DNA of 64,000 bases from Candidatus Latescibacterota bacterium (lineage in GTDB: Bacteria; Latescibacterota; UBA2968): positions 5,088,001 through 5,152,000 of the forward strand of contig OZ242320.1 of the NCBI GenBank assembly GCA_965208125.1. The letters run 5' to 3'. The translations under genes and the position numbers were made by a program. Shown piece by piece: positions 1 to 64,000 of the stretch. The notes beneath the pieces were generated by a model, which saw only the letters and a list, made by a program, of their open reading frames with translations, was not told where the DNA came from and ran no database searches. Every line of letters begins with the position of its first letter. Within the stretch, counting starts at the first letter, position 1.

Positions 1-857
1 GGACCATCGATATTGTACGAATGGATATCGCTACTGATGGTATCGGGCGGAAAACCATCTTCCATCGCAGCGCGCCCCACGTCGTAACTAAAACTGCCCA
101 ACCCGTGACCAATGTCAAAAATCACCCCGCGATCGCGCGCATCCCATGCCTCGGAAATCACCTTTCCCCGATTGTCGATAATCGATGCGGGCTGTGTACC
201 GTGAAAACAATGGGTCACAATATCGCCCGGACGCAGAGGCTGAATCAGGTCGCGCAAAGGCACATCGGCATTGCTGATATGAACCATCAGGGGTTTCTCG
301 CACCGATTGGCGGCCTCCAGAGCAATTTGCAACAAATCGCGTATATCCGCATCGCCGCCCACACCTTTGTACAAACGCACCTTAACGCCCAGTGCTGTTT
401 TCGGGTGATTCAAAACCGTCTGCGCGCATTCACTGGCCGACACATAGCCTTCATATACCATCTCACCACGCCGCCAGGGCAACCCAACACCCGACAGATT
501 GACATAGGCCAAAATACGCGTTGAAGACGGCTCCATTACATAGCGCTCCAATCCGCGATAATTAATCCATCCCGCTGTCCCCGTATCAACGCTCGTTGTC
601 ACCCCCGTGCGCGGGCACAGGTCATCGGCCTCTATACCAAAACTCGATACATCTTTGTACACATGGGTATGCAAATCAATCAGCCCCGGCGTCACGAGAC
701 ATCCGCCTGCATCAATTACTGAATCGGCTTCCCCTAAATCGCGCCCAATAGCTGCTACTACGCCCCCCTTCAATCCCACATCCAATGCGCCCTGCACACC
801 ATTAGCCGGGTCCATCACCGTCCCACCTGTTATCAACACATCGTATTGATCAGCCAT
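1..857 (-). CDS. Amidohydrolase/deacetylase family metallohydrolase (dihydroorotase-like), 3' end outside window
   Basis: Not in ORF track (runs off the edge). Manual translation from ATG at 857: MADQYDVLITGGTVMDPANG...CLVTPGLIDLHTHVY...GVTTSVDTGTAG (HxH metal motif). AGGAGA RBS upstream. Confidence 0.85.
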   Translation of the reverse strand, partial: MADQYDVLITGGTVMDPANGVQGALDVGLKGGVVAAIGRDLGEADSVIDAGGCLVTPGLIDLHTHVYKDVSSFGIEADDLCPRTGVTTSVDTGTAGWINYRGLERYVMEPSSTRILAYVNLSGVGLPWRRGEMVYEGYVSASECAQTVLNHPKTALGVKVRLYKGVGGDADIRDLLQIALEAANRCEKPLMVHISNADVPLRDLIQPLRPGDIVTHCFHGTQPASIIDNRGKVISEAWDARDRGVIFDIGHGLGSFSYDVGRAAMEDGFPPDTISSDIHSYNIDG

Positions 858-865
858 ATATCTCC

Positions 866-1864
866 TCACGATCGCTCTGCAATATAAGTTTCCGCATCGA
901 TTTTTCCCGAGGCAATCAAATCGCGGAACAGCGCCACAGTTTCAGCCACGCCTTCTGTCAGCGGCTTGTGCGCCACTGTGCCAATTGCAGCCTCCAATCC
1001 ACTCCCATCGACTTCCTGGGGAAATGGCAGCTGGATATCTTCAAACGTGATCTTATCCACAGCTTCAGGCGCTGCCCGATCAATCGCATCCTTCACATCC
1101 TGCATATCGGGTGCAAATCCGCCCAAATTAAATGCCCCAGCTCCCTCGTAATCGGCCCTTGCAGCCTGAATAAACGCCCGCGCCGTATCATCGGCATACT
1201 GAAAAACCGTGCGCCCACCATAAGAAATGTGATAGGGCAAATTCGCAGCAGCAGCGAGCATGGCCGTCGTTGGCGTTGAAGTAATACCCTGATCGCGCCC
1301 CACCCCATAGACCACATAGGGCCGAAAACCGATAGAAGATACTCCCTCGTCGAGCCAATACACATGCGCGGTTCCCTCATTCGCCTGTTTGTACACGCCG
1401 TAATGCGTATGGGGCATCAGCGAGGAATCATCTTGCATCACAGCGCCCGGTTCGTAATCTTCGGGCGCGCCAAAAACAGCGACAGAACTCGCATAGACCA
1501 CTTTGCCAATATGCTCTTGCCGGCGTTTCACAGCTTCAAAAACATTCGCGGTACCCACCACATTGACGCGCGCACCGAGCGGCGGATCGGCTTTGCAAAA
1601 CGGCACTTGAAGTCCTGCCAGATGAATGACATGCGTAATCTCATTATCGTCTAACGCCCGTTCAAAAGTGGGCAAATCCGCAATATCGCCAGCCACAAAA
1701 TTTACCTGCGCCAATTCGTCATCTGACAGCAACAATTGCAAGCGCCGAGGCTCTGTCGCCAGATCAAATACCGTGACCGGCACCCCTTCGCGCACCAGGT
1801 TATGTACAGCCCATGCGCCAATACACCCCAATGCACCCGTAACTAAAAAACGCTCGTCAGCCAT
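866..1864 (-). CDS. NAD-dependent epimerase/dehydratase (extended SDR)
   Basis: LVTGALGCIG Rossmann motif, HLAG, YASSVAVFG, YGVYK (YxxxK). Confidence 0.9.
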   Translation of the reverse strand: MADERFLVTGALGCIGAWAVHNLVREGVPVTVFDLATEPRRLQLLLSDDELAQVNFVAGDIADLPTFERALDDNEITHVIHLAGLQVPFCKADPPLGARVNVVGTANVFEAVKRRQEHIGKVVYASSVAVFGAPEDYEPGAVMQDDSSLMPHTHYGVYKQANEGTAHVYWLDEGVSSIGFRPYVVYGVGRDQGITSTPTTAMLAAAANLPYHISYGGRTVFQYADDTARAFIQAARADYEGAGAFNLGGFAPDMQDVKDAIDRAAPEAVDKITFEDIQLPFPQEVDGSGLEAAIGTVAHKPLTEGVAETVALFRDLIASGKIDAETYIAERS

Positions 1865-1938
1865 AATTCCCTCTAAAAAAATCCGCTGGCATACACAATC
1901 ACCAACGGATTTTCGTTATCTAAACAAAACCTTTGAGA

Positions 1939-4383
1939 TTAGAACAACAAGACCGATACCGACTTCTGGATCATGGCAATGGACACCGATGCCATTCCCA
2001 CAAGCGCCATGCCCACGGAAAAGCCCACCATCAACACCGCCGCATAAATGCGCCATTGTTGCTTGCCAAAACGCTTCCAGAAATAGTAGCGAGCAATCAG
2101 CGCGCCGATGATCTCAGTGATCATAAAATGCGGAATACTGGTCAAACTACGTATATAACCAAAGATGAGCAAAATGGGCAACCCAAACAGGGACAAAACA
2201 ATGAAGAATACAAGCCCAATGGCAAATCCGGTGGTAATAACCCAGGGTTTTAGAGCCTCGAACAAAATGGGCTTATCATCTGACGACTGCAAAAATGCCC
2301 CATCAAAAGAAGGCACTTGATCAATCTCGTATTGATAGAACAATTCTCGGCCCTGAGGATCCATCGCTCTGGAAATGACCATTTCAGGATTTGGAGTACC
2401 CAGGTGCGCGCCATCGTCCGCACTGCGTATTTCTGGCGCAGAAGGCAACCCCTGTACTAAAGCATCGGATATATCGGGCGGAGCGCGACTCATTGTTGAG
2501 GGCGAGTATGGCGGGGTTTGTGCACCATCAAAATTGGTGTAAAAATAAGCAGTGCTCGACCACGGGCCATACCTGCGCTCTTCATCGGGTACACTATCCG
2601 GGTCATCAGGCGTTGCCCGCACCCGCCAGTACCACCACGCATTATTCGACAAATTCGCCGGTGTCCACGTTACAGTGCCCTCTTGAGAATAGTCAACTTC
2701 CCCGCGCATGGTACTGGTGATCCACACACACCGCTGAAGGGCGTTCAACGGCCAGAACAATTGCACATAGGGATACGCATCGGAAGGAATGGGTGCGAGT
2801 TTCCAAATATAGGACCAGTACATAAAACTGGTCAGAAAAACCAGAGGCACCATAAAGATCTCTGCCTTCAAAATACTCCTGAAGCTGGTACCCGTCAACT
2901 CAATCTCTCGAAAACGCTGCGCTGCCGCGCCATAGTTATCCAGGCCAAAATCCACAAACCAGATCTCAATCCCCCGGAAACCACTGAGAAAAATGGTCGC
3001 TTGTTTAATATATGGGATGCTCACGTTTTGCCCTACCAAACCATCTAAGCGGGCATTGACAAATGAAATGAGGGGTGTGTACACAAATGCAAAAATAAAG
3101 AAAAAGATCAGTAGAGTGACGGTGACCAGTTGCGGAAAAAGAATTTTTGACAGAACAATGGTGTACAAACTCGCTATACAAAACAACACTACGCAAATCC
3201 AAATCCTGAAATCACCTCGTCCGGGCGGCGTTTCCCACGATCCCTTCTCGGTCTTTTCAATCCGCGCGGTTCGCACTCCCCGCCACACCTGATAAAACCC
3301 AATGACGGTAATGGCAAATGTAATGCCAATGCCAAAGCTCATCCAGAAATCAATACCCGTCACAAAGTGCGTCTGGATAGTATCCATTCCCATAAACCAG
3401 TGCGGCATAAATCCATAATGGTGTAAAATGGGGCTTGCAATTGTATGGATCACCACGCCTATAAAAGCCCCCATCACGGCCCAGAATGGGGCGAGAAAAC
3501 CCGCAAAAATGGGTCCCAGGTGTAGGGTAAAGCCCAGGGGTGTTGCGGGCAAAAAATATCCCGTGTATTGCGTGAAATCGACAAATGGGATCGGGATGAG
3601 TTGCACGGGCTGTTCCATAAACGCACCCGAAATAGCCGGTACAGCTACATAGAGCATTCCCCACACCAGGCCAATCACCGCACCGACAGAAAACATGCGC
3701 CAGCGCCACGTGATATCTCCACTGCTTTCTTCTGCCAATGCCATAGCCCCCTGTGCAGCGATAGGTGCAAATGGAAACGGCAACTTCTCGTAATCGGATG
3801 TGATGCGGAACAACACATAACTGGCAGAAAACCAAGCAATGCGTCCCATAATTGTGCCCAACACCAGCAATGCAATGGGCCAAAACCAATCGGCATGTAA
3901 AAACGTACGCTCGATCAGCGCCTCGGAATTTGCCTTCGGCGCGAACCACCACAATTCGCCCAATGCCTTTTGTATGCCAAATTGCACGACTGCGGGCGAC
4001 TGCACAAAATACTGATTCCACAACAGACCTTCAAAGGCATTGGACTCCCGGTTGACCAGCGCAATCGTCACATAATACAACAGATAAATTTCCTGTCGCT
4101 TGAGTACAGTAAACGAGCGCTTTGCCAATTCGATGAACAAAATAATCGTGACCCACTGCGCCGCCGCGCCAATGGAGCCGCCGATCATCAGTTCCAGATA
4201 AATATTGCCGGGCACCATCACAATCGACACAAATAATGCACCCACAATGGTCTTTGCATTAAAGCCTTCGGCAAATTCATCGGGCGTTTCGAGCAGATCG
4301 CGATATTCTTCGATCTCTTCAAACTGCGTATTTTTCTTTGGTTCTTTGTCTTTGTTGCGTCTTAAAAGATTGCCTAAAGCCAT
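1939..4383 (-). CDS. OPT-superfamily-like multi-pass membrane protein (putative peptide transporter) with a large inserted soluble domain
   Basis: Many hydrophobic helices; EKLPFPFAP motif resembling the OPT/DUF6785 'ERLxFP'; PIPSDAYPY segment; hydrophilic insertion at about 2275-2700. Confidence 0.7.
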   Translation of the reverse strand: MALGNLLRRNKDKEPKKNTQFEEIEEYRDLLETPDEFAEGFNAKTIVGALFVSIVMVPGNIYLELMIGGSIGAAAQWVTIILFIELAKRSFTVLKRQEIYLLYYVTIALVNRESNAFEGLLWNQYFVQSPAVVQFGIQKALGELWWFAPKANSEALIERTFLHADWFWPIALLVLGTIMGRIAWFSASYVLFRITSDYEKLPFPFAPIAAQGAMALAEESSGDITWRWRMFSVGAVIGLVWGMLYVAVPAISGAFMEQPVQLIPIPFVDFTQYTGYFLPATPLGFTLHLGPIFAGFLAPFWAVMGAFIGVVIHTIASPILHHYGFMPHWFMGMDTIQTHFVTGIDFWMSFGIGITFAITVIGFYQVWRGVRTARIEKTEKGSWETPPGRGDFRIWICVVLFCIASLYTIVLSKILFPQLVTVTLLIFFFIFAFVYTPLISFVNARLDGLVGQNVSIPYIKQATIFLSGFRGIEIWFVDFGLDNYGAAAQRFREIELTGTSFRSILKAEIFMVPLVFLTSFMYWSYIWKLAPIPSDAYPYVQLFWPLNALQRCVWITSTMRGEVDYSQEGTVTWTPANLSNNAWWYWRVRATPDDPDSVPDEERRYGPWSSTAYFYTNFDGAQTPPYSPSTMSRAPPDISDALVQGLPSAPEIRSADDGAHLGTPNPEMVISRAMDPQGRELFYQYEIDQVPSFDGAFLQSSDDKPILFEALKPWVITTGFAIGLVFFIVLSLFGLPILLIFGYIRSLTSIPHFMITEIIGALIARYYFWKRFGKQQWRIYAAVLMVGFSVGMALVGMASVSIAMIQKSVSVLLF

Positions 4384-4404
4384 AGATTGTCCCGTGTATA
4401 AATA

Positions 4405-7400
4405 CTATGCATTGACCGCTGCTGTAGAAGCAGAGAGCAATTCCCGCCCTTTATCCGTGTATTTGGCACGATTGGTTGGATCAACTGTTCGCCAGATCAA
4501 AAATTGTTTGCGAAGCGCGTTCATAAACCCCTGATTGCCCCGTCGCCACGATGCCACATCGCCCGAAAGCCGATCTATTGTCAGCGCCATCGCAAAAATA
4601 TTGTGCTCGCCTGTGGGCACGGCTTCAAAATGTACCTGTTGACTCACGCCCAAATCATAAGGTGCCAACCATATTGTCGTATCAATCGTATATCCCGCGC
4701 CAGTTGCTGCTTCAACCGAACCAAATCGCGCACCATCTGTATAAAACGCGCCCATGGACTCGCCCATGTGCGACTCAAAATAATCCACCAGAAATACCGA
4801 CAGCCCAAACACATCTTTACCGCCTACGGTAAATGGAAACTCAAAATGCCAGTGATCGCCTTCCGGATCGGGCAACTTCCAGCGACGCGTCACATCGGGC
4901 ACAGCCATAAGTGCCGCCTGACGCGCGGGATAAAGCGATGAAATCAAAACCACGACCATCACCAGGGCTGAAGAAATAACAGTTGACAATGCCGAATAAT
5001 TCACATTAAGCCCTTGCAACAACTCCTGCCACAATAAAATTTTGATCACTCCCTGACCGAGCAAATACCCTGCTACAGTACCCAATACGGCATAAACACA
5101 CGCCTCGGCAATAAACAAAAAAGAGATGTGTACAGGCGCCAACCCTACAGCAGAATAAATACCAATCTCGCGGAAGCGCTCGTAAACCGATCCCATCATC
5201 GTATTCAGCACAATCAACGCAGCCACCAGGATGGGAACAAACAAATTGGCAAGGCCGGGCAATGTTCCCCACCCCATCGAACTGTAAATTGACACCTGGA
5301 TTTTGCCATCTGCTTTTGGAATGCCCGCGTACACCACCACCGACAACCGCGACACATATTCTTTGACCTGTTCTTCGACATTTACATCTTCGCGCAAACG
5401 AATTGCTATAGATTGCAGAGGGCTACCCACTTCTCGCAATATATTATAGGGAATAATGGCAATATCGTCGGGATCAATATGCTCGAATGGCATGTTCTCG
5501 AGCTGGGGCTGTTCCAGACCCTGTTTTTCGCGACTCTCCTGCTGGGTCATCCGAGAGACGATCTCATCATCCGTCAGCTTAAAATCCGCCGGACTCATAA
5601 TCTCGCCATCCAGATCTTCGTAATCGCGCATTTTTTCCGCATCGATCAACCCCACGACTTTCAATTGTTTGCCAAATAAGCGCACACTTTTTTTGCCGAC
5701 ATCTTCAGGCTCCACCTCGAGCAATCCGGCTATTTTGCCGGGCAAAATACACGCGATTTCACCCTCTTCAAACCATCGTCCCTGGCTCAACAAGGTATCG
5801 ATCCCCGTGACCGCGGGTTCATTGACCGATAGTCCCAATATGCCCAGCACTTTGGTCGTTTTTTCAGGCGTTTCAATAGGTGTCTTTTTTAAGTCTTGCG
5901 TAACATACCAGCTACGCGGCGCAATCTCACCCTGATCAAAAAAATTGATGCGGGCATAATCATAAGACGTATCCTCCAATGGCCCCCAGAACTGGCTGCG
6001 AATCAACAGTCCCGGATACTTGCCTTCGATATCATCCAGTGGAATTTGATAAAAATCGAGCGTTGTCTTAATCGACGTAAAGGACAATACGGTAAATGTC
6101 AATAAAACCAGCGTGGCAAATGTCAGGCTGGTACGCATTTTGCGCTTTTTCATGTTCGCAATGCCCAGCTGAAATGCCGCCACTGACGCGCTTATACGTC
6201 CCACATCGGTATCGTGCAACAACACCTCTTCTGTGCGTAACCGCCGGATATTTTCGTGAAACCGCCCCGACACAATGGCAATCACAAAAATCGCCAGTGC
6301 AAAAATCACAAAAGCCAGCAAAATCACAAACGGATTGGAGAGATCAAATGCGGGATGCACCTGAGAAAGAACGATCCAGATCACCACAAAAGCCGCGCCA
6401 AAACCGCCGATTTGCAACCGGATATCGGAAAAGGTAAAAATCAACCGCTCGACAAAAAACGCACATGGAATGACCAGTATCATAAAGAAGATCACACCGC
6501 GAATCACATCGTTTTGCGTTGCTTTCACATCTGGATAGGCGCGCGATTCGAGGCCCATGCCCGCGCGTGTGTGTTTGACAAACAAATCCCATTTTTTGTC
6601 TTGCATCGCCTCTTCGGCCAGATCCAGATGCTCTTTAGCCTGGGCGTGCAAACTGGTCATTCGCTGGTTTTCAATCGAATACTTCGCCAATTCGCGCATC
6701 CGCGCCTCGTTCAGCGTCCACATATCTTTTGCGGCCTGGAACGAAGAGTGAATAAACGCCCCACCGTGTTGCAAGGTCTGAAACCCATCGCCGCGCGCGA
6801 CTTCCACGCTTTCGGCACTTTTTGAGTTCAGCAACATATAGCGTACGCCTATATCCAGGGATCTTCCCCCCAACCGCATCACAATTTTGATCCGTTCGCC
6901 CGGCGTTGTAAAAATGGTTCCCACCGGTTCTTCTGGACCAAAGCCGACGGCATAGCCGTATTCCTGCGGTGCCGTATTGCCGGGACCGAGTACGCTGATG
7001 CTCGACAATTTGGATAAATAACGGGGATCGACTGTTTCGTAAAAATCCGTTGCAATACACGGGAACAAAATCCGCGTGCGCTTGGATATCCACCAGTCCA
7101 TATTAAACTCACCCCGGTATATGCGCGCCTGGCGACCGTGATTGGGCGCGTACGTGATCTCCCCACTTTCTGGATCCATATAAAAAGCCTTCACATCCAC
7201 GCGGCGTTCGGCAATGCCCGGCATGTAAAATTCGCCATTTTCATCTGCAATGTCGTAATAGACGCGACGCACGCCTTTGATCGATTTGTCAACACCCATT
7301 CGCAGCGAAGCCACAGCACCGGGGCGGGGGCGATCAGGGGTAATGCTCAGTCGAGGAAATGTGCGCACAAAACCCTTTAATCCGCGCATGCGATCATCGG

Positions 7401-8934
7401 GATCCAGCTTGTAATCGGGCAAAAAATCTTCGGAATTTAGCCCGAGATCGAGCACGCCTGCAAGCAGACGTATCTGCCCGGTGAGATTTTTGAAATTCAC
7501 ATGTTCGGATTTATCCAGTGGGGTATCCACTCTAAAACGCGCGTCGTTGACCGTAATGAGCGATAGCGCCGGCGTGCCCGCTTCCAAAACGACCTCACCA
7601 TCTGTTTTCAGGATTTTCCCCGGAATATACATATCCCAGTTCATGCCGCCTTTTGGATTGATCCCATCGATGAGGGCATCGGCGGGGTCCAGATCAAATC
7701 GCTCGGCTATCGCCTCTGAATAATGTATAAACGACTTGCCAAATGGCGTGAAGAAACGCTTGTAATAATAATTGCGCGTACTGTTCCAAACCCCGATTTC
7801 ATCTGTCTGGCTCGTCAAATCCAGAGAAATAAACAGTGGCAACTCGAGGGGTTCGGTCATCAAAGCGGCAAAATGTTTTTCTTTGCGCGAATGCCTGCTC
7901 AAAAAATCGCAAATACCTCTGAAGCCGAGATGATGCCCAGAAGATGCGAGAAATAAAAGCGTGTGTTTGGGCGGGTACTTGCTGAAATATTCGACCAACT
8001 TCATCATGCCCACAATCCCACACGCCATTTCTGCACCCGGCGCGAGCGCGGGCACCACGGACATGGCATCGTAATACGTATTGATCACCACGATTTTTTC
8101 GCTCAATACGGGATCGGTTCCGCGAATCCAGCCCAAAATATTCCGGGTCTCTTTCTTTTCCCAATCCATTCGCGCCTTCAAAGTGACATTGATCTCATCC
8201 TTTTGCGCAATCAATTCCTTCAGTTTTTCGCCACTTGTCTTATCAATCCAAAAACGCTCTACACTATTGGGCACCTGCAAAAATTTAGTCTCTGCCTGCG
8301 CGGTAAACGTGGAGTCGGGTTCGATAAACACAATCTGCTGCGCGCCGAGCATGGCGGCATTGAGCCAGTTGTTCCACGAATTAAATTCCATCAACACCAC
8401 CGCACCCTTTACATTGCGTCCATTAAATTCCGATACATCGCCAGTGCCGCCCCACAAGAGATGTCCTTTCACGCCTCCCGAGGGCAAAGTGGTCGTCTTG
8501 ACCAGATTGGGCCACAAACCGTGAATGGTAAATACCTCGCCGGTATCTTCCACCTTTAAGCTGCCGCCCCGGTCTATGGGCACGGCCACGTCATACGTCT
8601 CGGCTTCTACGTCTTCCAGGCCAAAACGCCGAAATTCAGCTTCTATAAAATTCGCGATTTTTTCGTGACCCTCATAACCCACCACGCGCGAGCCGTATTG
8701 CGTGAACTGCTCCATCAACGTGCGAATCCCGTCTTCGCGCACGGCATCCAAAACCCGTGTGCCCACTTCCTCTGCTCGCGGAACGAGTATAGGAGGAACC
8801 TCGCCGGGCATTTCCAATCCCAACAGGGCAGCTATACGGGGATTTACGCGATAGGGACCGGCAATCAGGAGCGCGGTGACAAAAATCCCCAGACCGATGA
8901 GGCTCCAGATGATGTGCTTGTAATATTTATCCAT
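4405..8934 (-). CDS. Fusion of M28 peptidase/PA-like domain with MacB/FtsX-type ABC permease
   Basis: N-terminal TM, SRVVGYEGH, NILGWIRG, YYDAMSVVPALAPGA (M28-like); NMKKRKMRTSLT (MacB/FtsX first TM motif); VYERFREIGIYSAVG...LFIAEA...YPARQA (FtsX permease motif). Confidence 0.8.
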   Translation of the reverse strand: MDKYYKHIIWSLIGLGIFVTALLIAGPYRVNPRIAALLGLEMPGEVPPILVPRAEEVGTRVLDAVREDGIRTLMEQFTQYGSRVVGYEGHEKIANFIEAEFRRFGLEDVEAETYDVAVPIDRGGSLKVEDTGEVFTIHGLWPNLVKTTTLPSGGVKGHLLWGGTGDVSEFNGRNVKGAVVLMEFNSWNNWLNAAMLGAQQIVFIEPDSTFTAQAETKFLQVPNSVERFWIDKTSGEKLKELIAQKDEINVTLKARMDWEKKETRNILGWIRGTDPVLSEKIVVINTYYDAMSVVPALAPGAEMACGIVGMMKLVEYFSKYPPKHTLLFLASSGHHLGFRGICDFLSRHSRKEKHFAALMTEPLELPLFISLDLTSQTDEIGVWNSTRNYYYKRFFTPFGKSFIHYSEAIAERFDLDPADALIDGINPKGGMNWDMYIPGKILKTDGEVVLEAGTPALSLITVNDARFRVDTPLDKSEHVNFKNLTGQIRLLAGVLDLGLNSEDFLPDYKLDPDDRMRGLKGFVRTFPRLSITPDRPRPGAVASLRMGVDKSIKGVRRVYYDIADENGEFYMPGIAERRVDVKAFYMDPESGEITYAPNHGRQARIYRGEFNMDWWISKRTRILFPCIATDFYETVDPRYLSKLSSISVLGPGNTAPQEYGYAVGFGPEEPVGTIFTTPGERIKIVMRLGGRSLDIGVRYMLLNSKSAESVEVARGDGFQTLQHGGAFIHSSFQAAKDMWTLNEARMRELAKYSIENQRMTSLHAQAKEHLDLAEEAMQDKKWDLFVKHTRAGMGLESRAYPDVKATQNDVIRGVIFFMILVIPCAFFVERLIFTFSDIRLQIGGFGAAFVVIWIVLSQVHPAFDLSNPFVILLAFVIFALAIFVIAIVSGRFHENIRRLRTEEVLLHDTDVGRISASVAAFQLGIANMKKRKMRTSLTFATLVLLTFTVLSFTSIKTTLDFYQIPLDDIEGKYPGLLIRSQFWGPLEDTSYDYARINFFDQGEIAPRSWYVTQDLKKTPIETPEKTTKVLGILGLSVNEPAVTGIDTLLSQGRWFEEGEIACILPGKIAGLLEVEPEDVGKKSVRLFGKQLKVVGLIDAEKMRDYEDLDGEIMSPADFKLTDDEIVSRMTQQESREKQGLEQPQLENMPFEHIDPDDIAIIPYNILREVGSPLQSIAIRLREDVNVEEQVKEYVSRLSVVVYAGIPKADGKIQVSIYSSMGWGTLPGLANLFVPILVAALIVLNTMMGSVYERFREIGIYSAVGLAPVHISFLFIAEACVYAVLGTVAGYLLGQGVIKILLWQELLQGLNVNYSALSTVISSALVMVVVLISSLYPARQAALMAVPDVTRRWKLPDPEGDHWHFEFPFTVGGKDVFGLSVFLVDYFESHMGESMGAFYTDGARFGSVEAATGAGYTIDTTIWLAPYDLGVSQQVHFEAVPTGEHNIFAMALTIDRLSGDVASWRRGNQGFMNALRKQFLIWRTVDPTNRAKYTDKGRELLSASTAAVNA

Positions 8935-10918
8935 AGCGATGTACCCAATGCCCGCGTTCTGGGAACCAGATCATGTCGATACCCAATGACAAAGCCACGC
9001 CGAGAATATATCCGACGAGCAAACCGATAAACAAAGGTCTGGATTTGCGATAAACCGTTGGACCGCCTACTTTTATGATGACAAACTTAATCAACCAGGC
9101 GAGAAAAGTCGTAAAGCTGGTGCGTCGCGCCAGATAAGAACCCGAAATCGCCAGACCCACGGGATGCAGCGGCCACCACACAAAGCGATAGCGCATATAG
9201 ATCAACCCCGCCATCAAAAGACTCCCAATACCCAAAAATACCACTTCTTCGGGATGTTCTTCATAAAACGGTGGCTCGTCGGGCTTTTTGAGTGCATCAA
9301 CCGTATGCTGAAAATGGCGTTCGGCTGCCCGCGTAATCTCCCAACTGTTAAAATTATAAGCCCCTTGATCGTAACCCAACCATACGGTGAACAACATATT
9401 GAACAGCAAACTGACCATAAACACCAGTCCAAGCGCCCCCATCAGCCGCCGCCGCTGATTGCCGGGAACGCCCTCGGAAACGCGCCCGGCATGGGAAAGC
9501 GCGGGCAAAAACAAGCCCTTGAAATTTTCGGTGACCAGTACGGAAAAGCGAAAAGCGACGAGGGTGGAAAGCGATATATTGCGCCTTCCATAAAACGATG
9601 CGACCAGACTCCATGCACCAATGGGTTTGCTCGCAAATGGCATGCCAGTATCGGCGATGATCTTCGCCATACCCGTATAGACAAAAATCACTGCCAGAAT
9701 GTATAAAAACCCTTTCAGCGGATCGAAATTCATCTGCGTCAGCCAGACAAATAAATACGCTATGCTACACAGCAAACCGATGCAAGCGGCGCGATAAGAC
9801 ATCAATTCTTCGGAGTCATCCACCGTGGGATCTCTCCCGAGTGCCTTCATCAACACATCGCGCAAATGTTTTCTCGCTACCCAGAAGGTCGAACCCACAA
9901 AAACGACAAAAGCCCCAACAGTCTGCCAGTAATAAACACCCGCGCGATAATAAGGCGTGGTGGCTTTATAGCCCCACTTGCTGAGTTGACCGCCTTCAAG
10001 GATGAACACCAGATCAAAAAACCAGATTGAAAACAGAACATCCAGACTGGCAAAATAAGAAAAGAGAATGGTAAAAATGCCAAAAAATCCCCTGATAGGT
10101 GGCAGTTGCCAATCAATCCAATACCAGCGAGACCGGTAAATGGGAAAACGCGGAAAGCCCGGCAAAAAGTAATTGATACAATTCCACGCCAGCACGCCAA
10201 ACGCAATGGCAAATCCGATCCAGAACAAGCGATTGCGCGTAAACTCGGGCAACCATCCCTCACCATCGCCCGGTTCAGAAGCCATATCGATCAATGGCGC
10301 CATCGCGGGAAAAACCAGACGTTCGTTTTGCACCCATTGTTTTCTAAAAACAGTAGCCACACAGGCCAGCATTAAAAAAGCCGCCGCCACAACCGTCGTC
10401 CACCAGAACAGGGGCAATATCCACACGCCCCAGGGGATAGTAGCACCGCCAGGCAAGCCTTCGTAAAACCACGCAACGGCATTGCCCTCGTGGCTCGGCA
10501 AGAGCCAGTTGGGCAAAAGCGGATGCAGGTGCTCGGCCCACTGGTTTTCTTCCGTAGCAAAATAATAAGGTGCCGTGATATAGCCGATCAAATAACCCGT
10601 CATGCCAAAACACGGCAGTGCTGCCCCCACAAGACCCATCGCCAAAATCGCATGCCATTCGCCTTTTGAAAGAACCCAGCCGGTCATTTTGGCAACAATG
10701 GCGAGTCCGATCATCAGAATCATCAGCACGATCAACATGGCCATTGGAATGTGACTATACGTCATCAGCGAAGCGTGCAAGACGTAGCGCACGTACATAG
10801 CCAGCAGATCGAGAGCAATGACGAGAAATACGCCCAATCCCACAGCACGCAATGTTACCGCGGGCTGTGAACTCGCATCGTCTGCTTCTGTCTGAATATT
10901 TTGTGTATCAAGAGCCAT
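8927..10918 (-). CDS. DUF6785/DUF6784-type integral membrane protein (OPT-like)
   Basis: Highly hydrophobic; FRKQWVQNERLVFP and C-terminal WWPLHPVGLA...PLFIGLLVG motifs; 8-bp overlap with the next gene's start. Confidence 0.75.
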   Translation of the reverse strand: MALDTQNIQTEADDASSQPAVTLRAVGLGVFLVIALDLLAMYVRYVLHASLMTYSHIPMAMLIVLMILMIGLAIVAKMTGWVLSKGEWHAILAMGLVGAALPCFGMTGYLIGYITAPYYFATEENQWAEHLHPLLPNWLLPSHEGNAVAWFYEGLPGGATIPWGVWILPLFWWTTVVAAAFLMLACVATVFRKQWVQNERLVFPAMAPLIDMASEPGDGEGWLPEFTRNRLFWIGFAIAFGVLAWNCINYFLPGFPRFPIYRSRWYWIDWQLPPIRGFFGIFTILFSYFASLDVLFSIWFFDLVFILEGGQLSKWGYKATTPYYRAGVYYWQTVGAFVVFVGSTFWVARKHLRDVLMKALGRDPTVDDSEELMSYRAACIGLLCSIAYLFVWLTQMNFDPLKGFLYILAVIFVYTGMAKIIADTGMPFASKPIGAWSLVASFYGRRNISLSTLVAFRFSVLVTENFKGLFLPALSHAGRVSEGVPGNQRRRLMGALGLVFMVSLLFNMLFTVWLGYDQGAYNFNSWEITRAAERHFQHTVDALKKPDEPPFYEEHPEEVVFLGIGSLLMAGLIYMRYRFVWWPLHPVGLAISGSYLARRTSFTTFLAWLIKFVIIKVGGPTVYRKSRPLFIGLLVGYILGVALSLGIDMIWFPERGHWVHRYG

Positions 10919-11078
10919 TGGCGTGATTTTCGTGATACAAGGTAAAATCCCTCAGAAAATGTGCGGGAATAATTAACCCCCGCCCCTTGTATTTGTCAAA
11001 TGGTTTATATGTTTATAATTGTAATTCTGCATATAGCGCAACATCATTTCTGTTTGAAAAAAAACGTACGCAAGAACC

Positions 11079-11107
11079 TTGACACCAATTAGCCGTTTTG
11101 TTAGATT
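11079..11107 (+). promoter_or_regulatory. Sigma70 promoter of tRNA-Phe
   Basis: TTGACA (11079-11084), 17 bp, TAGATT (11102-11107) with extended -10 TG, 25 bp before the tRNA. Confidence 0.7.
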
Positions 11108-11132
11108 TGGTCGTCTTATCGGGAAAGATGAT

Positions 11133-11208
<76 letters not shown>

Positions 11209-11262
11209 TTTTTTTCATTTGACTATACACAGACGTATATTTCCTTCATACATGTTCCAAAT

Positions 11263-11300
11263 AAAAAAAGGTGTGAACTTTCAATGTTCACACCCTTTTT
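11263..11300. terminator. Bidirectional intrinsic terminator-like hairpin
   Basis: AAAAAAGGTGTGAAC-TTTCAAT-GTTCACACCCTTTTT between convergent tRNA-Phe and the FGE-like gene. Confidence 0.65.
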
Positions 11301-11320
11301 GTTTTTGGATTTAAAAAAGC

Positions 11321-11395
11321 GGGCGACCACAGGGGGTCGCCCCTACAAAACCAGATTAATAATCTCATCGTAGGGGACGGCCCCTGTGCCGTCCC
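11321..11395. repeat. Pair of inverted GTAG-family REP elements (REPIN-like)
   Basis: GGGCGACCACAGGGGGTCGCCCCTAC (11321-11346, minus orientation) and GTAGGGGACGGCCCCTGTGCCGTCCC (11370-11395); each is GTAG followed by a palindrome. Confidence 0.75.
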
Positions 11396-11412
11396 AGGTT
11401 GTTTTTTTAACG

Positions 11413-12204
11413 TTACAAACTCTGCGCAACCCGAAACCCCACATAAAGGCTCCCGGCAAAGGTACTATGTCGGTCGCGAGTAGCCGAGCGAAGGAAATAT
11501 CCTTCCAGGTACCATGCACCGCCGCGCACCACGCGCGCAGTGCGATCGCCGACCTCCCACGCAGACCCGTCATTGGGTGCCCCCACATATCTATTATTAT
11601 ACCAATCCTGAGTCCACTCCCACACATTGCCGTGCATGTCGTGAAGGCCCCAACTGTTGGCCTCGAACGATCCCACAGGTGCTGACATCTCATTATCCCA
11701 CTGACTGCCGCACCCATTGCAATTGGCGCGGTTGTGACCGAGATTATTCCCCCAGCTATACCTCGTCGCCGTTCCCGCACGCGCCGCATACTCCCATTCA
11801 GCCTCGCTCGGCAAACGATAGTTCTTCCCCGTCTGCTCCGATAACCAGGCAGTGTACGCCACCGCATCATCCCATGTGATGTTGATCACGGGACGCCGTC
11901 CTCGCCCAAAACCCCTATCATCTGCTCGCTCGCGCCCCGTTGCATCTGTGAAAAGATCGTACTCCTCAAATGTCACCTCGTACTTAGCCAGCGCGAACGA
12001 TTTAATCGTCACCTCATGCACTGGCCTCTCGCTATTATTACAACTTCTCCCCGAGACGCACCCCATCTTAAAACTTCCCGCGGGAATCACCACCATCTCC
12101 GGCGTTTTAAAAGAAGCCCCTTCCTCCTGTGAAACACGAGCGGATGTACCCGTGAAAAATCCCAATAAGACGAGAACAAAAATATTTCTGATCACACTCT
12201 GCAT
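11413..12204 (-). CDS. FGE-sulfatase (SUMF1)-domain secreted protein, lacking catalytic cysteines
   Basis: Signal peptide; PEMVVIPAGSFKMG, RLPSEAEWEYAARAG, GLHDMHGNVWEW, RVVRGGAW...GFRVA. Confidence 0.9.
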   Translation of the reverse strand: MQSVIRNIFVLVLLGFFTGTSARVSQEEGASFKTPEMVVIPAGSFKMGCVSGRSCNNSERPVHEVTIKSFALAKYEVTFEEYDLFTDATGRERADDRGFGRGRRPVINITWDDAVAYTAWLSEQTGKNYRLPSEAEWEYAARAGTATRYSWGNNLGHNRANCNGCGSQWDNEMSAPVGSFEANSWGLHDMHGNVWEWTQDWYNNRYVGAPNDGSAWEVGDRTARVVRGGAWYLEGYFLRSATRDRHSTFAGSLYVGFRVAQSL

Positions 12205-12293
12205 GATATATATCTCCTGTAATTATTACCTGATAAATGCTCATAAAAAAAATAAGACAACTTCTTATTGGTGAAAAGTACATATTTTACCTA

Positions 12294-13031
12294 TTAAGGT
12301 GCATCGCGTTTTATGATGGTCACATTGACCAGGGCACCGGGGCGGACATACTTTCCCGCATTCAAAAAAAGACCCGTTACTTTGCACGTCCCATTTTCCG
12401 GATCAATAACAGGACTGATCCCGACGACGCGCCCGGGCAACGCGCGCTTTCCGCTGGCGGTCGGCACCGCAGACAGCGACATATTCATTCGGATCGCGTT
12501 CAGCCTCTTCTCGGACACAAACAGATGCACCTGAAGGTCCCTGGGGTCAATGATCCGAGCGACCGCGGAATAGGCCAGTATCCAGTCACCTGCCTTTACA
12601 TTGACCTCAGCCACCATTCCGTCCTGGGGTGCGATGATTGCGGTTCTGTCCAGTTCCATACGCGCGGCGACCCAGTTATAGTGTGCGACCTCAGCATCGA
12701 AGCGAACATTTTCAAGCTGCTGGTCACTGATCAGTTTCTTCGCGTGCAACATTTCCAACCGCGCTTGCAGAGTCTGGGTCTTCTTCAGTGCAATTCGAGC
12801 CGCAGTTTCCTTCACGCGCAAATCCCGGCGGGATAATACCATGAGGGTATCCCCTTGAGTCACCCGGTCTCCCACCTCAAAGTTGACCTGCTGCATCCAC
12901 GCGTTCATCCCAGCATAGACGGTCGCCGATCGCACAGGTATTAAAGGCGCCCGCAACATCAGTTCTTCTGCCTGGATCCTTGCGGCAATGAGCATGAGGA
13001 TGCCGCACAGAAACATCGCGTTGTATATCAT
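12294..13031 (-). CDS. Efflux RND periplasmic adaptor (membrane fusion protein)
   Basis: Start moved to ATG 13031 (AGGAG RBS, signal-like N-terminus). EVGDRVTQGDTL lipoyl half, coiled coil, IIAPQDGMV...VKAGD, ISPVIDPENGT, VRPGA. Confidence 0.8.
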   Translation of the reverse strand: MIYNAMFLCGILMLIAARIQAEELMLRAPLIPVRSATVYAGMNAWMQQVNFEVGDRVTQGDTLMVLSRRDLRVKETAARIALKKTQTLQARLEMLHAKKLISDQQLENVRFDAEVAHYNWVAARMELDRTAIIAPQDGMVAEVNVKAGDWILAYSAVARIIDPRDLQVHLFVSEKRLNAIRMNMSLSAVPTASGKRALPGRVVGISPVIDPENGTCKVTGLFLNAGKYVRPGALVNVTIIKRDAP

Positions 13032-13254
13032 AATTGATCTCCTGTCAGACGAATACGTAACACACCCTTGAATCGCACGTTTTTGCGTTTCAGAGCATCG
13101 ATCTCTTTCTGCTTTTCCGCCAGTTTTCTCTCTACTTGCTCCAGTTTCAGGTAATGCACGGGGTGGTATTGCTGGACGGGTTGCGGGTGACTGGTGAACC
13201 ATGAGAATACCCTCCTGTATGGGTTAGAATTGAAACTTCGTGCCCTTCATATAG

Positions 13255-13271
13255 GGCAAAAACCGTGCCAA
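13255..13271 (-). promoter_or_regulatory. Sigma54 (-24/-12) promoter
   Basis: Minus strand reads TTGGCACG-GTTT-TTGCC, matching the YTGGCACG-N4-TTGCW consensus in spacing and at all but the last base. Confidence 0.8.
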
Positions 13272-13348
13272 AATTTGACAAAAACCCGTAACTGACTGCG
13301 GGAGAGCGTGTTTTTTAAAAAATGCTGAAAAAAGAATCTGCGGGAAAC

Positions 13349-13405
13349 TGTTTCAAACGAAACAGTAAGTGTTTCAAATGAAACAGTTGTGATTAGAATG
13401 AAACA
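13349..13405. promoter_or_regulatory. Tandem enhancer (bEBP upstream activator) boxes
   Basis: TGTTTCAAACGAAACA (13349-13364), TGTTTCAAATGAAACA (13370-13385) and degenerate TGATTAGAATGAAACA (13390-13405); TGT-N10-ACA type, 20-21 bp apart, about 80-135 bp upstream of the -24 element. Confidence 0.7.
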
Positions 13406-13507
13406 GGGGGATTACAGCGGAAAATTACACTAAAAATGCCCTGAAGAATACAGGGCATTTTGGAAGGTATTTGGAGCATACCATACAACGGGCTGTCATC
13501 TTGCCAT

Positions 13508-16015
13508 TCAATTTCCCTCTCCGATCTGTGCTCTGGTCGCCACGGCTTTTACAGCTTCTATGCCCAGGCGGTCTTCGAGTTGTTTCAAGTACAAACTGCG
13601 CGGATTTACCTTCCGCCCGTGTGATTCCCAATATCCATCTTCACGCCTGTACCAGCCGTCTCGTTTCTCGCCGATGCAGCCAATGGCATAATTTTGCGAT
13701 GTTGGGGGTTTTTGCACGATAAAACTCTCTGCCTCGCAGTTCCACAATACTTTTTGCGCGCCCGCCCAACCGTGGCCAGTGCCCGAACCTTGCCGATCCT
13801 GAACATTGATGGCATTGCCGTTCACGGTCACATTGTCAAACAGTGTGCAAACAGACCAGCGGTGATGGGGGCCTGAATCATTATGCGCGATATCCGCCGT
13901 GCAATCCAAAAACACATTTGGTCCCGGTACGCGGGCGTGTAGCACATAATCGTGACGTCCCCGCCGGGTATAGCACCGCTGCACGAGGGATAATTGTCCA
14001 TGAACGGGAAAAGAGTAGCGCCGCGATCCGGTGATCTGTGATACGGGATCCAGACATTGACTATCCTGCACGGTCATCCATTTTGCCTGGTTGCCAATGG
14101 TTACACAGGCATAGCCAAAGTGGACTGAGGTGATATTGCGCGCCCACGCATTCTGTACGCGTGAAAATACGACAAAATTCCAGGCGTGATCTTCATCGAT
14201 AAACTCATCCTCCCTACTTTCATCTTTTTCGCTGTCATCAAACTCCGATACGCCGCGCAAGTTCTCAATGCCCACCTGTTCAATGCGCCCGAGATATTCG
14301 TATTTGAGAACCCACCCGCCGCCGTATTCGCGTTCAAATGCATTGCCCATGGGCGCGTCGATTGTTATCCGGTTGCCTTCTATGGCAGTTATGGTGCGGT
14401 CAAAGCGAAAGTCGTAAGTGCCCGGTTCCCACTGCCGAACGTCGGGATGTGACATCTCAATGCGATCCATCCCTATTGCCGCAATCCACTGTGCCGTACT
14501 GGGGCGATGCACGAGGATCTCATCGCCAACTGCAAAACCCGAAGCATCTGCGATGGCGAATGTTCTTGTGCCTACGGGGACATAATCATCTACAATGGCC
14601 TGTCGCGTTCCCCCTACCTCTTGCCAGAATGATCTGCCTTCAAACTCGATCAATGTGCGCTGTTCTGTTCCCGTTGCAATCAATACCGTGCCGTTTTCAC
14701 CCGTGCCTTCACCGCGCAGTACAACGCCACTTGCCCGAATGTACAGGGTCCCACCAATGCGATATTTTCCGCGCTTGAGTAACAAGGTCCCGCGAAATCC
14801 ATTGGCGTCCAGTGCGCGTGCGGATACGTCGTCAATTGCCGCTTGCAATCGCGCTGTGTCGTCTCCACCGGCCTGTGGCTGTACCGTCATCGCCACCGGC
14901 ACATCTGGCAGAGCCACACCACCACCCATATAGCCACAGTGTGAAAAGTCTGGAATAATATTACCCTTTTCATCTGGTACATAGACCAGTCGCCCGTCAG
15001 GTCCCGGATATACCAGTTTACTGTTCTGAGGTACGTAAGATATCGAACTGCTCCGCGTTTGGATAAAATCTGCAACTTGCGCCCAAATAGGGATGGGATA
15101 TATGGAGGGGTCGCGTGAGGCGAGGATATCCCGAGGAATTGGCACGCGGATCCGAGTTGTTCCCGCCTCAATAGTCTGGGTCAACAGGATCTGCGTTTCG
15201 GTTCCCACCACAATATTTAATGGTTGTGTGGTGGCGTTTTCCAATGTGATGGGTATGTACCACTGCGTGCCGCCAGATCCGAATCCAGCAGCGAAGGTGA
15301 GAAAATCACCAAAACCGATTTGTCCGTCAGAATCGAGATCGTAGATGGGATTATATCCCGCATCGGTCTGTGTTGCACCGAATTTCTGAACAAAGAGGAT
15401 AAAATCACTAAAACCAACGGCTCCGTTGCCATCAAAATCGATATGGTCAATGGAATTTATTTCTTGTACTGGTGCGTCAACTTGCCAGGAAAAGGTCTGA
15501 TCAACGGTTGCAATATGATCGATGAACAGGCGCGCATTTGAACTTTGACTTGTTTCTGTTCTATATGTGATGTATCGCCTGTTGTAATCGGGGTCTCTGC
15601 CCCAGATCTCGTGGGGTTTTGCCAGTTCTACAACGGCAAGTTGCCAACCTTGAGGCGGTGTTTGTCCCGCCCAGATCGTATATATGGCTTCCCTACCGCC
15701 GCCCAGAGGGTGGTTGCGAACCTTGATTTTGAGATCCCTCAGGCCATTGCCCTCTACTTTCCACCAGAAGCTCAAGCTGTGTCTTTGGGATATGTCCTGC
15801 CCCGTGCTAAAAAAATTGTAGGTAAAGAATCCCGTTTGCCCTGCTGGTGGGGAAGCAACGATGGCAAAGCGACCCTCCTGGGCATCTCTGGATAACTGTA
15901 CATTGTTGGACCAGCCGGAAAGATTGTCGCAATAGGTCAGCGTTTGCACCGGATCGCTGGCAGAGCAAGCACAGGCCCACAGAAATAGAATTGTGCAGGT
16001 GATAATTGATCGCAT
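13508..16015 (-). CDS. Secreted modular protein: CBM-like domain, EF-hand/dockerin-like pair, pectin-lyase-fold beta-helix
   Basis: Signal peptide; DFDGNGAVGFSDF and DLDSDGQIGFGDF Ca-binding repeats; IPDFSHCGYMGGG, GDDTARLQAAID, SGVVLRGEG, DSGPHHRWS typical of pectate_lyase_3-like proteins. Confidence 0.75.
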   Translation of the reverse strand: MRSIITCTILFLWACACSASDPVQTLTYCDNLSGWSNNVQLSRDAQEGRFAIVASPPAGQTGFFTYNFFSTGQDISQRHSLSFWWKVEGNGLRDLKIKVRNHPLGGGREAIYTIWAGQTPPQGWQLAVVELAKPHEIWGRDPDYNRRYITYRTETSQSSNARLFIDHIATVDQTFSWQVDAPVQEINSIDHIDFDGNGAVGFSDFILFVQKFGATQTDAGYNPIYDLDSDGQIGFGDFLTFAAGFGSGGTQWYIPITLENATTQPLNIVVGTETQILLTQTIEAGTTRIRVPIPRDILASRDPSIYPIPIWAQVADFIQTRSSSISYVPQNSKLVYPGPDGRLVYVPDEKGNIIPDFSHCGYMGGGVALPDVPVAMTVQPQAGGDDTARLQAAIDDVSARALDANGFRGTLLLKRGKYRIGGTLYIRASGVVLRGEGTGENGTVLIATGTEQRTLIEFEGRSFWQEVGGTRQAIVDDYVPVGTRTFAIADASGFAVGDEILVHRPSTAQWIAAIGMDRIEMSHPDVRQWEPGTYDFRFDRTITAIEGNRITIDAPMGNAFEREYGGGWVLKYEYLGRIEQVGIENLRGVSEFDDSEKDESREDEFIDEDHAWNFVVFSRVQNAWARNITSVHFGYACVTIGNQAKWMTVQDSQCLDPVSQITGSRRYSFPVHGQLSLVQRCYTRRGRHDYVLHARVPGPNVFLDCTADIAHNDSGPHHRWSVCTLFDNVTVNGNAINVQDRQGSGTGHGWAGAQKVLWNCEAESFIVQKPPTSQNYAIGCIGEKRDGWYRREDGYWESHGRKVNPRSLYLKQLEDRLGIEAVKAVATRAQIGEGN

Positions 16016-16216
16016 TGCAATTTTTCCTGACCGCTTGTTTCTATATTTGCAATTATCTGCAATTTACTCGAAAAAACAGGGGTTTGCAATGGCATTTTGG
16101 CGTATAATGTAGGCGTTGTTCGAGGTGTTCCTGACAAAACTATGGAAATTGTCCCTATTGAGATAGACAATTGCGGGATGATGTCTATAACTGCGGATGC
16201 ATCCGTGAAAAATCCA

Positions 16217-16255
16217 AAAAAATAGGGCAGACCTTTTGTGGCCTGCCCTGTTATT
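16217..16255 (-). terminator. Intrinsic terminator after ABC ATPase
   Basis: Minus strand: AGGGCAGGCC-ACAAAA-GGTCTGCCCT followed by ATTTTTT. Confidence 0.7.
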
Positions 16256-16310
16256 GGGATTATCTGCGTTAGAGCGAACTCATAAGGGACTGAACGCTGT
16301 GCAACATCAA

Positions 16311-17090
16311 CTACTCAGCCGTTGGATCAAAACCTTCAATACGCCCTTCTTGAATCTCAATCTCATCCCGCCGTCTCACCCGCTCAACCTGCCCATCGCG
16401 CAAATCGACCACGCGATCAGATACCCCGAGCATCTTGTGGTCATGGGTATTGGTCACAATGGTCACACCGCTTTCGCCCTGCATCTTGAGCAACAACTCG
16501 ATAATTTCCTGCCCGGTCTTCAAGTCGAGGTTTCCTGTCGGCTCATCAGCCAGAATCAAATCGGGATCATTGGCCATAGCTCTGGCAATTGCCACGCGCT
16601 GCTGCTGCCCACCCGATAATTCGTAGGGTTTGTGATGCAGGCGGTCGGAAAGCCCCACCAGCGACAATTTGTGTGCGGCCTTTTCTTCGTAATCACTGCG
16701 CGCCATGCCCGAAAACACCATGGGCAAAGACACATTTTCAAGTGCCGACATAACGGGAATCAGGTTAAACGACTGGAAAATATACCCCACACTGTGGCAG
16801 CGCAAATAGGCAATTTGCCCCTGACTCATATCGCCCATATTGGCACCGTTGACCAATACGGTTCCTTTAGTGGGCGTATCTAATGCCCCCACCATGTTAA
16901 ACATCGTGGTTTTGCCCGAACCCGAAGGGCCCATAATTGACAAATACTCACCGCGAATCACATCGAGGTTCACGCCTTGCAGGGCATGCACTTCCTGGTC
17001 ACCCATCCGATAGGTCTTCCAGACCCCCTGGACCTTAATAATATAATCTTCAGTATCAACCTGTTGTTCAGCAGCCGATTCCCGAGCCAT
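16311..17090 (-). CDS. ABC transporter ATP-binding protein, LolD/MacB (type VII) family
   Basis: Walker A GPSGSGKTT, Q-loop GYIFQSFNL, LSGGQQQRVAIARA, LADEPTGNLD, THD. Start placed at ATG 17090 after GAGGAG. Confidence 0.93.
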   Translation of the reverse strand: MARESAAEQQVDTEDYIIKVQGVWKTYRMGDQEVHALQGVNLDVIRGEYLSIMGPSGSGKTTMFNMVGALDTPTKGTVLVNGANMGDMSQGQIAYLRCHSVGYIFQSFNLIPVMSALENVSLPMVFSGMARSDYEEKAAHKLSLVGLSDRLHHKPYELSGGQQQRVAIARAMANDPDLILADEPTGNLDLKTGQEIIELLLKMQGESGVTIVTNTHDHKMLGVSDRVVDLRDGQVERVRRRDEIEIQEGRIEGFDPTAE

Positions 17091-17280
17091 TGTGTTCTCC
17101 TCTGAAACAATAAAGTTCACCATTGAACTCCCGTATGGTAGGGAAAACCCATGAGCCTGTCAAGCCATTTTAATCCCAATGAAATTCTGCGTGATTCCAA
17201 AAGTATCTTCTACTATATTCTTAGCCTGATTTTCCTATAGCCCTGTCGCATCATCAAAACCAATACGAAAGGATCGTATC

Positions 17281-18105
17281 ATGAAACTCGCAGTATGCAA
17301 TGAATTTTTCGAAGATTGGAAAATCGAGGACGTCTTTAACTACGCAGCGGAAATTGGCTGTGACGGCGTTGAAATCGCGCCTTTTACACTGGCGGAAAGC
17401 GTCACACAAATCTCTGCCAAACAGCGCAGCGACATTCGCAAAGCCGCGGAAAAAACTGGCGTCGAAATTGTTGGCCTGCACTGGCTACTCGCCAGTCCAC
17501 CGGGGCTTTATCTCACGCATCCCGACAAAGCCATCCGCGACAAAACTGAAGATTATATTAAAGCATTGATCAATTTCTGCGGCGACCTGGGCGGACAGAT
17601 TATGATTCACGGCTCACCGGCACAGCGCAACATCCAAAAAGGCTGGAACCGCGAAGAATGCTGGAAACACGCCGTCGATATCTTTTCGAATTGCACCTCA
17701 GAAATGGAACAAAACAACGTCACCTATTGCATCGAAGCACTCACAGGCAAAGAGACCAATATCCTGAACTCCATCTCTGAAGCCCTGAAAATGGTTGCCG
17801 ATGTCGATCATCCAAATTTCCAGACCATGGTCGATACCAAAGCCGCAGCCGCTGAAAACAAATCCCATGTAGATGTGATCGCCGAAGCCGGCAAAGCCAT
17901 GCGCCATGTCCATGTCAACGACCCCAATTTGCGCGGTCCGGGATTTGGCGATCTGCAATTTGCATCCATCCTCCGCGCCCTCAAGGACCGCCACTACGAT
18001 GGTTATATATCCGTAGAAGTCTTTGACTTCAAACCCGACCCACAAACCATTGCCGCGCGCAGCATCGGCTATCTGAAAGGTATTTTGGAAGGATTAAAAA
18101 ATTAG
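17281..18105 (+). CDS. Sugar phosphate isomerase/epimerase (AP endonuclease 2 / D-tagatose 3-epimerase-like TIM barrel)
   Basis: DGVEIAP, CIEAL, MVDT, HVHVND..LRGPGFG, YISVEVF. Confidence 0.88.
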   Translation: MKLAVCNEFFEDWKIEDVFNYAAEIGCDGVEIAPFTLAESVTQISAKQRSDIRKAAEKTGVEIVGLHWLLASPPGLYLTHPDKAIRDKTEDYIKALINFCGDLGGQIMIHGSPAQRNIQKGWNREECWKHAVDIFSNCTSEMEQNNVTYCIEALTGKETNILNSISEALKMVADVDHPNFQTMVDTKAAAAENKSHVDVIAEAGKAMRHVHVNDPNLRGPGFGDLQFASILRALKDRHYDGYISVEVFDFKPDPQTIAARSIGYLKGILEGLKN

Positions 18106-18107
18106 AA

Positions 18108-18938
18108 TCAATGTTCCGGCAACCGCTCTGCCACAAATCCCAATTCTTCTTTAATCCGACTCACATCGTAAACACTATCGTATTCACGTCCTGGCTGTTC
18201 AAAATGCGACAGATCCACCTCGTCGCCCCACCAAGCGCGAAAAATCTCCGCCACGGGGACAGCAACCCACGCCTTTGGACCAGCGGCATTCATAATGCGA
18301 ACCCCGGGTTTGTGCGGTGATTGTGCAGACAGCGTGAATACACGAACTGCATCTGGCAAATCCATAATGGTCATGCTGCCCAGACCCCACTGTCGCGTCG
18401 GAGAAATATTTCGCAAAGGCGGCAATCCAGCGTGTGGCACCGAAGATAGTCGCAAATTGATCACATCGATATCGCCATTTTGCCGCGCATAGAACTTTGT
18501 GATCTCCTCCATCAAAAATTTCGACAAACCATACCCATTGCTGTCCAGACATGGGTGTTCATCGGGAATCGGCAATATCTGTGGACGAAAAGCCGGATTC
18601 TGCATCCCAACCGCTGCGATCGAACTCGCCATCACGAATTTGCGGCATCCGCGATCCATCAAATAGCGCATCAAACACCGCGATCCCTCCACATTGACAA
18701 TCAGCGCGTCGCGCTCCGAACAACCGCCGGTCACAGCCGCGAGGTGAATCACAACATCAATCGCTTCATCATTGAGCTGTTGCAAATCTTCAAAAGAGCC
18801 AAACTCGCCGTTCACATAGGGCAAATCCAACTCTGGATCTTTTCGACTCATACAAATCACCCTGTGATCTTCTGCCATTGAGGCAGACAGTGCCCGACCA
18901 ATAAAACCACTCGCTCCGGTAATCAGTACTGTGCTCAC
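18108..18938 (-). CDS. NAD-dependent epimerase/dehydratase
   Basis: VLITGASGFIG, HLAA, MASS, YGLSK; GTG start with GAGGAG RBS. Confidence 0.9.
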   Translation of the reverse strand: MSTVLITGASGFIGRALSASMAEDHRVICMSRKDPELDLPYVNGEFGSFEDLQQLNDEAIDVVIHLAAVTGGCSERDALIVNVEGSRCLMRYLMDRGCRKFVMASSIAAVGMQNPAFRPQILPIPDEHPCLDSNGYGLSKFLMEEITKFYARQNGDIDVINLRLSSVPHAGLPPLRNISPTRQWGLGSMTIMDLPDAVRVFTLSAQSPHKPGVRIMNAAGPKAWVAVPVAEIFRAWWGDEVDLSHFEQPGREYDSVYDVSRIKEELGFVAERLPEH

Positions 18939-18953
18939 AATCCCTCCTCAGTT

Positions 18954-20186
18954 TTAATCAATAAAAATATCACTCGCCCCACCTAAAACATCTGCGATAA
19001 CCTCCCCCTCTTTCATCACCATCTTCACCTGCCGCAAGCATGCGATATCTTCAAGCGGATTACTCGATAGTGCAATCACATCTGCGAACATCCCAACGCC
19101 AAGATGCCCAACGCAATCCGCCATGCCCAACATCTCAGCCGTATTCGTCGTCATCGCTTTCAACGCATCCACTTCTGACACACCCAGACCAACGAGTTCT
19201 TTAGCCTCGCGCCAGAGCGTTGCATGCGTGCTATCGGTCCCCAAACACACTTTCACACCCGCACGAACAGCTTCGGGAATATATTTTGCCGTCAACTCGC
19301 GCGCGCGTTCAACCCGCTCCCGCCACCAATCCCAGGCCCACGTATCAAAAGACGCAAAACCCACTTCATCGTCGAAAAACAGTTGCAAATTTGGATCGCT
19401 CAAATACGCGCCCGATTTCACAAACAAAGCCACATCCTCTTCGGTCAACAAATTGGCGTGCTCAATACTATTGATCCCCGCTTCCATCGCCCAGCGCATT
19501 GCCGGCCCGCCAATCGCATGTGCAGCCACCGGCAGTCCCAAATCGTGTGAAACAGCAATCGCCGCATCAATCTCCCGCTTCGAATACGCCGCCACATCTG
19601 TCAAATCGCCCCGAATATAGTCCTCATACGCATCGCCCTCCCGCACATTGGTAATAAACAACTTGGTCCAATCCGCACCCCGAGAAAAATTCTCTCTAAT
19701 CTTCACAGCCAGTTCTTCTTCCCCATCTGCTGGAAAACACAAAAAAGGAGCAGTCCCATGACTCGGCCTCAATGCCCGCACACATACCTTCAACCTCGGC
19801 CCCACGGCCTCACCGCGATCAATCGCACCCTGAAAAGCCTTCTCAACACCCGGCCGATCTCCCAGAGTGCGCATGGTCGTCACGCCAGTGCTCAGATCGC
19901 TTCGCAAATTCATCGCACCGCGCAACACAGCCGTTGTCGCGTCCAGATCGAAATGCGCGCTCAAAGGCAAGTTGAACCGATTGTTAATCGTAATATGCAC
20001 ATGGGAATCAATCAACGCCGGCATCACAACATATGACGAGCAATCCACCACCTCGGCGTTTGGAGGCACATCTACTTCAGCCCCAACATCAACTACGCGG
20101 CCGTTGTTTACGACGACCATTCCCTGCGGAACGGGTACACAATCGGGATGAACAATCAACAATTTGGATTTAATCACTTTTGACAT
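18954..20186 (-). CDS. Amidohydrolase family protein (Xaa-Pro dipeptidase-like, subtype A)
   Basis: MPALIDSHVH, GVTTMRTLG, GADWTKLF, VAAHAIG, SIEHAN, LGTDS. Start moved to ATG 20186. Confidence 0.88.
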   Translation of the reverse strand: MSKVIKSKLLIVHPDCVPVPQGMVVVNNGRVVDVGAEVDVPPNAEVVDCSSYVVMPALIDSHVHITINNRFNLPLSAHFDLDATTAVLRGAMNLRSDLSTGVTTMRTLGDRPGVEKAFQGAIDRGEAVGPRLKVCVRALRPSHGTAPFLCFPADGEEELAVKIRENFSRGADWTKLFITNVREGDAYEDYIRGDLTDVAAYSKREIDAAIAVSHDLGLPVAAHAIGGPAMRWAMEAGINSIEHANLLTEEDVALFVKSGAYLSDPNLQLFFDDEVGFASFDTWAWDWWRERVERARELTAKYIPEAVRAGVKVCLGTDSTHATLWREAKELVGLGVSEVDALKAMTTNTAEMLGMADCVGHLGVGMFADVIALSSNPLEDIACLRQVKMVMKEGEVIADVLGGASDIFID

Positions 20187-20254
20187 GATTACTTTGTTTG
20201 TATAATGTAGGTGGAACAACAGAACACCGTCATTTTGATCACCGGAGATATATT

Positions 20255-21511
20255 ATGCAATTTGGCATCTTTTACGAACACCAGATCCCCCGCCCCTGGG
20301 CAGAAGGCGAAGAACACCAGCTTTTCAAAGACGCACTCGAGCAAGTCGAAGTCGCCGATCGGATTGGCATTGAATATGTTTGGGAAGTTGAACATCACTT
20401 TTTGGAAGAATATTCCCACTCCTCAGCACCCGAAGTCTTTCTCGCCGCATGCAGCCAGCGATCCAAAAATATTCGCCTGGGACACGGCATTGTACTCATG
20501 CCCCCCAATTATAACCATCCGGCCCGCGTTGCCGAACGCATCGCAACCCTCGACCTGATCAGCGACGGGCGCGTTGAATGGGGCACGGGAGAATCGGCCT
20601 CTCGCGCGGAACTCGAGGGCTTCAACGTGCCGCCCGGAGAAAAAAAAGCAATGTGGGCGGAAACCGTCCGGGAAACCGCCAAAATGTTCGCATCAGACCC
20701 GTACCCCGGATATGACGGCGAATTTTTTTCAATGCCCGAACGCAATATTGTGCCCAAACCCCTGCAAAAACCCCACCCACCGCTGTGGGTCGCCTGTTCC
20801 AACCGCGAAAGCATTCGCTGGGCAGGGAAACACGGCATTGGCGCGCTCACCTTTGCCTTTATCGAACCCGAAGATGCCAAATACTGGGTTGACGAATACT
20901 ACACCGCATTTGAAAATGAATGCGAACCTCTCGGACAAGCCGTCAACCCCACCATCGCCATGGTCGCTGGATTTATGTGTCACGAAAACGGGGAAAAAGC
21001 GCGCGCACAGGGCCTCGAAGGATTTCAATTTTTCGGCTATGCCCTTTCCCATTATTATCGCCACGGCACTCACATCCCCGGCGAATTTGACATCTGGGCA
21101 GACTTCCAGGAAAACAAACCCGAGAGGAAAAAAGGTTCGGGATCAGGCTGCATTGGCTCCCCGGACGAAATACGCGCTCACCTCGAATCAATGGAAGAAA
21201 TCGGCGTCGATCAGGTCGTCTTCCTGCAGCAAGCCGGCAACAACAGACACGATCATATATGCGAATCGCTCGAATGTTTCGCACAAAATGTAATGCCCGA
21301 CTTCAAAGCGCGACACGAAATATACGCCGCACAAAAAGCAGAACGACTCGGCCCCGCCATCGAAAAAGCACTCTCTAAAATTCCACCAATTGACAAACCC
21401 AAATCCACACCCTTCGAAGCCTATCCACTCTTAAAATCACCCGAAGAAAAGCAAGAAGACCTCCAGATTGTAGAGTCTATTGCGGGGAAAAAGACAAAAG
21501 AAGACAGCTAA
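20255..21511 (+). CDS. LLM-class flavin-dependent oxidoreductase (luciferase-like monooxygenase)
   Basis: MQFGIFYEHQ, WEVEHHFLEEYSHSSAPE, HPARVAERIATLDLISDGR, PKPLQKPHPPLW. GGAGA RBS before ATG 20255. Confidence 0.92.
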   Translation: MQFGIFYEHQIPRPWAEGEEHQLFKDALEQVEVADRIGIEYVWEVEHHFLEEYSHSSAPEVFLAACSQRSKNIRLGHGIVLMPPNYNHPARVAERIATLDLISDGRVEWGTGESASRAELEGFNVPPGEKKAMWAETVRETAKMFASDPYPGYDGEFFSMPERNIVPKPLQKPHPPLWVACSNRESIRWAGKHGIGALTFAFIEPEDAKYWVDEYYTAFENECEPLGQAVNPTIAMVAGFMCHENGEKARAQGLEGFQFFGYALSHYYRHGTHIPGEFDIWADFQENKPERKKGSGSGCIGSPDEIRAHLESMEEIGVDQVVFLQQAGNNRHDHICESLECFAQNVMPDFKARHEIYAAQKAERLGPAIEKALSKIPPIDKPKSTPFEAYPLLKSPEEKQEDLQIVESIAGKKTKEDS

Positions 21512-21586
21512 TCAACAAATCGGGATTAGCACTGACTTCGGGTGGTGGGCGGGATGAACTGCTGGAGCAGTTGTACCCCGCTCCGT

Positions 21587-22798
21587 CTATTCGTCTATTC
21601 GTCCAATCGCCTCACGCACCGCTTCTATTGTATCTTCAATATCTGCCTCTGTATGGGCAAGAGAGAGAAACATCGGATGCGAGGGATGTAAGTAATACCC
21701 CTGTGCAAGACATCCCCGCAACATTCCCATGCAGCGATCGCGATCAGAATTTTCCATCGCGGGACGCGGCATTGGCCCAACGCCAATGAGCCGATAACTC
21801 AGCCCTCCTGCTTTGCAAACCGCGTTGATACCTTCGATCAACCGATTCCCAATCTTCCATTGATAGGCAATGCCATTCCGCCTCTGCAGTTCCCCTATCA
21901 CGACCTCCATAGCCGCCAAACTGAGCGGATCCCCGTGCGCGGTAGCTGTCATCCACACCGACTGGCATGCTTTTGACCCCAGAATCTCGCGTTTCCCGGC
22001 AATAAAACTTCCCGCATACCCATTGCAACATGCTTTGCCAAACGTCGCAATATCGGGTACAACCCCATAATATTCACCCGCGCCGCCCATTGCCACGCGA
22101 AACCCTACCTTTGTCTCGTCAAACACGCAGATTGCGCCGTGTGCATGTGCCAGATCCACACACCCTTGCAAAAACCCATCCGGCGGCCCGCTGCCTTGAA
22201 TCGTCTCCATCACCACACACGCCACCTGATTGTCATACTTCTTCAAACGCGATTCCAGAGCGTCTAAATCGCCGTAGGGAACCGCACAGGTCAACTCGCT
22301 GACGGATTTTGGGACACCCTCATCGTCCGGGCGCGCCCAATCGTGCCAGCCGTGATACCCGCACATAATCACTCTATCGCGTCCCGTATATACCCGCGCC
22401 AGGCGTACCGCACTGGAAGTCGCTGCACTGCCCCCAATAAAAAACCCCACCATCTCTGCACACGGAATCACTTCAATGAGCAACTCTGCAACCGTCAACT
22501 CCCGGGGATGCGCCAGACTGTACACCGTGCCATTCGCCATCTGATCCTGTATTGCACGGCACACAGCGGGGTCATCATACCCCAGAACAATCGGTCCAAA
22601 ACCCAGCAAATAATCCAGATACGCATTGCCATCCACATCCCAAAATCGCGCCCCCGCTGCGCGCTGGACAAATGCGGGATAGCCCATGCCCGACATAGCA
22701 AAAATACTTTTATGTGGAATATATCCGCGAAACAGAATATCATCATAGCGATTTAGCAGAGACTTCGACTTTGCAATGGTGTAATTCTTTTTTGACAT
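21587..22798 (-). CDS. Class III PLP aminotransferase (glutamate-1-semialdehyde aminomutase-like)
   Basis: FWDVDGNAYLDY, GYHGWHDW, VFDETKVGFR, PDIATFGK (PLP lysine). Confidence 0.88.
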   Translation of the reverse strand: MSKKNYTIAKSKSLLNRYDDILFRGYIPHKSIFAMSGMGYPAFVQRAAGARFWDVDGNAYLDYLLGFGPIVLGYDDPAVCRAIQDQMANGTVYSLAHPRELTVAELLIEVIPCAEMVGFFIGGSAATSSAVRLARVYTGRDRVIMCGYHGWHDWARPDDEGVPKSVSELTCAVPYGDLDALESRLKKYDNQVACVVMETIQGSGPPDGFLQGCVDLAHAHGAICVFDETKVGFRVAMGGAGEYYGVVPDIATFGKACCNGYAGSFIAGKREILGSKACQSVWMTATAHGDPLSLAAMEVVIGELQRRNGIAYQWKIGNRLIEGINAVCKAGGLSYRLIGVGPMPRPAMENSDRDRCMGMLRGCLAQGYYLHPSHPMFLSLAHTEADIEDTIEAVREAIGRIDE

Positions 22799-23016
22799 TT
22801 ATTGATCTCCTGCGCCCATAAATTGAACTTCTTTTTCTAACAACAAATAAACTTCTCAAACAGACACAAGCACAAAATAGACTGCTTCTGCGCTCCTATT
22901 GTACTTGCTACCTGTCTTTTCTTATCCTATTTTTGATAATATAAAACTACAGGAGCCTACCTGCCTCCTTTCTCTCGCCTCTTACGTCTCACCTCTTACC
23001 TCTCACTGGATAATTT

Positions 23017-24051
23017 ATGCCACGCGAACTCATAGCAGACCGACCGGGGCATACGACCTTGCGGGAATACGATGAAGTCTCCCTAAAACCCGGTCAAGTA
23101 CGCACAAAAACCCTGTTTTCAGCAGTAAAACACGGCACGGAGTTCCGGGGTTTTCAGGCCAATACACTCGATGCGTCCGATGTTTTTAGCTGGGAATGGC
23201 GCATGCACCTGCGCGGACAAAAGCAGAAAGATGCGTTTCCAAAACGGTTGGGCAATATGTATGTCGCCAAAGTGACAGATGTGGGACAAGACGTGTCAAA
23301 TATTCGGGAGGGAGATCGGATTTTTGGTCATGGCCCCGTTCGAGAGACGCATACACTTTCGGCGGACTGCGTAGAAAAAGCACCGGATGGCGTATCGTGG
23401 CAGGCTCTAATGGCTACAGACCCCGCAGGCGTTGCCCTCGGAGGCGTCAGAGACGCCAATATCCGCATTGGGGATCGCGTCGCAGTCTTTGGTCTGGGGG
23501 CGATTGGATTGATGACCGTACAACTCGCCCGCATCGCTGGCGCGCGCTGGGTCGCGGCAATTGACCCCATTGAAAAGCGATGCCTGATTTCCGAAGCCTA
23601 CGGTGCAGATATCGTCCTGGACCCACGCGAAACTGATGTGGGCATGGTTATTAAACAAGCCACCGCAAAACTCGGCGTCGATGTATCTATGGAAACCAGC
23701 GGATCGTCCGCTGCAATGACCGACGCCCTGCGTTCAACGCGCTATCAGGGCACGGTTGTATCCACGGCATATTACAATGCCCCCATGCAAAGCCTGCATT
23801 TGACCGGCGAATGGCATCGCAATCGGATTCGCATTATATCCGTGAGATCCGACAGCGAACCCTGGCTGGATTACGGATGGGACAAAAAGCGCGGAAATAA
23901 AGAAGCCTTCGACCTGCTCGTTGAAGGCCGTCTAAACGCCGAGGGCTTGATCGATCCCATCGTGCCTCTTAACCATGTTGCCGAAGCCTATATGCAAATG
24001 AATGAATACCCGGAAACGGGCATTAAACTCGGTGTTGATCATTCCCTCTAA
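23017..24051 (+). CDS. MDR-family (zinc-type alcohol dehydrogenase-like) oxidoreductase
   Basis: SAVKHGTE, GDRVAVFGLGAIGL, DVSMETSGS. Confidence 0.85.
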   Translation: MPRELIADRPGHTTLREYDEVSLKPGQVRTKTLFSAVKHGTEFRGFQANTLDASDVFSWEWRMHLRGQKQKDAFPKRLGNMYVAKVTDVGQDVSNIREGDRIFGHGPVRETHTLSADCVEKAPDGVSWQALMATDPAGVALGGVRDANIRIGDRVAVFGLGAIGLMTVQLARIAGARWVAAIDPIEKRCLISEAYGADIVLDPRETDVGMVIKQATAKLGVDVSMETSGSSAAMTDALRSTRYQGTVVSTAYYNAPMQSLHLTGEWHRNRIRIISVRSDSEPWLDYGWDKKRGNKEAFDLLVEGRLNAEGLIDPIVPLNHVAEAYMQMNEYPETGIKLGVDHSL

Positions 24052-26540
24052 TGGGTGATCTCACCACTTTACTCATGCCAAAAATTCAAACCATAGCGAT
24101 ATGTCTATCCATCCTGTTGACCACCACAGACCTGCTGGCGAATGAGGGCACAGTACAGCAAGTCTCAGGAGACCTCGTTTACGTCACGGGCATGAATGGT
24201 CTGGCGCCACTGTGGTCAAATCTCACAGTGCAGAACGGACAGGACACAGGCGCAAGACTCGAAGTCATCAAAGAATTGCCAGAATTGGTCGTAACGAGAG
24301 TCGTAGAAGCCAACGGAACAGCGGTGAATACCGGTGATGCAGTGATGCTGAGTACCGCACAACCAGACGTATCGGCGCGAAAAGCCAGACGGACTGTTTA
24401 CGCCACCCGCGTTGACAAAAATCCAAATGTAGATGGCGTACTGGACGACTCTGTATGGTCGCGGGCAACACCGATCAGGGGTTTTGTACAGCGCGATCCA
24501 AACTACTGGATGCCGAGTCCCGAACAAACAATCGTGCGGATTATTTACACGGACAAAAGCATCTACTTTGGTTTTGAATGCCTCGTCCCGGACTCCTCTC
24601 AATTTATCGCAAACAACATGCGACGAGATTCCGAAATCCGCGGCGATGACAATATTCAAATCCTGCTCGACACGTACAATGATCGGCAAAATGGCTTCTT
24701 TTTCTCTGTCAATCCCCTTGGGGCGCAAAGCGATTTGATGCTCTCCAACGAGGGGCGAACCTATAACCGCGATTGGGATTGCAATTGGACCGCCCGCACC
24801 AGGCACTATCCCGACCGATGGACAGTCGAAATCGAAATCCCGTTCAGCCAACTGCGGTTTAAGCAAGCTGCCGACGCCACATGGGGCATCAATCTTGCGC
24901 GCTATATTGCCCGAAAAAATCTGGCGACCCAACTCGTCGTCGGCCAGCAGACTTCTTCATCCACAGAGCGTTACCGCACGGCGGACATCGGCGAACTTCA
25001 CGGCCTCCAACACATTCGCGCCAGACGTCCGATATACATCAAACCCTACGCTTTGCCGGGCACGACCATGGACGATCAGGCAATCAATCCCTCTGAAAGC
25101 CGCACATTTGAAACGGGTCTCGATCTGCGCTATGGCATCACGTCAAACATCTCGCTCGACCTATCCTACAACACGGATTTCGCACAGGTCGAAGGCGACC
25201 AGGAACAAACCAACCTGACGCAGTTTCGCCTCTTCTTCCCCGAAAAACGCGAGTTCTTCCTCGAAGGGGCCAACCTATTCCAATTTGGCGAACAAGCGCG
25301 AAGAACCGGCAGCGGTACCAGACCCCCCACCCTCCTTTTTTACACCAGACGCATCGGCCTTGAGAAAGGAAAAAAAATCCCGATTATCGTCGGATCAAAA
25401 ATTGCCGGGAAAGAAGGGCGAACAAGTATTGGCGGCCTCAATGTACTGACCGACGCGGCATTATTTGCAGAAGATGGCGACACAGTCCTGGTACACCGCA
25501 CCAACTACTCGGTCCTCAGCGTAAGACGCGACATCTTCGCACGGTCAAACTTTGGTTTCATCATGGTCAACAAACAAATCGATGATCCTCACGAGGGATG
25601 GAACCAGTACAACCGCGCGGGGGGCATTGATTTTAACTATTCCCCAACGCCAAACCTGAATTTCCAGGCATTTGCTGCGCGAACATGGGATTCGCAGGTA
25701 GAAAACGCAGACGATGCGCGTTTTGCATCTATGAACTATCGCGGCACCAAATATTGGGCGCGTTTCAAAGTTCTCGATGTCGAAGAACAATTTGAACCTG
25801 CCGTGGGGTTCATCAATAGCAGAAGTGGATTGGAAGGTTTTAGACGTTATGACCTCTATGCCCGCTACCGCCCCAGACCGAAATTCGCCAATATTCGCTA
25901 CATGTCAATCGGTCCCGAAGCGCAAATTTTTACAGACCGCGACAACAATGTGAAATACTGGACAGTCGAACTCTCGACATTTGCCATCTTTAATACCGGC
26001 GACTACTGGCGGTTCGAATTAAAACGCACGCGCGACGTAGTCGATGAGGAATTCTCTCCCTCTGCGCGAAACAAAGATGTAATCATCCCCCCCGATACCT
26101 ATACCTTCACGTCATTTACCACGGGACCGCGTCCCAGCCGATCTCGAAAACTGCGCCCCGGCATCACCTTTGAAGCCGGCACATACTACACGGGAAGACG
26201 CTATACCATACGGTCGGAAAGCGCCTTTCGCCCCTCTGGTCAACTGTCTTATGAAGTGGAATATCAGGGCGACTGGGTCCGACTTCCACAGGGGAACTTT
26301 AACATCCACACGCTCAGCAACCGCCTGCAATACTCTTTTTCCACAGACTTTTTTGTCAAGCTCTTTGTGCAGTGGAACAACGACAAAGAGTTCGCAAGCG
26401 CGAATTTTCTCCTCAACTACCGGTATCGCCCCGGCAGCGACATCTTTCTCGTCTTCGACAGCGCTTATGGCACCGATCCGACTTTAACCCGACGAAACCG
26501 TTCAGTACTCCTCAAGCTCTCCTATCTTCTGGGTCTGTGA
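24051..26540 (+). CDS. DUF5916 / CBM9-like outer-membrane protein
   Basis: PNVDGVLDDSVW, FVQRDP, LDTYND..NGFFFSVNPLG, WTVEIEIPFSQLRF, NTDFAQVEGD, LFFPEKREFFLEG, C-terminal LLKLSYL. Start may be the nearby downstream ATG. Confidence 0.85.
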   Translation: MGDLTTLLMPKIQTIAICLSILLTTTDLLANEGTVQQVSGDLVYVTGMNGLAPLWSNLTVQNGQDTGARLEVIKELPELVVTRVVEANGTAVNTGDAVMLSTAQPDVSARKARRTVYATRVDKNPNVDGVLDDSVWSRATPIRGFVQRDPNYWMPSPEQTIVRIIYTDKSIYFGFECLVPDSSQFIANNMRRDSEIRGDDNIQILLDTYNDRQNGFFFSVNPLGAQSDLMLSNEGRTYNRDWDCNWTARTRHYPDRWTVEIEIPFSQLRFKQAADATWGINLARYIARKNLATQLVVGQQTSSSTERYRTADIGELHGLQHIRARRPIYIKPYALPGTTMDDQAINPSESRTFETGLDLRYGITSNISLDLSYNTDFAQVEGDQEQTNLTQFRLFFPEKREFFLEGANLFQFGEQARRTGSGTRPPTLLFYTRRIGLEKGKKIPIIVGSKIAGKEGRTSIGGLNVLTDAALFAEDGDTVLVHRTNYSVLSVRRDIFARSNFGFIMVNKQIDDPHEGWNQYNRAGGIDFNYSPTPNLNFQAFAARTWDSQVENADDARFASMNYRGTKYWARFKVLDVEEQFEPAVGFINSRSGLEGFRRYDLYARYRPRPKFANIRYMSIGPEAQIFTDRDNNVKYWTVELSTFAIFNTGDYWRFELKRTRDVVDEEFSPSARNKDVIIPPDTYTFTSFTTGPRPSRSRKLRPGITFEAGTYYTGRRYTIRSESAFRPSGQLSYEVEYQGDWVRLPQGNFNIHTLSNRLQYSFSTDFFVKLFVQWNNDKEFASANFLLNYRYRPGSDIFLVFDSAYGTDPTLTRRNRSVLLKLSYLLGL

Positions 26541-27723
26541 CGAATCTATCTATTCGTCTAACAGCCAGCGCGACAGCCTCGCCTCCGCCAATGCAGAGTG
26601 CGGCAATACCAATGCGCTTGTCGGCGCGTTTTAAAGCGTGAATAAGAGTTACGAGAATGCGCGTGCCGCTCGCCCCAATGGGATGCCCAAGTGCGACAGC
26701 ACCGCCATTGACATTGAGTTTTTCTGCCGGGATGTCCAGATCATGGGCCGCCGCCATTGGAACGCCGGAAAAGGCTTCATTGATTTCAAACAGATCGATA
26801 TCCGCGACCGCAAGGGAGAGTTTGGATAAAAGTTTGGAGATGGCACCAATAGGCGCGAGCGTGAACCACTCCGGCTCCTGAGCGTGTGTGGCATAACCCA
26901 AAATCTCAACTTCGGGTGTGATACCGCAATCTTCTGATTTTTCACCTGAAAGGACGATAACAGACGCTGCACCATCGTTGATACTCGACGCATTGCCGGG
27001 CGTCACCGTGCCGTCTTTTGAAAACGCAGGGCGCAGTTGTCGGAGTTTGTCCTCGTCAAATCTCAGGGGTTCTTCATCCCGGTCTATAGTCGTAATTGTC
27101 TTGCCAGCGGGTGCTTTTACAGGCACAATCTCGCTGCGGAATTGGCCTTCTTTATCGGCGCGAAGTGCTCTTTTATAGCTACTGATGGCAAAATTATCCT
27201 GGTCTTCGCGTGAAAAATCGTAGCGTTCAGCACATCGGTCGCCACAGGTACCCATATGCAGGTCATTGTACACATCCCATAAGCCATCGCGGATCATTGA
27301 ATCGACGAGTTCGCCTGCCCCCAGTCTGTAACCCGTTCGCGCTTTTTCGAGAAGATAGGGCGCGCAACTCATGTTTTCCGTGCCCCCTGCAAGGATCAAG
27401 TCGGCATCGCCACACTGGATGGCCTGCGCGGCGAGCATAACGGATTTGAGGCCCGAACCGCAAACTTTGTTGACCGTTGTTGCCCCCGCAGAAGTATCGA
27501 GACCCGCGCCAATGGCAACTTGACGCGCGACATTTTGCCCCAACCCCGCACTGAGCACATTGCCAAAAATCACTTCATCGACATCGTCGCCGAGTATGCC
27601 CGCCTGCGCTATTGAAGCCGCCGCAACCGCACTGCCCAATTCAGGAGCAGACACCTCGGCAAAGCCGCCCATAAATCCACCAATAGCTGTGCGTTTGCTC
27701 CCGGTGATATAAATGTGTTTCAT
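26512..27723 (-). CDS. Acetyl-CoA C-acetyltransferase (thiolase)
   Basis: TVNKVCGSG, EINEAF, GGAVALGHPIGASG, LCIGGGE. GGAGG RBS before ATG 27723. Confidence 0.95.
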   Translation of the reverse strand: MKHIYITGSKRTAIGGFMGGFAEVSAPELGSAVAAASIAQAGILGDDVDEVIFGNVLSAGLGQNVARQVAIGAGLDTSAGATTVNKVCGSGLKSVMLAAQAIQCGDADLILAGGTENMSCAPYLLEKARTGYRLGAGELVDSMIRDGLWDVYNDLHMGTCGDRCAERYDFSREDQDNFAISSYKRALRADKEGQFRSEIVPVKAPAGKTITTIDRDEEPLRFDEDKLRQLRPAFSKDGTVTPGNASSINDGAASVIVLSGEKSEDCGITPEVEILGYATHAQEPEWFTLAPIGAISKLLSKLSLAVADIDLFEINEAFSGVPMAAAHDLDIPAEKLNVNGGAVALGHPIGASGTRILVTLIHALKRADKRIGIAALCIGGGEAVALAVRRIDRFVTDPEDRRA

Positions 27724-27858
27724 AACCATTCCTCCATTTTGTAAGATTACCAAGATACATCCAGACTGAGAAATAATGCAAGAAATAAGAAAGCAGTAAG
27801 ACGCAAAAGGTAATGGGAAACTACTCCATCCTCACGTCCCACATCTAACCGTTTTATT

Positions 27859-28209
27859 ATGAAATATTTAATCACTATTGCCCTGTGTATCATTTTATGT
27901 GCATTAATCCTCATGATGGCCTGTTCTGCACCCCCCGATGGCAAAACTGTATTTATCGAATCGGGTTGTGCAAGATGCCATGAAATCAATGGCTCTGGCA
28001 GTTCTCAGGCACCGCAATTAGAGGGCTTACAAAGCAAGTGGACACCCGAGTCACTAGAAGAATTTCTGATTGATCCCCCGGCTTATGCAAAAGATAATGC
28101 CCGATTGCTGGCGTATCAAAAACAATACCCAACGCCAATGCCCAGACTTGAAATCGCACCTGCACGGCGAAAAATACTCGTCCAATATCTCCTTAAAAGG
28201 TATCCATGA
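27859..28209 (+). CDS. Monoheme cytochrome c, probable lipoprotein
   Basis: Hydrophobic N-terminus with MMAC lipobox-like site, CARCH heme motif, distal PTPMP methionine. Confidence 0.85.
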   Translation: MKYLITIALCIILCALILMMACSAPPDGKTVFIESGCARCHEINGSGSSQAPQLEGLQSKWTPESLEEFLIDPPAYAKDNARLLAYQKQYPTPMPRLEIAPARRKILVQYLLKRYP

Positions 28210-28526
28210 AAAATCAGATTGCCAAAAAATACGAGCGGATCTACAGAGAAGTTGCCAAAATACCCGAAGGAACTGTGGCAACTTATGGGCAGATTGCCGA
28301 GCGGGTTGGGTGTGGACCACGCGAAGTGGGCAGGGCACTATCGGAATTGCCACCCTACACATCCTGTCCTTGGCATCGGGTCATCAATGCGCGAGGGATG
28401 GTGTCCATTCGCAGTGGAAATCACATGGCACATCACGACCAGGAAGCTCGCCTCGAACGAGAAGGCATCGTATTTGTCAATGGCCGCGTCGATCTCGAAA
28501 TTTACAGGTGGGAGGCAGATTTTTAA
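28206..28526 (+). CDS. Alkyltransferase-like (ATL/MGMT family) DNA-binding protein
   Basis: IPEGTVATYGQIA, REVGRAL, PWHRVIN (W in place of the catalytic C); ATGA overlap with the cytochrome gene. Confidence 0.88.
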   Translation: MKNQIAKKYERIYREVAKIPEGTVATYGQIAERVGCGPREVGRALSELPPYTSCPWHRVINARGMVSIRSGNHMAHHDQEARLEREGIVFVNGRVDLEIYRWEADF

Positions 28527-28571
28527 GGCCTGAAATGGAATATCTCTGGCAAGACCGTGCAAATTTGTTTA

Positions 28572-28600
28572 TTGACAAGGGTACCAGGTTTTTTTATCAT
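28572..28600 (+). promoter_or_regulatory. Sigma70 promoter of HU gene
   Basis: TTGACA, 17 bp, TATCAT. Confidence 0.7.
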
Positions 28601-28656
28601 TCACACTCTTGATAAAGCACAGGAGAACGTCTGGAAATACAGAGAAAGGGGATGCG

Positions 28657-28950
28657 GTGACCAAAGCTGATATTGTCAATCAGATTGCCGAAGCTACGGG
28701 ATTGACCAAAACAGATACCTCTGTCGTTGTAGAGGGCTTTCTCGCCTCGCTCATTGCGGCAATGGAGCAGGGCGAACACGTCGAAATTCGCGGTTTTGGC
28801 ACGTTTAAAATCGTTCACCGCGCACCGCGCACAGGCCGCAATCCCAAAACGGGTGAGGTTGTCAAAATTCCCTCGCGGGCAATGCCCGTGTTCAAGCCCT
28901 CACGCGAACTGCGTAATTCTATTGCGGTTTCTGTTCTTCCATCCAGCTAA
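28657..28950 (+). CDS. HU/IHF family DNA-binding protein
   Basis: GTG start after AAAGGGG; TKADIV, VEIRGFGTF, RTGRNPKTGE, PVFKPS. Confidence 0.95.
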   Translation: MTKADIVNQIAEATGLTKTDTSVVVEGFLASLIAAMEQGEHVEIRGFGTFKIVHRAPRTGRNPKTGEVVKIPSRAMPVFKPSRELRNSIAVSVLPSS

Positions 28951-29150
28951 TGCACCTACAGGAGGTAGCTCTTGCCCAGCGGAAAAAAGCGCAAACGCGC
29001 AAAAATCGCAACGCACAAGCGAAAAAAAAGGCGTCGAAGAGACCGACACAAAAAGAAGATCTAAAGGCGATATACTACACTGGTATTATGGATTTAGCCC
29101 CTGACCTTGGACCTGGATATGCCGACGTTTTCAGTCACAAACGGCTGTGA
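28950..29150 (+). CDS. Small basic hypothetical protein
   Basis: TAATG coupling to the HU stop; Lys/Arg-rich N-half. No family recognised. Confidence 0.4.
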   Translation: MHLQEVALAQRKKAQTRKNRNAQAKKKASKRPTQKEDLKAIYYTGIMDLAPDLGPGYADVFSHKRL

Positions 29151-29214
29151 TACACTCTGGCATAGACCATGAAGCAGGGGCCTATCCATAGTCTGCCTGT
29201 TAGGGAGGTCATCT

Positions 29215-29291
29215 GCGGCATTAGCTCAGTTGGATAGAGCACTGGTCTCCGGAACCAGAGGTCACAGGTTCGAATCCTGTATGTCGCACCA
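29215..29291 (+). tRNA. tRNA-Arg (CCG)
   Basis: GCGGCAT/ATGTCGC acceptor stem, AGCTCAGTTGGATAGAGC, CTGGT-CTCCGGA-ACCAG anticodon arm, GGTTCGAATCC, CCA. Confidence 0.96.
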
Positions 29292-29296
29292 CAACC

Positions 29297-29338
29297 AATG
29301 GGGCGAGAGTCACAAACGACTCTCGCCCCATTTTTTTG
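29297..29338 (+). terminator. Intrinsic terminator after tRNA-Arg
   Basis: AATGGGGCGAGAGTC-ACAAAC-GACTCTCGCCCCATT followed by a T-tract. Confidence 0.85.
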
Positions 29339-29366
29339 TATCACTTCGCTACGCCTATGCGTCTAT

Positions 29367-30335
29367 CTACCTTATCAGATCCCGCAACTTCTGAATAAGC
29401 GCGTCCAAACCTTGCCCCGTGACAGAGGAAATTCCCATATCTGTTTGACCTTGAAAAAATGGACCCTTGCGTTGTTCCGGCGGCAACAAGTCCAGTTTGG
29501 TGGCAATAAGCATCGTGGGTTTCTCGCGTAATTTGGGACTGAAACGGTCGAGTTCTTCTTTGAGAACCGCCAAATCGTATTCGGGATTGGGGCTGGCGAC
29601 ATCGACCATAAAAAGGAGAACCCGCGTGCGTTCAATATGGCGCAAAAATTGGAACCCAAGCCCTTTGCCCCGATGTGCCCCTTCAATCAGGCCCGGAATA
29701 TCTGCCATAACAAAGCTATCGTAATCACCGCATTTGACAATGCCCAGATTGGGTTGCAGGGTCGTAAAAGGGTAATCGGCAATTTTGGGTTGCGCCGCAG
29801 AAATTCTGGATAGAAGGGTCGATTTACCTGCATTTGGGTGACCGACCAGACCGACATCGGCGATGAGTTTGAGCTCGAGTTCCAGATGGCGTTCTCGCCC
29901 CGCTTCTCCGGGCTGAACATACTCTGGCGCTCTATTTGTCGATGTGGCAAAACGCGCATTTCCACGACCGCCTCGACCGCCCTCAATCAAAACAACGCGC
30001 TGACCGGGTTCGGTCAAATCCGCGAGAATCTCGCCTGTTTCTGTATCCTTGATGAGCGTGCCAACCGGCACGGGAATTTCAGCATCGTCACCCCGTCGTC
30101 CCGCTCTCTTTTGGCCCGACCCATGTTCTCCCTGCCCTGCCCTCAAGTGTTGTCGATACCGGTAATCGAGCAGTGTGGAAAGGCGCGGGTCCGATATAAA
30201 GACGACATCTCCTCCATTGCCGCCATCGCCGCCATCTGGCCCTCCTCGCGGCACATGCTTTTCTCGGCGAAAGCTTTTGCATCCATTGCCGCCGCTGCCC
30301 GAACGGGCATAAATTCTAGTTAGATCGATAAACAT
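29367..30335 (-). CDS. obgE: GTPase ObgE/CgtA
   Basis: GSGGNG..SFRREK.VPRGGPDGGDGG, DVGLVGHPNAGKST, YPFTT, DIPG, TKLD. Confidence 0.97.
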   Translation of the reverse strand: MFIDLTRIYARSGSGGNGCKSFRREKHVPRGGPDGGDGGNGGDVVFISDPRLSTLLDYRYRQHLRAGQGEHGSGQKRAGRRGDDAEIPVPVGTLIKDTETGEILADLTEPGQRVVLIEGGRGGRGNARFATSTNRAPEYVQPGEAGRERHLELELKLIADVGLVGHPNAGKSTLLSRISAAQPKIADYPFTTLQPNLGIVKCGDYDSFVMADIPGLIEGAHRGKGLGFQFLRHIERTRVLLFMVDVASPNPEYDLAVLKEELDRFSPKLREKPTMLIATKLDLLPPEQRKGPFFQGQTDMGISSVTGQGLDALIQKLRDLIR

Positions 30336-30357
30336 GGGAAAATTGAGCGAACTAACG

Positions 30358-31119
30358 CTATGTTGCGGACTCTGCCTGTGCGCTGCTATTTCTCAAAAGC
30401 AGGGCCTCTTCAATGGGGATATGTTCATCTGCGCTGTTGATGAGATCCCTCGCCGTATTGTAGGTAAAAGAAATGACTTCAACACGCGGTCCCAGGGTTT
30501 TAACGAGTTCGACCAGAGGTACAAAATCACCATCGCCACTTACGAGAACAACGACATCGAGTTTATCGACAAATCTCACGATATCAATGGCCATGCCCAT
30601 GTCCCAATCGCCTTTGGCCGATCCATCACTGCGCTGCCGCAAATCTTTTCTTTTTACTTCGTAGCTCTTTTGCTGGAGCATCGAGATAAAGTTACTCTGA
30701 TCAACATCCGGCGATTGCACCACATAGGCGATAGCGCGGATTAAGCGGCGTTTGCCCACACTGAATTCCAGAAGTTTTTCAAAATCGAGACGCGCATTAA
30801 ATGGTTTTGCGGCATAAAAGATATTCTGCACATCGACAAATATTCCAACCCGCAATTCGGTCGGGGAAATAGCTATACGCCGATCTAATCGGGCGCCAGC
30901 ATTGGCCTGTAGATCGGCGATATTTTTCTGGATTTCATCGAGAATAGAAAAAATTTCTCGGCGTTCTCGCGCACCGCTAATAGCTTCTTTATAAACTCTG
31001 TTCTTAATCTCGCGAAGGTCCCGGATTGCAGCCTGTGCTATAGTCATCTGATCTAATTTTTGCTCGATACGCGCTATGGTTTCTTGTATTTGTACAATCT
31101 GATCGTTAAAGTCTGCCAT
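30358..31119 (-). CDS. NYN-domain (LabA/DUF88) protein with N-terminal coiled coil
   Basis: GIFVDVQNIFY, KGDWDMGMAID, LVSGDGDFVPL. Confidence 0.88.
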   Translation of the reverse strand: MADFNDQIVQIQETIARIEQKLDQMTIAQAAIRDLREIKNRVYKEAISGARERREIFSILDEIQKNIADLQANAGARLDRRIAISPTELRVGIFVDVQNIFYAAKPFNARLDFEKLLEFSVGKRRLIRAIAYVVQSPDVDQSNFISMLQQKSYEVKRKDLRQRSDGSAKGDWDMGMAIDIVRFVDKLDVVVLVSGDGDFVPLVELVKTLGPRVEVISFTYNTARDLINSADEHIPIEEALLLRNSSAQAESAT

Positions 31120-31122
31120 TTG

Positions 31123-31980
31123 TTATGAAGTCTCCGATATCATTAGTTTGTGTAACCCTGCACCAAAGGCAAGGGCAAATCTGTTCGCGTGTCCAAGTTT
31201 TGCGCGATCTCGTTTTGGCAACTGCGCGGTATCTATACCGCGAAATATTGGATGTTCTGCAAGGCTGAGATGGGCTGGCGAATCAAGCGCCGGTATGTCC
31301 CCGGATAGATAAACTTGTTTGCAGGTGCGGTGTGGAGAACTGGCGAGAGAGAGCCAGCGTTGTAAATTTGAAGAATCAGGACCTGCTGTTTCAACACCGA
31401 TTAAAATACCATTTTCAACGGAAATATAAAAAGATCCAGCAGGCTCTCTGTAAACAGCCATCTGCCTACCCGACTTCCAGACGCCAGCGGGTAGTCCCGT
31501 ACAAAATAAGGCCAGCGGAGCAACGGAGAGATGCATGCGGGTTTCGCCCAGTGCAGAGCACAGGGTTTCGTATGCGTCAATCACTCCGTTGCGTACTGCG
31601 ATCCAAAAAGCCACACGCCCTATCGGAATAAAGTCGATTGCGCTATCGTCAACAGGAGAAATGAGTGCCTGCGATGCTTCCCACAAAATATGCTCGCGGA
31701 GGTCTTCTTTTCCCGCGACTTCAAGAGGAACTTTTTGAATGTGATACAGGCCACCCGAAAGACAAAAAGAAAGTGTGCCGAGCGGTTTTGACAAAAGTTC
31801 AAGTGCTTGCCCCAATTCCTCAACAAAGGATTCAGGTACTTCTTTTTGAGGATCAAAATCAAACACCTCCGATACACGTTGGTTAATCAGACCCCTGAGA
31901 TAATACGCATTGTCCAATTTTTCAAGGTGAGCCACGCGTAGTATATTGCCCGAAATATGAATGCCCGTCGCTGTATTCAT
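31123..31980 (-). CDS. Hypothetical protein, remotely PilM/actin-fold-like
   Basis: GIHISGNILRVAHL start, WEASQ, APLAL, VYLSGD, FALAFGAGL resemble the PilM pattern; degenerate. Confidence 0.5.
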   Translation of the reverse strand: MNTATGIHISGNILRVAHLEKLDNAYYLRGLINQRVSEVFDFDPQKEVPESFVEELGQALELLSKPLGTLSFCLSGGLYHIQKVPLEVAGKEDLREHILWEASQALISPVDDSAIDFIPIGRVAFWIAVRNGVIDAYETLCSALGETRMHLSVAPLALFCTGLPAGVWKSGRQMAVYREPAGSFYISVENGILIGVETAGPDSSNLQRWLSLASSPHRTCKQVYLSGDIPALDSPAHLSLAEHPIFRGIDTAQLPKRDRAKLGHANRFALAFGAGLHKLMISETS

Positions 31981-32426
31981 GGCGTACTCATCGTAAGGTG
32001 CGGACGCAAGCGCTCGAGGGTTTTGGGACCAATTCCTCTGACCTTTGTAATATCGTCAACCCGCTTAAATGCCCCATTCTTTTCGCGATAGGCCACAATG
32101 CGTCCCGCAATTTGAGGCCCAATACCGTGCAAACGTTCAAACTCTTTTGCAGTTGCCGAGTTGATATCGATCAATTCTCTAACCTGGGGAACATCTTCTT
32201 TCGGCGATGGAACTTCCACCGGACTCTGCCTATGTGTTAGAGAAGTAACCGGAAAAACTTCTGCCTTTTCTTCTGGCGATGGGACTTCCACGGCATTCTT
32301 GCGCACCTCAAAGTCGGGAATGCTATCCGGATCTTTACTGTCGAGATAACGGATAACAATCCCCACAATAAGAACGCAGCAAAGCAGGAATAAGATAATT
32401 TGTTCGTTGCGGTTAAAAGTGAACAT
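31977..32426 (-). CDS. comEA: ComEA-family helix-hairpin-helix DNA-binding protein
   Basis: N-terminal TM; IDINSAT..EFERLHGIGPQIAGRIVAYR...F.RVDDITKVRGIGPKT. Confidence 0.85.
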   Translation of the reverse strand: MFTFNRNEQIILFLLCCVLIVGIVIRYLDSKDPDSIPDFEVRKNAVEVPSPEEKAEVFPVTSLTHRQSPVEVPSPKEDVPQVRELIDINSATAKEFERLHGIGPQIAGRIVAYREKNGAFKRVDDITKVRGIGPKTLERLRPHLTMSTP

Positions 32427-32438
32427 AGAAAAGTCCAA

Positions 32439-35400
32439 TTACTGAAATCCGATTTCACCCCAGAATCGAAAATCCCAGGTCACATTAGTAAGCCCATCTC
32501 GCAGGTGGTCTATACGCCGTTCATGGCGAAAAGTAGTACCACCCGTAAATCGCGAGCTAAAGTTATATTGCGTACCAAGGCTGACAGACCAGGATGTCGA
32601 ATCTTGACGGGTAATGGGTTCGGCGGGCACATCGGGTTCGGCACTTCGGGGCATTTCGGTTTGCCTATTGAAAGTGTTCGAAAAAGAAAGCGTGAGATCG
32701 AGATTGCGCTGCAATCTGCCGCGCAGTGAATAGCGCACATCTGCTTGCAATGAGCCGCTTTCCGTCAAAGTGGTTCCAAGCAGGCGGTCGGCAAGAGTCG
32801 GTTGGACAGAAGTCGTATCGACAGTTACATTGCGCTGGTAGCGGATTTCATCGTTGCTACTTTGTCGGCGGCTAAATGTCGTATTCACCGCGCCTTTCCA
32901 GCGCGCGCTCCACTGAAAAAGTGGATTGAAGGATATTTCTTTGGCATCGCTTGTCAGATAAAGCGGCGAGAGACTGAGGCTGCCATCACCCCGTCGGGTG
33001 CGCGATTCCTGGTACCCAAAACTGGCATTGGAATTGTCCCAGAACCAGCCGATCAAAGGCACGCGCTCAAGCCCGCGCCAACTCGCGTCAAATTTGGGAA
33101 AGACGACCTGATCGTCTTTGCCGAGTGTATTGCCCGTGCGTTCGTTTTCGGAATAATTGGCAGAAGTGTTGAAATTCAAGCCCAGAGGCAACCGAATACC
33201 ACTGGATACCTGCGTCTGTCTTCGCACATTGATAGCATTGGTTCTCGTTCCCGAACTCGTGGTTACAATGGGGACCTGGACCGTATCTTGAAAGCCAAAT
33301 TGATAGGCCAATGAAGGGCGGGCTGTGAGGCCAAACAAATTATTTGATTTATTTTGAGAAACACTGCTCGTCACATTTTGAAGACGGCCGCCCACTTTCC
33401 CAACCCATTCCAAAATGGAAAAACCACCGTCTTTGCCGGATCTGCGCGTCCAGCGTTGAAACAAACCGGGCAGATTGAGATTGACACGCGCATTCGCCGT
33501 CTGCTGGCTATTGACAGTAAGGCCGCGCCGGATGCTGCCGTACTGCACGCGCTCCCCACCGATTTCAAAGCGATCCGTGTACGAGGCCGAATACGACGGA
33601 TTTACGGTGATCCAGTTGGAAAAACGCGGTGTAAATCTTAAGTTGAGCGATTGGTTGCGCGATATTTCGCGTCCAAATTGGAGTTGGGTGAGGGCATATC
33701 CATTTCGCAAATCGCGGTTGATGGTGAGCGAATAATCGGCATTTAGACTGCGAAATGGCGAGAGTTTGATAGCGTAACTTTCGGTCAGATTGAAGGTTTC
33801 TCGCACCGTATCAATCACATTTGAAGTGTCGCCAGCAATAGCGCGAAATGAGGTTTGATCCGACACGCCACGATTAAAACGCAGGTTGTAATTGATACTG
33901 GTGGGCAGGTAAAAAAACTGCGCCTCTTTGAGCGGTTTGTAAAAGGGCAACCACTTGAAAATAGCGAAAGCTTTGCGTTGAGACCACGCCTGATTATAGG
34001 TCATGTTGCCGTTTAAGTTCTCGTTCTGGCTTCGCCTGCGCTGTGTAATCGCACCCGTAGTCGATGCATCAGAACTATAGTTGAGTGACGTGGAGGCTTT
34101 GTCAAAAAAAATGCGAGACAGCAAGCTCGGATCTTCGCGGGCAGGTCGCTTTCTCAGCGAAATGGTAAAGCGCGTCTGAGAGCGTATATCGCTTTCGTTG
34201 ATTTTTTGTTCGGGAGTGAGCACAATGTCCGATCCCGGGCGTATGCGGGGGCTTGATGTAAAGCGGTTATAGCTAAATCGGGCGGGTATAGAAGTATTCC
34301 ATTCTTTGGGGAAAAATTTGTCGATGTTGAGCTGGCTGTCAAAGTTGAAGCGCGTAGTGGTATTGCCCAAAGCCCTGCCTTGCAAGTCTTGAAAATCGCC
34401 GCTTCGGCGTTCCAGGTTGACTGTTAAATTGCCCAGATCGGCGAGGGTTATGCGTGTATCAGCCAGGGCAGACAAGGCGGGTTTTTTGCGGATTTCATCA
34501 ACGCGCAATTCGTCTATCCATATCTCGTTCTCACCCATGAGAATCTCATCACCGCGGTTGCGAATCCCCATGGTAAAGGCGCTAATCGCAGACAACGCGG
34601 GATTGCCGCGCACAATATAGGTGCGACCATCCACGTCAATCTCTATGCGACTGCCCTCCTGGTCATATTGGGCGAGAAAATCGCCGTCACGAAGCGACAC
34701 ACTAACGGTATCAGATGCTTGCTCGATGGATTGAAGGTCGAGCAACTGACCTTTGAGTTGCGACATGATCTCGAGGTCTAAACGGACGGTATTGGTTTCT
34801 TCTGCCCAGCCTCGATAAACCCGCGAGCGGTATTCGTAAAAGTTGAGAGAATCGTCATTGATGGGGGAAAATCGCATGAAAAATTCGATGGGACTGGGGC
34901 CAGTGCTCACGGAATCTACAGCGTCTAAAAAATTGGTGTTATACGTTGGATCAGCCGGGTTTCCGCCGTGCAAAAACAGCGTCATAACGCCGTATTCCGT
35001 ATAGTTCTCTCCATTGGCAAAGCTGCGGGACGCAGAGATGGATTCGCCGGGGTAGAGATCGACAAATTCAAGCACCAGAGAATTTTCAGACAAACGAATA
35101 CCCGTGGTGGGGTCTATTTCTTCATCGAGACCCGGAGGGGATTTGTAAAGGGGATTGTTTGTGCCAATAGTCGAAACCTGAAAATCGCCAGATGACTGTC
35201 CGACAGCGACCGGATCTTCCTGCCATTCGCTGCCAGTTGCGCCAAAAGTATAGATTTCGACAGATGTGGTGTCGTTGTGTTCCAGCCAGACGCGCACAAA
35301 GCTAATCGCGCTGGCAAATGTGGTATCGGGACTGCCTTCAAAGGTGCGGGGCGCGTCTTGTCCTTTGAGGGGAATGCGCAATAAACGCCACGGGGGATCC

Positions 35401-38400
35401 GTAACACCTTCGGGGAAGAGATTGGATTCAGTGCCGGGTACAAGCGTAGATGGGCCGGTAAATGTGCCCGATACAGGGGACACGCCCCGATTGCTGGACA
35501 AATCGACGCTGTATCGGATAAAACTTTCGCGCTGATCGAGAAAACCATTGCCGTTGAGATCTTCGGTATCGGGTCGAGATTGGCGCTCCGCTCTGTTGCC
35601 CTCTGTTCCGTTTAGGCCAGATGGATAGCGACGCAGGATATCCGTCGTGTTTTGATCCACGTCTTCAAAATTATCTCCCGAAGGATCGCTGGGCACAGTT
35701 ACACCTGGAAATATTTTTCGAAAAACCTCTGCTTCTTCGGCATCGGTCAATCCATCCAGACCAATATCCTCTTCTTCGACAACGATATCGTCTCCTGTGA
35801 GCAAGCCGCCGATGGGTTTGTCCTCTGTGCGGAAGCCACTCGGAAAACGCTCTCGATCATCTGGATCATTGTACATGGGATGATCAAGGGGCAGAAGGAC
35901 GCGCTCGGATACATCGCCCAAATCGATGTGCAGATGCCCGTCGTCTCCCCGAATCCAGAGTTCGAGAAATTTAGACCGCGACAAATCGGGAATATCGACA
36001 TATCGCATAATACCCGCCCATGATTGTTGGGGAATGCCTCTTTCGTTATTCTGCGAGCGAATGGGAAATCCATTGCTACGCGCGGGATCAAACCGCAGTC
36101 TGAGAACATCGACAATGTCTTGTTCCGCGGTTATGTCTGTGCGGGCGGGCCAAATTCGTGAAAGAGATGCCCTGTCGCGGTCAATGGGATTATACCACGT
36201 AAGCCGCCCTTGTGGCAATGTGAGCGATCCGTTGTTGCGAACGGGAACACTCGCACGATTCCACCCAATTTTTCCAATCCCCAATGGCGTACTCTTCAAA
36301 ACACCTTCAAAATCATCGATATAGGCCACATTTTTGGTATTGGGATTTGGCAAACTCTGCGCGATTTCAAAGTCCATGTCGATAGAAGACGGGGCCTGCG
36401 TATTCACAAGAGGAATTGAGTTGACGAGGTCGCTCAACAGTTTGGGTTGCATCCGAAAGCGCGCATTGGCATCCCACAAAATAGTGCGCGTGGGTTCCTG
36501 CCCAACCCGCACGCGCGGCGTGGCGGTACTTTGACTGCCGTAGAGCAAGGTCATGCCAATAAGTGAATACTGATCGTCAAAAGGCCGCTCGAGACGCAGG
36601 CCCAAAAGGCTTTTAGACGATTGCCCCAAACCACCAAATGGATTTTTGGTTTGATACGATATGTCCAATTCTGACGAGGGGTCTGCAACCAGGTCTTCTG
36701 CTTCGCCAATAAATTTCAAACGGCCTATCTGGTAATTTATTGTGTAGTCTTCATCGCGTCTTAAGGTTCGGTTGTTCAGGCGCACGACTTCGCTGTCTTG
36801 AACCAGTCCCGCAAATCCGCCGAGGTTGAATTCGGTCGATTTGCTCGTCGAACGCACCCGAATAACATACCGCCCTGCTTCCTGTCGGTTGGTCACATTG
36901 GTTTCGTTGTAAATGCCCGGCACGCGCACCTCGAGGTCGGGTGCCCCCAAACCCTCCTCGCCAAAAGGCTCGAGAAAGGGAAAAACGAGATGCCCTCTGG
37001 GGAGGTTCAGGCCGGGGATCTGATTCCCCGTACCTATATCGATGAGTCCATCTGGAGGAGAAGATTCAGAAGAGCGGTTGGTGTGCCGGTCGAGTCCAAA
37101 AATCTGAAGGAATGGCATGCCTTCCTGATTATTCTGTTCACTTTCACCCGGCACCTTGCGATAGATATCGACGAACAGACCCGTTTGATCGATGTTGCGC
37201 CCGCCGAGGCTATAGACATTGCGCCACGCAAGTCTCCATGTTGGGTCTGTGGGGCGCTGTTGTCTGGCTTTGATGAGCTTGAGTTGAATTTTTTTGTCGG
37301 GATTTCCCGGTTCGGGAATAAATTGTATATCACCAAAATTTTCACCCGACGCGGTTTGATAAGCCACCGCAAGCGTGTAGCCCCGCGAAATCTGACCTCG
37401 GTCATGGATGAGATAGCCTTCGGGTAAAGCCGTAAAATCGGTGGGGTCAAGTTCGTGAAATGTACCTTCTTCAACGCCCTTGTCAACACCACGCGAAGCC
37501 GCTTCATCGGGCGCCCCATTATTCCAGGCGAAGTATGCAACGCCGGGAATGGCCGAGTCTTCGAGGTCGTTTTGCGCATTGTAGTCGTTTATGAATATGC
37601 GCACGCTTTGTTCATTGACGAGATCGCCCGGCGCTGGAAGCCAGCCGTTGCGAAAATTTTCTCGATAAGCGTTATCGAGAAAAAAGTAGGTGTTTTCGAC
37701 GTATCTGTAATCGTGAATTTCGTCGGATCTTTCTTGCCCCTGGCCCGTAAAGGTTTGGCGATCGCTCGACGATTTGTCTTGAGACGTGACAACCGTAAAA
37801 TTGATGGCGCCAACCCGCCCCCGCGTTTTGATGCCAAACAGCCCACCTCTGTTGCCGCCGCTAAATCCAATCAGGCGCGTACCGGGCAACGCCAACGACG
37901 TGTTGCCCGCTTCTATGGTTTCAATAATGCCGTCTTCATCACCTGTGTATTGCAGGCGCAGGCCCTCGGCCAAATCAAAGCCTTGTCGCTCGCTATTTTG
38001 CTCCAATGAAACCATGATCCGATCGCCAATGGTGCCTTCAACAGTGAGTTGGGCCTCTTGCTCAAAATTGATAGTGGGAAAGCGAGATGTGCGCGTGTGA
38101 ATCGCTTGCGCCTCTCCCAAAGTGTATTGCGAGAGACCCGACAATTCGATGCGGCGATGCCCCCTGATGGTGAGATTAGCTGCCCCTTCACCAGTAATAG
38201 CACTCAAACGCTGGGGAACGCGAATCGGAATTTTGACATCAATCAATCCCTCGCCTTCTCTATCGTCATCCATGCGGCCTCCCAATCGCTCTAGTGCAAG
38301 GCGACGGGTATCATGGTGGAACTTGTAACGCATAAAGTCGCTTAGACTGATAATCACCGGAAGGCCATAAGGCGCACCACCCAGATCGCGGAACACCATC

Positions 38401-38633
38401 AGTGTATATTCGGTTTCCGTCTCAATCAGTTGCGCCGTAGGAGTCGCATAAGGGCGTCTTTGGGGAAAATAAGAAGTGGTTCCAGGAGTATCCCGCAAAA
38501 AGGCTTCAAGCGTTGACACACCTATTTGCGGGCGCAAACCCGGCGTGGCAAGAGCAATACTCGGGCAGAGCAACGCGAGAGAAAACAAAACACTGAGGAC
38601 ACGCGACCACAGGTGAATGTAAATAAACTTCAT
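32439..38633 (-). CDS. sprA: SprA/Sov-like type IX secretion outer-membrane translocon
   Basis: About 2060 aa with signal peptide; VEGTIGDRI, IEAGNTSL.LP, GLFGIK, WRNVYSLG, DYTINYQIG, AYIDDFEG, DTEDLNGNG.LD, IWIDELRV, C-terminal beta-strands. Start placed at ATG 38633. Confidence 0.85.
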   Translation of the reverse strand: MKFIYIHLWSRVLSVLFSLALLCPSIALATPGLRPQIGVSTLEAFLRDTPGTTSYFPQRRPYATPTAQLIETETEYTLMVFRDLGGAPYGLPVIISLSDFMRYKFHHDTRRLALERLGGRMDDDREGEGLIDVKIPIRVPQRLSAITGEGAANLTIRGHRRIELSGLSQYTLGEAQAIHTRTSRFPTINFEQEAQLTVEGTIGDRIMVSLEQNSERQGFDLAEGLRLQYTGDEDGIIETIEAGNTSLALPGTRLIGFSGGNRGGLFGIKTRGRVGAINFTVVTSQDKSSSDRQTFTGQGQERSDEIHDYRYVENTYFFLDNAYRENFRNGWLPAPGDLVNEQSVRIFINDYNAQNDLEDSAIPGVAYFAWNNGAPDEAASRGVDKGVEEGTFHELDPTDFTALPEGYLIHDRGQISRGYTLAVAYQTASGENFGDIQFIPEPGNPDKKIQLKLIKARQQRPTDPTWRLAWRNVYSLGGRNIDQTGLFVDIYRKVPGESEQNNQEGMPFLQIFGLDRHTNRSSESSPPDGLIDIGTGNQIPGLNLPRGHLVFPFLEPFGEEGLGAPDLEVRVPGIYNETNVTNRQEAGRYVIRVRSTSKSTEFNLGGFAGLVQDSEVVRLNNRTLRRDEDYTINYQIGRLKFIGEAEDLVADPSSELDISYQTKNPFGGLGQSSKSLLGLRLERPFDDQYSLIGMTLLYGSQSTATPRVRVGQEPTRTILWDANARFRMQPKLLSDLVNSIPLVNTQAPSSIDMDFEIAQSLPNPNTKNVAYIDDFEGVLKSTPLGIGKIGWNRASVPVRNNGSLTLPQGRLTWYNPIDRDRASLSRIWPARTDITAEQDIVDVLRLRFDPARSNGFPIRSQNNERGIPQQSWAGIMRYVDIPDLSRSKFLELWIRGDDGHLHIDLGDVSERVLLPLDHPMYNDPDDRERFPSGFRTEDKPIGGLLTGDDIVVEEEDIGLDGLTDAEEAEVFRKIFPGVTVPSDPSGDNFEDVDQNTTDILRRYPSGLNGTEGNRAERQSRPDTEDLNGNGFLDQRESFIRYSVDLSSNRGVSPVSGTFTGPSTLVPGTESNLFPEGVTDPPWRLLRIPLKGQDAPRTFEGSPDTTFASAISFVRVWLEHNDTTSVEIYTFGATGSEWQEDPVAVGQSSGDFQVSTIGTNNPLYKSPPGLDEEIDPTTGIRLSENSLVLEFVDLYPGESISASRSFANGENYTEYGVMTLFLHGGNPADPTYNTNFLDAVDSVSTGPSPIEFFMRFSPINDDSLNFYEYRSRVYRGWAEETNTVRLDLEIMSQLKGQLLDLQSIEQASDTVSVSLRDGDFLAQYDQEGSRIEIDVDGRTYIVRGNPALSAISAFTMGIRNRGDEILMGENEIWIDELRVDEIRKKPALSALADTRITLADLGNLTVNLERRSGDFQDLQGRALGNTTTRFNFDSQLNIDKFFPKEWNTSIPARFSYNRFTSSPRIRPGSDIVLTPEQKINESDIRSQTRFTISLRKRPAREDPSLLSRIFFDKASTSLNYSSDASTTGAITQRRRSQNENLNGNMTYNQAWSQRKAFAIFKWLPFYKPLKEAQFFYLPTSINYNLRFNRGVSDQTSFRAIAGDTSNVIDTVRETFNLTESYAIKLSPFRSLNADYSLTINRDLRNGYALTQLQFGREISRNQSLNLRFTPRFSNWITVNPSYSASYTDRFEIGGERVQYGSIRRGLTVNSQQTANARVNLNLPGLFQRWTRRSGKDGGFSILEWVGKVGGRLQNVTSSVSQNKSNNLFGLTARPSLAYQFGFQDTVQVPIVTTSSGTRTNAINVRRQTQVSSGIRLPLGLNFNTSANYSENERTGNTLGKDDQVVFPKFDASWRGLERVPLIGWFWDNSNASFGYQESRTRRGDGSLSLSPLYLTSDAKEISFNPLFQWSARWKGAVNTTFSRRQSSNDEIRYQRNVTVDTTSVQPTLADRLLGTTLTESGSLQADVRYSLRGRLQRNLDLTLSFSNTFNRQTEMPRSAEPDVPAEPITRQDSTSWSVSLGTQYNFSSRFTGGTTFRHERRIDHLRDGLTNVTWDFRFWGEIGFQ

Positions 38634-38699
38634 AAGGGCTTTGGGAAACAGTCGGAAAGTTGTATTAAGGAGCGGGTGATAGGTCATTGAACAAAGTAC

Positions 38700-38727
38700 A
38701 TAATAGCACAAGCCACATGAAAGTCAA
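38700..38727 (-). promoter_or_regulatory. Putative sigma70 promoter of the sprA operon
   Basis: Minus strand TTGACT, 16 bp, TATTAT with extended TG. It overlaps the longest-ORF start, which supports the downstream start. Confidence 0.45.
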
Positions 38728-38845
38728 GGTAAAATCCGCAGAAATTGGCAGGAAATAAACATCGGTAAGCGCGTCTTTTTTTTGAAGATAAAAAGCCGTA
38801 TATTTCGTTGAATCGTTAAACTCATTTTTTTAAAAAAGGTTCCTC

Positions 38846-40120
38846 ATGCGCTTGCGTCGGTATGTGCTATCCGAACTGATGATGCCATTTTTATTTAGTT
38901 TTTCCGTTATCATCTTTCTTCTGGTCATCGATCTCATTTTGCAAATGCTCGATCGAATTCTGGGAAAAGGCGTACCCATAGGTGTGGTTTTTGAGTTGTT
39001 TTTTTTAAACACGGCCTGGATGATTGCCCTCGCCGTTCCGATGGCTGTGCTGGTCAGTACCCTGCTGGCATTTGGACGCTTGAGTGCCGCGGGCGAAATT
39101 GTGGCCCTGCGTGCATTGGGCATTGGAATTCACCAGGTTGTCATGCCGGTTTTGCTCGTCGCCGCACTGCTGGGAACTGGGCTGGTGGTTTTTAATGACC
39201 GCGTGTTGCCCGAATTTAATCACCGCGCCCGCGTGTTGATGACAGACATTCACCGCAAACGCCCCGCGGTCGCGCTGACCGACAAGGCCGGGGTAATGAT
39301 TGGCGATTTCAAAAACTACCAGATTTTGTTTGATCGCGCCGATACAGGTGGCAATATTCTTTACGACTTGCTGGTATATAGCTTTAATAGCAATGGGTTT
39401 CCCGAAACAGCGGTTGCCGATTCGGGCGTTGTCGAATTTGACGAAGCGAGAGACGAAGCCCTGCTCTATCTTTTTAATGGGGAAATGCACCGCATTGATC
39501 CAGACGACCCCACAGTCTATGCGCTCACGACATTTGCCAAAGCCAGATTGCGGCTCGGAGATGCGGGCCAACAGCTATCGAGGTCTTCATCGGCATATCG
39601 CAATGATCGAGAAATGGATATCGCCACCATGCAGCATAAAATCTCTCAGTATGAAAGCGAATTACATCAGGCGAAGGTCAAAAGGGCGAACCTTTTAGGC
39701 GCGTTTGTGCGCGAGGTATTAATAGATTCTGCAGATACAAAACCCGTGCAGTCGCTGCGCGCTGTATTGGGGCGCATAGCAGCCGATACGCGGATTGAAC
39801 GCCATAAGTCGAGAGCCGCAGACCGATTGCGCGTGGAAGTACACAAGAAATTTTCAATTCCCGCAGCCTGTGTGGCATTTGTACTGGTGGGCGCGCCTAT
39901 CGGCGTGTGGGCGCGCAGCAGCAGTGCGGCAATTGGCGCGGCGATTAGCATTGGCTTTTTTTTAGTCTGGTGGATCTTTCTTATCGGTGGTGAAAAATTG
40001 GCTGACCGGGGTGTACTCATGCCCTGGTTGGCGATGTGGATGCCCAATGTATTGACCGTCCTCATCGGCGCAGTTCTATCTGCGCGAATTATCTGTGAGT
40101 GGAGCATAAAAAGGAGATAA
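38846..40120 (+). CDS. lptF: LPS export ABC permease LptF
   Basis: LRRYVLSEL..PF, LAVPMAVL..TLLAFGRL...GEIVALRALG, VEVHKKFSIPAAC, AMWMPN. Confidence 0.88.
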   Translation: MRLRRYVLSELMMPFLFSFSVIIFLLVIDLILQMLDRILGKGVPIGVVFELFFLNTAWMIALAVPMAVLVSTLLAFGRLSAAGEIVALRALGIGIHQVVMPVLLVAALLGTGLVVFNDRVLPEFNHRARVLMTDIHRKRPAVALTDKAGVMIGDFKNYQILFDRADTGGNILYDLLVYSFNSNGFPETAVADSGVVEFDEARDEALLYLFNGEMHRIDPDDPTVYALTTFAKARLRLGDAGQQLSRSSSAYRNDREMDIATMQHKISQYESELHQAKVKRANLLGAFVREVLIDSADTKPVQSLRAVLGRIAADTRIERHKSRAADRLRVEVHKKFSIPAACVAFVLVGAPIGVWARSSSAAIGAAISIGFFLVWWIFLIGGEKLADRGVLMPWLAMWMPNVLTVLIGAVLSARIICEWSIKRR

Positions 40121-40122
40121 CC

Positions 40123-41193
40123 GTGCGTATTTTAAGCCGCTATGTCGTCGCCCAATTTGCAATGCCCTTTGGCGTCAGTTTGCTGGCTTTTGCCGTTGTT
40201 TTTGTCGTAATTGATCTGGTGGATCGCCTCAGCGCATTCATAGACAGAGAAGTTGGACTGGGAACAATTGTATCTTATTATCTCTGCTATCTGCCCTATA
40301 TTGTCGTCCTCGTACTTCCAATGGCGGTCTTGCTCGCGGGGCTGTTCTGTATGGGCGGGCTGATACAGCGCGGGGAATTGCTGGCAATGAAAAGTGCCGG
40401 CATAAGTCTTTATCAAGTCGTGATTCCATTGCAAATGCTGGCTCTTGGGATCAGTCTTTTGGCCGCTGCGATGGCCGATCAAGTCGTGCCGCGAGCAAAT
40501 CGGGCGCGATCAAAAATTGAACAACCGCGCCAATCGTCAATCGGGCCTCAGTCCATCCGCGTACAGGTCGCGCTGAGAGATACGGGCAGACGCGTTTTGT
40601 CAATGGTAGAATACGACGCCACGGCTATGAAAGGGCGGCAGGTGGTCCTCGACAAACATGAAGGCGGGGCGCTCACAGAGCGCGTTCGCGCCGAAGAGGC
40701 AGTTTGGGCCGCCTCAGAATGGCATTTTATTAACGGCGACCGGCGCGTATTTTCAGATGGAAAAGAATTTTATCGCACATTTCGCGTGTGGGCGGCAAAA
40801 GATGTGACCCTGACGCCCGAAGACCTCGTCCGCGATGTCGTGCCCGAAGATCAGATGACGTATTCCGAACTAACGGACTTTATCCATCGCAAATCGCGTA
40901 ACGGCAGTCAGACACTTCGAGAATCTGTAGCACTTCACATGCGTTTGGCATTTCCATTTGCAAACTTCGTTATTGCCCTTTTTGGCCTGCCTCTGGCCTC
41001 TCGCATGCAGCGGACGGGACGCCCCATTCAAATTGGCATGTGCTTGCTCATCTGCTTTGCATTTTACGGATGTGTTCAACTCGGGCGCGCTATGGGATGG
41101 AACGACGTCGTATCCCCTGCCTGGGGCGCATGGGGAGCAAATGCGATCTTTGGCGCGATCGGGATAATCACGCTTCTCACAACGCGCAAATAG
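40123..41193 (+). CDS. lptG: LPS export ABC permease LptG
   Basis: GTG start after AAGGAG; ILSRYV, GELLAMKSAGIS, RLAFPFANF, AWGAN. Confidence 0.88.
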   Translation: MRILSRYVVAQFAMPFGVSLLAFAVVFVVIDLVDRLSAFIDREVGLGTIVSYYLCYLPYIVVLVLPMAVLLAGLFCMGGLIQRGELLAMKSAGISLYQVVIPLQMLALGISLLAAAMADQVVPRANRARSKIEQPRQSSIGPQSIRVQVALRDTGRRVLSMVEYDATAMKGRQVVLDKHEGGALTERVRAEEAVWAASEWHFINGDRRVFSDGKEFYRTFRVWAAKDVTLTPEDLVRDVVPEDQMTYSELTDFIHRKSRNGSQTLRESVALHMRLAFPFANFVIALFGLPLASRMQRTGRPIQIGMCLLICFAFYGCVQLGRAMGWNDVVSPAWGAWGANAIFGAIGIITLLTTRK

Positions 41194-41292
41194 GGGCTTT
41201 GGTGGCCCTCTTACCTCTGTGTCCTGCGTCTCACCGCTTTTGGGAGGCTGGGGGTAATCCTGTACATCCTTTAATCCTGGGAGTCCTGATCC

Positions 41293-42750
41293 ATGTCTGA
41301 AAAATACAATATTCTCCTGATGATCTCCGATCAACACAGCAAATATCACATTGGTGCTTACGGGGATCCCCTCGTGCGCACGCCCCATCTCGACCAACTC
41401 GCAGAAAACGGTATGCGCTTTACCAGTGCGTATTGCGCCTCACCCGTTTGCGTGCCCAGCCGCATGTCCTTTATGACGTGCCGCATGCCTTCGGCCAATC
41501 GCGTGTGGAATAACAGCCACCTGCTGCATTCAGGTATTCCCACCTGGGCACATGCCATGGGACTCGCCGGGTATGAAACATCGCTTATTGGGCGGATGCA
41601 CTTCAACGGACACGACCAGCGACACGGCTTTGAAAATCGCCCCTTCGGCGAATACGGTGCCACACATCCGGGTGCAAACAGGCAGGGCGCGCCCCTCTTT
41701 AAAAGCATTTCAACGGCGACCACCGGACAAAATCGCACAGCTGTCGAAGTCGCCGGACGGGGATATGGCTCGTATCACGTCTTTGACGAAATGGTCGCGG
41801 AAAGAACCAGTGCGTATCTGCGCGACAAAGCGAAAAATCCAGGCAATCTCCCCTTCGCTGCCGTGGCGGGATTTCTTTTACCTCACTGTCCCTTTATCGC
41901 GCACAAAGAGCTTTTTGATTATTACTACGACCGCGTCGATATCCCCCAACACACGCCCAATGAACCCGGAGCCATTCGCAAATTCAAACAGCTTCGCGGC
42001 CTCTATCCCCCCCTCGATGAAGAACGCATCCGCGTTGCCCGCGCCGCTTATTTTGGCATGTGCGAATACCTCGACCTGCAAATCGGGCGCATCCTTCAGA
42101 CTCTGCGAGAAACGGGCCTTGACCGCAACACGCTGGTCATTTATTGCTCGGACCACGGCGAAATGGCCGGGGAACACGGCTGCTGGTGGAAAAGCAGTTA
42201 TTACGAAGGCTCTGTCGGCGTCCCCCTCATCGCAAGCCTCCCCGGCGTAATCGCCCCAAATGAGGAAAGCAACCAGATATGTAATCTGATGGACATTGGC
42301 CCTACCCTGCTCGACATAGCAGATGAAAATCCCATGCCGGACATTCACGGACACTCGCTCTGGCCGCTGCTCTCGGGGCGAGATGCTGGCGATCACCCCA
42401 ATGAAACATTCAGCGAACACCTGGGGATAGAACGCACACCCTCGTGTATGATTCGAACTGGACCCTGGAAATGTTACACATATCACGACGATACCGCGCC
42501 CGTCCTCTACAACCTCAAAGACGATCCCGATGAAATGCACAATCTGGGCAGCGATCCTAATTATGAACACATCCGCGACCACCTCATATCCCGCATTTTT
42601 GAACACTGGGATCCCGAGTATGTACTCAGAGAAAGCGCGGATATTGATCGCGATATACGCCTGATTACCCGCTGGGGGCAAGCCATTCAACCCACCCTGC
42701 CCGACAGCGTTCCGGTGCCCGACGATGCCGAAGATATTGAATGTCTGTGA
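41293..42750 (+). CDS. Sulfatase (choline sulfatase-like, Cys-type), no signal peptide
   Basis: NILLMISDQH, SPVCVPSRMSFMT, GRMH, SDHGEM. Confidence 0.92.
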   Translation: MSEKYNILLMISDQHSKYHIGAYGDPLVRTPHLDQLAENGMRFTSAYCASPVCVPSRMSFMTCRMPSANRVWNNSHLLHSGIPTWAHAMGLAGYETSLIGRMHFNGHDQRHGFENRPFGEYGATHPGANRQGAPLFKSISTATTGQNRTAVEVAGRGYGSYHVFDEMVAERTSAYLRDKAKNPGNLPFAAVAGFLLPHCPFIAHKELFDYYYDRVDIPQHTPNEPGAIRKFKQLRGLYPPLDEERIRVARAAYFGMCEYLDLQIGRILQTLRETGLDRNTLVIYCSDHGEMAGEHGCWWKSSYYEGSVGVPLIASLPGVIAPNEESNQICNLMDIGPTLLDIADENPMPDIHGHSLWPLLSGRDAGDHPNETFSEHLGIERTPSCMIRTGPWKCYTYHDDTAPVLYNLKDDPDEMHNLGSDPNYEHIRDHLISRIFEHWDPEYVLRESADIDRDIRLITRWGQAIQPTLPDSVPVPDDAEDIECL

Positions 42751-42942
42751 AGCGAGAGACTGGGGGCTGGGCAGCTGAGACTGGTGGGTTAGGGTGATTG
42801 GGACTGACGACTGACTATTTTTATTTTAAGTGACAAATGCTGCTTTTTTACTTTACTTAACATCCCGAAATTATTCGCTATCGCATTATACCATCTTTTT
42901 CGCTGAATAGCTCTTCGAGCTATTTTTACAGAGGGCATATTT

Positions 42943-45750
42943 ATGCAACGCAAGTTTTTAATCCCAACCATATTTGTCATTGTCATCGGGTTCGCGTGGT
43001 TATCATCCTATTATACCGACTGGCTGTGGTTCTCGAGTCTCGATTTTCAGGCTGTCTTCTGGACCACCCTGAAAGCGCGTTTTCTATCCGGCATATTTTA
43101 CGGTCTTATTGCCGCTATAGTCATTGGTATCAACCTCCATTATGTCGGTCGCTTCACCCGCTCCGCGCTGGAAGCAGATGCCTCACTTTACGAAGGTGAA
43201 ATGCCCGGCGCGAGCCTGTTGCGCTCAAATACTGGCTATATGTTAATCGCCGCTGTCCTCGTCCTCATTATGGGCAATGTCGGATCTTCCCAGTGGCCCA
43301 CCCTGTTGCGTTACTGGTATGGCGGATCATTTGGCACTTCCGATCCCATCTTTGGACGCGACGTTGGATTTTATGTCTTTGATTTGCCCTTTTACCAGTT
43401 TACAGTCGGTTTTCTCATCGGCACAGTAATCGTATCAGCCCTGGCATCAGGGGTTATTTACATGGCCACAGGCGGTATTCGCTTGCAGGAACGCATTCAG
43501 GTCATGCCGCGCCCCGTCGCACACCTGTCTGCCCTTGCCGGGCTATTCTTGCTGTTTTCGGCTATCAATTATTACCTCAAAATCTACGGCTTACTCTATT
43601 CTCCGGGCGACGTCTTTTTCGGTGCAGGATTTGTAGATGTCAACGTTCAACGCTGGATATACTGGCTCCTCATCATTGCCTTTGTCGCGACTGGCATCAT
43701 GCTCTTGCGAAATATCAAAGCACGTGAAGCGCGCCCGCTTCTCATCGGTGTTGGCGTCTTTCTCATTGGGACCATAGGGCTGGGCAGTATCCCGGGTGCA
43801 ATTGTGCAAAAACTCATCGTAGATCCCACCGAACTCCAGCGCGAAACCCCTTACATCAAGAATAACATCGACTTTACGCGAAAAGCTTACGCGCTCGACA
43901 GGATTGTGGAACAACCCTTTGAAGCATCCGAGAACCTCACCGCAGCGGACATCGCCGCCAATCCTTTGACCATTCGCAACATCCGCATCTGGGATGAGCG
44001 CCCAATGGTGCAAACCTATCAGCAGGTCCAGGAAATTCGTCCCTATTATGTCTTTCCCAGCGTTGATGTTGACCGCTACACTGTTGACGGTGTATATCGA
44101 CAGGTCATGCTCTCGGGGCGCGAACTCGACACCAATCGCCTGCCAGCTCAGGCGCGCAATTGGGTCAATGAAACCCTGCAATACACACACGGATACGGCG
44201 TTGCCATGAGCCCGGTTACGCACGTCACTCCCGAGGGCTTGCCCGCGTTTATGATCAAAGATATCCCCCCAGTAGCCGACGCGGCAGAGCTACAAATTTC
44301 CCGACCAGAAATCTACTATGGCGAACGCACCTACGGCAATGTAGTCGTCAAAACCAGTGCCGAAGAATTTGACTATCCCAAGCGCGATGGCAATGCGTTT
44401 ACCACCTACGAAGGCAATGGCGGGGTCCCCATGGGCAGTTTCATCAATCGTCTGGCATTTACCATTCGCATGATGGATCCCAATTTGCTCTTGAGTACCT
44501 ACATCTTACCTGAGAGCAAAATCATGTACCATCGGCAAATCGCCCAACGCGCACGCGAGATCGCGCCCTTTCTCTTCTTCGACTCCGATCCCTATCTCGT
44601 TATCTCCGAAGGCCGTCTATACTGGATCTTAGATGCGTACACAACCACCAACATGTATCCCTATTCCAAACGCATGGGGCGGTCGCAGATCAACTACATC
44701 CGCAACTCGGTCAAGGTCGTCATGGATGCCTATCACGGTTCTGTCACCTTTTATCAGGCCGAAGAAGAACCCGTGATTGCCGCTTATGCCGCGATGTTCC
44801 CCACCTTGTTCAAATCAATTGATACCATGCCTGCTGATTTGCGCGCCCATGTGCGGTATCCCGTTGACCTCTTCCGCATACAAGCGACGATGTATCGCGA
44901 ATATCACATGCAGGAAGTACAGGTATTTTACAACCAGGAAGACCTGTGGGAAATCCCAAATGAAATCTACGGCCAAAACGACCGCACACAACCGATGGAA
45001 CCGTATTATATCATCGTCAAATTCCCCGGTGAAGAACGCGAAGAATTTTTGCTGCTCGTGCCCTTCACGCCCGCAAAAAAGGACAACATGATCGGCTGGC
45101 TTGCCGCGCGATGCGACGGGGAAAACTACGGCGACTTGCTGGTCTATCTCCTGCCCAAAGAAAAACTCATCTTCGGTCCCATGCAACTCGAAGCCCGCAT
45201 CGATCAACAGCCAGATATATCGAGCCAACTCACCCTGTGGGGACAGGGCGGTTCCGAAGTCATTCGCGGCAACCTTTTGGCTGTGCCCATCGAATCATCT
45301 TTTCTATACGTTGAACCCATCTACCTGCAAGCCCGCCAGGAATCCAATCAATTGCCACAACAGGGCTTTGAGGGCGAAGGCGGTGGACAGCCTCAGCAAG
45401 GACAACCACCGCGTCAACTCCAGCAAAGCACGGCCATCCCCGAACTCAAGCAAGTCATCGTCGCATTTGGTGGGCAGGTTATCATGCGCGACACATTTGA
45501 ACAGGCACTCAACGAACTGTTTGGCTCTGGTGCGGGGAAAACCCTGGGGACTTCAAGTTCCGAAGAAATACCCGCGACAACATCAGAACAACCCACTGAA
45601 CGCACCGCAGCAGAATTGGCCTCAGAAGCAGATATGCAATTCCAGCGCGTGCGGGAATCGCTTCAAAAGTGGGATTGGACAACCGCGGGCGAAGCGATGA
45701 AGCAGTTGGAACAATCGATTCTCGAATTAAAAAAGACACTGGAGCAATAA
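42943..45750 (+). CDS. UPF0182 family membrane protein
   Basis: YTDWLWF, DPIFGRDVGFYVFDLPF, NIRIWD, DVDRY, YTHGYG, NYIRNSVK, VIRGNLL.VPI...LYVEPIYLQA, PELKQVIV. Confidence 0.93.
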   Translation: MQRKFLIPTIFVIVIGFAWLSSYYTDWLWFSSLDFQAVFWTTLKARFLSGIFYGLIAAIVIGINLHYVGRFTRSALEADASLYEGEMPGASLLRSNTGYMLIAAVLVLIMGNVGSSQWPTLLRYWYGGSFGTSDPIFGRDVGFYVFDLPFYQFTVGFLIGTVIVSALASGVIYMATGGIRLQERIQVMPRPVAHLSALAGLFLLFSAINYYLKIYGLLYSPGDVFFGAGFVDVNVQRWIYWLLIIAFVATGIMLLRNIKAREARPLLIGVGVFLIGTIGLGSIPGAIVQKLIVDPTELQRETPYIKNNIDFTRKAYALDRIVEQPFEASENLTAADIAANPLTIRNIRIWDERPMVQTYQQVQEIRPYYVFPSVDVDRYTVDGVYRQVMLSGRELDTNRLPAQARNWVNETLQYTHGYGVAMSPVTHVTPEGLPAFMIKDIPPVADAAELQISRPEIYYGERTYGNVVVKTSAEEFDYPKRDGNAFTTYEGNGGVPMGSFINRLAFTIRMMDPNLLLSTYILPESKIMYHRQIAQRAREIAPFLFFDSDPYLVISEGRLYWILDAYTTTNMYPYSKRMGRSQINYIRNSVKVVMDAYHGSVTFYQAEEEPVIAAYAAMFPTLFKSIDTMPADLRAHVRYPVDLFRIQATMYREYHMQEVQVFYNQEDLWEIPNEIYGQNDRTQPMEPYYIIVKFPGEEREEFLLLVPFTPAKKDNMIGWLAARCDGENYGDLLVYLLPKEKLIFGPMQLEARIDQQPDISSQLTLWGQGGSEVIRGNLLAVPIESSFLYVEPIYLQARQESNQLPQQGFEGEGGGQPQQGQPPRQLQQSTAIPELKQVIVAFGGQVIMRDTFEQALNELFGSGAGKTLGTSSSEEIPATTSEQPTERTAAELASEADMQFQRVRESLQKWDWTTAGEAMKQLEQSILELKKTLEQ

Positions 45751-45841
45751 TCGCCCCAGTCCATTTTTCCCGATTTAAACATGGATAGACTGGATTATTC
45801 GGTCTATCCGTGTTTTTTAGGGCTTTACAGAAAGGAAAAAA

Positions 45842-46819
45842 ATGGCCGTAAAAGTAGGATTCATCGGAACTGGCGGCATATCGCGCCCCCACCGCAAACA
45901 TCTCAAAAATATGGATGACGTAGAAGTGGTGGCAATGTGCGATCTGGAAGAAGACCGCGTCGCAGAAGCCGCTGAAGAATGGAATGCAGCTATCTATACA
46001 GATTACATAACAATGCTCGAAAACGAAGAAATGGACGCGCTATACGTGTGCATTCCGCCCTTTGCACACGAAGATCAGGAAATCATAGCCGCCGAAAAAG
46101 GCATTGCCCTCTTCGTGGAAAAACCCGTATCTGTCACAATGGAAAAAGCCCGAGAAGTCGATGCGGCCATTCGGAAAAACAACGTCGTATCGTGCGTTGG
46201 ATTTCAAGGGCGCTATTTGGATATTATCGCACAGACCAAAGACCTGCTCAAAGACCGTCCCGTTGGTATGGCAATGGGATACTGGATGGGCGGGATGCCA
46301 CAAGTGCCCTGGTGGCGGCGCAAAGAAATGTCGGGCGGTCAAGCCGTTGAGCAAACCATTCACGTCACCGATATGGCGCGGTATCTCTTTGGCGACGTAA
46401 AATCCGTCTATGCGGCTGGACGCACGGGTTTAATGACCGACGTGCCCGACTACAACATCGAAGACAGCAGCGCAGCCACGCTCGTATTTAAAAGCGGCCT
46501 GGTCGCCACCATCTTCTCCGCGTGTTTTCTATCCGGGGGGCGAGGCAGAGGCGGCATTGACATCTTCACCAAAGACATGAACATCGAATATCGCGAGCGC
46601 AGATCTATCACGATCATTCAAGATGGCAATTCCGAACTGGTCGAAGTGCAAAACGATTACTGGCAAGATATGGACAATGACTTTATAGATGCCGTGCGAA
46701 AAGGCGACGACTCAGCACTCAAAACCACTTATTCCGATGCCGTCAAAACACAGGAAGTCGTCATGGCCGTAAACCGCTCAATAGAAACGGGCGAGGTGGT
46801 TCAGATAGCAGATATGTGA
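45842..46819 (+). CDS. Gfo/Idh/MocA oxidoreductase
   Basis: VGFIGTGGI, FVEKP, SGGQAVEQTIH..D. Confidence 0.92.
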   Translation: MAVKVGFIGTGGISRPHRKHLKNMDDVEVVAMCDLEEDRVAEAAEEWNAAIYTDYITMLENEEMDALYVCIPPFAHEDQEIIAAEKGIALFVEKPVSVTMEKAREVDAAIRKNNVVSCVGFQGRYLDIIAQTKDLLKDRPVGMAMGYWMGGMPQVPWWRRKEMSGGQAVEQTIHVTDMARYLFGDVKSVYAAGRTGLMTDVPDYNIEDSSAATLVFKSGLVATIFSACFLSGGRGRGGIDIFTKDMNIEYRERRSITIIQDGNSELVEVQNDYWQDMDNDFIDAVRKGDDSALKTTYSDAVKTQEVVMAVNRSIETGEVVQIADM

Positions 46820-46827
46820 GGTATAAA

Positions 46828-47331
46828 TCACCCATCTACAAAATCAGAAGACAAAACGCCTTTATAGGCTATACCAGTTTCTGGATCGCGGTACATTCGC
46901 AGGCGATAACCCGCGATACCCAATCCTTGAGCCTTCCAAAAAGACAGGGCATTCGGATTGTCTCGACGCACATTGAGATCCAATTGCCGAATGCCCTTCT
47001 CATCGAAGTATTCAAACATCCAGCCCGCCATTTTTGATCCATATCCTCTGCGCCGGTATTCCGCGGCGATATAAAAATCGTGAACATAGGCGGTCGTCCC
47101 TTCAATTTCAAAAGAGACAAATCCAATCGGCTGTTTCTCAATAAGCACCCAATGGGGATGCCGATTACCGCCCGCCCATGTAAACGTCTCCACAAAAAAA
47201 GAATCGCGCGCTTCCCGCGACTTACACACCGCTGCATCGGGCATTAAATCGCGCCAATAAGCCTCGGCCATTGCGCGGAATTGCTCACGCGCCTCAACGG
47301 GCACGGGTTCAATGTAAAAATCGCTCGCCAT
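46828..47331 (-). CDS. GNAT N-acetyltransferase
   Basis: FYIAAEYRRRGYGS (motif A), NPNALSFWKAQG. Confidence 0.85.
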   Translation of the reverse strand: MASDFYIEPVPVEAREQFRAMAEAYWRDLMPDAAVCKSREARDSFFVETFTWAGGNRHPHWVLIEKQPIGFVSFEIEGTTAYVHDFYIAAEYRRRGYGSKMAGWMFEYFDEKGIRQLDLNVRRDNPNALSFWKAQGLGIAGYRLRMYRDPETGIAYKGVLSSDFVDG

Positions 47332-47361
47332 AGCAATCCCGAAAGTCTATCCCTTCGCCTC

Positions 47362-48516
47362 TCATCTGCGTCCATCTACGGATCCAAATCGCTCGAGGCG
47401 ATATCGCTTCAAAAAATCTATTTGAGCACCATCCAAAATCTCAATCGCCGCGCACTCGCCAATTAAAGGCGCGAGCGTAACCCCGCTGTGTGTCACAGAC
47501 AAATAGAGATTTGGAACCCGTTGGGAAAATCCGAGAATCGGGTGTCCGTCCTCTGGAATTGGCCGTCGCCCGCGCCGGACCTCGCGCACGGGCACGCCTT
47601 CAATTGCTGGCAAAAAACGCGCCACAGCATTGACCACCCGCTGCACTTCTCGATCATCCTGGCCCAGAGAGCCGCCATCGTAAACCCGACCGTGTGCCCC
47701 GCCGTGCAGCATCACCGAACCATTGGGCAACTGCCTGAAATTGGTCTGCGGAGGACAATCGCGGGGCGAATGCACCACCGATGCGTTTTCAAAAACAGGT
47801 GGCACAGGCTCTGTCAAAATCGTACATCCAAACGTGTAATACATGGGCACATCGATATCTGCCATTGCCGCGAGACCTGCCGTATCTGCTCCCCCTGCAA
47901 GCACGACCGCATCACACGCAATCTCTCCCCCATCCGTCACCACAGCCGCTATATCCGACCCCGAACGCGCCAGCCCCGTGACGCGCGTCTGAAAACAAAT
48001 ATCCGCACCCCATTCCTTCAATCGTTCAACGCATGCCCCAACAACAGCCCCCGTATCTGCGTGTCCCTCTATATCCGTATAAGAAGCTGCCGTCACAACG
48101 CCCGGCTTTAAACGCGGCTCTAATGATTCAACATCCTCCCCATTCAGCAGACGGATGGGATATCCCCACGACTGCAAAACACCCGCGCGTCTCACAATTT
48201 CCCTTGCTCCATCATCCGTAGAAGCCCACCGCAATTCACCGCCCCATGTCGCACTTTGTGGAATGCCCAGTCGCTCGACAAATCGCGCCCACATATCCAG
48301 CGAGCGCCGGTTGAAAAGGTGATAATGTCTGGGATTTTTGTCGCGTGCGTTCATCCACGCAAAGGATACCGCGGTTGCCGGTTGAATAGCTGACCTCTTT
48401 TCGGGTTCCCCCGCATCAATCAGCGTGACCTTTGCACCGCGTCTCGCCAGGTGAAATGCGATCGACGCCCCCACAATACCCGCACCAATCACAGCGATAT
48501 TTGAAAAATTATTCAT
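47362..48516 (-). CDS. FAD-dependent oxidoreductase (DAO/sarcosine oxidase beta family)
   Basis: VIGAGIVGAS, RPIPEDGHPILG, HSGVTLAP. Start moved to ATG 48516. Confidence 0.88.
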   Translation of the reverse strand: MNNFSNIAVIGAGIVGASIAFHLARRGAKVTLIDAGEPEKRSAIQPATAVSFAWMNARDKNPRHYHLFNRRSLDMWARFVERLGIPQSATWGGELRWASTDDGAREIVRRAGVLQSWGYPIRLLNGEDVESLEPRLKPGVVTAASYTDIEGHADTGAVVGACVERLKEWGADICFQTRVTGLARSGSDIAAVVTDGGEIACDAVVLAGGADTAGLAAMADIDVPMYYTFGCTILTEPVPPVFENASVVHSPRDCPPQTNFRQLPNGSVMLHGGAHGRVYDGGSLGQDDREVQRVVNAVARFLPAIEGVPVREVRRGRRPIPEDGHPILGFSQRVPNLYLSVTHSGVTLAPLIGECAAIEILDGAQIDFLKRYRLERFGSVDGRR

Positions 48517-48537
48517 TTCCCTTTCACCCTTATACAG

Positions 48538-48570
48538 AAAACGGGTTCCCCTCAAAGGCGAACCCGTTTT
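48538..48570. terminator. Terminator-like hairpin after the AGCS symporter
   Basis: AAAACGGGTTC-CCCTCAAAGGC-GAACCCGTTTT. Confidence 0.65.
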
Positions 48571-48589
48571 ATCTTCCCAAACAGCTCAA

Positions 48590-50137
48590 TTATTTATACA
48601 CCGTCAACTCACCCGCCTTGTAACGCGCCCAGTATTCTTTGAGCACCGCCTTGATCTGTGGACTCAAGATAATACCGCCAACAATATTCGGAAACGCCAT
48701 ACCCAAAATCATCATGTCTGAAAAATTGAGAACATTCTTTAACGCAGTGACCGATCCGATGAACACAAAGCAAACAAAAATAATCCGATAAGCCAGGATA
48801 GATTTCATACCAAAAAGATATTCCCACGCGCGCTCGCCGTAATAAGACCATGAGATCATCGTCGAATACGCAAAAAGCATCACGGCAACCGCGAGCACAT
48901 AACGCGCCCCAGGAATAAACGAATCAAAAGCCGCAGCCGTCATTTTAGCACCAACTACCCAGTCTGACGTACCTTGAAACTCTGCCAACTGATATGCTCC
49001 TGTAATCATACAAACCAATGCCGTCATCAAACATATAATAATGGTATCAATAAAAGGCCCGATCATTGCCACCATACCTTCACGCGCTGGTTCATCGGTT
49101 TTGGCGGCCGCGTGGGCAAATGCCGCAGAACCCAATCCCGCCTCATTGGAAAAAGCCGCCCGTTTAACCCCGTTAACCAATACCCCGATAAATCCGCCAT
49201 ACATAGCTTCTGGCGTAAACGCCTGTGAAATAATATTCGCGATAAGCCCGGGGACTTCTGTAATATTCGTCAGAATAATCAAAATTGAGGTCAGAACATA
49301 TAGTCCACACATAAAGGGCACAATGCGCGACGTTACATTGCCAATGCGCTTGATGCCGCCAATAATGACAATGGCTACAAATGTCGCCATAATAATACCC
49401 ATTAGCCAGTTATATGTTATAAAGCTCTCAGATACTGTGCTGAGAATTTCAAGGGTCTGGTTGGCTTGAAACATATTGCCGCCCCCCAGAGAACCGCCAA
49501 TCGTCAGAATCGCAAAAATCACAGCGAATGTGCGCCCCAACGGCCTGAGGCCTTTTTCTGCAAGACCGTGTTCCAGATAATACATCGGGCCACCCGACAC
49601 GCGACCATCGGGATGGATTTTCCTGTGCATCACCGCCAGCGTACAGGACGCCAGCTTTGAAGCCATGCCAAAAAACGCCATACCAATCATCCAGAAAACC
49701 GCACCGGGTCCCCCCAGACTTATCGCAATTGCAACCCCAGCGATATTTCCCAATCCCACAGTCGCAGACAGCGCACTGGTCAGTGCCTTAAAGTGCGAAA
49801 TTTCACCGGGATGATCGGGATGATCGTACCGTCCGCGAATCACATTGAGAGAATGCTTGAATCCCCTCAACGTAATCCAGCCAAAATAAAAAGAGTAATA
49901 CACGCCACCACCAAACAAGATAACGACAATGAGAGGAATATCTGTACCGAAATCCTGAAATAAAATATTGCCCAAAAACCCGACAACAGCACCCAGGTGT
50001 TCATTCAATGCCATCGTAAATGCTTTAATTCCTCCCGGCGATTCACCCGACGATGCTTCCTGTGCAAATGCATAACCGACTACAGACAGACCCAGAAGCC
50101 AGGCAAACCAAAAAAACGTGCGATTCTTGAAAGACAT
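48590..50137 (-). CDS. Alanine/glycine:cation symporter (AGCS)
   Basis: ALSATVGLGNIAGVA, GGPGAVFWM, GGPMYY, FSNEAGLGSA, PFIDT. GGAG RBS before ATG 50137. Confidence 0.95.
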   Translation of the reverse strand: MSFKNRTFFWFAWLLGLSVVGYAFAQEASSGESPGGIKAFTMALNEHLGAVVGFLGNILFQDFGTDIPLIVVILFGGGVYYSFYFGWITLRGFKHSLNVIRGRYDHPDHPGEISHFKALTSALSATVGLGNIAGVAIAISLGGPGAVFWMIGMAFFGMASKLASCTLAVMHRKIHPDGRVSGGPMYYLEHGLAEKGLRPLGRTFAVIFAILTIGGSLGGGNMFQANQTLEILSTVSESFITYNWLMGIIMATFVAIVIIGGIKRIGNVTSRIVPFMCGLYVLTSILIILTNITEVPGLIANIISQAFTPEAMYGGFIGVLVNGVKRAAFSNEAGLGSAAFAHAAAKTDEPAREGMVAMIGPFIDTIIICLMTALVCMITGAYQLAEFQGTSDWVVGAKMTAAAFDSFIPGARYVLAVAVMLFAYSTMISWSYYGERAWEYLFGMKSILAYRIIFVCFVFIGSVTALKNVLNFSDMMILGMAFPNIVGGIILSPQIKAVLKEYWARYKAGELTVYK

Positions 50138-50321
50138 GTAAACTCCTTTGTTTGGTAAGGCACCTGTAAACAGATTTCTCGCTAACAATGGCAAATATAA
50201 TACAAACAAATTGGAATTCTGTATAGCACTTTTACACCCTCCGTGACTTTATCCTTGCACTTTGTGCTTGCGTTGAGCAGATTAAATATCCAGACAAACA
50301 ACCATGCAGTATGGAATACAC

Positions 50322-52094
50322 ATGTCAAATTCACTACTCCATCGCTATCTGCCTTTTCTCAACTGGATTGGAGAACTCAAAGATCGGCACATCCTGCGCG
50401 CCGATATTATTGCGGGCATCACCCTGTCGCTGGTCTTGATCCCACAGGCCATGGCCAATGCACAACTGGCCGAGATGCCGCCCTACTACGGCTTCTATGC
50501 GTCATTTGTACCCATCATCGTCAGCGCCCTCTTCGGATCCTCTCGCCAACTCTCCACAGGCCCAGTCGCGCTCGTCGCCTTGATGGTCGCCTCTGAATTG
50601 GGACAACTCGCAGTTGACGAACAGACATATATCGCCTATGCCATTCTGCTGGCTCTCATGGTTGGCCTCTTGCAGTTCGGACTGGGCGTATTGCGCCTGG
50701 GCGTATTGGTGAACTTTCTCTCCCATCCAGTAGTACTCGGCTTTACCAACGCCGCAGCCATCATCATCGGCACATCGCAAATCGACAAATTATTCGGCGT
50801 CACCGTAGAACGCGGCGGAGCACATTACGAACGCATGATACGCATGTGGGACGTGATCTCTGCTGGCTCTCACTCCCCCACCCTGATCATGGGCCTCTCT
50901 GCCATCGCATTATTATTTATCTTGCGCCGCATCAACCCGCAAATTCCGGGTGTGCTGATTGTCGCCATCACAACAACAGGCGTTTCGTGGCTCATCGGAT
51001 TTGAGCAAAATTACGGCGGACAGGTCGTGGGCAACATCCCCGAAGGCATCCCCGCATTTGCACTGCCAATAATTGATTGGGGTATCGTACCACATATTCT
51101 CAGCGCCACCATAACCATCGCACTCATCGGATATCTGGAAACCATTTCAATTGCCAAAGCCATTGCCACGCAAACCCGTCAACGCATCGACGCCAACCAG
51201 GAATTGCTCGCACAGGGCTTGAGCAATATCGCCGGTAGTTTTTTTCAGAGCTTCCCCGTCTCCGGCTCTTTTGTCCGTTCAACCGTCACATTGCGCGCCG
51301 GCGGACAAACCGGCTTTGCATCTGTCATTGCCGGTCTGGTGGTCATCTTGCTACTCCTCTTCTTCACCCAACTCTTATACCACATGCCCCTATCCACCCT
51401 GGCGGCAATCGTCATCGTCTCTGTCACCGCACTGATTAACGTCAAACCCATTGTAAGCGCGTGGAAAGTACACAAACACGACGGCATTGTCGCCATATCG
51501 TCATTTGCACTCACCCTCATTTTTGCGCCACACCTGGACCAGGGCATATTAATCGGCGCGTCCTTATCAATCGCCCTCTACCTCTATCGCACGATGAAAC
51601 CGCGCGTGGCATTCCTCGCCCGCCACCCCGATGGCGCGTTTCGAGACGCAGTAGAACACGATCTGGAATTGTGCGACGCGATTGCCACCATCCGATTTGA
51701 TGGCTCATTGTATTTTGGCAGCGCGGGTGCTTTTGAAGACACTGTATTAGAACGGATTCGCGATCCCAAATTGCGCTATGTAATTGTCGATGCAGAAGGT
51801 GTGAATGAGATTGATGCCACTGGAAAAGAAATGCTGGTCGGCGTGGTGCAGCGGCTCCACGAGGCTGGCATTGAGGTACTATTTACACGAACAAAAAAAC
51901 AGATCATGGACGCACTCAATCGCGCAGGCGTACTCGAAGAAATTGGTCGAGACCGATTTTACACAACCCTCGATCGCGTATTAGCTCATGTTTGGGAGGC
52001 ACTGGAAAATCAGTATCCCTGCGATAGGTCGTGCCCTGCCGAATGTCCTCTCCACCGTCCCAGACCAGATGGGGACGTATTTTATCGCGTGTAG
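50322..52094 (+). CDS. SulP family anion permease with STAS domain
   Basis: DIIAGIT..LVLIPQAMA, LFGSSRQLSTGP, DANQELLAQG, FDGSLYFG, VNEIDATG. Confidence 0.93.
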   Translation: MSNSLLHRYLPFLNWIGELKDRHILRADIIAGITLSLVLIPQAMANAQLAEMPPYYGFYASFVPIIVSALFGSSRQLSTGPVALVALMVASELGQLAVDEQTYIAYAILLALMVGLLQFGLGVLRLGVLVNFLSHPVVLGFTNAAAIIIGTSQIDKLFGVTVERGGAHYERMIRMWDVISAGSHSPTLIMGLSAIALLFILRRINPQIPGVLIVAITTTGVSWLIGFEQNYGGQVVGNIPEGIPAFALPIIDWGIVPHILSATITIALIGYLETISIAKAIATQTRQRIDANQELLAQGLSNIAGSFFQSFPVSGSFVRSTVTLRAGGQTGFASVIAGLVVILLLLFFTQLLYHMPLSTLAAIVIVSVTALINVKPIVSAWKVHKHDGIVAISSFALTLIFAPHLDQGILIGASLSIALYLYRTMKPRVAFLARHPDGAFRDAVEHDLELCDAIATIRFDGSLYFGSAGAFEDTVLERIRDPKLRYVIVDAEGVNEIDATGKEMLVGVVQRLHEAGIEVLFTRTKKQIMDALNRAGVLEEIGRDRFYTTLDRVLAHVWEALENQYPCDRSCPAECPLHRPRPDGDVFYRV

Positions 52095-52394
52095 AAAATC
52101 CAGTCCTTTTGAGTGTACAAACTATAACAATTTTAACAATTTATTACAGTTTTTAGGGGGGCGAAGTGGACCAATCGCTTGTCTAAAATACTATAGTTGT
52201 AAATCGGGCTGATTGCTGCTGCTGAACGCTGACCGTTAATTATCATAATTATGTTGATTTTTTAAAAAAAAATGATAATTTTGTGTAGTCTGACTTTTGT
52301 ATCGCAACAGATTGTCTCCCTTCAATTTCAGACAATCTGATTCAGTTCGAACCGAAAAAACGCAACCGTCACCTTTCACCACAGGAGGAAGTCT

Positions 52395-55300
52395 ATGAGA
52401 CGGACGAGTCTGTTTTTCTTTTTATTCATAGCCCTGGCATTCTCTGCCAGTGCTGTTTTTGCCGGATCAACCGGTAAAATTTCGGGCAAGGTCGTGGAGA
52501 AATCCACGGGCGAGACCCTGCCCGGTGCCAATGTCGTCATCGAAGGCACCACATTGGGCGCCGTAACAGATTCCAACGGCAATTATTTCATCATCAATGT
52601 GCCGCCGGGTTCTTATACCGTCAGCGCGAGTATGGTCGGCTATCACAAAACGACACAGACCAATGTGCGAGTCTTTATCGACCTGACCACGACGATGAAT
52701 TTCTCTGGTGATTTTGGCCTCGTCGAAGAGACCATTGAACTGGCAGAGATCACAGTGGTTGCCGAACTCCCGGTAGTGCAACCCGATATTTCCGCCAATG
52801 TCGCCAATATCTCCGCGCAAGATGTCGAAACCCTGCCATTGACCAGCGTGAACGAAGTCGTGCGATTAGAGGCAGGGGTTCTCTCCTCTGCCAATGGCGA
52901 ATTGTCGATTCGAGGCAGTGCTTTTAATGAGATCGCCTTTTCGGTCGATGGCCTGTCCATGCGCGATGGACGCAACAACGAACCGTATTCAACGGTGAGT
53001 TATACCTCAATCAAAGAAATGAGCGTGCAGTCGGGTGGGTTCAACGCCGAATACGGCAACGTGCGCTCGGGCCTGATCAATATTGTGACCAAAGAAGGCG
53101 ACAGGCGGCGCTACAACGGCGATGTGTTGTTGCGACACAGCGGCGCACAGCGCGATTATTTTGGCCCGTTGCCGAACCATCCCAATGGCCTTTTTTGGCG
53201 GCCATTTACAGATCCCGCTGTGAGGAACGTGGGCACCCATTCGCCCGAAAGCCCCTGGGATGTGTACACGCGGCGTCAATATCGCGTCTGGACCGGGTGG
53301 AATACCATTGTACAAAGATGGGCTGCCACCCCTACTGATCCGTATCACGGCGTGGGTGTGAGAGACACGGGCGCAGATGAATCGACTTTACCAGTCGATG
53401 AACTGCAAGTTGATGACGCAGTGATTACGGAATTGTTTGAGTGGTATCGCCGCAAAGACCTCGAAGTTCGCAATGCGGATTTCGATATCGACCTGGGTTT
53501 TGGTGGTCCCTTGATTCCGGGATTGAGCGAAAAACTGGGCGGTCTGAGGTTCTTTGCTTCGGGCAAGCGCGAGCGCAGGGCCTATATGATGCCGCGCAAT
53601 ATCGATGAATACGAACACGACTGGGGCCGCGTAAAGCTCACGTCGGATATTCGCAATAGCATGAAATTGAGTGTCGAGGCGATGTCGGGTGAAGAATTTG
53701 GGCTGAATCCTAACCGTAGCGGTTTTCCCAGCATGTGGCGTGGCAATCAGGAAATGGGGATTAATGGACTCGCTGCTATTTGGGGAAATCACACCCATAA
53801 CACACTTTCGATCAAGCGCAATAATATCGGTCTGAGTTTTTCACATGTGTTGAGTCCCCAGACATTTTACGAGTTTCGCTTTCAGAGGATGCAATCGGAC
53901 TTTTTGACCGAAAAGTATCCAGACCGCGATTTGACGGCTGTTGAAAAGACCATTCCCCGCAATCCGGACTTCGCGCCTCCCAGTCCGTCTTTACAGGTTT
54001 CAGAGGTCACGCAGAACCACATCGGGTTGACGTCTGCGCCCGATGAATATTTTATGAAAAATGAAGTCTTTGTTGACGGCCTGTATTTTGGGGGACACTG
54101 GGCCAATGGACGCGATAATTCTGAAGTCGTAGCCTATACGACGCGCTTTGACATTACCAGCCAGCGCAATCAGGTCGCGCAGTTTAAGGCGGGTTTTGAA
54201 TGGATCTCCAGTGATTACGATGTCAATCACGAAAATGCACAGCCTTTCTTCAAAAACAATGCGGCACCCAAATACATCTGGCAACGCAACCCAAACCAAT
54301 TTGCCGGATATGTGCAGACCAAGCTCGAATTCAATGCGATGATCGCAAACCTGGGGGTGCGTTGGGATCGCTGGAATGGGAGCGGCGAATGGTGGGTTTA
54401 TGACGATTTCTCCTATGCGTTTGGGCCTAAAGTCGGCAAAGACAATCTCGAGGCAGAACTCGAACAGGCACCTGTTAAGACCCTGTCTTATTTAAGCCCG
54501 CGCCTGGGTATTTCGTTCCCGGTAACAGCAGATAGCAAATTGTTTTTTAACTACGGGCACTTCCGCCAGATGCTGAACCCGCACAATCTCTTTCTCGTAG
54601 ATGAAATAAATACGGGCGCAGTCTCGCGGATTGGCAATCCCAATCACCCCATGCCGCGCACGATCAATTACGAACTCGGCTTTGAGCAGAATTTGTTTGA
54701 CCGGTATTTGCTGCGCCTGACCGGATATTACAAAGCCAACAACGACCAATCAATTGCTGTGCGCTACACCAATCTGGACCAAACCGTAGCCTACAACCTT
54801 TTTGAACCCCTCAACTACGACGATATCCGGGGTTTTGAAATAACCATTAGAAAGCGCAGGGGCAAGTGGTTTAGCGGATCAGTCAACTATACGTATCTGC
54901 AAACTAAGGACGGCAATTTTGGTCGGCGCCAGATGTACGAGAACCGCTTAGAGCAAGCCACTTTTGATGCGACCTCAACACTGCACTATCAAAGCCGGCC
55001 CGCCAGCAGGCCCTTCGCCAGATTGTCGCTGGAATTTTACACACCGCGCGACTTTGGTCCCCAGGTCTCCAGATTTTATCCCCTGGGCAAGTGGGATATG
55101 TCTTTTGTAGGCCGTTGGCGAGCGGGTGAGTACAGCAACTGGTATGGGCCAGAAGGTGGGGATATCCCCGGTTTGATCAGAAATGTCCAGTACACGAGTG
55201 TTAAGAATATGGACCTGCGCCTGACCAGGCAGTTTTCGATGATGGGCGTCAGGACAATGTTCTTTTTAGACGTGGATAATGTGTTTAATCTCAAGCGACT

Positions 55301-55751
55301 CAATAGAAGTTCTACCAACCCGAACCTCGAAGACTGGGAATTCTATATGGTATCCCTGCATTTGCCGGAAGACACATTTGGCGAGTTCGAACCACCCTAT
55401 CCGTTCATTCCCGGCAATGACTCGCCCGGCAGTTTCAGAGATTACGACACGGAGTTTGTGCCCATTGAAATTGTCAGTACAGCCAGTAATTTGCCCGCCA
55501 ATGGATTGCCCGGCGATGCGGAAATTACGGCTGCATTGCCCACGGGCCTCGAACCCGACCGCCGCGTGTTGTGGTATGTGCAGGAAACCGGGCAATATCA
55601 CGAATATCAAAACGGAAACTGGGCGCAGGCCAATCAGGACTTTGTAAATGAAGTGCTGGACAATAAGCTGTATATCGACATGCCCAACAACGACTCTATC
55701 TGGTTCTTGAACCCGCGCCGCGTGCGTTTGGGCTTGCGGTTCTCGTTCTAA
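52395..55751 (+). CDS. TonB-dependent receptor with N-terminal carboxypeptidase-regulatory-like domain
   Basis: Signal peptide; GKISGKV...GETLPGANV, IRGS, SGGFNAEYGN..SGLINIVTK (plug), SPRLGISFP, C-terminal PRRVRLGLRFSF. Confidence 0.9.
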   Translation: MRRTSLFFFLFIALAFSASAVFAGSTGKISGKVVEKSTGETLPGANVVIEGTTLGAVTDSNGNYFIINVPPGSYTVSASMVGYHKTTQTNVRVFIDLTTTMNFSGDFGLVEETIELAEITVVAELPVVQPDISANVANISAQDVETLPLTSVNEVVRLEAGVLSSANGELSIRGSAFNEIAFSVDGLSMRDGRNNEPYSTVSYTSIKEMSVQSGGFNAEYGNVRSGLINIVTKEGDRRRYNGDVLLRHSGAQRDYFGPLPNHPNGLFWRPFTDPAVRNVGTHSPESPWDVYTRRQYRVWTGWNTIVQRWAATPTDPYHGVGVRDTGADESTLPVDELQVDDAVITELFEWYRRKDLEVRNADFDIDLGFGGPLIPGLSEKLGGLRFFASGKRERRAYMMPRNIDEYEHDWGRVKLTSDIRNSMKLSVEAMSGEEFGLNPNRSGFPSMWRGNQEMGINGLAAIWGNHTHNTLSIKRNNIGLSFSHVLSPQTFYEFRFQRMQSDFLTEKYPDRDLTAVEKTIPRNPDFAPPSPSLQVSEVTQNHIGLTSAPDEYFMKNEVFVDGLYFGGHWANGRDNSEVVAYTTRFDITSQRNQVAQFKAGFEWISSDYDVNHENAQPFFKNNAAPKYIWQRNPNQFAGYVQTKLEFNAMIANLGVRWDRWNGSGEWWVYDDFSYAFGPKVGKDNLEAELEQAPVKTLSYLSPRLGISFPVTADSKLFFNYGHFRQMLNPHNLFLVDEINTGAVSRIGNPNHPMPRTINYELGFEQNLFDRYLLRLTGYYKANNDQSIAVRYTNLDQTVAYNLFEPLNYDDIRGFEITIRKRRGKWFSGSVNYTYLQTKDGNFGRRQMYENRLEQATFDATSTLHYQSRPASRPFARLSLEFYTPRDFGPQVSRFYPLGKWDMSFVGRWRAGEYSNWYGPEGGDIPGLIRNVQYTSVKNMDLRLTRQFSMMGVRTMFFLDVDNVFNLKRLNRSSTNPNLEDWEFYMVSLHLPEDTFGEFEPPYPFIPGNDSPGSFRDYDTEFVPIEIVSTASNLPANGLPGDAEITAALPTGLEPDRRVLWYVQETGQYHEYQNGNWAQANQDFVNEVLDNKLYIDMPNNDSIWFLNPRRVRLGLRFSF

Positions 55752-55806
55752 CATAAAACACAACCTCTGTGGTTTTTTGAATCGCAACTTATCAGGAGAA
55801 TATGTA

Positions 55807-57981
55807 ATGAACAGATTTTTAAAACCGCTGGTCGGAACAACTTTTGCACTTGTGGCTCTGGTGTTCTGGGGCCAGCCAGCCAAAGTACAGGCGCAGGCTG
55901 ACCTGGCGTGGCTGGATGTGGGCGATTATCACTATCGATACGCCTCGACAGGCACAGAGCCTTCAATCACAAGCCCCCCGTTTCGGGCACGTGTGAAATA
56001 CTGGCCCGGTATTTATTTTCGAGAGGGTGGAACCCATGTGCGCTCGCGTCACTATATTGGTGTGAGAGATTTTATAGATGAAAATGGCGATCCCTGGCCA
56101 TTTAAGGTCGCCCGTGCGGGACCTCGCGTATTTGACCTGGGCGAACACTTTGCCCTGCAAATGGACCTGATCGGCAAGTTTGAAAAACCCGACGTATTTG
56201 TCGATGGGTTTCAATCTTTTGCCCGGCCCACAGTATTGACCCGCGTCGATCCTTCTATTCCATCAGATCGAATGATCATTCGCGGTGCCCATACCAATGT
56301 GGGCGTTACCTGGGAAGAGAGGATCTACGCATTTTCCAATCCCTATCACGATGACTACCACATCCGGGAAATAACCTGGACAAATACGGGCAATGTCGAT
56401 GCCGATGAAGAGATCGAATTGCCCGATCAAACCGCGAACGAGGTGATGCTGTCCTTTGCCGCTAAAGAGCATCTCTGGGGGCCGCGCGGGGTTACGGGCG
56501 CGGGTGTATCGGGCACAATGTGGGATTATGTGGGCGACGGCAAGGAGGATGTGGGCAAATGGGAAGGCATACGCGCCACGCTCGGCTGGATGGGCAATGG
56601 TACGAATGTGTCCTTTCTGAACCGCATTGGAGGACCTACCTGGAGAGGTGGACGCGGAAATGCCAACTATCGGATTACAGAAGGCGATTCAATCGGTCGG
56701 CTCGGCGGTGCTTATATGCTGACCCGCGCGACCTTGCACGCAGATACAAGCCCAACAGATCCGACAAATGACCCGGGCCAGCCCAGAACTACAGGTTACA
56801 CCCGCGGCGGCGAATCGAATACCAACCCGTCGTTTGGCGATGCCGAACAGATGACAAACACCTACCATTTTATGCACCCGGACCTGAGCTATGCCGAATA
56901 TGGCAATCCGGGCACCGATGGGCACTTTTTTCCGCACGAAGCCGACCGGTCAGCACCGCCGGATCCTGCGGGTCCTTTCGATTCGGAATCGTGGTACGAA
57001 CGCATGGGGGCGCAAACTGATGTCTCTCGCATGAGAAGTGGAGGTATGGTGCCAGTATTTGCCTATGGTCCCTACACACTGGCACCGGGCCAAAGCGTCA
57101 GTGCGGTCTGGATTGAAGGTATGCACGGGTTAAGCCGGGACGTATGTGTTGCTGTGGGCACGGCGTACAAAAATTCTGGTTATGACGATACACTCCCCAT
57201 TACCTACAATGGGCAGACCCACACGAAGAACCGCTGGGTACTGGGATCTCGAGATTCCATCTACCAGATGATCCGCAGAGCTACGGCGAACTGGCAATCG
57301 GGTTATAATATTCCGCATCCCCCACTGCCGCCCAAAGTTTTCAATGTGCAGTCCGGTTCTGATCAAATTGTGCTTTCGTGGGAGACCTTCCCCAATGCCA
57401 ATCACACGGGTTTTGAGATCTGGCGCACGCGCAACTTGTTCGAAAGCAGTGTGCAAGACCTCTGGGAATACCAGTTGATCGCCACCCTGGGGGCAGGGGA
57501 CCGCGAATACGTAGATGCGGACGTGGTGCGCGGCATCAGTTATTTCTACTATATCCAATCTGTGGGACAGGTGAACAACGATGGAACGGGAATGACGCCG
57601 ACAGGCAGTGTGCTGAAAAGCAGCCGGTATTATACGCAGACCTATGATCCCGCGTTTTTGAAGCGTCCGCCCGGCAGTACGCTGGGGGATGTGCGCGTTG
57701 TGCCCAATCCCTTTGTTCTGGAAGCCGATCAGAATATTCGATTCCCAGACCAGCAGGACAAGCTGGCGTTTTTTGAAATTCCGGGTGAATGTACCATCCA
57801 GATTTTCAGCGAACTGGGAGAATCAATTTTCACCATCGAGCACACAGATGGCACAGGGGACGAATTTTGGAACCTGACCACAGAGTCGAATCAGCTGATT
57901 ACAAGTGGCATTTATTTTGCCGTGATCACAGACCTTCAGACCGGCGATAAGATAATCAAAAAATTCGTCGTTATTCGTTAA
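55807..57981 (+). CDS. Secreted protein with FN3-like domain and T9SS-type C-terminal sorting domain
   Basis: Signal peptide ending AQA; PLPPKVFNV.SGSDQIVLSW...YFYYIQSV (FN3-like); VRVVPNPF...IQIFSELGE...WNL...SGIYF...KKFVVIR. Confidence 0.75.
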   Translation: MNRFLKPLVGTTFALVALVFWGQPAKVQAQADLAWLDVGDYHYRYASTGTEPSITSPPFRARVKYWPGIYFREGGTHVRSRHYIGVRDFIDENGDPWPFKVARAGPRVFDLGEHFALQMDLIGKFEKPDVFVDGFQSFARPTVLTRVDPSIPSDRMIIRGAHTNVGVTWEERIYAFSNPYHDDYHIREITWTNTGNVDADEEIELPDQTANEVMLSFAAKEHLWGPRGVTGAGVSGTMWDYVGDGKEDVGKWEGIRATLGWMGNGTNVSFLNRIGGPTWRGGRGNANYRITEGDSIGRLGGAYMLTRATLHADTSPTDPTNDPGQPRTTGYTRGGESNTNPSFGDAEQMTNTYHFMHPDLSYAEYGNPGTDGHFFPHEADRSAPPDPAGPFDSESWYERMGAQTDVSRMRSGGMVPVFAYGPYTLAPGQSVSAVWIEGMHGLSRDVCVAVGTAYKNSGYDDTLPITYNGQTHTKNRWVLGSRDSIYQMIRRATANWQSGYNIPHPPLPPKVFNVQSGSDQIVLSWETFPNANHTGFEIWRTRNLFESSVQDLWEYQLIATLGAGDREYVDADVVRGISYFYYIQSVGQVNNDGTGMTPTGSVLKSSRYYTQTYDPAFLKRPPGSTLGDVRVVPNPFVLEADQNIRFPDQQDKLAFFEIPGECTIQIFSELGESIFTIEHTDGTGDEFWNLTTESNQLITSGIYFAVITDLQTGDKIIKKFVVIR

Positions 57982-57996
57982 GAACGGAGTATTTCA

Positions 57997-59052
57997 ATGA
58001 CCAGAAAATTTCTTACTTATGTCGCGCTGAGTCTGATGTGTCTGACACCGCTCTATGCACAGGACCCGGTGGATACGACAGATCCAGACGATCTTCCCGT
58101 GCCCGAACCGGGACAGGATCTTCCGCGCGAACGCCGCGCGCAAGCGGGCTTTAAGTTTTTGAGCGTATCGCCCGATGCGCGCGCCGCCGCCATGGGCGAT
58201 GCGTATTCCGCATTGAGAATAGGCTCATCGGCGATGTTTTACAACCCCGCATCAATGGCATATCCCACGCGCAAATTTCAACTCTCTGCCGGACAGGTCC
58301 AGTGGATTGCAGATGTGACCTACAACATGGGCAGTGTCGCATTGAATACGGATTGGGGCGTTTTCGGGTTGTCAATGATTTCCGTCGATTACGGCGATTT
58401 TGAGCGCACCATTCGCGCGGATAACGAAAAGGGATTCCTCGATGTGGGCACGTATAGTCCATCTGCCTGGGCAATCGGACTCGGTTATGCCCGCGCAATT
58501 ACCGACCGCTTTTCAGTGGGCGGCAATATACGCATCGCCAAGCAATCGTTCGGCAATGTTCCCGTGGGTCTTGAAGGTGCAGAACCTGTAAATAAATCTT
58601 TTAGCGAGCGTTCGACCATTGTCGATTTTGGCGTGCTCTACTGGACGGGATTTAAGAGCCTGACATTGGCGCTGAACACCCGAAACTTCTCTCAGGAAAA
58701 CAAGTATAGCGAAGAGAGTTTTGAATTGCCGCTGACATTCCGCATTGGCCTGGCGATAGATTTGATTGATTTCACGGATATGGAGAAGGACGCCCATTCC
58801 GTGATCCTATCGGTAGATACCGAGCGGCCGCGCGACTTTTCCGAGCAAGTCAAGATCGGAGTGGATTATACGCTCATGAAAACCCTATCTTTGCGCGCCG
58901 GATATATAACGCCAACCGATGAACAGGGCATCTCTCTGGGCGTCGGCTTTGGCCGCGACCTGGGCAGCCTCGCTTTGCGCGTGGATTATGCGTACACCGA
59001 TTTTGGCGTATTTGACAATGTCAACCGCTTGACGCTTCAGGCGGGCTTTTAG
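57997..59052 (+). CDS. PorV/PorQ (UPF0164) family outer-membrane barrel
   Basis: FLSVSPDARAAAMGDA, FYNPA, LPLTFRIG, LRAGY, VDYAY..FGVF; terminal Phe. Confidence 0.85.
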   Translation: MTRKFLTYVALSLMCLTPLYAQDPVDTTDPDDLPVPEPGQDLPRERRAQAGFKFLSVSPDARAAAMGDAYSALRIGSSAMFYNPASMAYPTRKFQLSAGQVQWIADVTYNMGSVALNTDWGVFGLSMISVDYGDFERTIRADNEKGFLDVGTYSPSAWAIGLGYARAITDRFSVGGNIRIAKQSFGNVPVGLEGAEPVNKSFSERSTIVDFGVLYWTGFKSLTLALNTRNFSQENKYSEESFELPLTFRIGLAIDLIDFTDMEKDAHSVILSVDTERPRDFSEQVKIGVDYTLMKTLSLRAGYITPTDEQGISLGVGFGRDLGSLALRVDYAYTDFGVFDNVNRLTLQAGF

Positions 59053-59081
59053 ACTATTGCGATGTATTCCCCGCCATTTTG

Positions 59082-59116
59082 AAAAGGGAGCCAGTTTTTG
59101 ACCGGCTCCCTTTTTT
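59082..59116 (+). terminator. Intrinsic terminator after the PorV-family gene
   Basis: AAAAGGGAGCC-AGTTTTTGACC-GGCTCCCTTTTTT. Confidence 0.75.
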
Positions 59117-59142
59117 ACGTGAAGTCCGCGGACATCCCTACC

Positions 59143-61104
59143 ATGGCAGAATTAGCACATACACAAAAACCGCTCGGCAGGGGGTTACGTACGTATCGAA
59201 CCGCTGTTGCGTCGGTCGCCATGATTCTGGTCAGTGTGCTGTGGAATGAATGGATGCCGTATTACACATCGGGATCCAATATCAGCCGCAGCCATTTTCC
59301 CGTAGCGCTCTACTATCCCTTTTTGATCTTGTGTATATGCAACTTGCTGGCAAATCATCGGCAATCAACCTGGGCATTGACGCGGTCGGAATTGCTGGTG
59401 GTCCTGGCTTCTGGGCTGGTCGGCATCTCGGTGTCTTACGACGGGATCAGCGGACATCTGATCGGCGTAGTAGCTGCGCCCTATTATTTCGCCTCAACGG
59501 AAAACGGCTGGACGACGTACTTGCTCGAACATATCCCGCACTGGCAGGTGCCGACCAATGCGGCCGGAGAGATGACGCGGTTTTACGAGGGCGGAAAGGG
59601 AACATTCCCCTGGCGCGTATGGGTCGCACCGATATTCTGGTGGACGTGTTTTTTGGGCGCGATGGGATTTGCGGTATTCAGCGTCGTGGTGATTTTGCGA
59701 AAGCAATGGGTGGATTACGAGCGGTTGGCATATCCACTCGTAGAAGTGGGGAGCCTGCTGACCGAGACCGAGCCTGGTGGAACACTCGAAAAAATGCTCC
59801 GATCCCCATTGTTCTGGATAGCCTTTGGCCTGGTGATGGCGTTAAAGCTGTGGAATATCGGATCTTATTTTTCGCCAGCTTTTCCGCATATTTCTATTGA
59901 GGGAATGAACTGGCGGGCTTTTCCCGATTTTCCCGCATTGCCCTTTCGCCTCAGTTTTTACGCCATAGGTTTTGGCTATTTTGCGCGATTAGACGTATTG
60001 TTCAGCGTGTGGTTTTTTATCGTCTTGACGGCATTTCAGATCTATGCCTCGAATATTTTTGGCTATCCCCTGGGTTCCTCCAGTCTGCACTGGGAAAATG
60101 AGTTATTAAACTGGCAGAGCATGGGCGCACTCATTTTCCTCGCAGTGTGGGGCTTGTGGATGGCGCGCGCTCATTTGAAGGCCGTGTGGCGCAAAGCGTG
60201 GGATCCGAGTTGTGAAATAGATGATCGCGGAGAGTTATTGTCATATCGCACGGCGGTATTTGGCCTTGTGCTTTCGCTCGTGTTTGCAACGTGCTGGCTG
60301 GTCGCAACCGGCATGGCGTTGTGGGTTGCGATAGTGTTTTTGATTCTGGCAATGTTGTTATTTTTGGGCCTGGCACGCGCTGTGTCCGAGCTGGGTCTGG
60401 TTTATGCTTATTATCGGTTGGAGCCAAATGACGCGGTCGTACAGGCGTTTGGATCGGCATCGATTATGGGGGTTTCGAGCATCACCGCGCTGGCATTTAT
60501 GCGGGTGTTCAATTTTTTCCCCGATATCGGCAAAGGCTTCTTAATGCCGTCTTTTTCGCAGGCGGTGAAAGCTGTGGATAAGACCGTAACACCCCGGCGG
60601 ATTACAGGGGTGATCTGGGCATCGCTCGCCGTGGGCTTTGTGATTTCGATTGTCAACACGCTCTATTTGAGTTATGAATACGGGGCTTATAATCTGGGAA
60701 ATATGGGCCTCAAACACGTTGGCCCGCGGGCATTTGATTTTGCGATGAACGCGATCCGCAATCCCCTGGGACTCGGAGGCGATGGTCGCGTGATGTGGGC
60801 GGGAGTTGGCGCCGGTGCGATGGCGATTTTGACCGTAATTCGCTACTGGATCCCCGCCTGGCCGCTGCATCCAATTGGACTGGCCATGCAAGGGAACTAC
60901 GGCGTGAGTAAAACCGTATTCTCGGTATTTATTGTGTGGTCAATCAAAGTTGTTGTGATGAAGATGGGCGGTGTGCAGCTATACGAAAAAGGAAAACCGT
61001 TTTTCATCGGCCTGCTGGCAGCGCAAGCATTCAGTACTGGGCTGGTATTTGTCATAGATTGCATCTGGTTCCCCCTGCAGGGACACAATGTACACAACTT
61101 CTAA
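59143..61104 (+). CDS. DUF6785/DUF6784-type integral membrane protein (paralog of 8927-10918)
   Basis: APYYFASTENGW, LRKQWVDYERLAYP, ELLSYRTA, WPLHPIGLA, PFFIGLL motifs shared with the first copy. Confidence 0.75.
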   Translation: MAELAHTQKPLGRGLRTYRTAVASVAMILVSVLWNEWMPYYTSGSNISRSHFPVALYYPFLILCICNLLANHRQSTWALTRSELLVVLASGLVGISVSYDGISGHLIGVVAAPYYFASTENGWTTYLLEHIPHWQVPTNAAGEMTRFYEGGKGTFPWRVWVAPIFWWTCFLGAMGFAVFSVVVILRKQWVDYERLAYPLVEVGSLLTETEPGGTLEKMLRSPLFWIAFGLVMALKLWNIGSYFSPAFPHISIEGMNWRAFPDFPALPFRLSFYAIGFGYFARLDVLFSVWFFIVLTAFQIYASNIFGYPLGSSSLHWENELLNWQSMGALIFLAVWGLWMARAHLKAVWRKAWDPSCEIDDRGELLSYRTAVFGLVLSLVFATCWLVATGMALWVAIVFLILAMLLFLGLARAVSELGLVYAYYRLEPNDAVVQAFGSASIMGVSSITALAFMRVFNFFPDIGKGFLMPSFSQAVKAVDKTVTPRRITGVIWASLAVGFVISIVNTLYLSYEYGAYNLGNMGLKHVGPRAFDFAMNAIRNPLGLGGDGRVMWAGVGAGAMAILTVIRYWIPAWPLHPIGLAMQGNYGVSKTVFSVFIVWSIKVVVMKMGGVQLYEKGKPFFIGLLAAQAFSTGLVFVIDCIWFPLQGHNVHNF

Positions 61105-61111
61105 AGAGCTT

Positions 61112-62152
61112 ATGATTACGAGAAGAACATTTATACAACAAAGCCTCGCAACTGCGGGCGCATTGGCAATTGCACCATCGGCTTTCGCGTCCAAGCCACA
61201 GGTAATGACTGTGACCGGATCGATAGCCTTCGATCAAATGGGGTTCACCCTTCCCCACGAACACATCATGTCCATTTTTGGCGGACAACCAGTCAAAATG
61301 GCGCAATACGACGAAGAAAAATTATTCGCCAAAGTTATCCCCTATCTCAAAATGTTAAAAGTATTTGGCGTGCAAACGCTTTGTGAATGCACAGGAGCTT
61401 ATTTTGGACGGCGCGTGGATTTGCTCCGGCGTATCTCACGAGAAACCGGGATGCAAATACTGACCAACACCGGGTATTTTGGCGCAGCGCACGACCGCTA
61501 TGTGCCGGCGCATGCCTTTGAAGAAACAATTGATCAAATTGCCCAACGCTGGATTGATGAATGGGAAAACGGGATTGATGGGACAGATATTCGTCCGGGA
61601 TTTATCAAAATTGGCGTTGACCCCGGCATGCCGTCTGACATAGATAAAAAACTCATTTTGGCGGCGGGTAAAACCCATCTCAAAACAGGTCTAACAATTG
61701 TCTCACACACAAGTGGCAGCACGGATGCCGCTGTTGAACAGATTGCGATGCTCGAAGAAATGGGCGTCCATCCAGAAGCCTGGATCTGGGCACACGCACA
61801 ACGCGTTAAAGATCCCGGCGATTTGCCTCCGATTGCCTGGGCAGGCGGGTGGATCGGACTGGATGGCATCAGCGATAAAACGCTCAATCACCATCTCGAT
61901 ATGCTGCGCCACATGAGAAGATTTCGCGCTTTGGACCGGGTTTTGCTTTCTCACGATGGCAATTCATTTGGATATGGCGACCGTCCCTTTAAGCCTTATA
62001 ATGCCATTTTTGACCAATTTATTCCGCTGATGCATAAAGCAAATTTTACCGATGAAGACATTCACCGGATCACAGTAAGAAATCCACAGGAGGCATTTGC
62101 CATTCAAGTTCGGAAAACGCAACCACCGATAGACACAGATGAAAACAGATAA
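61112..62152 (+). CDS. Phosphotriesterase-related (PTE/PHP) metallohydrolase with Tat signal
   Basis: MITRRTFI twin-arginine; TLPHEH, GFIKIG, VSHT, WAHA, LLSHD metal ligands. Confidence 0.88.
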   Translation: MITRRTFIQQSLATAGALAIAPSAFASKPQVMTVTGSIAFDQMGFTLPHEHIMSIFGGQPVKMAQYDEEKLFAKVIPYLKMLKVFGVQTLCECTGAYFGRRVDLLRRISRETGMQILTNTGYFGAAHDRYVPAHAFEETIDQIAQRWIDEWENGIDGTDIRPGFIKIGVDPGMPSDIDKKLILAAGKTHLKTGLTIVSHTSGSTDAAVEQIAMLEEMGVHPEAWIWAHAQRVKDPGDLPPIAWAGGWIGLDGISDKTLNHHLDMLRHMRRFRALDRVLLSHDGNSFGYGDRPFKPYNAIFDQFIPLMHKANFTDEDIHRITVRNPQEAFAIQVRKTQPPIDTDENR

Positions 62153-62214
62153 AAGGCAAGCGAGAGGTTGAGGGGTTGGGTCTGATAGCTGACCGCTGAT
62201 CACTGGAGAGAACC

Positions 62215-63657
62215 ATGAATCGACGCGAATTTATCAAACAAACTGCCGTAGCGACCGTTGCAATGCCATCAATACTTCGGGCACAGTCAGATGATCGCCC
62301 CAATATTGTATTGTTTTTGGCAGACGATATGACGTGGCGAGACTGCGGCGTATATGGCAATCCAGAAGTGCAAACACCAAATCTGGATCAGTTATCGCGT
62401 GAAGGCATGCGTTTTGATGGCTGTTTTACCTCCACGTCAATTTGCGCGCCCACGCGACAGCAGCTATATACGGGGATGTTTCCAATACGCAATGGCGCGT
62501 ACCCCCAGGGTGGATTTGTGCGTACGGGTGTTAAGAGCATGGCACATCATTTCAAAGCACTGGGCTACCGCGTTGGAATCATTGGAAAACAACACTACGG
62601 ACCTTCCGAATCATTTCCCTTTGAAGTATTGAAAACAACTGGCACTAATGAATTGCTGGATTCCGATGCATCTATCCGTGCCATTCAAGCCTTTATAGAT
62701 CGGGAACCGGGGCAGCCCTATTGTCTGGTGGTCGCATCGCGCAATCCCCACCTGCCATATACAAAAGGTCCGCAGGACATGTACGATCCGGATAAAGTGA
62801 AAATTCCACCGTATTTAATCGACACCCCGGAAACGCGAAAGCGATTGGCGGCGTACTATGCCGAAATTACCGCACTGGACGCCGAATTAGGGCGGTGTAT
62901 GCAAATTGTCTCGGATAACACACTCGTGGTTTTCTCAACAGAACAGGGATCTGCTTTCCCCTATGGCGGTAAGTGGACGTGTTATGAAAATGGACTGCAT
63001 ACCGGATTGATCATGCGCTGGCCGGGCAAAATTGAAGCGGGCTCTTCCTGCGATGCCCTCGTGCAATATGTGGATATTTTGCCAACGCTCCTACAAGTTG
63101 CAGGCGGCGATCCAGCGCAAATCGATACGGGCAGGACAGGTGCGCCAGATGGAGGGTCTGGATTTGACGGGAAAAGTTTTTGGCATCTCGTCGCGGAAAA
63201 TGGCAATCATCACCGGGATTACGTATATGGTGCTTATACAAATCGCGGAGTTCGGGACGGGACAGATTACCCGATTCGCTCGGTGCGCTCCAACAGATAT
63301 AAATACATCGCAAATCTCAATCACGAAGGTGTGTTTCAGTGCAATGTGACGCGATTTATGGACGAAATGGGATGGGCAGAAGCAGCAGAAAAAAATCCGG
63401 CACTTGCACCCCGGGTACACGCCTTGAAGCACCGCCCGGCAGTGGAATTTTATGACCTGGAAAGCGATCCCTACGAGTTGAATAACCTATCTGAAGACGT
63501 TCAATACGCAGGTATCATGAAAGAAATACGGACGGAACTCGATGCGTGGATGGCGCAGCAAAATGACCGCGGAATGGAGACGGAATTGGAAGCGTATGCT
63601 CATGTAAATCCAGCATCGGCAAAGTACAAGCAATATCGGGAATCCCAAAATAAATAA
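62215..63657 (+). CDS. Tat-exported Cys-type sulfatase (SGSH-like)
   Basis: MNRREFIK twin-arginine; PNIVLFLADD, CAPTRQQLYTG, GKQH. Confidence 0.92.
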   Translation: MNRREFIKQTAVATVAMPSILRAQSDDRPNIVLFLADDMTWRDCGVYGNPEVQTPNLDQLSREGMRFDGCFTSTSICAPTRQQLYTGMFPIRNGAYPQGGFVRTGVKSMAHHFKALGYRVGIIGKQHYGPSESFPFEVLKTTGTNELLDSDASIRAIQAFIDREPGQPYCLVVASRNPHLPYTKGPQDMYDPDKVKIPPYLIDTPETRKRLAAYYAEITALDAELGRCMQIVSDNTLVVFSTEQGSAFPYGGKWTCYENGLHTGLIMRWPGKIEAGSSCDALVQYVDILPTLLQVAGGDPAQIDTGRTGAPDGGSGFDGKSFWHLVAENGNHHRDYVYGAYTNRGVRDGTDYPIRSVRSNRYKYIANLNHEGVFQCNVTRFMDEMGWAEAAEKNPALAPRVHALKHRPAVEFYDLESDPYELNNLSEDVQYAGIMKEIRTELDAWMAQQNDRGMETELEAYAHVNPASAKYKQYRESQNK

Positions 63658-63673
63658 AAAACGGGAGAATTTT

Positions 63674-64000
63674 GTGTCCACGAGTAAAACAGACCAAAAA
63701 GCAGCACCCTGGGGCGAGGGCGAACCTATTGGGCGTGAGTATCCATCGATACCATTGCTCGAAAAAATCGCTTATGGCATCGGCGTCTTGCCGATGAACA
63801 CAAGTGTCAATTCGATCAAAAAACTCTCAGGCCCCATTTTTAATATTACACTGGGCATGCATCCATTTCGCGTGGGCAATGTGTTATTGGCAGCTCGAAT
63901 TTGGGATGCGATTACCGACCCTTTTATGGGATGGCTTTCGGACAACACAAAATCTCGCTGGGGACGGCGCAGACCCTATCTTCTTCTGGGCGCGATCTTG
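63674..64000 (+). CDS. GPH/MelB-family MFS transporter, 3' end outside window
   Basis: Not in ORF track. Manual translation from GTG 63674 after GGGAGA: EKIAYGIG...RIWDAITDPFMGWLSDNTKSRWGRRRPYL. Confidence 0.85.
   Translation, partial: MSTSKTDQKAAPWGEGEPIGREYPSIPLLEKIAYGIGVLPMNTSVNSIKKLSGPIFNITLGMHPFRVGNVLLAARIWDAITDPFMGWLSDNTKSRWGRRRPYLLLGAIL

Follow-up and report, generated by a model that had tools for sequence, protein, structure and literature searches.

To our knowledge, and in line with reviews, every characterized type VII (MacB/FtsX-class) ABC system does its work outward or on the outer side of the membrane; we know of none that imports anything and of no characterized OPT protein that is tied to an ABC system. 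The OPT/YSL transporters (PF03169, TC 2.A.67) include barley HvYS1, whose structure has been solved (7wsr/7wst) and which is described in PMC9691689 as a proton-coupled, elevator-like carrier. Prokaryotic OPT genes often adjoin peptidase genes, one subcluster adjoins a xylanase, and peptidase-OPT gene pairs and fusions have been described (Gomolplitinant and Saier 2011, PMC3061005, in the parts used here). These cases resemble the locus presented below in that a peptidase-type domain is tied to an OPT-type carrier. They differ in that the peptidases, as given in those parts of the paper, are predicted to be cytoplasmic, belong to the S41, pepsin, or dipeptidyl aminopeptidase families, and come with no ABC/FtsX module. 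An earlier note on this DNA held that no characterized system combines an FtsX-type ABC unit with OPT proteins and, consistent with this, no description of an ABC/FtsX-type permease together with an OPT-fold carrier appeared in the publications found by our literature search.

The locus lies in a stretch of 64,000 nt (the window) of contig OZ242320.1 (GCA_965208125.1, positions 5,088,001 to 5,152,000) from Candidatus Latescibacterota bacterium. It consists of three co-oriented membrane protein genes (Table 1) and, as the earlier note had described, the junctions are tight: the open reading frame coordinates give an 8-bp overlap between genes 1 and 2 and a 21-bp gap between genes 2 and 3. Database searches gave at least 1016 and at least 2563 relatives, so that these are not spurious open reading frames. 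All neighborhood counts below refer to 57 related loci from a single phylum, the Latescibacterota.

Table 1. Features of the window (nucleotide positions) and of the gene 2 protein (residues)
Feature	Position	Strand	Description or match
Amidohydrolase/deacetylase-family metallohydrolase	3..869	-	runs off the window; NCBIfam PRK09237 1.2e-84, under cut-off
NAD-dependent epimerase/dehydratase	866..1864	-	Pfam Epimerase 5.6e-32
Gene 3 (P0003)	1939..4383	-	814 aa, divergent OPT-superfamily membrane protein
Gene 2 (P0002)	4405..8934	-	1509 aa, PA/M28-like ectodomain and MacB/FtsX permease
Gene 2, TM anchor	residues about 6-28		N-terminal
Gene 2, PA/M28-like ectodomain and unassigned region	residues about 30-805
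Gene 2, three TM segments	residues about 808-894		followed by cytoplasmic linker
Gene 2, MacB/FtsX module	TM 935-955; core about 957-1221; TM 1222-1338		complete; one TM, periplasmic core domain, three TM segments
Gene 2, conserved C-terminal domain	residues about 1345-1509
Gene 1 (P0001)	8927..10918	-	663 aa, DUF6785 and DUF6784 polytopic membrane protein
tRNA-Phe(GAA)	11133..11208	+	antisense to cluster; Rfam tRNA 67.7 bits, ARAGORN tRNA-Phe
Terminator-like hairpin	11342..11321		after lineage-specific block
Lineage-specific block	11413..16015	-	inserted between ATPase and tRNA-Phe
FGE-sulfatase-fold protein	11413..12204	-	Pfam FGE-sulfatase 2e-61
HlyD/RND-type periplasmic adaptor	12294..13202	-	Pfam HlyD_D23 1.5e-17; NCBIfam RND_mfp 119.8 bits, above cut-off
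835-aa secreted-type protein	13508..16015	-	weak match to BT3328 lyase family, 2.8e-12
Terminator-like hairpin	16249..16224		of ATPase
ABC ATPase (P0392)	16311..17123	-	270 aa; Pfam ABC_tran 7.8e-33
Promoter-like site	17163..17135		of ATPase
Xylose-isomerase-like TIM-barrel gene	17281..18105	+	sugar epimerase/isomerase type; Pfam AP_endonuc_2 2.4e-42
Second DUF6785 gene	59098..61104		without M28/FtsX fusion

Structure models support the assignment of the gene 1 and gene 3 products as OPT/YSL-like by fold. Gene 1 matches DUF6785 (2.5e-99) and DUF6784 (6.5e-22) in Pfam, and a Foldseek search with its AF2 model (pLDDT 82.4, pTM 0.86) returned barley YS1 as the best match (7wst_A/7wsr_A, E 7e-8, prob 1.0, TM 0.60/0.65). 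Gene 3 has no sequence match in Pfam, NCBIfam, or the PDB; its model (pLDDT 71.6, pTM 0.70) likewise returned YS1 first (7wsr_A/7wst_A, E 1.5e-6, prob 1.0), with TM values of 0.39-0.40 by query length and 0.50-0.52 by target length, and for both models YS1 was the sole PDB match with E <0.001. Pfam OPT is reached at E<=0.01 by nine of 23 distant gene 3 relatives, eight of which exceed the gathering score, and weakly by two of 38 close relatives, and 11% of one archaeal DUF6785 cluster carries OPT as well; neither gene 1 nor gene 3 itself reaches Pfam OPT. The earlier note had pointed out an OPT-like ERLxFP/EKLPFP motif shared by two of the proteins, which is indeed found at residues 199-204 in each (ERLVFP in gene 1, where the conserved form is E[RK]Lx[FY]P, and EKLPFP in gene 3), the Glu and last Pro being invariant in all aligned relatives (15 and 38, respectively). 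The two proteins differ from OPT/YSL transporters in that they lack NPG and KIPPR, two motifs given in PMC3061005, and in that gene 3 has a beta-rich insert of ∼140 aa (roughly residues 560-705) between late TM helices, a site that in relatives is occupied by inserts of the PDZ, FGE-sulfatase, or propeller-repeat type.

By itself, the gene 2 product reaches only FtsX in Pfam (1.9e-16, residues 1232-1340) and, by sequence, MacB in the PDB (5lil, 2.7e-9), with NCBIfam FtsX matches far under cut-off; its M28, PA, and MacB_PCD assignments come through relatives. Peptidase_M28 and MacB_PCD were found in all four homologs scanned and PA, weakly, in one of the four, while a 16-sequence family profile matched the PA and M28 aminopeptidase 2ek8 (3.6e-13), MacB (3e-10), YwaD (3.7e-9), and, weakly, nicalin (2.9e-4), a non-catalytic M28-like membrane protein. 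By this route the domain calls of the earlier note were all recovered. The profile aligns with 2ek8 and YwaD (6hc6), both PA-domain M28 aminopeptidases, over ∼280 residues including the PA domain; unlike these enzymes, the domain shares one polypeptide chain with an ABC permease, and the second half of M28 remains unaligned. The eight hydrophobic segments in the hydropathy profile fit an anchor, an ectodomain, three TM segments, and a four-TM FtsX module. As does the corresponding domain in GCPII, TfR, and nicalin, the ectodomain sits behind an N-terminal membrane anchor. Sequence searches of the PDB gave nothing meaningful for residues 360-810 or for the C-terminal domain.

The FtsX module resembles those of MacB, LolCDE, and FtsEX in having one TM segment, a MacB-like periplasmic core domain, and three TM segments; in sequence comparisons the family matches MacB 5lil, with weak matches to LolC, LolF, and YtrF as well, and a LolD/MacB/FtsE-class ATPase is a conserved neighbor. 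Gene 2 differs from these systems by four additional TM segments and an N-terminal PA/M28-type ectodomain of ∼780 aa, by a C-terminal domain of ∼165 aa, and by its genomic pairing, at times fusion, with an OPT-fold protein, and the ancestral arrangement of the cluster has no adaptor or exit-duct gene. All three alignable M28 motifs are changed in the family (HxD to YYD, PGAxDD to PGAE(M/Q), and EE to HH). Because metal and catalytic residues are replaced, peptidase activity is doubtful, and to this extent the label "pseudo-peptidase" given by the earlier note is apt; however, the substitutes are invariant Tyr, Glu, and His, potential ligands with which the domain could, judging from the alignment, still bind metal.

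DUF6785 is present in 53 of the 57 loci and is adjacent to the M28/FtsX gene on the same strand in 42, while in 11 of the 53 it lies 0.7-8.5 kb away with other genes between. The 8-bp overlap is retained in most close orthologs, and in paralogous loci the pair persists though DUF6785 is only 31-44% identical. In addition, single-chain fusions of the M28/FtsX protein to DUF6785/DUF6784 (five protein clusters, 1202-2135 aa) are found in several independent records. These natural fusions are strong evidence that the two parts work together and, with the conserved adjacency, support a coupling between DUF6785 and the M28/FtsX protein. Gene 3 occurs in 36 loci, 33 of which hold the full triple, and is missing from 18 loci whose downstream sequence extends over 6 kb or more; it is restricted to one orthologous group and absent from paralogous loci. 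One locus (L041) has the M28/FtsX gene together with gene 3 and lacks DUF6785 over the 10 kb upstream.

Several paralogous systems are present per genome. The paralog loci include arrays of signal-peptide TPR/GWxTD proteins and a GT2/methyltransferase, and one locus (L052) has lyase-like genes on its flanks. The second DUF6785 gene of the window is in a locus with outer-membrane receptor, sulfatase, and hydrolase genes and adjoins a PorV/PorQ-family outer-membrane protein. Since this DUF6785 is found without an M28/FtsX fusion, the carrier can do without an ABC unit.

The best NCBIfam matches of the ATPase, all under their cut-offs, are LolD (9.8e-69), DarD, YbbA, MacB, DevA, and FtsE, and intact Walker A, LSGGQ, Walker B-Glu, and H-loop motifs are readable in its sequence; it belongs to the LolD/MacB/FtsE/DevA class. 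It is likely the energizing subunit of gene 2. Orthologs (79-99% identity) are located upstream in 13 of the 57 loci, and in nine divergent orthologous loci the ATPase lies 0.6-1.8 kb upstream of DUF6785; it is missing within 10 kb in the other 44, among them each of the 18 paralog-type loci whose flanks are complete. Terminator-like hairpins, the antisense tRNA-Phe, and its own promoter-like signal indicate that the ATPase is a transcription unit apart from the three genes. Of 12 orthologous loci inspected, 10 have the antisense tRNA-Phe directly ahead of DUF6785. In the window this gene lies where the three-gene unit begins and borders the lineage-specific insertion; at L016, L020, L044, L046, and L053-L057 no such block separates ATPase and DUF6785. 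The TIM-barrel gene is divergently transcribed, its ortholog adjoins the ATPase in 12 of the 36 gene 3 loci, and its best NCBIfam matches, under cut-off, are IolO (7.5e-33) and psicose 3-epimerase. Downstream, the epimerase and amidohydrolase are what the earlier note had taken them for and have orthologs in 27 and 25 of the 36 gene 3 loci, respectively.

Our current hypothesis, which we hold tentatively and rate somewhat short of probable, is that the cluster encodes an ATP-assisted inner-membrane machine that captures and imports an oligomeric nutrient around a type VII ABC unit. The separately transcribed LolD-class ATPase would energize the 1509-aa permease, whose FtsX module would move the very large extracytoplasmic PA/M28-like domain. 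The unfused permease would be physically associated with the OPT-fold carriers, namely the DUF6785/DUF6784 protein, joined in this orthologous group by the 814-aa protein. The ectodomain would bind, and possibly trim, an extracytoplasmic oligomer (perhaps a peptide, glycopeptide, or oligosaccharide) and, by ATP-driven mechanotransmission, hand it to the carriers, which would bring it across the membrane for catabolism by the epimerase, amidohydrolase, and sugar-isomerase-type enzymes. Import is weakened as a reading by the lack of any type VII importer known to us, by the replaced M28 residues, by an ATPase that is apart and often absent, by DUF6785 occurring alone, by the absence of gene 3 from paralogous loci, and by L041.

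The machine could instead be directed outward or maintain the envelope, the ABC unit working on the outer membrane face to extract, release, or activate, as in LolCDE, HrtBA, BceAB, and FtsEX, with nothing imported and the OPT-fold partner supplying or flipping substrate outward or acting as a mere scaffold. This is unlikely but deserves serious consideration, given the outward or outer-face action of the characterized type VII systems known to us, the TPR/GWxTD arrays and GT2/methyltransferase of paralog loci, the PorV/PorQ-family neighbor, the nicalin match of the family profile, and the HlyD-type adaptor. The adaptor gene, however, belongs to the lineage-specific insert and is absent from nine divergent orthologous loci, the cluster shows no gene for an outer-membrane exit duct, the conserved downstream genes encode cytoplasmic catabolic-type enzymes, and characterized OPT-family members are, as far as is known and according to PMC3061005, importers. 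Rather unlikely, too, is that the modules are co-localized and mechanistically independent, with an ATP-regulated ecto-enzyme or binding protein beside ordinary proton-driven OPT-fold carriers that take up nearby released products; linkage and fusion would then reflect proximity and co-regulation, with no gating or loading. The lone DUF6785 in the same window, the dispensability of gene 3, the 11 loci with intervening genes, and the peptidase-OPT neighborhoods and fusions known without an ABC component (PMC3061005, in part) fit such an arrangement. On the other hand, a whole 1450-aa permease in one chain with DUF6785 in five clusters implies 1:1 stoichiometry and close membrane contact, the overlap of genes 1 and 2 is mostly retained, and the pair was duplicated jointly into old paralogs.

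FtsEX-like cell-wall remodeling and recycling, in which ATP hydrolysis would activate the peptidase-like domain to cleave peptides of the cell's peptidoglycan and the OPT-fold carriers would salvage what is released, we regard as improbable. FtsEX systems control peptidoglycan hydrolases through mechanotransmission, FtsE is among the best matches of the ATPase, and a downstream amidohydrolase/deacetylase is at hand; against this, the M28 catalytic residues are replaced, the FtsX matches of gene 2 are far under cut-off, no peptidoglycan-binding or division genes lie near the cluster, and a housekeeping division system would hardly be expected in several paralogous copies per genome and in such different contexts.

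The capture-and-import hypothesis is favored by the association of prokaryotic OPT genes with peptidases (PMC3061005, in part), by the lyase-like flanks of L052, and by the receptor, sulfatase, and hydrolase genes around the second DUF6785. In some paralogs, the nearby TPR/GWxTD secreted proteins and PorV/PorQ-family protein suggest that the function may be in the envelope rather than in nutrition. For the organism, the several paralogous systems per genome and the conserved downstream catabolic-type enzymes point to a role in uptake.

The cluster comprises three long ORFs on one strand, which encode a DUF6785/DUF6784 protein (P0001), an M28/FtsX permease (P0002) and a divergent OPT-fold protein (P0003). 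The ORF coordinates reproduce the 8-bp overlap and the 21-bp gap that the earlier note had described at the gene junctions. Database searches returned at least 1016 relatives of P0002 and at least 2563 of P0003, labelled mostly as Latescibacterota; the three are real genes. Their public names are generic (FtsX-like permease family protein, DUF6785 family protein) and in one case read OPT/YSL family transporter. Among the families proposed from the sequence, DUF6785, DUF6784 and FtsX were matched directly and M28 and MacB_PCD through homologs of P0002, but Pfam OPT was matched by neither P0001 nor P0003.

Features of the window discussed in the text (positions are those of the window)
Feature	Position	Strand	Remarks
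P0003, divergent OPT-fold protein	1939..4383	-	814 aa, long ORF
P0002, M28/FtsX permease	4405..8934	-	1509 aa, long ORF
C-terminal domain of P0002	4408..4902	-	residues 1345-1509, ~165 aa
P0001, DUF6785/DUF6784 protein	8927..10918	-	663 aa, long ORF
tRNA-Phe(GAA)	11133..11208	+	antisense to the cluster, just upstream of DUF6785
Strong terminator-like hairpin	11342..11321		after the FGE gene
Strong terminator-like hairpin	16249..16224		after the ATPase gene
ABC ATPase (P0392)	16311..17123	-	270 aa
SprA_N protein	32439..38711	-	2090 aa, type IX secretion translocon-like
LptF/LptG permease genes	38846..41193	+	adjoin the SprA_N protein gene
CarboxypepD_reg and Plug SusC-like protein	52395..55751	+	neighbor of the second DUF6785 gene
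Protein without family	55777..57981	+	734 aa, neighbor of the second DUF6785 gene
PorV/PorQ-family outer-membrane protein	57997..59052	+	192 bits against a cut-off of 90
Second DUF6785/DUF6784 gene	59098..61104	+	668 aa
Phosphotriesterase-family hydrolase	61088..62152	+	neighbor of the second DUF6785 gene
Sulfatase	62215..63657	+	neighbor of the second DUF6785 gene

P0001 matches the Pfam models DUF6785 (2.5e-99, 333.5 bits, cut-off 25) and DUF6784 (6.5e-22, 78.1 bits, cut-off 26.4), and the second copy within the window also matches; the family occurs in several bacterial and archaeal phyla. P0003 gave no match against Pfam, NCBIfam or PDB sequences. Pfam OPT (PF03169, TC 2.A.67) does not reach its gathering score in either protein, being absent from P0003 even at E<=10 and from P0001 at E<=0.01, the sole threshold scanned. 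The AF2 model of P0001 (pLDDT 82.4, pTM 0.86) found barley YS1 as its top Foldseek match in the PDB (7wst_A, E 7.3e-8, TM 0.60/0.65), as did the moderate-confidence model of P0003 (pLDDT 71.6, pTM 0.70; 7wsr_A, E 1.5e-6, TM 0.39/0.50), and two YS1 entries were the sole matches below E 0.001 in both searches. The accessible text on YS1 describes an OPT-family homodimer with an elevator-like mechanism (PMC9691689). An exact-string search found neither NPG nor KIPPR in P0001 or P0003, motifs named as conserved in OPT proteins in the accessible part of a family survey (PMC3061005). Because the models adopt a YS1-like fold but Pfam OPT failed and both motifs are absent, P0001 and P0003 are, as modeled, OPT-superfamily proteins by fold and not members of the curated family.

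A BLASTP comparison of P0001 with P0003 was not significant and hhalign of the two families was weak (probability 22.9%, E 9e-4, 198 columns, with the shared motif in register), so the relationship between them rests on fold and not on sequence. The shared motif itself, as noted earlier, holds up: it reads ERLVFP in P0001 and EKLPFP in P0003, at residues 199-204 in both, and its Glu and final Pro are kept in 15/15 relatives of P0001 and 38/38 of P0003. A search of 1.84 billion representatives yielded 23 distant relatives of P0003, nine of which match Pfam OPT at E<=0.01, eight above the gathering score; weak OPT matches occur in 2/38 close relatives, and 11% of the members of one archaeal DUF6785 cluster carry OPT. 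The AF2 model of P0003 contains a beta-rich insert at ~560-705. Relatives carry various segments at this site or in the C-terminal part: FGE-sulfatase (567-647 in P0263), PDZ (~753-789 in P0242) or propeller-repeat (P0255); the FGE-type insert of P0263 occupies the same site as that of P0003, yet the two do not align.

The sole Pfam match of P0002 is FtsX (1.9e-16, residues 1232-1340, 60.6 bits, cut-off 25.5), and against PDB sequences residues 1169-1342 match MacB (5lil, 2.7e-9). The M28 similarity of the single sequence is weak, with faint matches to leucyl aminopeptidase and GCPII. All four P0002 homologs scanned carry both MacB_PCD and Peptidase_M28, the latter above the 21.3-bit cut-off in three, and one of the four has a weak Pfam PA domain. 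The profile A1, built from 16 family members, matched the PA-domain M28 aminopeptidase 2ek8 at profile positions 59-341 (3.6e-13), MacB 5lil (3e-10), the YwaD aminopeptidase 6hc6 (3.7e-9) and Nicalin 7tm3 (2.9e-4). The profile and the homologs thus place the family with M28 by sequence and fold similarity, PA domain included, and P0002 has the four-helix FtsX-type module of a type VII ABC permease. Hydropathy gives eight hydrophobic segments (~6-28, 808-836, 838-865, 861-894, 935-955, 1222-1251, 1257-1292, 1311-1338). With MacB topology as the template, the simplest reading would be an anchor, a ~780-aa ectodomain, three TM segments, a cytoplasmic linker, an FtsX module and a cytoplasmic tail, the FtsX module probably being complete with TM1, a periplasmic core domain and TM2-4. 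The C-terminal domain, which presumably lies in the cytoplasm, shows strong conservation (many of its residues are invariant in A1) and has no Pfam match. Neither it nor region 360-810 found a meaningful match among PDB sequences, the low E-values there coming only from designed propeller proteins with no accepted stretch.

In M28 peptidases the motifs HxD, PGAxD[DN] and EE provide the co-catalytic zinc ligands and the catalytic Glu/base. When A1 was compared with 2ek8, these three motifs could be aligned, the last two ligands lying beyond the alignable region, and the P0002 family was found to lack the canonical residues. HHD is replaced by YYD (Y288 and D289 in 16/16), PGANDD by PGAE(M/Q) (E302 in 16/16) and AEE by HH (H334 in 16/16, H335 in 15/16). 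As all three are altered, the canonical active site is gone; the replacements, however, are strictly conserved and are potential metal ligands, so the term pseudo-peptidase, used for the ectodomain in the earlier note, is plausible from the alignment and not settled.

A profile search of genome contigs with A1 gave 57 loci from the best 80 of 694 confirmed matches, all in Latescibacterota-type MAGs, and since these best 80 of 694 come from a single scan, the context described is confined to one phylum. Locus ORFs were called by script and compared with the window proteins and our own HMMs; genes on the same strand and no more than 200 bp from the permease gene were considered adjacent. Among the 57 loci from these best 80 matches, DUF6785 is present in 53, adjacent to the permease gene in 42 and 0.7-8.5 kb away in 11, where secreted TPR/GWxTD-type genes intervene. 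A P0003-like gene is present in 36/57 and the full triple in 33/57. DUF6785 is lacking in L015 and L023, which have no upstream sequence, and in L033 and L041, which have 5.8 kb and 10 kb of it. Within the same best-80 set, 21/57 loci have no P0003-like gene, 18 of them with at least 6 kb downstream and three with none. These 18 are paralogous systems (permease 66-70% identical, DUF6785 31-59%, 42-44% in 14 and none in L033), in which a P0003-family HMM of 119 sequences detected no gene-3-like protein. Orthologous and paralogous systems co-occur within genomes, four permease clusters coming from one 8.08-Mb contig. L050 has two tandem DUF6785 genes ahead of the permease, and in L052 DUF6785 follows it. 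This pattern identifies DUF6785 and the M28/FtsX protein as the conserved core, to which one orthologous group alone adds P0003 as a second OPT-fold subunit.

Some loci have further features of their own. In the paralogous loci L026-L040 (e.g., L035 2..9290, L031 1556..8904), signal-peptide proteins of ~760-850 aa, two to five in an array, lie around DUF6785 and between it and the permease; those of L036 have TPR repeats and a GWxTD domain, with a methyltransferase/GT2 gene upstream. L041 (OZ252228.1) has the ATPase, permease, P0003-like, epimerase and amidohydrolase genes, but DUF6785 is absent from the 10 kb upstream, and two genes of the opposite strand (401 and 507 aa) stand at its expected position.

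Natural fusions of the permease with DUF6785/DUF6784 were found in a search with P0001 among proteins of more than 1162 aa. FtsX, DUF6785 and DUF6784 are combined in five clusters of 1202-2135 aa, and M28 or MacB_PCD is also present in some of them. In P0395, the first 1456 residues align to P0002 70-1505 with 39% identity and are followed by DUF6785/DUF6784; in these chains DUF6785 is joined directly to the counterpart of the P0002 C-terminal domain. Full-length fusions of 2083-2175 aa recur across separate records, one being an NCBI entry from a Latescibacterota MAG named DUF6785 family protein, which makes an assembly or gene-calling artefact unlikely. A natural 2120-aa fusion is a ready-made cryo-EM target.

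The ATPase, a candidate nucleotide-binding subunit of the LolD/MacB/FtsE class for the permease, retains intact Walker A, signature, Walker B-Glu and H-loop motifs, and its best NCBIfam models (LolD, DarD, YbbA, MacB, DevA, FtsE) all score below their cut-offs. In the window it lies 7.4 kb upstream of the permease. Among the best 80 of 694 matches, nine divergent orthologous loci (L016, L020, L044, L046, L053-L057) have an ortholog at 0.6-1.8 kb upstream of DUF6785, adjoining a divergent sugar-isomerase-type gene. In 44/57 loci none is found within 10 kb; every one of the 18 paralog-type loci with at least 6 kb downstream belongs to these 44. Those systems must share an ATPase encoded elsewhere or manage without one. 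Between the ATPase and the tRNA, the window and its closest relatives have an inserted block that encodes an 835-aa weakly lyase-like protein, an HlyD-type adaptor and an FGE-sulfatase-fold protein. The antisense tRNA-Phe just upstream of DUF6785 recurs in 10/12 orthologous loci checked (e.g., L016 7690-7765), and an Rfam scan found two tRNAs and nothing else. A sigma-70 promoter scan (15 sites against 22.4 expected) is uninformative for Latescibacterota. Based on the hairpins, the antisense tRNA and the inserted block, P0001-P0003 make up a unit of their own; the ATPase belongs to a separate transcription unit, as a conserved neighbor and not an operon member. The 835-aa protein was also considered as a second permease, a reading rejected because it has no FtsX/TM signature and only weak lyase-like matches.

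Among the 36 loci with a P0003-like gene from the best 80 of 694 matches, 27 have the downstream epimerase ortholog and 25 the amidohydrolase ortholog, and L052 is flanked by rhamnogalacturonan-lyase-like genes. In the window, SusC-like/Plug and PorV/PorQ proteins lie on one side of the second DUF6785 gene (32% identical to P0001) and a phosphotriesterase-family hydrolase and sulfatase on the other. The SprA_N protein and the PorV/PorQ-family gene, taken together, suggest that the organism has a type IX secretion system. The accessible text of the OPT survey by Gomolplitinant and Saier places prokaryotic OPT genes beside peptidases, with one subcluster beside a xylanase, and reports two eukaryotic OPT-peptidase fusions; no ABC link is reported in that text (PMC3061005).

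The reading that we favor, tentatively, is an ATP-assisted capture-and-import assembly. By moving its PA/M28-like ectodomain, a type VII ABC unit would bind or process an oligomer and then feed it to OPT-fold carriers attached to the unit. Built on the observed architecture, folds, linkage and fusions, this assembly would include a putative pairing with the ATPase, a putative permease-carrier interface, a presumed direction of transport and a presumed substrate. OPT proteins carry out proton-coupled uptake of oligopeptides or metal chelates. A complex prediction of the P0002 TM regions (805-960 and 1222-1345) with P0001 returned a score of 0.00, a "no answer" that says nothing about binding in either direction. 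We consider a role directed outward or at the envelope unlikely. To our knowledge, type VII ABC systems work outside the membrane and carry nothing inward. The cluster contains no exit-duct gene, whereas a tripartite MacAB-TolC pump is encoded with its adaptor and exit duct. A MacAB-TolC-like efflux pump was rejected because the adaptor gene belongs to the lineage-specific insert: the nine divergent orthologous loci named above have no HlyD-type gene between their ATPase and DUF6785.

The modules could also be co-localised and mechanistically independent, which seems rather improbable to us. OPT carriers are generally regarded as self-sufficient proton symporters, and the second DUF6785 locus, which has no FtsX partner, suggests a carrier role for DUF6785 in nutrient-type loci, one that it can fill by itself. 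On the other side are the natural fusions, the strongest evidence that the permease and DUF6785 may act as one unit. An FtsEX-like cell-wall role appears highly improbable. A more novel reading, which we consider unlikely, is a hybrid primary/secondary transporter. Here elevator-type OPT carriers and a type VII ABC mechanotransmitter would be linked mechanically, and ATP hydrolysis in the cytoplasm would drive either capture/loading or the elevator stroke. The partners in such a coupling are, in some species, a single chain of ~2100 aa. We know of the OPT-type carrier fold as proton-driven only, and this hybrid, if true, would be the first case of import by a member of the MacB/FtsX class and would energise a secondary-carrier fold in a new way.

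Searches of open-access full text found nothing on DUF6785/DUF6784, on FtsX with M28 and OPT, or on Latescibacterota FtsX, and for FtsX with "OPT family" they found a general transporter inventory only; the earlier remark that no characterised system is known to combine type VII ABC systems with OPT proteins stands in that literature. The modules are known, and what is uncharacterised is the conserved, sometimes covalent link between a MacB/FtsX-class protein and an OPT-fold carrier. The Latescibacterota are an uncultured phylum thought, in the accessible text of one study, to live on algal polymers (PMC4454575). The conserved ABC-OPT pairing may extend the abilities of the MacB/FtsX class or show that the OPT fold has an accessory function not recognised before. 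Its characterization would give a first functional handle on DUF6785/DUF6784, on the Pfam-less P0003 family and on systems that Latescibacterota hold in several copies per genome.
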